Positions 1 to 25,871 of a DNA stretch of 25,871 nt are shown here, one piece after another (the first letter of the stretch is position 1; each line of letters begins with the position of its first letter). The notes under the pieces were generated by a model. That model was not told the origin of the DNA. It ran no database searches and was given only the letters and a program-made list of their open reading frames with translations. The position numbers and the translations under genes were made by a program. Source of the DNA: a virus (Duplodnaviria; Caudoviricetes); IMG/VR virus record IMGVR_UViG_3300005404_000026, positions 1-25,871 of that record; one strand, 5' to 3'.

Positions 1-807
1 CCAGATTATGTTCAATTCGCAAACAACATGAAGCAAGTTTACAACGACTACGAAAAAGCAGTACCACAAGACTATAGAGGATACTTTAAAGGTGACTTAC
101 TATACTTTGATACTCCGCAAGTTGTTGAACAAAATTATGTATTCAAACCAAACATAGTAGAGTATGCAGTTGATATTAATAGTGATTTAGGAAAAAAGAT
201 TGGCAAGTCTAAAACAGGCGTTGTTATACATAGACAAGTAGATGCAGATGGAAATGAATCTCCGTTACAAGATCCAGACATATTCATAGGTAATAGAGTT
301 TTAGTTGTACCTCCAGTGTCAGTAGAACAAGCCCCAGAACCAGATCTTCCAGAGCTAGATAGATTAGCACAAATAATTAAAAAAGATTCTTCAGCTATAG
401 ATAGTTTACTTAATCCTGATACACTAAGAGCAATGAAAGTAACAGACTTTCCTGATATACTTTATACATACACAAACAGTAAAGTAGATACTGGACTTGA
501 AAACTTAGGTAGAGATTTTGTTAAATGGTTAGGTGCTAGTAAAGTTAGTAGAATAAAGCAACAAAAGATTATAGAATATATTAAACAGAACATGCAGGCA
601 TTTACAAGTTTATGGGAAGTTGTAAATGGAATCATGAAAGTTAAAAATGGAATCATTAACCAGCTTGATAGTAATGGCGGATCAGTTAAAGCTAGAACCG
701 CAGGACAAGAAGGTGGTGAAGGTTACGTTCTTGCACACCCTGGTGGGGACGTAAAACTAGTAAACAGAGCAGGGTTTTCAGCCGCGAACAGAGCAGTACA
801 ACGATAG
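1..807 (+). CDS. Conserved large-phage protein, DUF6267-like (5'-truncated by window edge)
   Basis: Frame open from base 1; motifs FKGDLLY, FKPNIVEY, SKTGVVIH, GEGYV, KLVNRAGFSAAN recalled from a family common in T4-like phages. Confidence 0.55.
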   Translation, partial: PDYVQFANNMKQVYNDYEKAVPQDYRGYFKGDLLYFDTPQVVEQNYVFKPNIVEYAVDINSDLGKKIGKSKTGVVIHRQVDADGNESPLQDPDIFIGNRVLVVPPVSVEQAPEPDLPELDRLAQIIKKDSSAIDSLLNPDTLRAMKVTDFPDILYTYTNSKVDTGLENLGRDFVKWLGASKVSRIKQQKIIEYIKQNMQAFTSLWEVVNGIMKVKNGIINQLDSNGGSVKARTAGQEGGEGYVLAHPGGDVKLVNRAGFSAANRAVQR

Positions 808-816
808 GAGAATGCT

Positions 817-1224
817 ATGAGAATAACTGATATGCTTAATGAAGATGAGTTTAACACAATAAGAACTGACCTTCATGATGCCGATTGGGAACAACCAAAA
901 AGCGTCTACGATATGACAGACGAACAAAAAAGATTAGTACAAATAGGACAAAGAATTAAGGCCGCATTAAGCCCTAAAACAGGTGATGTTAAATGGGATT
1001 CAGATGAAGAATGGCTAGATGCAATGAAACTTTCTGAAGTTTTAATTGACGCAGGAAAAAATGATAAAGATCTTGGGCCAATGATTAAAGCAAGTGGAAT
1101 TGATGTTGAAAGAGCAAAAAGTATTATTGAAAAAGTCAAAAAAGGCAACGTTGATATTACTAAACACACAGACGGCGACCATGATGGCGTTGACAAGTTA
1201 GCTAAAGCAGTAGCAGACGCATAA
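817..1224 (+). CDS. Hypothetical, putative internal head protein
   Basis: SD AGGAG upstream; N-terminus MRITDMLNE resembles a capsid-targeting/protease-cleavage leader. Confidence 0.6.
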   Translation: MRITDMLNEDEFNTIRTDLHDADWEQPKSVYDMTDEQKRLVQIGQRIKAALSPKTGDVKWDSDEEWLDAMKLSEVLIDAGKNDKDLGPMIKASGIDVERAKSIIEKVKKGNVDITKHTDGDHDGVDKLAKAVADA

Positions 1225-2099
1225 TGGAATTCATTCAAGAGTTACATGAAGCAAGAATGACTCGTAATACTGCGGGTCTTAAAACTCTTACATACACAGA
1301 TTGTTGTGAGAGAACTTACCTCACAATGTTAATTCTTGAAATACTAAGACGTTTTCCACAAACTGCTCCTTATGCTCACGGATATGCAAAAAAGACATCA
1401 GGATACGACAACTATAAACATTTTAGAATAAGTGGTACTGACTTATATAACTTTGTTTACTTTATTGTTGGCGATGACCAAGCACAGGATAAACTTAAAG
1501 ATCCAGGTGCGGCTAAGAAGATAAGAGAACGAACGTTCTTTCCAACAATGGCATTTAACAGATATGTAATTAATCTTAGTAGAGGAATAACTCCAACTTC
1601 AACAGATGGACAATTTTTTATTAAGATGGAAGGCGCATTAAAAATAACTAATGCAGATTACAAGGCTGTAAGAAGAAGTATCTTTAGTTTTAATAGCATA
1701 TCTACAAGAGATAAGAAGAAGGCTGTAACTAGACTTTTACTCGCGGCAAGAGCAAAACTAAGAAACAGTGACTTAATACAATACTTAGAAGAACTGTCCT
1801 CAAGAGCAGACTTAGAAGTATACAAAGTAACAGACCCAGAACCTAAAGTAAGTTTACCTGACATCGACGTAACAGGCAAAGACCTTGCAGGATATAGATA
1901 CCTTGTAGGGTCTAAGAACTTAATGCTTACAAAAAAGTTTTTAGAATTAGCAAAAGACGGCAAAAGTATTCCTAGCCCAATGGTACAAGCATACATTCCT
2001 GCAATATCTATGATAGATAATATAGTAAAAGCAGGCCCGGGATTCGTACAAATGCTAAGAACACTCGAAAATCGAGCCAAAAAAAGCCCTAATAGCTAG
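1224..2099 (+). CDS. Hypothetical virion-associated protein
   Basis: 291-aa ORF, TAATG coupling to the upstream gene, N-terminus MEFIQELHE. Confidence 0.6.
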   Translation: MEFIQELHEARMTRNTAGLKTLTYTDCCERTYLTMLILEILRRFPQTAPYAHGYAKKTSGYDNYKHFRISGTDLYNFVYFIVGDDQAQDKLKDPGAAKKIRERTFFPTMAFNRYVINLSRGITPTSTDGQFFIKMEGALKITNADYKAVRRSIFSFNSISTRDKKKAVTRLLLAARAKLRNSDLIQYLEELSSRADLEVYKVTDPEPKVSLPDIDVTGKDLAGYRYLVGSKNLMLTKKFLELAKDGKSIPSPMVQAYIPAISMIDNIVKAGPGFVQMLRTLENRAKKSPNS

Positions 2100-2116
2100 T
2101 AATTTCCTATAATTGG

Positions 2117-2151
2117 TAAATACATATAACAACTTCGTAGAGTAACGAAGT
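2117..2151 (+). promoter_or_regulatory. Late-type promoter TAAATA (2117-2122) plus 5' leader hairpin (ACTTCGT/ACGAAGT, 2132-2151)
   Basis: Intergenic TAAATA resembling T4 late consensus TATAAATA; perfect 7-bp inverted repeat. Confidence 0.6.
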
Positions 2152-2182
2152 ATGTCATTAAGAGAAAATATAGGAGAAAACA

Positions 2183-2527
2183 ATGGCAGGAATAACAAAA
2201 GTAAATCCAACAGCTACTACATTAGGTTATGAAGTAGTTGGTAAAGACGTACAGTTCTTTACAATTGATTACATCAATGCAATCAACGGTTCAGCAGGAC
2301 CAGCTGGTGCACAAAAAGCAGTATTAGATACAATCATGAATACAGCTACAATTTTGTCAGCAGGACCATTAGGTAACTCAAACACAGAACAGACTTTCAT
2401 GACTGAAGGTGCTGACTCAGTTGTAGTTGCTACATTACAAGCGGCTATCAGAGCATTAGGTACAGTTGACTCAGTTGACTTATCAGGCGCTACTGTAAAT
2501 GCTAAAACACTTGTAATTGCTGTATAA
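2183..2527 (+). CDS. Small, probably abundant structural protein (decoration-like)
   Basis: Strong SD AGGAGA, Ala/Thr/Gly/Val-rich, own promoter and terminator. Confidence 0.55.
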   Translation: MAGITKVNPTATTLGYEVVGKDVQFFTIDYINAINGSAGPAGAQKAVLDTIMNTATILSAGPLGNSNTEQTFMTEGADSVVVATLQAAIRALGTVDSVDLSGATVNAKTLVIAV

Positions 2528-2560
2528 TTATAGTAATTAAGTTTTTTACTAAAAACAATT

Positions 2561-2595
2561 AAAGGGCTCATTCACATTGTTTGAGCCCTTTTTTT
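2561..2595 (+). terminator. Rho-independent terminator
   Basis: AAAGGGCTCA...TGAGCCCTTT stem followed by T-run. Confidence 0.85.
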
Positions 2596-2614
2596 ATGAC
2601 CGGTAAATAGATGT

Positions 2615-3046
2615 ATGAAAGTTTATTCTCTCATAGATATAACCGAAACAAAAAGTTATCGATCAAATAGTAAAAATACATTAATGATTGATCAGCAAGC
2701 CAACTTCATGACATTCATACAGACTTTGACGTTAGGTACAAACTTTTTTTACGACAAACCACCCACTTTACAGAAGTTTACAGAAAATAAATTAAAAAAA
2801 ATTGGCTTCGGAACTGCATACAAAGGAAGCCATAACGTATGGTGCCTAGAGTTAAGAGTTGACGAAGGAAGAACGGAGCCTAGTCTTGATATTCTGGAGG
2901 CAGACTTTGATTTAGTACCAGTGATACCTGACCTAAAAGAAACAATACAGATAAATAATAACGTATTTAGAACATCAGATAAAAAGGCAAAAAACATAAT
3001 ATTTGAGCAGGCTGTAGAGGAAAACATTGAACATAATCAGGCATAG
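2615..3046 (+). CDS. Hypothetical phage protein (probably leaderless)
   Basis: 143-aa ORF; TAAATA at 2604-2609 ends 5 nt before the ATG; no SD. Confidence 0.7.
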   Translation: MKVYSLIDITETKSYRSNSKNTLMIDQQANFMTFIQTLTLGTNFFYDKPPTLQKFTENKLKKIGFGTAYKGSHNVWCLELRVDEGRTEPSLDILEADFDLVPVIPDLKETIQINNNVFRTSDKKAKNIIFEQAVEENIEHNQA

Positions 3047-3093
3047 TATACGAGGCCCCTTCCAAGAGAATAAAAGGAACGGAGATATAGATT

Positions 3094-3330
3094 ATGGCAA
3101 GAGCCACAAAATTAGAGCGTGAGAGTTTAGAAGCACATGTCGACTTGTGCGAACAAAGATATATTAATTTAGAAACACGCCTTGAGAAAATTGAGATGAA
3201 GGTGGAGCATATCCACGCTGACATCACCAAAGGGAACTCAGCAATGATGAAAGTAGTTCTAGGTGCAACGGGTACTATTGTAGCTGGTTTACTTTCCACA
3301 ATAGTTGTTCTCTTAATTTCCTTTAACTAA
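3094..3330 (+). CDS. Small coiled-coil protein with C-terminal transmembrane helix (XhlA/holin-like architecture)
   Basis: LEAHVDLCEQRY...LETRLEKIE heptads then hydrophobic VVLGATGTIVAGLLSTIVVLL. Confidence 0.6.
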   Translation: MARATKLERESLEAHVDLCEQRYINLETRLEKIEMKVEHIHADITKGNSAMMKVVLGATGTIVAGLLSTIVVLLISFN

Positions 3331-3354
3331 CCCCCAATAAACATAAATACTGTT

Positions 3355-3639
3355 ATGCTAGTAACAGAAATCATCACCTCAGACCTTAGTGAAAAACAAA
3401 TATGGGGACGTCGCGGCAAAAAGCTAGTACGTAAGTACAGATGCATGGGCGGTAGACGTAAAGGCCGTATTGTTGCTAATATGGCACAATGTTTTGCGGC
3501 TCCTAATATGAAAGCTAGGATGGCAATGAAGAAGACTAGAGCAAGATTAGGTGCTAGAATGGCTAGGAAAGCACGTAGAACTAAACGTACAAATCCAGCT
3601 TCAATTGCACTACGTAGATTAAACAAAAGAGCAAGTTAA
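3355..3639 (+). CDS. Highly basic putative core/DNA-condensing protein (paralog A)
   Basis: Arg/Lys-rich; VRKYRC..G.RKGRIVA....C motif shared with 3978-4298; TAAATA 5 nt upstream. Confidence 0.7.
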   Translation: MLVTEIITSDLSEKQIWGRRGKKLVRKYRCMGGRRKGRIVANMAQCFAAPNMKARMAMKKTRARLGARMARKARRTKRTNPASIALRRLNKRAS

Positions 3640-3800
3640 TGACTAGTAAGAAACAATCTAAATCACGTTTAGAACCAGAAGAATTTAAAAGTCATTTGGA
3701 AAATATTTTATCAATTCCTAAAATGGAAAAGAAAATAGTACCAGAACATCCATACTGTACCAATTGGCCAACAGGAGATAATAAAGATGCTATCAAATAA
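3639..3800 (+). CDS. Hypothetical 53-aa protein (not in ORF track)
   Basis: TAATG coupling; MTSKKQSKSRLEPEEFKSHLENILSIPK...DAIK*. Confidence 0.45.
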   Translation: MTSKKQSKSRLEPEEFKSHLENILSIPKMEKKIVPEHPYCTNWPTGDNKDAIK

Positions 3801-3987
3801 ATGTAAATTACATTTAGAATCAGTTGGAGAAACAGGATTTCAACACATGATAACAGCATTGAAGACAGCAGTGAAGTTACAACTTCTTGTGCCAGCACTT
3901 ATTATTCATAGTGTTGCTCCTAGATTTTTTACTACAACAGCATCTGATGTAATGAAAAGTATTTTAGAGAGTAGAATATGCAAATAG
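3787..3987 (+). CDS. DUF6356-like small protein
   Basis: HLESVGETGFQHM...IHSVAPRFFTTTAS pattern; SD AGGAG upstream. Confidence 0.6.
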   Translation: MLSNKCKLHLESVGETGFQHMITALKTAVKLQLLVPALIIHSVAPRFFTTTASDVMKSILESRICK

Positions 3988-4298
3988 CAGATATAATACC
4001 TGAAGGTGCAGTACAAGTCTTTGGTAGAAACAAAGGCAAAGTTGTAAGAAAATATAGATGTACATCTGGACAGAAAAAAGGACGTATTGTTGCAAAGCCT
4101 ACAACTTGTAGTTCACCTATAAGAGTTTCAAGTAGAATATCTATGAAGAAAGCTAAAGCTAGAAGATCTCCATTAATTAAAATTAAAAGTAGATATACAA
4201 AAAGAATGAGTCCTACTAGTAGACGTTTAACAAGATTAAATAAAACTAGATTAAAGCCAACTAGAAGATCAACTGCAAAACGTAGGAGAATGAAGTGA
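3978..4298 (+). CDS. Highly basic putative core/DNA-condensing protein (paralog B)
   Basis: VVRKYRCTSGQKKGRIVAKPTTC motif; Arg/Lys-rich tail; N-terminus MQIADIIPE. Confidence 0.7.
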   Translation: MQIADIIPEGAVQVFGRNKGKVVRKYRCTSGQKKGRIVAKPTTCSSPIRVSSRISMKKAKARRSPLIKIKSRYTKRMSPTSRRLTRLNKTRLKPTRRSTAKRRRMK

Positions 4299-4705
4299 GA
4301 ATAGATGAAATTATTCCAGTAGTAGCAAGAGTTGCCGCACCAATTGCAGGTAAGATTGTGTCCAGAGTTGGAAACAAAATGGGCAAAGGACCTGCTAAAC
4401 TTCCTAATACAGCAATTAATAGAAAAGCTCAACAAGCAACAAAAATAGCTAGTCAACAATTAGCTACCAAACTACTTAAACCAGGACAAAAGTTAGCTAT
4501 TGGCGGAGCAGAAGTAGTAGTAGATAAAGTCCAAGGAAAAGAAGTAACACTAGCAGATCCAAAAAATAAACAAGGCCCTAAGACAGTATTACAAAAATCA
4601 GATCCTAACATATCTGGAGCAATCCAAGCTATGGCAGGCGCACAAGCACCAGGAGGCGGCGCTAGAACACAACCAGCTCAAGCGGCGGCAGTAAGAAAAG
4701 TATGA
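4295..4705 (+). CDS. Hypothetical basic, putative internal head protein
   Basis: GTGA coupling; N-terminus MRIDEIIP. Confidence 0.6.
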   Translation: MRIDEIIPVVARVAAPIAGKIVSRVGNKMGKGPAKLPNTAINRKAQQATKIASQQLATKLLKPGQKLAIGGAEVVVDKVQGKEVTLADPKNKQGPKTVLQKSDPNISGAIQAMAGAQAPGGGARTQPAQAAAVRKV

Positions 4706-4911
4706 AAATAAACGAGCTTATAACTGAATTTCATATCCAAAGAAGTAATGAAGAACAAGCTGTGCTTGATAAGTGCAAAGAAGCTAGATCATTTGATAGT
4801 TTTCCCGAAAGAGAACGTTCCATATTAGAGACTCTAATACGTAAAGCATTAGTAAGTAAAGTAATAGATGGAAGAACTATAATGGTCATAGCTAATGAGC
4901 TACAACAATAA
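4702..4911 (+). CDS. Hypothetical small protein
   Basis: ATGA coupling; N-terminus MKINELITE. Confidence 0.65.
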   Translation: MKINELITEFHIQRSNEEQAVLDKCKEARSFDSFPERERSILETLIRKALVSKVIDGRTIMVIANELQQ

Positions 4912-5317
4912 TAAAGAACTTACAGAACAATTAGAAGAAATTATAGAAGCTGGATTAGTCGATGTTGCTATTCCTTTTGAAAAAGGTAATAGTATTCGAA
5001 TAAAGCATATGATAATTCGAAAACATCATAACGGCTATAGACTTTTTAATTTAACTACTAATAAGCATGTTTGTACTACGTTTACTAAAACTGCGGCGTT
5101 AGCAATAGCAAAAATGACTGTTGAAAAGACTAATTTTGACCTAAAAGCTGTAATAAAGCTAGATGATACAGTATCAAAGTACTATATGGATGCTTTATAT
5201 GCAAAAAGAGGCATGAAAACAAGTGATAGTCCCCATCATGAAACACAATTCGATATAGCTTACGATAAGGCGTGGACCGCTTTATCGGATATAGAAAGAT
5301 ATATATTTGATAAATAA
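4895..5317 (+). CDS. Hypothetical phage protein
   Basis: 140-aa ORF in the operon chain. Confidence 0.65.
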   Translation: MSYNNNKELTEQLEEIIEAGLVDVAIPFEKGNSIRIKHMIIRKHHNGYRLFNLTTNKHVCTTFTKTAALAIAKMTVEKTNFDLKAVIKLDDTVSKYYMDALYAKRGMKTSDSPHHETQFDIAYDKAWTALSDIERYIFDK

Positions 5318-5348
5318 AAGTAAGGATAGTTAATAAAAGGAATAAACA

Positions 5349-6206
5349 ATGCTAGTAAGAGAATTTTCAACAAAACCTTCAGTCGAGAAACTGAATGAGA
5401 ATCTTTCCAAGCAATTTGGAGAAAAGATCGATGTATCTAAGTTTACAATTGAACAATTAGAAGATGCACGTAACAAAATTAGAACAAAGTTATCACAAGT
5501 AGAACAACACGAAAAATTTGAATCTGTACACAATAGCGATGTATACCAAAAAAATAAATTATTCCTAGACATCCTTAATACTGCTATTGCTGAAAGAGAC
5601 GAAGAAGATGATAAGAAAATGGTTGTGACAAACGCAGACAAAATGTCAAACACTAAGGCATGGCAAAATTATAAAAAAGGCGACAAACGTTACAAAGCCG
5701 CGGCAGACCTTAAAGAAGGTGCAGAAGAAAGTGCGGCACTTACTATGGCCGCTAAGGACATGGTTGATAGAGTCACAGGCTGGATGGAAGACACAGCAGA
5801 AATGCAAACTGAATCTATGCTAGAGATAGGCGATAAAATTAGAGACGAAATGGGTGTTGACCGATCAGAAGAATTTATCGGCGCTGTTAAACCAGCACTC
5901 GAAAGTTTATTCACGTCATTGGAGAGCACCAGAGATGCCTTAACAAGTGGCGTAGCCATTTTGACAGGCGAAGGCGCACCAGCTACAATGGGCGATGAAG
6001 TTCCTGGAGACGATGCAGAAATGGATATGGAGCCAATCGACGGCGAAGAACCAGGAATGGAACCAAGCGACCCAGAAGGCGACGAGTTTGGCACTTCAGG
6101 TGCTTCCGCAGGAGGCGATGAAATGTCCGACAGGGGCAAACGCGAGAGCGTTGAATTAAGTAAAAGATTAGGTTTGCTCTTAGCAGACTCAAAAAAAAAG
6201 GACTAG
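5349..6206 (+). CDS. Acidic coiled-coil protein, putative prohead scaffold/core component
   Basis: TAAATA 5311-5316, SD AAGGA; helical, acidic low-complexity C-terminal third; several (L/I)xE sites; ends in A9G run. Confidence 0.6.
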   Translation: MLVREFSTKPSVEKLNENLSKQFGEKIDVSKFTIEQLEDARNKIRTKLSQVEQHEKFESVHNSDVYQKNKLFLDILNTAIAERDEEDDKKMVVTNADKMSNTKAWQNYKKGDKRYKAAADLKEGAEESAALTMAAKDMVDRVTGWMEDTAEMQTESMLEIGDKIRDEMGVDRSEEFIGAVKPALESLFTSLESTRDALTSGVAILTGEGAPATMGDEVPGDDAEMDMEPIDGEEPGMEPSDPEGDEFGTSGASAGGDEMSDRGKRESVELSKRLGLLLADSKKKD

Positions 6207-6517
6207 AGGAAGCCAACGCAACTTCTACTAATACCAGAGATGGTTTAGCCCAAATACTTCACTTAAAACTTAACCAAGGCGCAACTAGAGTAAGTTGGGA
6301 CGATTTAAATAGTTTTCTAGACAACGTAGGCAGTGAACACTTTGATCAACAGAGTTTTGTACAGGCATACAACAACGACAAAAGAATTCAAGATTTAGTT
6401 GACAGTTTTGACGAAAATGGTGTTGTATTAAAAGGTGGAGAAGCACCACAATCAGAACCAGAAGACAAAACTGTCGACAAAATGGCTTCTAGAGCTTCCA
6501 AAAAATTCAACTCATAA
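6200..6517 (+). CDS. Start-less 105-codon ORF in the -1 frame: probable frameshift extension of 5349-6206
   Basis: Open from 6164 to TAA 6515-6517 with no ATG/GTG/TTG until near its end; GLEEANATSTN...VSWDDLNSFL...KMASRASKKFNS*; entered at A_AAA_AAG. Confidence 0.7.
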   Translation, partial: GLEEANATSTNTRDGLAQILHLKLNQGATRVSWDDLNSFLDNVGSEHFDQQSFVQAYNNDKRIQDLVDSFDENGVVLKGGEAPQSEPEDKTVDKMASRASKKFNS

Positions 6518-6523
6518 AAACAC

Positions 6524-6552
6524 TTGACATCTATTAAATAATACTATATAAT
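6524..6552 (+). promoter_or_regulatory. Sigma70-type promoter
   Basis: TTGACA-N17-TATAAT exact consensus with upstream A-tract. Confidence 0.85.
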
Positions 6553-6569
6553 AGTACTAGGAGTAATAT

Positions 6570-6926
6570 ATGTCAGAAGAAAATAGATCTGAAGAAGAAA
6601 TAATCAAAAAAATCAAAGAATTAATAGAAACAAATGTCAAGCCAGCAGTTGCAGGCCATGGCGGTGTTATTGACTTTGTTGATTATAACGACGGACATTT
6701 AAAACTTATTCTAGGCGGCGCCTGTAGTGGTTGTGCAAGTAGCACTATCACATTAAAAATGGGTGTTGAAAATATGATAAAACACTACGTACCTGAAGTA
6801 CATACTGTCTCAGCAGAAGATGATCCAAACTCAACGGTAGATCCTTACTATGCAATGGATCCGTTTATGGAAAACTTTGACAAGTATGAAAGTTGGAATA
6901 CTGATGAGTCTACTAAGAAAGAATAA
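6570..6926 (+). CDS. nfuA: NifU C-terminal / NfuA-like Fe-S cluster carrier
   Basis: VKPAVAGHGG...LGGACSGCASSTITLKMGVENMIKHYVPEV. Confidence 0.85.
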   Translation: MSEENRSEEEIIKKIKELIETNVKPAVAGHGGVIDFVDYNDGHLKLILGGACSGCASSTITLKMGVENMIKHYVPEVHTVSAEDDPNSTVDPYYAMDPFMENFDKYESWNTDESTKKE

Positions 6927-7503
6927 TGATATTGAGTTTTATGCTGTTCCAAACCAACATTGGATAATCTCAGCTGAATATCCGTTCTATAAAGATTTAG
7001 AAAAACTTTTCGATTTTACTAATGAAGACATTAGTAAAGGCTCCTGCACGGTTAGAGGTTTACAAAAACCCATTAAAGATAATGAATGGGAAAAAGAAAG
7101 AGCTGAATATAAAAAATGGTTCTTGTCTATTTTTAAACAAATAGATATGCCTTTAACAAAAATACACGACAGAGAAAACGAATCAGAACACAAAGCCTGG
7201 ACTATAAATTATTTTCCAGGTGGTTGGCAAGCTGGACACTTTCATTCAACAAAGAAACACGATCAATCAAATAAAAGATTTGCATCTAGTGTAATCTTCT
7301 TTGATGAACTAAAGCCAACAAAAAAGAATCCTTACAATGGTTGTTTGTATACCGTATTACAAGATCCTAACGGATATAGTTATGACCACAAGTTTCATCC
7401 TACTCCTGGTAAAGTAGTTGTATTTGATGATAGAGTATGGCATGGATCATATCCTTGCGAAGATAACCGAAGATGTTTAGTATGGGACTTTGACATAGAA
7501 TGA
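6904..7503 (+). CDS. 2OG-Fe(II) oxygenase superfamily protein
   Basis: WTINYFPGGWQAGHFH ... P.PGKVVVFD..VWHG..P...RR: HxH/H facial triad and Arg; start chosen at ATG 6904. Confidence 0.75.
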   Translation: MSLLRKNNDIEFYAVPNQHWIISAEYPFYKDLEKLFDFTNEDISKGSCTVRGLQKPIKDNEWEKERAEYKKWFLSIFKQIDMPLTKIHDRENESEHKAWTINYFPGGWQAGHFHSTKKHDQSNKRFASSVIFFDELKPTKKNPYNGCLYTVLQDPNGYSYDHKFHPTPGKVVVFDDRVWHGSYPCEDNRRCLVWDFDIE

Positions 7504-7658
7504 ATTGTTGGCATTGTAACACTGAATTAATATGGGGTGGTGACCATGACGTTGAAGATAAAGAAGAATATGATATAGTAAGTAATCTTTCGTGTCCAAC
7601 GTGTAATTCAGTAGTTTATGTCTATCACTACTGCGGAGAAGATGCCGATGAAGATTAG
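7500..7658 (+). CDS. 52-aa zinc-ribbon protein (not in ORF track)
   Basis: ATGA coupling; MNCWHCNTELIWGGDHD...NLSCPTC, two CxxC pairs. Confidence 0.75.
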   Translation: MNCWHCNTELIWGGDHDVEDKEEYDIVSNLSCPTCNSVVYVYHYCGEDADED

Positions 7659-7899
7659 ATTTTATCAAAATTTAAATGGTGCAAGATGGGTCGGATTTCT
7701 GATAGCCATCATAAGCTGTTTTATTTTATCGAATGCGAACGTCGAAACACAATGGATAGGCTGGGCCATTGGTTGTGTATCGTGTTCCATGTGGGTATAC
7801 TTTGGATTCAAAGACAAAGATACGCCACGAGCTTTAATGGAAGTAATGTATCTACTAATTTCTATGAGAGCTCTATATAACTGGATTATAGGATACTAA
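7648..7899 (+). CDS. Small three-helix membrane protein (PnuC/SemiSWEET-like half transporter possible)
   Basis: Three hydrophobic segments, ends LYNW; SD GGAG at 7635; start may be 7642. Confidence 0.5.
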   Translation: MKIRFYQNLNGARWVGFLIAIISCFILSNANVETQWIGWAIGCVSCSMWVYFGFKDKDTPRALMEVMYLLISMRALYNWIIGY

Positions 7900-9096
7900 A
7901 TGACAAACATAAAAATAACAACACACCCAACAGGTAGATCCCCTGAGAACAAATACTTTTTTGGAGAAAGGACTAGATGCTTAGATCTAACTAGACCTAA
8001 GTTTAATAAAATAGGTAAAGAAGAAGACTTTATGGTATTTTATACTTTACTACAACAACAAACAAATTACTTAGAACCTATGAACTTTGAAACAGTAGGA
8101 ACTAATTTTACAATACATACTAACGACGAACGTCACAAACAATTTGTTTGGAACATGTTTAAAGTGACTGCTGAAGACCAACATGGGGATTGGACTATAT
8201 GGCACAACACAAGCATCGAAATGGAACCTAAAATATATGTGCATTTAGATAAGAAACTATTGCTCATTGCAGGTACAACATTTTTAGGAGAAATTAAAAA
8301 AGGTGTGTTTGGTATTATAAGTTTTGTACTACCAAAGTATGATAGACTTCCTATGCATTGTGGAGCATTTACATATAGGAATACTACTAATCTTATGTTT
8401 GGGTTAAGTGGTACAGGTAAAACTACATTATCAAGTGATCCTGATTATAAACTTATTAGCGATGATGAAGTAGTTTGGAGTAACATGGGCATTAGAATGA
8501 TCGAAACAGGTTGCTATGCTAAAAGCGAAGGCTTAACACCTGAAACACATCCTACAATCTTTAATGCAGTAGAAGAAGCAAGGAGAAGGGATACACTAGT
8601 TGAAGAAAATCCTGATGCCTTAAATGCTAGATTAAGTTACCCTATCAGCTGTGTAGAAAATGCTTATCATAAACGGAGTAACTTTGATCATGCAGATAAC
8701 ATATTCTTTTTAACTATGGATGCCGAAGGTGTGTTTCCATCTATAAGCAGAATAAGTGGCGATACAGTTCGTAAGTTTTTTGAAACAGGATACACTAGTC
8801 AAATGCCAGGAACAGAAGCAGGTGATGACGAAATAAAACGTACATTCTCTCCTTGCTATGGATCACCCTTTATGCCAAGAGATGTAAAAGTATACAGTGA
8901 TATGCTTATAGATAAAGTAGAACAGCATAACACAAATGTATTTTTAGTAAACACAGGCATGAACCCAGAGACAGGCGAAAGATTTGCATTAGATTATACA
9001 CGGAATACAATTAAACAAGCAATACAAACTGAGTATCCTTTACAAGATACAAGTAGTGAAGTATTAAAAACATTAGAAGGACTAATAGGAGAGTAA
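7900..9096 (+). CDS. pckA: Phosphoenolpyruvate carboxykinase (ATP), compact form
   Basis: TGRSP, GEIKKGVF, MHCGA, FGLSGTGKTTLS, ISDDE, ETGCYAK, NARLSYPI, FSPCYGSPFMPR, LVNTG. Confidence 0.9.
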   Translation: MTNIKITTHPTGRSPENKYFFGERTRCLDLTRPKFNKIGKEEDFMVFYTLLQQQTNYLEPMNFETVGTNFTIHTNDERHKQFVWNMFKVTAEDQHGDWTIWHNTSIEMEPKIYVHLDKKLLLIAGTTFLGEIKKGVFGIISFVLPKYDRLPMHCGAFTYRNTTNLMFGLSGTGKTTLSSDPDYKLISDDEVVWSNMGIRMIETGCYAKSEGLTPETHPTIFNAVEEARRRDTLVEENPDALNARLSYPISCVENAYHKRSNFDHADNIFFLTMDAEGVFPSISRISGDTVRKFFETGYTSQMPGTEAGDDEIKRTFSPCYGSPFMPRDVKVYSDMLIDKVEQHNTNVFLVNTGMNPETGERFALDYTRNTIKQAIQTEYPLQDTSSEVLKTLEGLIGE

Positions 9097-9782
9097 TGAG
9101 CTTAATTACAGAAAAGTACGACTACAAAGAAATAAAAAGGCAAAGTGTCGAAGGTAAACGACTATATGCTTGTCCAGACGGTAATGCCGTAGCAAGTGTT
9201 ACAACTATACTAGATGCTACTAAAGATAAAACACACTTAGTAGCTTGGCGTAAAAGAGTTGGAGAAGCAAAAGCAAAAGAGATAACAACAGAAGCCGCTG
9301 GCGTTGGAACTCGTATGCACAAATACTTAGAAGATTATATCGAAAACTGGCCTGCATGGCCTTCTGCTGGGTCTAATCCGTATGCTCAACAAGCACACAA
9401 AATGGCATCACAGATTAGAGAAAATGTTTTAGAAAGTCATGTAACAGAGATATGGGGTAGTGAAGTTAACTTATATCATCCTAAAATTTATGCTGGAACT
9501 ACAGATTTAGTTGGTACTTACGATAACAATCCTGCTATAATGGACTTTAAGCAAACTAATAAACCTAAGAAGAAAGAGTGGGTTGATGATTACTATCTAC
9601 AACTTGTAGCCTATGCTTTAGCACATAACGAAATATACGATACAAATATACAAGAAGGACACATTTTCATGTGTTCTAGAGACCTAGATTACCAACAATT
9701 TGACTTATGGCCTGACGATTTTAAACATTGGGAGTCAAAATGGTGGGATCGAGTCTACCAGTATTACGACAAGTTCGCATAA
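9096..9782 (+). CDS. PD-(D/E)XK exonuclease (MGME1/Cas4-like phage family)
   Basis: SVTTIL, W..RVG, GTRMHKYLE, SEVNL, YAGTTD, IMDFKQ, LQLVAYA. Confidence 0.85.
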   Translation: MSLITEKYDYKEIKRQSVEGKRLYACPDGNAVASVTTILDATKDKTHLVAWRKRVGEAKAKEITTEAAGVGTRMHKYLEDYIENWPAWPSAGSNPYAQQAHKMASQIRENVLESHVTEIWGSEVNLYHPKIYAGTTDLVGTYDNNPAIMDFKQTNKPKKKEWVDDYYLQLVAYALAHNEIYDTNIQEGHIFMCSRDLDYQQFDLWPDDFKHWESKWWDRVYQYYDKFA

Positions 9783-9806
9783 ATATATAAAATAAGGAGT
9801 TTAACA

Positions 9807-11423
9807 GTGGCAGTCGTACAGATATCTAGAATACAAATAAGAAGAGGGCAGAAGAATCAAGGTTCTGGAGTTCCTCAATTATCAGGTGGTGAATTAGGTT
9901 GGGCTGTTGATGCAAGAGAATTATACATAGGTAATGGTTCAGTTGCAGAAGGTGCACCAGCAGTTGGCAACACAAAAATTATTACACAACACGACGACTT
10001 GTTTACATTAGCAGATAGCTACACTTACTTAGGTGGAACAACAGTTCAAACAGGAACAACAGCAACTTCACCAATAAAAAGAACACTACAAGCAAGACTA
10101 GATGAAATAGTAAGCATTAAGTCATTTGGTGGTATCGGAGACGGAACAGATCAAACTGTAGCAATACAAAGAGCTATAGACCAATTATATCTTAATAGTG
10201 CAACTAAAGGTACAGAAGGAAGTAGAGTAAAATTACATTTTCCAGCAGGTGTATATGGAATATCAGGAACAATTTACCTTCCTCCATTTGCTAATTTAAT
10301 AGGCGAAGGTTGGGACAAAACAAAATTTAATATGACCAATAGTGCTTCAGCATTTCAAACTGTTAACAGTAGCAGTACTCCAGGAAGTTATGCTGATGAT
10401 AGTTCTAGTACAACTCTTAACCAAGCATCAGGAATACATTTTTCAGGATTTACAATCGCTACTATATCTACTACAAATCCAGCTATAGTTTTACAGAGTT
10501 GTAAAGAAGGAAACTTTAGTGATATTAAAATTACAGGTCCTTGGACAACAGGTACAGCTATTACTGCAACTAATGCCGCAATTAAAATGGGATCTTTAAG
10601 TACTCTAGTAGGAACACACAAAAATAAATTTGATCACATATCTATAAATGGATTTAGTACAGGAATTGGAAGTGACGACGATGCATACGACAATAACTTT
10701 AATAATTCATTTGTTGCATCTTGTGGACGTGGTGTATACTTTGGAGAAAATACATCTATAGGTTCACAAGGACAAGCAACAGGTCCAAGTAGAAACACAT
10801 TTAGTCAATGTAAATTTGAAGACATTGACAAAGAGGCTATTAATATAATCAAAGGCGTAGACAATATTAGTTCACATAATAAATTTACTGGAGTTGGTAA
10901 TGTTGGCGGAAACGAAGGCAATGCCCAATATCCTGTAATTGATTATGTAACACAAAATAATTCAGTTGAAGACATTTTTTCAAGAACAAACGATTTATCT
11001 AACAACCAAACTTACTTAACATCTTTTCCATACATATCAGAAATTAAAGGCAAAGTTAATGCAAGAATAGGTGGATTCATGTCGCTTAACGTGACAGAGC
11101 AATCATCACCAACTTACTTTTTTAGACTACCAGGCGATGTTTCTAAAACTTATGAAGTTGAATACTATTATAATAGTGGCTTAGTTAACGCACAACGAAG
11201 TGGTAAGATGACGTTTCAGTTAGATACTGGTAATAATACACTAAATTTTATTGACGATCACGAATACCAAGGAGATGCTAATTATGAGACGGCACTCCAG
11301 TTTACAGCCGCTATGGTAAACACAAATGGACAAGTAGGGGTTGACACAATCATAGTTTCTATGTTAAACTCTACTACAAATGATACAGGAAGTTTCAACT
11401 ATAAAATTAAAGTTTTAGGGTAA
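9807..11423 (+). CDS. Virion tail/baseplate protein with pectate-lyase-like beta-helix
   Basis: N-terminal VQISRIQIRRG...GELGWAVD..LYIGNG; VSIKSFGGIGDG.DQTVAIQRAI...FPAGVY beta-helix cap; TAAATA 9780-9785 and SD AAGGAG. Confidence 0.75.
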   Translation: MAVVQISRIQIRRGQKNQGSGVPQLSGGELGWAVDARELYIGNGSVAEGAPAVGNTKIITQHDDLFTLADSYTYLGGTTVQTGTTATSPIKRTLQARLDEIVSIKSFGGIGDGTDQTVAIQRAIDQLYLNSATKGTEGSRVKLHFPAGVYGISGTIYLPPFANLIGEGWDKTKFNMTNSASAFQTVNSSSTPGSYADDSSSTTLNQASGIHFSGFTIATISTTNPAIVLQSCKEGNFSDIKITGPWTTGTAITATNAAIKMGSLSTLVGTHKNKFDHISINGFSTGIGSDDDAYDNNFNNSFVASCGRGVYFGENTSIGSQGQATGPSRNTFSQCKFEDIDKEAINIIKGVDNISSHNKFTGVGNVGGNEGNAQYPVIDYVTQNNSVEDIFSRTNDLSNNQTYLTSFPYISEIKGKVNARIGGFMSLNVTEQSSPTYFFRLPGDVSKTYEVEYYYNSGLVNAQRSGKMTFQLDTGNNTLNFIDDHEYQGDANYETALQFTAAMVNTNGQVGVDTIIVSMLNSTTNDTGSFNYKIKVLG

Positions 11424-11851
11424 TGCTCGAATTAAAATTTGAAGATAAAGTAAAAGTCTGGAAAAACTTACGGGAAACATTAGAATTACACCCAAGACCA
11501 TTCGACGCGGTCTTACAATTTGTTAGAAAACTACCATTATCAGCTAAGAAAAAAACAAATGCATGGGATCCTAAGGCTAAAATAGAACCTTGGCATCTCA
11601 TTGAGAAAACCGAATTTACTGAGTATGAAATTGCACAACTTACGGCATATACTTTACAGTTAACCGATAGGTTTAGCGAAGCTCAAATCGAGATATATAT
11701 CAGTAAAGAGAACAAGAAAAGTAAATTATTATATCTAGTGTATGTGGATAACTTTATTGTAATCGGGTATAACAACGAAGTAACAACAGTTGAGGAACTT
11801 CCCGCAAATGTTATACCACAAAAGATTTACAGTATGCCACCTATACACTAA
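11423..11851 (+). CDS. Hypothetical phage protein
   Basis: TAATG coupling, 142-aa ORF. Confidence 0.65.
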   Translation: MLELKFEDKVKVWKNLRETLELHPRPFDAVLQFVRKLPLSAKKKTNAWDPKAKIEPWHLIEKTEFTEYEIAQLTAYTLQLTDRFSEAQIEIYISKENKKSKLLYLVYVDNFIVIGYNNEVTTVEELPANVIPQKIYSMPPIH

Positions 11852-11876
11852 GTATTACACACAAAGGGAAAGAAGT

Positions 11877-14186
11877 ATGAACACAGACCTCAGCATCATC
11901 AAAAGAAACGGCAAAACTGCACCATTAGATATTCAAAAGATTCACAAAGTAGTAAACTATGCTTGTGAAAACTTAACTGGAGTTTCTAGCAGTTTGGTGC
12001 AAATGAATGCAGGCATACAGTTTGCAGATAAAATGTCGTCAAGAGAGATACAAGACTTATTAATTAGATCAGCTAACGATTTAATTTCGTTAGACCAACC
12101 CAACTATCAATACGTTGCGGCAAGATTATTGCTTTACGGAATTTATAAAGACGTATTTGGTGGATTTGAAAAAGTACCATTACTAGAAATGGTCAAAAGA
12201 AATATTAACCGTTCAGTATACGATGCAGATATATTAGAGAAGTATACTGAAGATGAGTTTGAGCAGATGGAAAAGTATCTCAAACATAATAGAGATGAAA
12301 ATTTTACCTATGCAGGACTAAGGCAAATAGTTGACAAGTACTTGTGCCAAGATAGAAGTACTAGTGAAGTATTCGAGTCGCCACAACACATGTACATGAT
12401 GATTGCGGCTACACTATTCGCTAACTATCCTAAAGAAGATAGAATGTATTATGTAAGGAGATACTACGATGCGACCTCACTTTTTAAAATTAATATCCCA
12501 ACGCCAGTCATGGCCGGTGTCCGCACACCTATTCGACAGTTTGCTTCGTGTGTCCTTGTTGACAGTGACGATACCCTTGATAGTATCTTCGCAAGTGATA
12601 TGTCGATTGGTAGATACACAGCCCAAAGAGCAGGGATCGGAATCAACTCAGGACGTATCAGAGGAATCAATTCGAAAATAAGAGGTGGAGAAGTTGCACA
12701 CACAGGTGTAATTCCGTTTCTTAAAAAATTCGAAGCAACTGTTAGATGTTGCACACAAAATGGAGTAAGAGGCGGTAGTGCTACAGTTCATTTTCCTTTT
12801 TGGCATCAAGAAATTGAAGACATACTTGTCTTAAAAAATAATAAAGGCACTGAAGACAACCGTGTTCGTAAATTGGATTATTCCATTCAACTTAATAAAA
12901 CAATGTACGAACGATTATTAACCCAAGGCGATATAACTCTTTTTTCACCTAAAGATGTTCCAGGCTTATATGAAGCCTACTTTAACGATCAAGAAAAGTT
13001 TAAGGAACTATACGAAAAGTATGAAAAAGATAATAAAGTTAAAAAGAAAGTTATGTCTGCAATGCAACTCTTTTCTGCACTAATTAAAGAAAGAGCAGAA
13101 ACAGGACGTATCTATATAATGAATGTCGATCATTGTAATACACATAGTTCTTTTAAAGATCCTGTATACATGAGTAACTTATGTCAAGAGATTACGTTAC
13201 CTACTAAGCCACTACAACATATTGATGATCCAGATGGAGAAATTGCTTTATGTATTCTTAGTGCAATTAATGTAGGAACTCTAAAAGAATTAGATGACCT
13301 AGAAGAACTAGCTGAATTAGCTGTAAGAGCATTAGACGAGATTATTGATTATCAAAACTATCCTATTAAGGCGGCTGAGATAAGCACAAAAGCTAGACGT
13401 TCACTAGGAATAGGATACATTGGTCTTGCACATTATCTAGCAAAGCATGGTTGTAAGTACTCAGATAAGAAAGCATTAACAAAAGTACACGAACTAACAG
13501 AAGCATTTCAGTTTTATCTTTTGAAAGCAAGTAATAAACTTGCACAAGAAAAAGGAAAATGTGACTACTTTGATCGCACTAAATACAGTGATGGTATACT
13601 GCCAATTGACACTTATAAGAAGGAGTTGGACGAAGTATGTTCAATAACATTAAAATATGACTGGGATTATCTTCGCGAGGCTATTGGACAACACGGTCTT
13701 AGGCACTCAACATTGTCCGCACAAATGCCTTCGGAGAGCAGTTCCGTTGTGTCGAATGCCACAAACGGTATTGAGCCTCCTAGAGGATTCTTGTCCGTTA
13801 AGAAAAGTAAAAAAGGGCCTCTTAAGCAAATTGTTCCGCAGTATACGACTTTAAAAAATCATTACACACTACTTTGGGATATGCCTAGCAATGATGGCTA
13901 TATTAATATAGTGTCTGTAATGCAAAAGTTCTTTGATCAAGCTATTAGTGGTAACTGGAGTTATAATCCAACCCACTTTGACAATAACGAAGTACCTATG
14001 AGTATAATGATGAAAGATCTGTTAAACACATACAAGTATGGTTGGAAAACATCATACTACCAAAATACATATGACTATAAAACAGATGGCGAGGTGGATG
14101 AGCCAGCCGAGAAGATAGTTGAGCCACAAGAAAACGAATTACGTGTGGACAACGAAGAAGAAGAATGTGAAGCTTGTACAATATAG
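11877..14186 (+). CDS. nrdA: Ribonucleotide reductase class Ia alpha subunit
   Basis: N-terminal ATP cone, PTPVMAGVRT..RQFASC, SNLCQEI, PSESSS, KTSYYQ, C-terminal CEAC; start corrected to ATG 11877. Confidence 0.97.
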   Translation: MNTDLSIIKRNGKTAPLDIQKIHKVVNYACENLTGVSSSLVQMNAGIQFADKMSSREIQDLLIRSANDLISLDQPNYQYVAARLLLYGIYKDVFGGFEKVPLLEMVKRNINRSVYDADILEKYTEDEFEQMEKYLKHNRDENFTYAGLRQIVDKYLCQDRSTSEVFESPQHMYMMIAATLFANYPKEDRMYYVRRYYDATSLFKINIPTPVMAGVRTPIRQFASCVLVDSDDTLDSIFASDMSIGRYTAQRAGIGINSGRIRGINSKIRGGEVAHTGVIPFLKKFEATVRCCTQNGVRGGSATVHFPFWHQEIEDILVLKNNKGTEDNRVRKLDYSIQLNKTMYERLLTQGDITLFSPKDVPGLYEAYFNDQEKFKELYEKYEKDNKVKKKVMSAMQLFSALIKERAETGRIYIMNVDHCNTHSSFKDPVYMSNLCQEITLPTKPLQHIDDPDGEIALCILSAINVGTLKELDDLEELAELAVRALDEIIDYQNYPIKAAEISTKARRSLGIGYIGLAHYLAKHGCKYSDKKALTKVHELTEAFQFYLLKASNKLAQEKGKCDYFDRTKYSDGILPIDTYKKELDEVCSITLKYDWDYLREAIGQHGLRHSTLSAQMPSESSSVVSNATNGIEPPRGFLSVKKSKKGPLKQIVPQYTTLKNHYTLLWDMPSNDGYINIVSVMQKFFDQAISGNWSYNPTHFDNNEVPMSIMMKDLLNTYKYGWKTSYYQNTYDYKTDGEVDEPAEKIVEPQENELRVDNEEEECEACTI

Positions 14187-14198
14187 GAAGGAAGTTTA

Positions 14199-15302
14199 AT
14201 GGCGAAGACCGTATTCAATAAAGATAAGATTGATTTTACAAAGAGCACAATGTTTTTTGGCCCTGATCAAAATACACAAAGATATGATGTATTCAAGTTT
14301 CCGGAGTTCGAAAAACTTAACCAAACTATGCTAGGTTACTTTTGGAGACCTGAAGAAGTTAGTTTGCAAAAAGACAGAGCAGATTATGCTAACTTTCGAC
14401 CAGAGCAAAAACATATTTTTACTGCTAACCTAAAATACCAAACATTGTTAGATAGTGTTCAAGGCAGAGGTCCTAGTTTAGCATTTCTACCATACGTTTC
14501 AATTCCAGAACTAGAAGGCTGTATTGTTACATGGGACTTTTTTGAAACAATTCATTCACGTTCTTATACACACATTATTAAAAATGTTTATCCAGATCCA
14601 TCTGAAGTATTTGATACTATTTTGGACGATAAAGAAATTCTAAAAAGAGCTCAATCTGTAACCAAAAACTATGATGCATTTACATTAGCGGCAGAAGATT
14701 GGTTTCAACGTAAGCAAGGATCAATGCGTGAAGTCAAAAAGAAGCTCTACTTGGCTATGATGAATGTAAATATACTTGAAGGTTTACGTTTTTATGTTTC
14801 ATTCGCTTGTACCTTTTCTTTTGCAGAATCTAAAAACATGGAAGGTTCAGCAAAGATTGTATCACTAGTTGCAAGAGATGAAGCTACACATTTAAACTTA
14901 ACTACACACGTTTTGAAGAATTGGCAAAAAGGATTAGATGATCCAGAAATGGCAAAGATAGCAAAGGAGTGCGAAGAAGAAGTTTATAATATGTGGAGAG
15001 AATGTGTAGATGAAGAAAAGGCTTGGGCAAATCATTTGTTCAAGGATGGAGCAATTATAGGATTGAATGAAGAACTATTACATCACTATGTTGAATTCAT
15101 TGCTAACAAGAGATTGAAAGCACTTGGTTTAAAAACTATCTATAACAGATCTTTAAACAATAACCCACTACCGTGGACACAACATTGGCTTTCGAGTGCA
15201 GGATTACAAGTTGCACCACAAGAAACTGAAGTTGAAAGTTACATAATTGGTGGTATTAAACAAGACGTAGACGAAGATGTTTTGAAAGGATTCACTCTTT
15301 AG
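14199..15302 (+). CDS. nrdB: Ribonucleotide reductase class Ia beta subunit
   Basis: FWRPEE, LDSVQGR, ETIHSRSY, EGLRFY, RDEATH, VAPQETE..SY. Confidence 0.97.
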   Translation: MAKTVFNKDKIDFTKSTMFFGPDQNTQRYDVFKFPEFEKLNQTMLGYFWRPEEVSLQKDRADYANFRPEQKHIFTANLKYQTLLDSVQGRGPSLAFLPYVSIPELEGCIVTWDFFETIHSRSYTHIIKNVYPDPSEVFDTILDDKEILKRAQSVTKNYDAFTLAAEDWFQRKQGSMREVKKKLYLAMMNVNILEGLRFYVSFACTFSFAESKNMEGSAKIVSLVARDEATHLNLTTHVLKNWQKGLDDPEMAKIAKECEEEVYNMWRECVDEEKAWANHLFKDGAIIGLNEELLHHYVEFIANKRLKALGLKTIYNRSLNNNPLPWTQHWLSSAGLQVAPQETEVESYIIGGIKQDVDEDVLKGFTL

Positions 15303-15303
15303 A

Positions 15304-15585
15304 ATGAATAAACAAGAAGTTACAATTTACTCTAAGACACATTGCCCTAGTTGTCTTAAAGCAAAAGCACAATTTGATAAACTAAACGTTCCTTATACAG
15401 AACATTTGCTTGGAACAGATATTCAACCAGGCGAATTGTTCACTCTTTTCGAAGAAAAAGGACTACCACAGCCAAGAACAGCCCCGCAAATCTTTATAGG
15501 TGATACTTATATAGGAGGCTGGGAACAACTTTGTGAATATATTGAAAACACAGGGTTCAACGGCTCCGGTTACTCAGTAGGATAA
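15304..15585 (+). CDS. nrdC: Glutaredoxin
   Basis: YSKTHCPSC...RTAPQIFI...IGG. Confidence 0.9.
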   Translation: MNKQEVTIYSKTHCPSCLKAKAQFDKLNVPYTEHLLGTDIQPGELFTLFEEKGLPQPRTAPQIFIGDTYIGGWEQLCEYIENTGFNGSGYSVG

Positions 15586-15594
15586 AATAAAAAT

Positions 15595-15894
15595 ATGTTA
15601 GTAGAAAATCCAGATTACAAAGTAAACGATACAATAACTTTTAAAACCCAAGCTGGGGAAGAAGTTGTGTGCCGTGTAACACAGATAAACAAAGATTCTA
15701 TTAAAGTCAAGAAGCCAATGGCTTTAACTATGTTGAAAGACGGAATTGGAATGGTTCCATTCTCTTTAACAGTCAGCATGGATACTGAAATGCTAATTAA
15801 CCTTAGTAACGTTGTTTTTATTGCGAAGACAGCAGATAAAACGGCTAAGCAGTATATAGAATCAACAACAGGGCTTAAACTAGCTGTCAATTAA
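15595..15894 (+). CDS. Conserved phage protein, possible Sm/SH3-like beta-barrel
   Basis: TFKTQAGEEVV...KPM...GMVPF...YIESTTGL pattern. Confidence 0.55.
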   Translation: MLVENPDYKVNDTITFKTQAGEEVVCRVTQINKDSIKVKKPMALTMLKDGIGMVPFSLTVSMDTEMLINLSNVVFIAKTADKTAKQYIESTTGLKLAVN

Positions 15895-15912
15895 AGTAGA
15901 AGGAGATAAATT

Positions 15913-16092
15913 ATGTCAGACATACATGAACAGATCAAATCACAATATGAGGCTTACTTAAAGGAAGCCGAGTCGTTTGATACTAAAGGTGTAAAAGCAT
16001 CTGCCGCAAGAGCAAGAAAAGCTCTAGGGGAGATGGGGAAATTAGCAAAAGCAAGAAGAGCTGAGATCCAAGATAAAAAGAACAATATGTAA
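15913..16092 (+). CDS. Histone H1-like (Hc1-family) 59-aa protein (not in ORF track)
   Basis: SD AAGGAG; F..KGVKASAARARKALGEMGKLAKARRAEIQDKKN. Confidence 0.75.
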   Translation: MSDIHEQIKSQYEAYLKEAESFDTKGVKASAARARKALGEMGKLAKARRAEIQDKKNNM

Positions 16093-16133
16093 TAAATATA
16101 GTTATGGCGGGACCTGTTGTTTCGCCATAACTA
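16093..16133 (+). promoter_or_regulatory. Late-type promoter plus 11-bp perfect hairpin in the csp leader
   Basis: TAAATA 16093-16098; TAGTTATGGCG (16099-16109) / CGCCATAACTA (16123-16133). Confidence 0.6.
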
Positions 16134-16157
16134 ATAACACAAGGGCTAGAAAGAAAC

Positions 16158-16379
16158 ATGGCACAACAAGGTAAACTTAAATGGTACAATCACGTGAAAG
16201 GCTACGGCTTTATTTCTCGTGACGATGGACAAAAGGATTTGTTCGTTCACGTATCAGAATTCAGAAAAGCAGGAATTAAAAAGATTGTTGAAGGTATGCA
16301 CATTGAATATACCATTACCGATCACGCCGACAAACCTGTCGCTACCGATATTCTAATAATTCACGTTCCAGAAAATTAG
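16158..16379 (+). CDS. csp: Cold-shock domain protein
   Basis: GKLKWYN..KGYGFI (RNP1), DLFVHVSE (RNP2). Confidence 0.93.
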   Translation: MAQQGKLKWYNHVKGYGFISRDDGQKDLFVHVSEFRKAGIKKIVEGMHIEYTITDHADKPVATDILIIHVPEN

Positions 16380-16394
16380 ACGATAAATAGTTTT

Positions 16395-16616
16395 ATGACG
16401 GATGACTTAACAGAAATGTCTTCTGAGGAGAGAGTCAGCAATTTAAAACTAAGGATGTCGTTATTCAAGACAAAGTATCCAGAACTTTTTCCGGAAGTAA
16501 TTATAAAGGAGGACCCGCCGAGTGAGCCTAAACCCGTTAGAGATATTGCATCCAGACTGGCTTCTTTTCGCACTACTGATAAAACACGCACTAGCAGATT
16601 TAATTCTACAGAGTAG
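16395..16616 (+). CDS. Hypothetical small protein, probably leaderless; 3' part overlaps the next gene
   Basis: TAAATA 16384-16389 ends 5 nt before the ATG. Confidence 0.45.
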   Translation: MTDDLTEMSSEERVSNLKLRMSLFKTKYPELFPEVIIKEDPPSEPKPVRDIASRLASFRTTDKTRTSRFNSTE

Positions 16617-16914
16617 ATATTCTCCTGCACACGGCGACAAGATAGACTTAAAGACACCAAAAGGATATTATCATGCACTCGATCACGGGGTCTTAACATT
16701 TATTAGTTGTCTTTTCTTTATCGACTACAAATTAGCAATCATTATTGGAATAGTTGATACTATTTTACACTTCACCATAGATTACACCAAAACTCGTTAT
16801 GTACGTACGAATGATATCAAACAAGATACCAAACCATTTTGGATTATTCAAGGAATTGACCAAATGGCTCATTATTCTTGCTACATGGCCTACACTCTTT
16901 ACTTGACATTGTAG
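16522..16914 (+). CDS. DUF3307-like membrane protein
   Basis: KHALADLILQ, HALDHG, HFTIDYTK, FW...GIDQMAH; SD AAGGAGG before GTG. Confidence 0.8.
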   Translation: MSLNPLEILHPDWLLFALLIKHALADLILQSRYSPAHGDKIDLKTPKGYYHALDHGVLTFISCLFFIDYKLAIIIGIVDTILHFTIDYTKTRYVRTNDIKQDTKPFWIIQGIDQMAHYSCYMAYTLYLTL

Positions 16915-16933
16915 TTAAAGTATGTTATAAATA
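16903..16933 (+). promoter_or_regulatory. Composite tmRNA promoter (sigma70 with extended -10, overlapping late consensus)
   Basis: TTGACA 16903-16908, N17, TGnTATAAA; the -10 continues as TATAAATA 16926-16933. Confidence 0.8.
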
Positions 16934-17013
16934 TACTTGCAACGTTGAAGCAATTCGAACGCTGTACTGGACTCGGGTGCGATACCCGACACCTCCACCA
17001 TAAGGACACTACG

Positions 17014-17181
17014 ATGGCAAAGTATAGACGTAAAGGAAGAAAAGCTAGTAAACGTACAGTAAGATGTACACTTTGTACTACCTATCGCTGGATGGGGAAT
17101 ACTAAGGAAAGATTTAGATTTTCAGATAGACGTCGAAAAGAGCAGTTTAAAGTTAGTCGGAATAGTTTAGTGTCTTTATGA
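17014..17181 (+). CDS. 55-aa basic CxxC protein encoded inside the tmRNA intervening segment
   Basis: SD AAGGA 17002-17006, ATG 17014, TGA 17179-17181; MAKYRRKGRKASKRTVRCTLCTTYRWMGNTKERFRFSDRRRKEQFKVSRNSLVSL. Confidence 0.7.
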   Translation: MAKYRRKGRKASKRTVRCTLCTTYRWMGNTKERFRFSDRRRKEQFKVSRNSLVSL

Positions 17182-17269
17182 TGGGGGTGAAATAGGATCG
17201 ACAGGCAGGTAATAGGAAAGTGGAGTTGTCCGGATCTAAGCTCGGTTAACGCGAAGACACGTTACAGAT

Positions 17270-17359
17270 GCAAACGATAATGTATCAAACGTATTTTCTT
17301 TCGTAGACTTCGGTTCACTTAAGAACTACGTAAATGAGGATTACGCCTTAGCGGCGTAA
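17270..17359 (+). other. tmRNA tag reading frame: ANDNVSNVFSFVDFGSLKNYVNEDYALAA*
   Basis: ANDN start, YALAA end; stop inside hairpin ATTACGCC/GGCGTAAT. Confidence 0.9.
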
Positions 17360-17420
17360 TTGCTCGGGGTTGGCAACTTACCTAGCAACAGAAAAGTTGC
17401 ACTTTAAAATTGGAGGTAAC

Positions 17421-18257
17421 ATGAAGATTGGTGTAAGAGGAAGTAAACTAGCTCTAGCATACGCCGATAAAGTCGTTGCACTACTTCCGCAGGCATGGCC
17501 CGAAATAAAAATAACCGAAATAAAAACACAAGGCGATATTAAAGCTGACCAACCTATACACGAAATGGGTGGTAAAGGTGTATTTGTTTCTGCTATAGAA
17601 AAACAATTAATAGACAAAAAAATAGACTTAGCAATACATTCGTTTAAAGACTTACCTGCACAGATGGACGAACGTCTTGAAATAGTTGCTGTACTTGAAA
17701 GACAAGATCCTAGAGATTGTTATATAGGTGTACTATTTCCTAATGCAAAAGTTGGAACAGGCTCGCCTAGAAGAATAGCAGAACTAACAGAAAACTTTAA
17801 TGTTCCTTTTAATGTACGACCTATTAGAGGAAACATTGATACACGACTACGTAAATTAGACGAAGGAATGTACGATGCAATTATACTTGCAGTAGCAGGG
17901 TTAGAAGCATTAGGATTAGAAAACAGGATTACTAAAAGATTTCCTTTAGATAAGATGTTACCGTGTGTTGGACAAGGAGTTATAGCAATACAAATGCGTA
18001 AAGACCATCCTGACCTTAGATCTTTGCAAAAGATACTAAATCATTGGAATACGTACTATTCAGTAATGAGCGAACGTAAAATGCTACAAGTTATAGATGG
18101 CGACTGTCATACAGCCGTTGGAGCAATATCGAGTATTGTAGGAGACTGTTTGATGCTAAAATCGATAAATTATACTAATAATAAACAATATGAAGCAACA
18201 GGAAAGCTAATGGACTATATACAAATTGGTGAGGAAGTTGGTAATAATATAAAATGA
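17421..18257 (+). CDS. hemC: Porphobilinogen deaminase (hydroxymethylbilane synthase)
   Basis: GVRGSKLAL, TQGD, GGKGVF, DLAIHSFKDLP, GTGSPRR, RGNIDTRL, GQG, cofactor Cys in DGDCHT; SD GGAGGT before ATG 17421. Confidence 0.93.
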   Translation: MKIGVRGSKLALAYADKVVALLPQAWPEIKITEIKTQGDIKADQPIHEMGGKGVFVSAIEKQLIDKKIDLAIHSFKDLPAQMDERLEIVAVLERQDPRDCYIGVLFPNAKVGTGSPRRIAELTENFNVPFNVRPIRGNIDTRLRKLDEGMYDAIILAVAGLEALGLENRITKRFPLDKMLPCVGQGVIAIQMRKDHPDLRSLQKILNHWNTYYSVMSERKMLQVIDGDCHTAVGAISSIVGDCLMLKSINYTNNKQYEATGKLMDYIQIGEEVGNNIK

Positions 18258-19228
18258 ATATAAAATTTAAAAATGCTTGTAAACGGATATCACAAAAAAC
18301 GCCACCTATATGGTTTATGCGTCAAGCTGGAAGATATCATCAACACTATCGTGATTTAAAATTAAAATACACATTTGAAGAATTATGTAAGACTCCAGAG
18401 TTAGCTGGAGAAGTTGCACTAGGTCCAATCGATGAATTTGATTATGACGTTGCAATACTTTTTTCTGATATACTATTTCCTTTAGAAGGCTTAGGAATTC
18501 CTTTAAAGTTTGATCCAGGTCCTAAATTTGCACATAACTTAACATTAGAAAATGCAGACGAACATAGTAACATTCCTGAAGCATTAAGGTTTATGTCATT
18601 CCAAAGAGATGCAATAATAACAACAAGAGCTATGCTACCCAAACATAAAAGTTTAATAGGCTTTGTGGGAGGTCCATGGACACTAATGAATTACGCCGTT
18701 GGCGATTCGAGAGTAACTGATGAATTTAAACTAGACTATATGAAGTCTATTCTTATACCTTTACTAGTTCGTAATATAACATTACAACTTGATGCTGGTG
18801 CAGAAAAGGTAATGGTATTCGATAGCGGATTAAAGAATATGTCTTCGTCTTTTTTTAATAAAAAGTATTCTCCTTTGTTAATGTCTTTAGCCATGCCACA
18901 GACAGCTTACTATAGTAAGAACTTACCCAGGAAATGCATTGACAAAGTAGTACAAGGGGACTGGGGTGGCATTGGCATTGATAGTAAAGTTGATATAACT
19001 CATGCATTAAAAACTTTTAAGAAAGGGTTTGTTCAAGGTAACTTTGACGAAGAAATGATGTTACTACCTAAACATAAGTTTATGTATCAGATAGAAAAGT
19101 ATTGTGACGAAATGTCTAGAAATGATACTACTGGTTGGGTATGTGGTTTAGGACACGGCATTAATAAAGAAACTCCAGAAGAACATGTTCACTTGTTTAT
19201 AGAAACAGTAAGAAATCGTTTATCTTGA
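18254..19228 (+). CDS. hemE: Uroporphyrinogen decarboxylase
   Basis: WFMRQAGRY, AILFSDIL, LIGFVGGPWTL..Y, FDS, QGNFD, LGHGI; ATGA-type overlap with hemC. Confidence 0.93.
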   Translation: MNIKFKNACKRISQKTPPIWFMRQAGRYHQHYRDLKLKYTFEELCKTPELAGEVALGPIDEFDYDVAILFSDILFPLEGLGIPLKFDPGPKFAHNLTLENADEHSNIPEALRFMSFQRDAIITTRAMLPKHKSLIGFVGGPWTLMNYAVGDSRVTDEFKLDYMKSILIPLLVRNITLQLDAGAEKVMVFDSGLKNMSSSFFNKKYSPLLMSLAMPQTAYYSKNLPRKCIDKVVQGDWGGIGIDSKVDITHALKTFKKGFVQGNFDEEMMLLPKHKFMYQIEKYCDEMSRNDTTGWVCGLGHGINKETPEEHVHLFIETVRNRLS

Positions 19229-19369
19229 TTTCTTTTGCCAGTACTTACTTTTTCGCATGCCTAGATAGTGTTCACCAGGTTCGTAATCCCATCTGTGTCC
19301 ATGATGTCCTCTGAAATCAGCATACCACATTCTTAAACGTACAATTATTTTTCTTACACCTAAGCTCAC
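19220..19369 (-). CDS. Hypothetical 49-aa protein (not in ORF track)
   Basis: GTGA coupling to 19366-19554; MSLGVRKIIVRLRMWYADFRGHHGHRWDYEPGEHYLGMRKSKYWQKKSR. Confidence 0.6.
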   Translation of the reverse strand: MSLGVRKIIVRLRMWYADFRGHHGHRWDYEPGEHYLGMRKSKYWQKKSR

Positions 19370-19554
19370 TGATATCCTATCTGTCTCCATGGAATAGGAT
19401 TTCCATCTTGATCCATTATAGGTTCGCCGTTAATAGTACCGCCCATGAGAGCACCACCAGTTTGTCTGTAGTACTTACAAGGCTTAACTTCAACACCATC
19501 CCTCATCTTTTTATGATGAACTGTCTTTACACCTTTACTATGTTTTATAGCCAT
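19366..19554 (-). CDS. Hypothetical 62-aa protein
   Basis: SD AAGGA and TAAATA upstream on the minus strand. Confidence 0.65.
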   Translation of the reverse strand: MAIKHSKGVKTVHHKKMRDGVEVKPCKYYRQTGGALMGGTINGEPIMDQDGNPIPWRQIGYQ

Positions 19555-19573
19555 TCGCTTGATCCTTTTCGGT

Positions 19574-19595
19574 TATTTACCATTTTAGCTAAATA
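19574..19595. promoter_or_regulatory. Divergent pair of late-type promoters
   Basis: TATTTA 19574-19579 (TAAATA on -) and TAAATA 19590-19595 (+) between divergent genes. Confidence 0.6.
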
Positions 19596-19624
19596 TATTA
19601 GTAGTTAATGATAAGGAGAAATGT

Positions 19625-19819
19625 ATGGCGGGACAAGCAGATGATCAAGGTAAGCTAGAAGTAGCTGTACGAGTATTAGGTAACGAATTAATAGCTTTAA
19701 AAATGACCGTAGACGATTTTAAAATGAAATGGCTAGTACTTGGAGTAGTAACCATTTGTGCATTGGGTTGGGCGGCAAGTGTCTTTGGACCTGAGCTAAT
19801 GAATATGTTTGGAGAATAG
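19625..19819 (+). CDS. Small membrane protein
   Basis: SD AAGGAG; C-terminal hydrophobic helix. Confidence 0.7.
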   Translation: MAGQADDQGKLEVAVRVLGNELIALKMTVDDFKMKWLVLGVVTICALGWAASVFGPELMNMFGE

Positions 19820-19820
19820 C

Positions 19821-20267
19821 ATGTATGAATATAAATCAAAAATATTAAGAGTTGTTGACGGAGATACTGTTGATGTTGACATTGATTTAGGATTTGGTGT
19901 TTGGATGCACAAAGAACGTGTAAGAATGATGGGCATTGATACTCCTGAGTCTAGAACAAGAGATAAAGTAGAGAAGAAATTTGGATTGGCAAGTAAAGCA
20001 AGACTTAAAGAACTTTTACCAACTGGTTCAATACAAATTCTTAAAACAGAAATTGATAAATCTGGAGAAGACAAGAAAGGCAAGTTTGGTAGAATACTAG
20101 GGGATTTCCACGTATACTATGGCCCAGAAGATAGGCAACTTGGCTGTACTAAGATTCTTATTAAAGAAGGACATGGAGTAGAATACCATGGTCAATCAAA
20201 AGATGATATACAAGAGAAACACTTGGCTAATAGAGAAAGGCTTCTTAAAGAAGGCATTGTTAGCTAA
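19821..20267 (+). CDS. Thermonuclease (SNase-like)
   Basis: RVVDGDT, RVRMMGIDTPESRT, KGKFGRILG; start ATG 19821 after GGAG. Confidence 0.9.
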   Translation: MYEYKSKILRVVDGDTVDVDIDLGFGVWMHKERVRMMGIDTPESRTRDKVEKKFGLASKARLKELLPTGSIQILKTEIDKSGEDKKGKFGRILGDFHVYYGPEDRQLGCTKILIKEGHGVEYHGQSKDDIQEKHLANRERLLKEGIVS

Positions 20268-20561
20268 ATGAAATCTATAGCAATTATTTTTCTTGCTACT
20301 CTTATATACACTAACGATCCGAGTAAAACTGAAAACTTATATAGTTGGCAGTTACAATTTCATTCTTACGACAAATGCACTGAGTTCTACAATAAGTATC
20401 AAGCAGAGATATTAAACGGCTTACTTGATCATGGTAGAGAAAAATACAATGCAGTTATGGAAATAGATTATTTGGCGTGTGGAATGGTTGAAATGGATTT
20501 TCAAAAAAACAGCAATCCTAAAGTAATAGGACAAAAAGAAATGTATAAACGAGTAAACTAA
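20268..20561 (+). CDS. Small exported protein with two Cys
   Basis: Hydrophobic N-terminus; FHSYDKCTEF ... YLAC. Confidence 0.55.
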   Translation: MKSIAIIFLATLIYTNDPSKTENLYSWQLQFHSYDKCTEFYNKYQAEILNGLLDHGREKYNAVMEIDYLACGMVEMDFQKNSNPKVIGQKEMYKRVN

Positions 20562-20759
20562 ATGTTTTGGGGAACTGGTGTAGCGAAAGCAAACAAATCA
20601 GATTGTGAAACTTGCCGTATAGTAGTAAGTCAAGAAGGTATAGAAATAGATTCAAGTACAGGAAATATAGTAACTGAAGCTATAGTTCTTTCAGGTATTG
20701 TACTTGTTGTAGCATTACTATACATAGGTAAAAAATGGATAGATAAGAGGATGAAATGA
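20562..20759 (+). CDS. Small membrane protein
   Basis: CxxC, C-terminal TM then KKWIDKR. Confidence 0.55.
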   Translation: MFWGTGVAKANKSDCETCRIVVSQEGIEIDSSTGNIVTEAIVLSGIVLVVALLYIGKKWIDKRMK

Positions 20760-21025
20760 TTGTTAATTGGTTTTTAGTAGCAGTTATGAGTATGTCTTAT
20801 ACTCAACAAACAACTAATTTATATATTTTTACTGACCCATCTTTTACATCATCAGAACAATGTATTGAATTTGTAAAGCAACCAGAAAATGGACAAATGA
20901 TTGCTTGGAAACTTAAAAATGAATTTCCATTACAAACAATGCAAAATGTTTACTGTGTGCCCGAAAACGAAATGGAAAAGATATTAGAAAAGTCTAAGCC
21001 TGCCCAAAAAGAACTGAATATCTAG
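20756..21025 (+). CDS. Small exported protein with two Cys
   Basis: Hydrophobic N-terminus; FTSSEQCIEF ... VYC. Confidence 0.55.
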   Translation: MIVNWFLVAVMSMSYTQQTTNLYIFTDPSFTSSEQCIEFVKQPENGQMIAWKLKNEFPLQTMQNVYCVPENEMEKILEKSKPAQKELNI

Positions 21026-21034
21026 CCAAAACAC

Positions 21035-21063
21035 TTGACGTCCTCCACAACTTGTAATATATT
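21035..21063 (+). promoter_or_regulatory. Sigma70-type promoter
   Basis: TTGACG-N17-TATATT with upstream AAAACAC shared with the promoter at 6524. Confidence 0.7.
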
Positions 21064-21104
21064 AATACTATTATGTTTATAAAAGATAGACTAGTAACAA
21101 GTAT

Positions 21105-21129
21105 AAGAGCTCTTTCGAGCTCTTTTTTT
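21105..21129 (+). terminator. Intrinsic terminator/attenuator-like hairpin
   Basis: AAGAGCTC-TTTC-GAGCTCTT then T-run. Confidence 0.75.
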
Positions 21130-21144
21130 AATAAAGGAGGCAAT

Positions 21145-21405
21145 ATGCCAATCAATAATAACAAAGGCTCTACTTACTTTAGAGTAGGTTCTCAGAAGCA
21201 ACAAATCCTAGCGAAATACTGGGGTACTGGTAAGACTTTTACATTAGAAGGTCTAACAGATAAATTGGATGCTATGTCACCTGGCGCAAGAGTATGGGAG
21301 ATCAGAGAAGCTGGTTTTAATGTTAAATCAAAACCAATTTACACTGGCGAAGTAGGAAGACCTGCTAACGAATACTCAATCTCAAGAAGAAGAGTATTTG
21401 CTTAA
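21145..21405 (+). CDS. Winged helix-turn-helix DNA-binding protein
   Basis: SQKQQIL....GKTFT...SPGARVWEIREAGFNV...GRP..EY; SD AAGGAGG. Confidence 0.7.
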   Translation: MPINNNKGSTYFRVGSQKQQILAKYWGTGKTFTLEGLTDKLDAMSPGARVWEIREAGFNVKSKPIYTGEVGRPANEYSISRRRVFA

Positions 21406-21414
21406 TCAAAACTC

Positions 21415-21443
21415 TTGACAAATAAATCAACTCCTGTTATAAT
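21415..21443 (+). promoter_or_regulatory. Sigma70-type promoter with extended -10
   Basis: TTGACA-N17-TATAAT, preceded by TGn. Confidence 0.85.
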
Positions 21444-21476
21444 GAGTTATTAACTTTCAATAGCAGGAGTTTTTTT

Positions 21477-21929
21477 ATGACTATGCATTTAGAAAGAGGG
21501 CTAACAACTCTCAATACTCGTAAGCCAAAAAAGAAGAAATTATCATTGGCTCAAATTGATAAGTACAGTAAGCAACTAAAGATGCACAATAAAGATATGC
21601 GTCGATTAGGTTGTCACGATTTGCAAATGGATTTGGACACGTTCATTGCATATATCAGAGGAGAACTCAAACCAAGGGCAACTTCAATAAACAGAACCGA
21701 GCCAATTTATACTCGTCCACAGCAAGGTACTGATAGAATTGTCGAGACTAAAAACTTGGATCAATTTGCACCCGCATTAAAGAAAGATTCACTTCAATAT
21801 ACTGGAACCAGACGACTAGTGGGGATAGCCACCATGCATAAGTCAAATATGGTTCCTATTTTTGCGGATGACGATGATAAAACAGGCAGTAAACAGGCAA
21901 CAGACATAGCACAAATGAGGAGGAACTAA
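21477..21929 (+). CDS. Conserved hypothetical phage protein
   Basis: YTG..LVGIATMHKSNMVPIF...MRR motif; SD AGGAG. Confidence 0.7.
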   Translation: MTMHLERGLTTLNTRKPKKKKLSLAQIDKYSKQLKMHNKDMRRLGCHDLQMDLDTFIAYIRGELKPRATSINRTEPIYTRPQQGTDRIVETKNLDQFAPALKKDSLQYTGTRRLVGIATMHKSNMVPIFADDDDKTGSKQATDIAQMRRN

Positions 21930-22549
21930 TGTTAGCATTTTACATTTTAATGGCAGAGCTTAAATATTATATGAGGTTAATGTTTAAGTTAGCTTCGACA
22001 TTGTTTTGTATATTGTTTATGGTCCCGATGACGTATGCGGGTGCAGTAACTTTACAAGGCGCAGTTGAAGGAGAACTATACACATCGGAAACTCATCCAG
22101 AATTATACTGTTTGGCGGCAAACATTTATTTTGAAGCCAAGTCGGAACCAGTAGCTGGACAGTTTGCCGTATCCGACGTTGTTTTAAATAGAGTAAACGA
22201 TGCTCGGTACCCCAATACAATATGTGAAGTAGTATTGGACGGACCAACTCGTGAATCTTGGAAAACAAAGCAACACAAAGATTTGCCCGAAGACAAGAGA
22301 GTCTTCAATCCAATAAGAAACAAGTGTCAATTTTCTTGGTACTGTGATGGCAAGTCAGATACAATTAGAGATAACGATGCTTGGCGTAAAGCACAAGAAA
22401 TTGCTTATAGAATTGTAAACGAAAACAAGTTTAGAGGGATTACAGAAGGAGCAACTCACTACCATGCTACTTATGTAAGTCCAAGGTGGGCACCTCAACT
22501 TGACTTAGTCGGTAGAATAGGAACACATATATTTTATAGATGGCCATAA
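21929..22549 (+). CDS. Cell wall hydrolase, SleB/Hydrolase_2 family
   Basis: CLAANIYFEAKSE...VVLNRV...PNTICEVV...CQFSWYCDG...GATHYHA.YV.P.W...IGTHIFY; true start may be a downstream ATG. Confidence 0.9.
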   Translation: MLAFYILMAELKYYMRLMFKLASTLFCILFMVPMTYAGAVTLQGAVEGELYTSETHPELYCLAANIYFEAKSEPVAGQFAVSDVVLNRVNDARYPNTICEVVLDGPTRESWKTKQHKDLPEDKRVFNPIRNKCQFSWYCDGKSDTIRDNDAWRKAQEIAYRIVNENKFRGITEGATHYHATYVSPRWAPQLDLVGRIGTHIFYRWP

Positions 22550-23211
22550 AACTTTGGAAAAAGATACCGGTTAAGATACGACGAACATTTTACTTCTTAT
22601 TGTTTTGGATTTTATCCATAGTCATATCTTATGGTTCAGGAACTTTTCAACCGAACTACCTGGTATTAAACAAAATTACAAAAGATGCATTTGCTCAAGT
22701 TCAATCTGAATATTTAGATTACGGATTGTACGAGCCAGAGATGATATACGACACAAACGAACAGTTCGTTACAGCCGTTAATAAATGTATCAGTTATGTT
22801 AACTTATCTACACCACCAGATGAAAGAGTCCATGCACATATTATTATTGCTATGGCTATCTTAGAAACTGGTTATGGTAATAGTAGGTTTGCTAAAGAAG
22901 GTAACAACTTATTTGGTATTAGAACGTGGGACGAAAAGGCACCACAACTAAAACCAAAGGGCAATCCAGATGCTAAATGGGGAGTTAAAGTATACATTAC
23001 TAAATGTAAGTCCGTTAAAGATATGATAAGAATCATTAACGAACTTGATGTATATAAAAAGTTTCGAGAAGAAAGAGCAAATCAATTAGCAACAGGAACT
23101 CCAAACCTTGGAGAAATGATTAATCATTTAAGTCCTTGGAGCACCAATCCAAGATACACAAGACTAGTAATATCAAAGGTTAATCAAATACAAGAACTTT
23201 TGAGCAACTAG
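22540..23211 (+). CDS. Glucosaminidase (GH73, Bax/FlgJ-like) with N-terminal membrane anchor
   Basis: AMAILETGYGNSRFAKEGNNLFGIR ... WSTNPRY. Confidence 0.85.
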   Translation: MAIKLWKKIPVKIRRTFYFLLFWILSIVISYGSGTFQPNYLVLNKITKDAFAQVQSEYLDYGLYEPEMIYDTNEQFVTAVNKCISYVNLSTPPDERVHAHIIIAMAILETGYGNSRFAKEGNNLFGIRTWDEKAPQLKPKGNPDAKWGVKVYITKCKSVKDMIRIINELDVYKKFREERANQLATGTPNLGEMINHLSPWSTNPRYTRLVISKVNQIQELLSN

Positions 23212-23226
23212 GTTAACCAAAAGTTC

Positions 23227-23255
23227 TTGACATTCCCAGTCAATGACAGTATAAT
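23227..23255 (+). promoter_or_regulatory. Sigma70-type promoter
   Basis: TTGACA-N17-TATAAT exact consensus. Confidence 0.85.
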
Positions 23256-23311
23256 GTAAACATAATGATAGAAATCATTTTAATAACTAATGCACACAGA
23301 AAGGCAATATA

Positions 23312-23827
23312 ATGTATAAAGGCATTTTAAGACTAGGAGCAATAATTGGGGTAATGGGTATGCTAAATGCATGTTCATCTTATACAACTATTGCAGAACG
23401 TGATACTTATGCACAACCTAAATGGTATGCAAAATGTGCCGAAACTGGATCAAAAGGCTGGTTTTGGTGGAAACAAGATTATGTATTCTCTTGTGGAGCA
23501 GGTGTAAGTATTTTTGAACAGGCCGCTGAAGAGCAGATGTATGCTATTGCAATGAATAACTTTGCAAAAAGAATTAATAGTACAGTAAACAGTGAAACTA
23601 AAATTAACTTTAAAAATAAGTCAGGTGCTGAAACTAAAAACACTACGACTTTTATAAGTTATAAAGTTGCTGACACTAAAATTCGAGAGCACGTTGCTAA
23701 AGAAACTGGTACATACAAGTACCAAGGTAAAACTTATACTTTTGTTAAGTTAAGCATGGAAAAAGAAATCTTCGATGCCTTAATAGCAGAAGCAAAATCC
23801 ACTGACGCAATTAAACTGGCGAACTAA
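23312..23827 (+). CDS. Lipoprotein (LPP20-like)
   Basis: Signal peptide with lipobox LNAC; PKWY motif. Confidence 0.7.
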   Translation: MYKGILRLGAIIGVMGMLNACSSYTTIAERDTYAQPKWYAKCAETGSKGWFWWKQDYVFSCGAGVSIFEQAAEEQMYAIAMNNFAKRINSTVNSETKINFKNKSGAETKNTTTFISYKVADTKIREHVAKETGTYKYQGKTYTFVKLSMEKEIFDALIAEAKSTDAIKLAN

Positions 23828-23828
23828 G

Positions 23829-24164
23829 ATGCGGAATTTAATCTTAATGGCAGGAGCAATCGCCACACTATCGGCTTGCTCCTCTCACAACAACCATCCA
23901 ACAATGGCTCAGTTTAAACCACAGTATTGTTATCAAACTACAACCATTAATACACAAAATGGTAATAGTGTTAATAGTAAAGGTGTAACTGAGTGTACGG
24001 ATAATCCGAAAAATAAACATTTCTTAGCATATAGTGATATTGCTAAAGATTGCAGGGAGTACTGGTATGATATTTGGCTTAATGGAAAAGCAGTTAAACA
24101 ACGTGGCTACGTTTGTCAAAAACTTAATGGCGAATGGGAAATCGTTAGCCATCCTTATAACTAG
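23829..24164 (+). CDS. Lipoprotein
   Basis: Lipobox LSAC; C-terminal CREY...RGYVCQ..NGEWEIV. Confidence 0.7.
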   Translation: MRNLILMAGAIATLSACSSHNNHPTMAQFKPQYCYQTTTINTQNGNSVNSKGVTECTDNPKNKHFLAYSDIAKDCREYWYDIWLNGKAVKQRGYVCQKLNGEWEIVSHPYN

Positions 24165-24567
24165 CATATTATTTTTAACAGCCTGTCAAACAGGTACACA
24201 ATTTCATCATACGAGTCATAGTACAATAGCAAGTACGGAAAAGTACTATCACCCAGGGAATAGTACTATAACAGTTGCTATGAATGCTATTAAATGGAAT
24301 GCATCTATGATGAACGACTATGATAGAAAGCAACAAGAAAATGCAGTTTTCTTTGCATTAAATAACTTAAAGACAGGCGAAGTAACCAGATGGTATAATG
24401 GTAATACAGGTGCAAGAGGAGCAGTTAAAGTGTCTATGACGTATCCACAAGGAAGTGGCTACTGTAGGGTTTTAATGAGTCAAATTGTTTATAATAACAG
24501 AACAAGAGACTTTTCCGAGACAGCTTGTATTAACAGTACTGATAACACCTGGCAGTTTGTCCGATAA
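24127..24567 (+). CDS. Lipoprotein, RT0821/17-kDa surface-antigen-like domain
   Basis: Lipobox LTAC from ATG 24127; AL...TGEVTRWYNGNTGARG...YCR...TAC......W. Confidence 0.7.
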   Translation: MANGKSLAILITSILFLTACQTGTQFHHTSHSTIASTEKYYHPGNSTITVAMNAIKWNASMMNDYDRKQQENAVFFALNNLKTGEVTRWYNGNTGARGAVKVSMTYPQGSGYCRVLMSQIVYNNRTRDFSETACINSTDNTWQFVR

Positions 24568-24591
24568 ATACATAACTTAATAAGGACAACA

Positions 24592-25871
24592 ATGGCATTA
24601 GGTATTTTAGTATTATTATCTGCTTTAAGTATTTCAGCAGTCGCAATTTATTACAGTATAGCCGGTCTCGTAGCAATATTTGCCGCGGCCGCTATACCCA
24701 TTATGGTAATGGGAACTGTATTAGAAGTAGGAAAACTTGTAACCGCGGTTTGGTTACACAAATATTGGTCTAAGGCAACATGGTGGCTGAAGTCATATCT
24801 GAGCATTGCCGTTGTTGTCTTAATGTTTATTACATCAATGGGTATCTTTGGATATCTATCTAAAGCACATATAGAACAAACAAGTGCAAGTTTAGAATCA
24901 GCAGAACAATTAGTACGTATAGAAACTGAAATAACTAGATACGAATCAGTTATAACAAGGTCTGAAGAAAAGATTAGCAAAGTAGAAAATGCTGGTGCTA
25001 ATAAAAACGATACAATCCAAGACCAAATCGATAGAGAACAAAAAAGAATCGATACGGCATATGACAGAATACAGCCTCTTGTAGAAGAACAAAATAAAAT
25101 AATACAACAGGATATTGAACGTAAAGACAAGAAGACAGAACCATACCTTGCTCAAATATCTAATATAGATGCAGACTTACAAACATTATCAGACTTACTT
25201 AACAGACGTGACAAGGAAAGTATAAGACGTTTACAAAGTATTATAGGAACAAGAGTAGATGGAACATATGGTACTAAAACTGCCAAGCAAGTAGAAAGTT
25301 ATAGAGAAGGTTTACTTGCAAAACGTGAAAGTATTTTACAAACTATTGCTACTATAGAAGCAAAAGACTCTCCTATTGTTGAGGCGGCTAACGTAGAAAT
25401 TAAAAGACTTCGTGGTATTGCTGAACAGGAAATAGCTGACTCAAACAAAGTAATTAATAAACTTAGAAGTGAAATAGGAAGTGTAACACCTGACAATAAT
25501 ACTGACATAGTTAATGCAGAACTGCTTAAAATTAAAGAAGCTAATGCAGTTATAGATACACTAACAGAACAAAAATATGATATAGAGGCTGAGTACAGAA
25601 AACTAGAAGCAGAAGTAGGACCAATTAAGTATATTGCAGAATTAATATATGGAGAAGAAGTTACTAGAGATCTACTTGAAGAAGCAGTTCGTTGGGTTAT
25701 TATTCTTATAATATTTGTTTTTGATCCACTAGCAGTATTACTTTTAATTGCTAGTCAATACACCTTCCAGTTTGCTGACAACAGGGGGTTAGCCTGGCGT
25801 GAATATGAACAAGCAAGAGCTAAAAAAATTATGGAAAACTCTCCGCCCTCAAAAGACGAGCCAGAGCCAGA
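24592..25871 (+). CDS. Multi-pass membrane coiled-coil protein with internal peptidoglycan-binding-like motif (3'-truncated; not in ORF track)
   Basis: TAAATA 24565-24570, SD AAGGA; N-terminal TM helices (SAVAIYYSIAGL, LEVGKLV, ITSMGIFGYLSKAH), long heptads, GPIKYIAE...FVFDPLAVLLL; no stop seen to window end. Confidence 0.8.
   Translation, partial: MALGILVLLSALSISAVAIYYSIAGLVAIFAAAAIPIMVMGTVLEVGKLVTAVWLHKYWSKATWWLKSYLSIAVVVLMFITSMGIFGYLSKAHIEQTSASLESAEQLVRIETEITRYESVITRSEEKISKVENAGANKNDTIQDQIDREQKRIDTAYDRIQPLVEEQNKIIQQDIERKDKKTEPYLAQISNIDADLQTLSDLLNRRDKESIRRLQSIIGTRVDGTYGTKTAKQVESYREGLLAKRESILQTIATIEAKDSPIVEAANVEIKRLRGIAEQEIADSNKVINKLRSEIGSVTPDNNTDIVNAELLKIKEANAVIDTLTEQKYDIEAEYRKLEAEVGPIKYIAELIYGEEVTRDLLEEAVRWVIILIIFVFDPLAVLLLIASQYTFQFADNRGLAWREYEQARAKKIMENSPPSKDEPEP

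What the first reader, a model, noticed from the sequence alone, without database searches (positions are those of the whole stretch)
16997..17189. Protein-coding gene nested in the excised spacer of a permuted tmRNA, gated by the precursor helix
Seen: the 182-nt segment between the CCA end (17000) and the mature 5' G (17183) is filled almost exactly by SD + ATG 17014 + 55 codons + TGA 17181. The protein has 19 Arg/Lys, 3 acidic residues and one CxxC. 16999-17011 (CATAAGGACACTA) pairs with 17168-17180 (TAGTGTCTTTATG), 13 bp with one G:U, extending the acceptor stem and burying both the SD and the stop codon. Established: in two-piece tmRNAs this spacer is removed (RNase P at the 5' G, 3' trimming to CCA) and is regarded as non-coding; alternative rescue factors such as ArfA and BrfA are small basic proteins made from non-stop mRNAs and kept low by tmRNA tagging. 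Inference: translation of this ORF is coupled to tmRNA maturation. A cut within the stem would leave a non-stop mRNA tagged by the tmRNA itself, giving a self-regulating ribosome-rescue module. The protein could be a ribosome-binding rescue factor or a tmRNA/SmpB modulator. I see no sequence similarity to ArfA or BrfA.
Basis: partly seen in the sequence, partly recalled or inferred. Interest (0 to 1): 0.93.

Follow-up and report, generated by a model that had tools for sequence, protein, structure and literature searches.

The report
Basic peptide gene in tmRNA spacer
A marine phage keeps a conserved gene for a 55-residue basic peptide inside the spacer of its two-piece ribosome-rescue RNA (tmRNA) gene, a slot that related phages fill with many unrelated mini-genes, so the tmRNA precursor likely doubles as a short-lived messenger, while a ribosome-rescue role for this peptide is untested and lacks the usual hallmarks.

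Summary
Observation confirmed: a permuted tmRNA gene with a 182-nt spacer holding SD, a 55-codon ORF and a 13-bp closing helix. The ORF is a real gene: an unnamed family of 310 protein clusters (basic arm, CTxCT, RWxGN), with pN/pS 0.12-0.35 among spacer-nested copies. It entered tmRNA spacers at least twice. But the layout is not special to it. In 120 viral alpha-type tmRNA loci, 39 of 49 spacers of 105 nt or more are ORF-filled, by 20 families; cultured phage Melnitz has an unannotated one. The helix and the TGA also close non-coding spacers. Most family members are free-standing, show no excess of terminators or hairpins before the stop (3/150 vs 3/128 controls), and do not resemble ArfA/BrfA. 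The closest nested relative has its own stop 157 nt from the helix. The family is tmRNA-proximal (14/42 vs 1/52 for a general phage gene), but another cargo family is as much so (27/42). Best reading: an exchangeable cargo slot, translated while the transcript is nascent, before the helix shuts the SD; peptide likely RNA-binding. Rescue-factor reading about 12%. This scan noted the slot before on other DNA; I found no paper on it.

The parts
16904..16934 (+). Promoter-like site: TTGACA-N17-TATAAA, overlapping a T4 late-type TATAAATA (16927-16934)
   Evidence: Read from sequence and regex; lies under the promoter part of RF01849; the strict sigma-70 scan did not list it. Function inferred.
16939..17000 (+). 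tmRNA acceptor piece: helix-2 strand, T arm, acceptor 3' strand, CCA
   Evidence: RF04321 starts at 16939; an RNA-library contig starts at 16939
17001..17182 (+). Intervening spacer, 182 nt (cargo slot)
   Evidence: covered by identical contigs in RNA libraries of two studies
16999..17011 (+). 5' arm of the closing helix, containing the SD-like AGGA (17003-17006)
17014..17181 (+). 55-aa basic CxxC peptide gene, unnamed family
17168..17180 (+). 3' arm of the closing helix; supplies the last codons and TG of the stop
   Evidence: TGA at this place in 36 of 46 spacers of 29-104 nt
17183..17403 (+). tmRNA coding piece: acceptor 5' strand with G3 opposite U70, D loop, tag frame, 3' helix
17270..17359 (+). 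Tag reading frame, 29 aa, begins AND, ends YALAA

Best explanation
The spacer of this phage's permuted tmRNA gene holds a conserved gene for a small basic CxxC peptide, one of at least 20 unrelated small-gene families found in this slot, and the precursor RNA likely serves as its messenger only while it is being transcribed, before the spacer's closing helix is predicted to shut the ribosome-binding site and the spacer is presumably cut out. Steps: (1) one promoter drives acceptor piece, spacer and coding piece (inferred from sequence); (2) until the 3' arm is made about 155 nt later the SD is open (computed); (3) the helix then closes, extends the acceptor stem and ends initiation (computed); (4) RNase P and 3' trimming release the spacer (established for two-piece tmRNA, not shown here). 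The result would be a small, fixed dose of peptide per tmRNA made. The helix is a general processing element, and the stop is borrowed from its conserved TGA. The gene was captured from the pool of small genes around tmRNA loci (inferred from the tree). The peptide most likely binds RNA, possibly the ribosome, through its N-terminal K/R arm and RWxGN motif, with CxxC as a metal or redox site (inferred, about 45%).
For: Family of 310 clusters at E<=0.01, C18, C21, G28, N29 invariant in 92. pN/pS 0.12-0.35 in all 6 pairs of four nested copies, 0.31 for window vs L301. 39 of 49 distinct spacers >=105 nt ORF-filled, 20 families, pN<pS in all 42 within-family pairs. Spacer arms co-adapt: own partner -12.5 vs swapped -4.7 kcal/mol in 78 spacers; 50-104-nt spacers, mostly non-coding, pair at least as well (-14.3 vs -11.4). 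Stops fall at -1 (13), inside the mature tmRNA (17) or before the arm (9) of 39 (counted). Two cargo groups have free-standing relatives in this very window. The nearest mature tmRNAs carry empty or different spacers. Nested family members are rejected as one clade, p-AU 0.011. RNA-library contigs from two studies match the spacer with no difference, and two bridge CCA into it.
Against: No translation or RNA-end data. The folding is equilibrium folding of truncated RNAs, not kinetics. The excised spacer (SD opening 6.5 kcal/mol) might also be translated. The family is tmRNA-proximal in about seven clades and with different tmRNA types, which a purely accidental capture explains less easily. 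The RNA contigs come from libraries that may hold DNA and cannot show strand or level. The peptide's function rests on composition alone.
Confidence: 0.68

Rival explanations
1. Self-regulating rescue module: processing turns the spacer into a non-stop mRNA, tmRNA tags the product, and the peptide builds up as an ArfA/BrfA-like rescue factor only when trans-translation fails.
For: Small and very basic. After RNase P cleavage only two unpaired bases lie 3' of the helix, and loss of them would remove the A of TGA (read). A second subfamily is nested with its stop at the same place. In two further clades the stop lies in tmRNA helix 2, behind an ORF-proximal promoter in L013, L045, L205. 14/42 vs 1/52 near tmRNA. 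PMC8012679 (passages) expects further unrelated small rescue factors.
Against: No hit to any PDB sequence at E<=10; no ArfA family among Pfam or NCBIfam hits of 92 members. KH in the last 25 residues of only 9 of 152, not in this peptide. Terminators 3/150 vs 3/128, strong hairpins 12/150 vs 12/128, p=0.78. 100 of 152 members have no tmRNA or tRNA array in the DNA held. L301 has its own stop 157 nt before the spacer end. Unrelated genes end in helix 2 and inside tRNAs (12 of 35) too. A hydrophobic cargo family is near tmRNA in 27 of 42.
Confidence: 0.12
2. The peptide works with tmRNA-SmpB or the ribosome in some other way (modulator, chaperone), and is repeatedly placed on or near the tmRNA transcript for co-expression.
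For: 36 of 152 distinct members are nested in (7), overlap (8) or lie within about 3 kb of (21) a tmRNA gene, in alpha-type, beta-type and other tmRNA backgrounds; at least two captures.
Against: Control cargo families behave alike: 27 of 42 and 5 of 20, each nested more than once. No excess in tRNA arrays (4/42 vs 5/52). The nine copies in bacterial genome assemblies had no tRNA or tmRNA called within 2.5 kb; four lie between sufB-like and sufC-like genes (gene names read by eye).
Confidence: 0.15
3. The ORF is a silent passenger: captured intact, tolerated because the spacer is discarded, but not translated there, like the Coxiella 23S rRNA IVS ORF.
For: SD is buried in precursor and excised spacer. 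PMC4990558 (abstract) reports an IVS ORF that appears not to be made in vivo. The window's own lineage gives too few changes to test selection (1 synonymous; 1 synonymous + 1 replacement).
Against: Nested copies of the second subfamily differ at 39-67% of synonymous but 6-14% of replacement sites with intact frames; all nine multi-member cargo families show pN<pS.
Confidence: 0.05

Closest known systems
Permuted (two-piece) tmRNA genes of Alphaproteobacteria and marine myophages such as Melnitz (Rfam RF01849, RF04321; PMC11915505, PMC9004378)
   Same: Gene order, acceptor stem with G3:U70, CCA, T arm, tag ending ALAA.
   Different: Spacer of 182 nt with a selected protein gene. In 151 Alphaproteobacteria the 147 listed full-model hits span 181-343 nt against 421 here; measured spacers reach 133 nt. 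PMC11915505 (passages) names only a tRNA-Ala and a repetitive element as spacer cargo.
Protein-coding intervening sequences of 23S rRNA (Coxiella IVS, S23p; PMC4990558, abstract)
   Same: An ORF inside a segment that is cut out of a stable-RNA precursor.
   Different: That IVS holds one ORF type, described as selfish, decaying and probably not translated; here many unrelated small genes under purifying selection share the slot.
ArfA, BrfA, ArfT alternative rescue factors (PMC8012679, passages)
   Same: Small basic proteins; a non-stop form of this mRNA is conceivable.
   Different: No sequence similarity, no KH motif, conserved basic stretch is N-terminal, CxxC core, no family-wide terminator or hairpin before the stop.
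Homing-endonuclease genes in tmRNA group I introns (PMC11915505, passages)
   Same: A protein gene nested in a removed part of pre-tmRNA.
   Different: Those are self-splicing introns in the T loop with a mobility enzyme; this spacer is not an intron (no such Rfam match) and the cargo is not a nuclease.

Membership tests
Permuted tmRNA gene | 3' (acceptor) piece upstream of 5' (coding) piece, matching RF01849/RF04321 above gathering score | tested here: met
   96.9 and 94.1 bits
Permuted tmRNA gene | Alanine identity (G3:U70, discriminator A, CCA) and tag frame ending in hydrophobic Ala-Ala | tested here: met
Permuted tmRNA gene | Processing to two pieces and trans-translation activity | not testable with these tools
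   only assembled contigs of RNA runs were served
ArfA/BrfA/ArfT rescue factors | Sequence similarity to ArfA or BrfA | tested here: not met
   no such hit for the peptide, the 92-member profile or any member
ArfA/BrfA/ArfT rescue factors | KH motif in a C-terminal mRNA-channel tail (PMC8012679) | tested here: not met
   9 of 152 members, not this peptide
ArfA/BrfA/ArfT rescue factors | Expression from a non-stop mRNA (internal terminator or RNase III hairpin) as a family trait | tested here: not met
   3/150 vs 3/128 terminators; 12/150 vs 12/128 hairpins; L301 keeps its own stop
ArfA/BrfA/ArfT rescue factors | Non-stop mRNA from this particular locus | tested here: inconclusive
   possible by trimming two bases or by a cut in the helix; no RNA ends available
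ArfA/BrfA/ArfT rescue factors | Structural likeness | tested here: inconclusive
   model of moderate confidence, mostly unstructured
ArfA/BrfA/ArfT rescue factors | Release-factor-dependent peptidyl-tRNA hydrolysis; synthetic lethality with ssrA | not testable with these tools
   needs bench work
Selfish rRNA-type IVS with ORF | One mobile element type, ORF decaying or untranslated | tested here: not met
   20 families, pN<pS

The most novel reading that the evidence does not exclude
This CxxC family is an unrecognised ribosome-rescue or trans-translation factor of phages and scattered bacteria, and aquatic phages have repeatedly wired it onto the tmRNA transcript itself (inside the spacer twice, as a 5' leader twice), so that tmRNA processing makes its mRNA non-stop and tmRNA tags its own passenger.
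Probability: 0.13. Interest if true: 0.88.

Novelty: new variant of a known kind. Interest (0 to 1): 0.6.

Why it matters
The spacer of two-piece tmRNA is treated as discarded RNA and annotation hides any gene in it (Melnitz's record lists only SsrA there). In aquatic phages it is a swappable protein-coding slot: a stable-RNA precursor doubling as messenger, with expression likely limited by the race between ribosome loading and helix closure. That is testable in a cultured phage. This window adds an unnamed, widespread basic peptide family that entered the slot at least twice and is a fair, though not favoured, candidate for a new translation factor.

Tried and rejected
Structure: AlphaFold2 model pLDDT 71, pTM 0.38, one C-terminal helix; Foldseek PDB 0 matches, BFVD one at E 7.8, VIA-align best Z 2.1: uninformative. 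Homodimer with Zn: no answer, score 0.02; not evidence either way. ESM Atlas: only unnamed clusters, no named hit. Pfam/PHROGs/NCBIfam: only weak scattered hits, best zf-C17orf113 in 15 of 92 at E>=0.004, taken as CxxC noise. No tblastn match among 50,697 cultured-phage records. A third Zn ligand at CxxC+3 was rejected: Y 42, H 40, F 25, L 19 of 152. Stop codons inside tRNAs (4 members) and inside tmRNA helix 2 (8 members) first looked like non-stop wiring, but unrelated genes do the same. RNA runs: in X1-X3 no identical contig covered most of the coding piece or the flanking genes; holes prove nothing, and the phage is covered at many other places. One search used too strict a T-arm filter, dropped 65 of 120 loci and was replaced. 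The tmRNA database supplement gave no hit for three terms. The profile search of 1.84 billion representatives could not be run, so more distant relatives remain open. ARAGORN and the strict promoter scan miss this gene and its promoter.

Full report
1. The observation. The window is a whole 25,871-nt virus record with class Ia ribonucleotide reductase genes (NrdB 63% identical to T4-like cyanophage proteins), hemC, hemE, PEPCK, NifU, an exonuclease and endolysin-like genes: an uncultured T4-like marine phage, host unknown. Rfam finds a permuted tmRNA. CCA ends at 17000, the mature 5' G is 17183, and the 182-nt spacer holds AGGA (17003-17006), ATG 17014 and TGA 17179-17181, giving 55 aa with 19 R/K, 3 D/E and CxxC. 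The 13-bp helix with one G:U is as described (z -3.2). None of 200 shuffles of the identical spacer gave so long a frame (L084). Only TG of the stop is paired, and an RNase P cut at 17183 (established knowledge for tRNA-like precursors) would not by itself remove the stop.

2. The ORF is a real gene. A seven-sequence profile found 92 proteins, the 92-sequence profile 310 clusters. C18, C21, G28 and N29 are invariant in the 92; K5, R9, R14, T19, T22, R25, W26, R33 nearly so. No Pfam, PHROGs, NCBIfam or PDB family fits. I gathered loci from viral contigs, metagenomes (best 80 of 109 kept) and GTDB assemblies (9 loci): 153 distinct peptides, 152 after dropping one with an X. Seven are nested in a tmRNA spacer, 8 overlap the tmRNA 5' piece, 21 lie near a tmRNA, 16 lie in or at tRNA arrays, and 100 have neither in the DNA held, which is short for many; five of these calls were set by hand from Rfam hits. 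The nested ones form three groups: the window's lineage (L001-L003); L301/L302, where the gene is the first of two in a 337-nt spacer and has its own stop 157 nt before the spacer end; and L233/L253/L265/L288, a different subfamily in different tmRNAs with the stop again at -1. The last four show pN/pS 0.12-0.35 in all six pairs, window vs L301 0.31 (uncorrected, synonymous sites near saturation in distant pairs). They branch among free-standing relatives, and a tree holding the six nested rows tested together is rejected (p-AU 0.011; 30 rows, 52 columns; the group was named after a first tree was seen). So there were at least two captures.

3. The spacer is a general cargo slot. A pattern for the 5' end of alpha-type tmRNAs returned 120 of an estimated 1200 viral stretches. 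Spacers could be called in 114, 109 distinct. Of 49 distinct spacers of 105 nt or more (three or four of them doubtful calls), 39 are filled to 70% or more by an ATG frame, in 20 families by BLAST clustering (two are both DUF6356); pN<pS in all 42 within-family pairs. Of 30 spacers of 50-104 nt only 3 reach that fill, none with an SD. Only L084, a near-identical copy of this locus, carries our family. DUF6356 cargo and a hydrophobic cargo family have free-standing relatives in this window (3787-3987, 19625-19819). The mature tmRNAs nearest to the window's have a 29-nt empty spacer (L156), another cargo (L113) or a 43-nt empty spacer (L127, which shares three neighbour genes at 66-82%). Cultured phage Melnitz has a 142-nt spacer with a 54-codon frame that its record does not list, weakly like cargo L121. 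In Alphaproteobacteria (151 genomes, 146 over cut-off) the 147 listed full hits span 181-343 nt against 421 here (one row is the unpublished genome G042, on which nothing depends). In 39 loci measured, including the nine longest spans, three spacers reach 105-133 nt; one of them has a 38-codon ATG frame without SD in a palindrome-like insert (read by eye; the likeness to rickettsial palindromic elements is recalled). Some viral contigs may hold host DNA.

4. The helix is generic. In 78 spacers of 50 nt or more, each 5' arm pairs with its own 3' arm at -12.5 kcal/mol on average against -4.7 for swapped arms, and the mostly non-coding 50-104-nt spacers pair best. TGA stands at -4 to -2 in 36 of 46 spacers of 29-104 nt. 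Among the 39 cargo ORFs the stop lies at -1 in 13, inside the mature tmRNA in 17 and before the arm in 9 (counted), as expected if frames run into whichever stop the junction offers. The helix does matter for translation: opening the SD costs 1.3-1.8 kcal/mol while the 3' arm is not yet made, 7.6 in the RNase P product, 12.2 in the full precursor and 6.5 in the excised spacer. Hence the inferred mechanism: ribosomes load during transcription of about 155 nt, then the helix closes and the RNA becomes a processing substrate. A promoter-like TTGACA-N17-TATAAA with an overlapping T4 late-type TATAAATA precedes the gene (the late consensus is quoted in PMC9004378).

5. Expression. Five RNA runs hold small shares of the region. 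Contigs from three runs of two studies match the spacer without a difference; two bridge CCA into the spacer by more than 31 nt on each side and one begins at 16939. Runs X1 and X3 cover 28 and 20 of 30 bins of 6000-25871, so this phage is in those samples. Contigs cannot show strand, level or ends, and DNA may be present: this is consistent with precursor RNA, not proof.

6. Is it a rescue factor? For: size and charge; loss of two unpaired bases after RNase P cleavage would destroy the stop; two further clades end inside tmRNA helix 2, with a promoter just before the ORF in L013, L045 and L205; 14 of 42 motif loci with 2 kb on each side have a tmRNA, against 1 of 52 for a widespread phage nuclease motif (80 listed loci of each scan examined). 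Against: the controls. A hydrophobic cargo family has a tmRNA nearby in 27 of 42 and DUF6356 in 5 of 20 (both seeded from spacer cargo, as our family was), against 17 of 51 for ours. tRNA arrays are not enriched (4/42 vs 5/52). Unrelated long genes end in helix 2 in L010, L015, L021, L215, L250, and 7 of 69 alpha-type loci have such an overlap; 12 of 35 other genes end inside the next tRNA. The last 75 coding bases hold a terminator in 3 of 150 members vs 3 of 128 controls, a strong hairpin in 12 vs 12. KH, shared by ArfA and BrfA (PMC8012679), is near the C-terminus in 9 of 152. The conserved basic arm is N-terminal. The nine copies in bacterial assemblies had no tRNA or tmRNA called nearby. 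I give the rescue reading 12%, another tmRNA- or ribosome-linked reason for the placement 15%, silent carriage 5%.

7. Literature. Seen as passages: PMC11915505 (spacer absent from mature tmRNA; cargo named are a tRNA-Ala and a repetitive element; its supplement searched for three terms without a hit), PMC9004378 (two-piece tmRNA in Melnitz and other aquatic phages; 'intervening' does not occur), PMC10117765 (only the tag ORF in Sinorhizobium tmRNA), PMC8012679, PMC3978253. Abstract only: PMC4990558. Keiler 2000 and Mao 2009 were seen only as reference entries. Nine searches showed no paper on protein genes in tmRNA spacers; the library lacks most subscription journals, and preprint supplements were closed. 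This scan holds 27 notes on the same theme in at least 26 other genomes; I had noted the slot reading before looking. None matched this peptide (a weak search).

8. Verdict. Observation right, gene real, coupling to maturation likely, dedicated rescue module not supported. The thing is a new variant of the permuted tmRNA gene, with a protein-coding exchangeable spacer, here carrying an unnamed basic CxxC peptide captured at least twice. Interest 0.6.

Noticed in passing
window 17270-17359: The tag frame is 29 aa, about twice the length of the 10-15-aa tags ARAGORN gave for other loci, with a hairpin-like insert; L156 has a similar long tag.
   Followed up: partly
L179:2370-2511 (MZ577095, phage Melnitz): Unannotated 54-codon ORF starts in the 142-nt tmRNA spacer and ends inside the mature tmRNA; a cultured system for testing.
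   Followed up: partly
L301/L302 spacer, 337 nt: Two tandem genes in one spacer: our family, then the L106-type hydrophobic cargo.
   Followed up: partly
L113:1857-2000: Basic cargo ORF of another family (weak hits to phrog_16066, phrog_5780) with no stop in the spacer; processing would make it non-stop.
   Followed up: no
L106, L122, L166, L132, L112 spacers: Two overlapping frames, each with its own SD-like site: a short upstream frame and the 38-44-aa conserved one.
   Followed up: no
spacers of 50-160 nt, e.g. L062, L071, L082, L086, L097, L135: Stem-closed, more GC-rich, non-coding spacers with inner structure; could be small RNAs released by tmRNA processing.
   Followed up: no
L172-L175: In four Tepidisphaerales assemblies the family gene lies between sufB-like and sufC-like genes; in L178 it follows an sdhB-like gene (names by eye). 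A possible Fe-S link for the CxxC.
   Followed up: no
L004-L013, L022, L045, L205, L010, L015, L215: tmRNA genes with no promoter directly before the 5' piece, where the upstream gene ends inside helix 2; the 5' end must be processed or stay attached to an mRNA.
   Followed up: partly
window 17421-19228, 7900-9096, 6570-6926: Phage-borne hemC and hemE right after the tmRNA, plus PEPCK and NifU.
   Followed up: no
window 15913-16092 and 16158-16379: Hc1-like histone protein and cold-shock domain genes just upstream of the tmRNA.
   Followed up: no
L524 (G064:C37): Bacterial 133-nt tmRNA spacer with a palindrome-like insert open in two frames.
   Followed up: no
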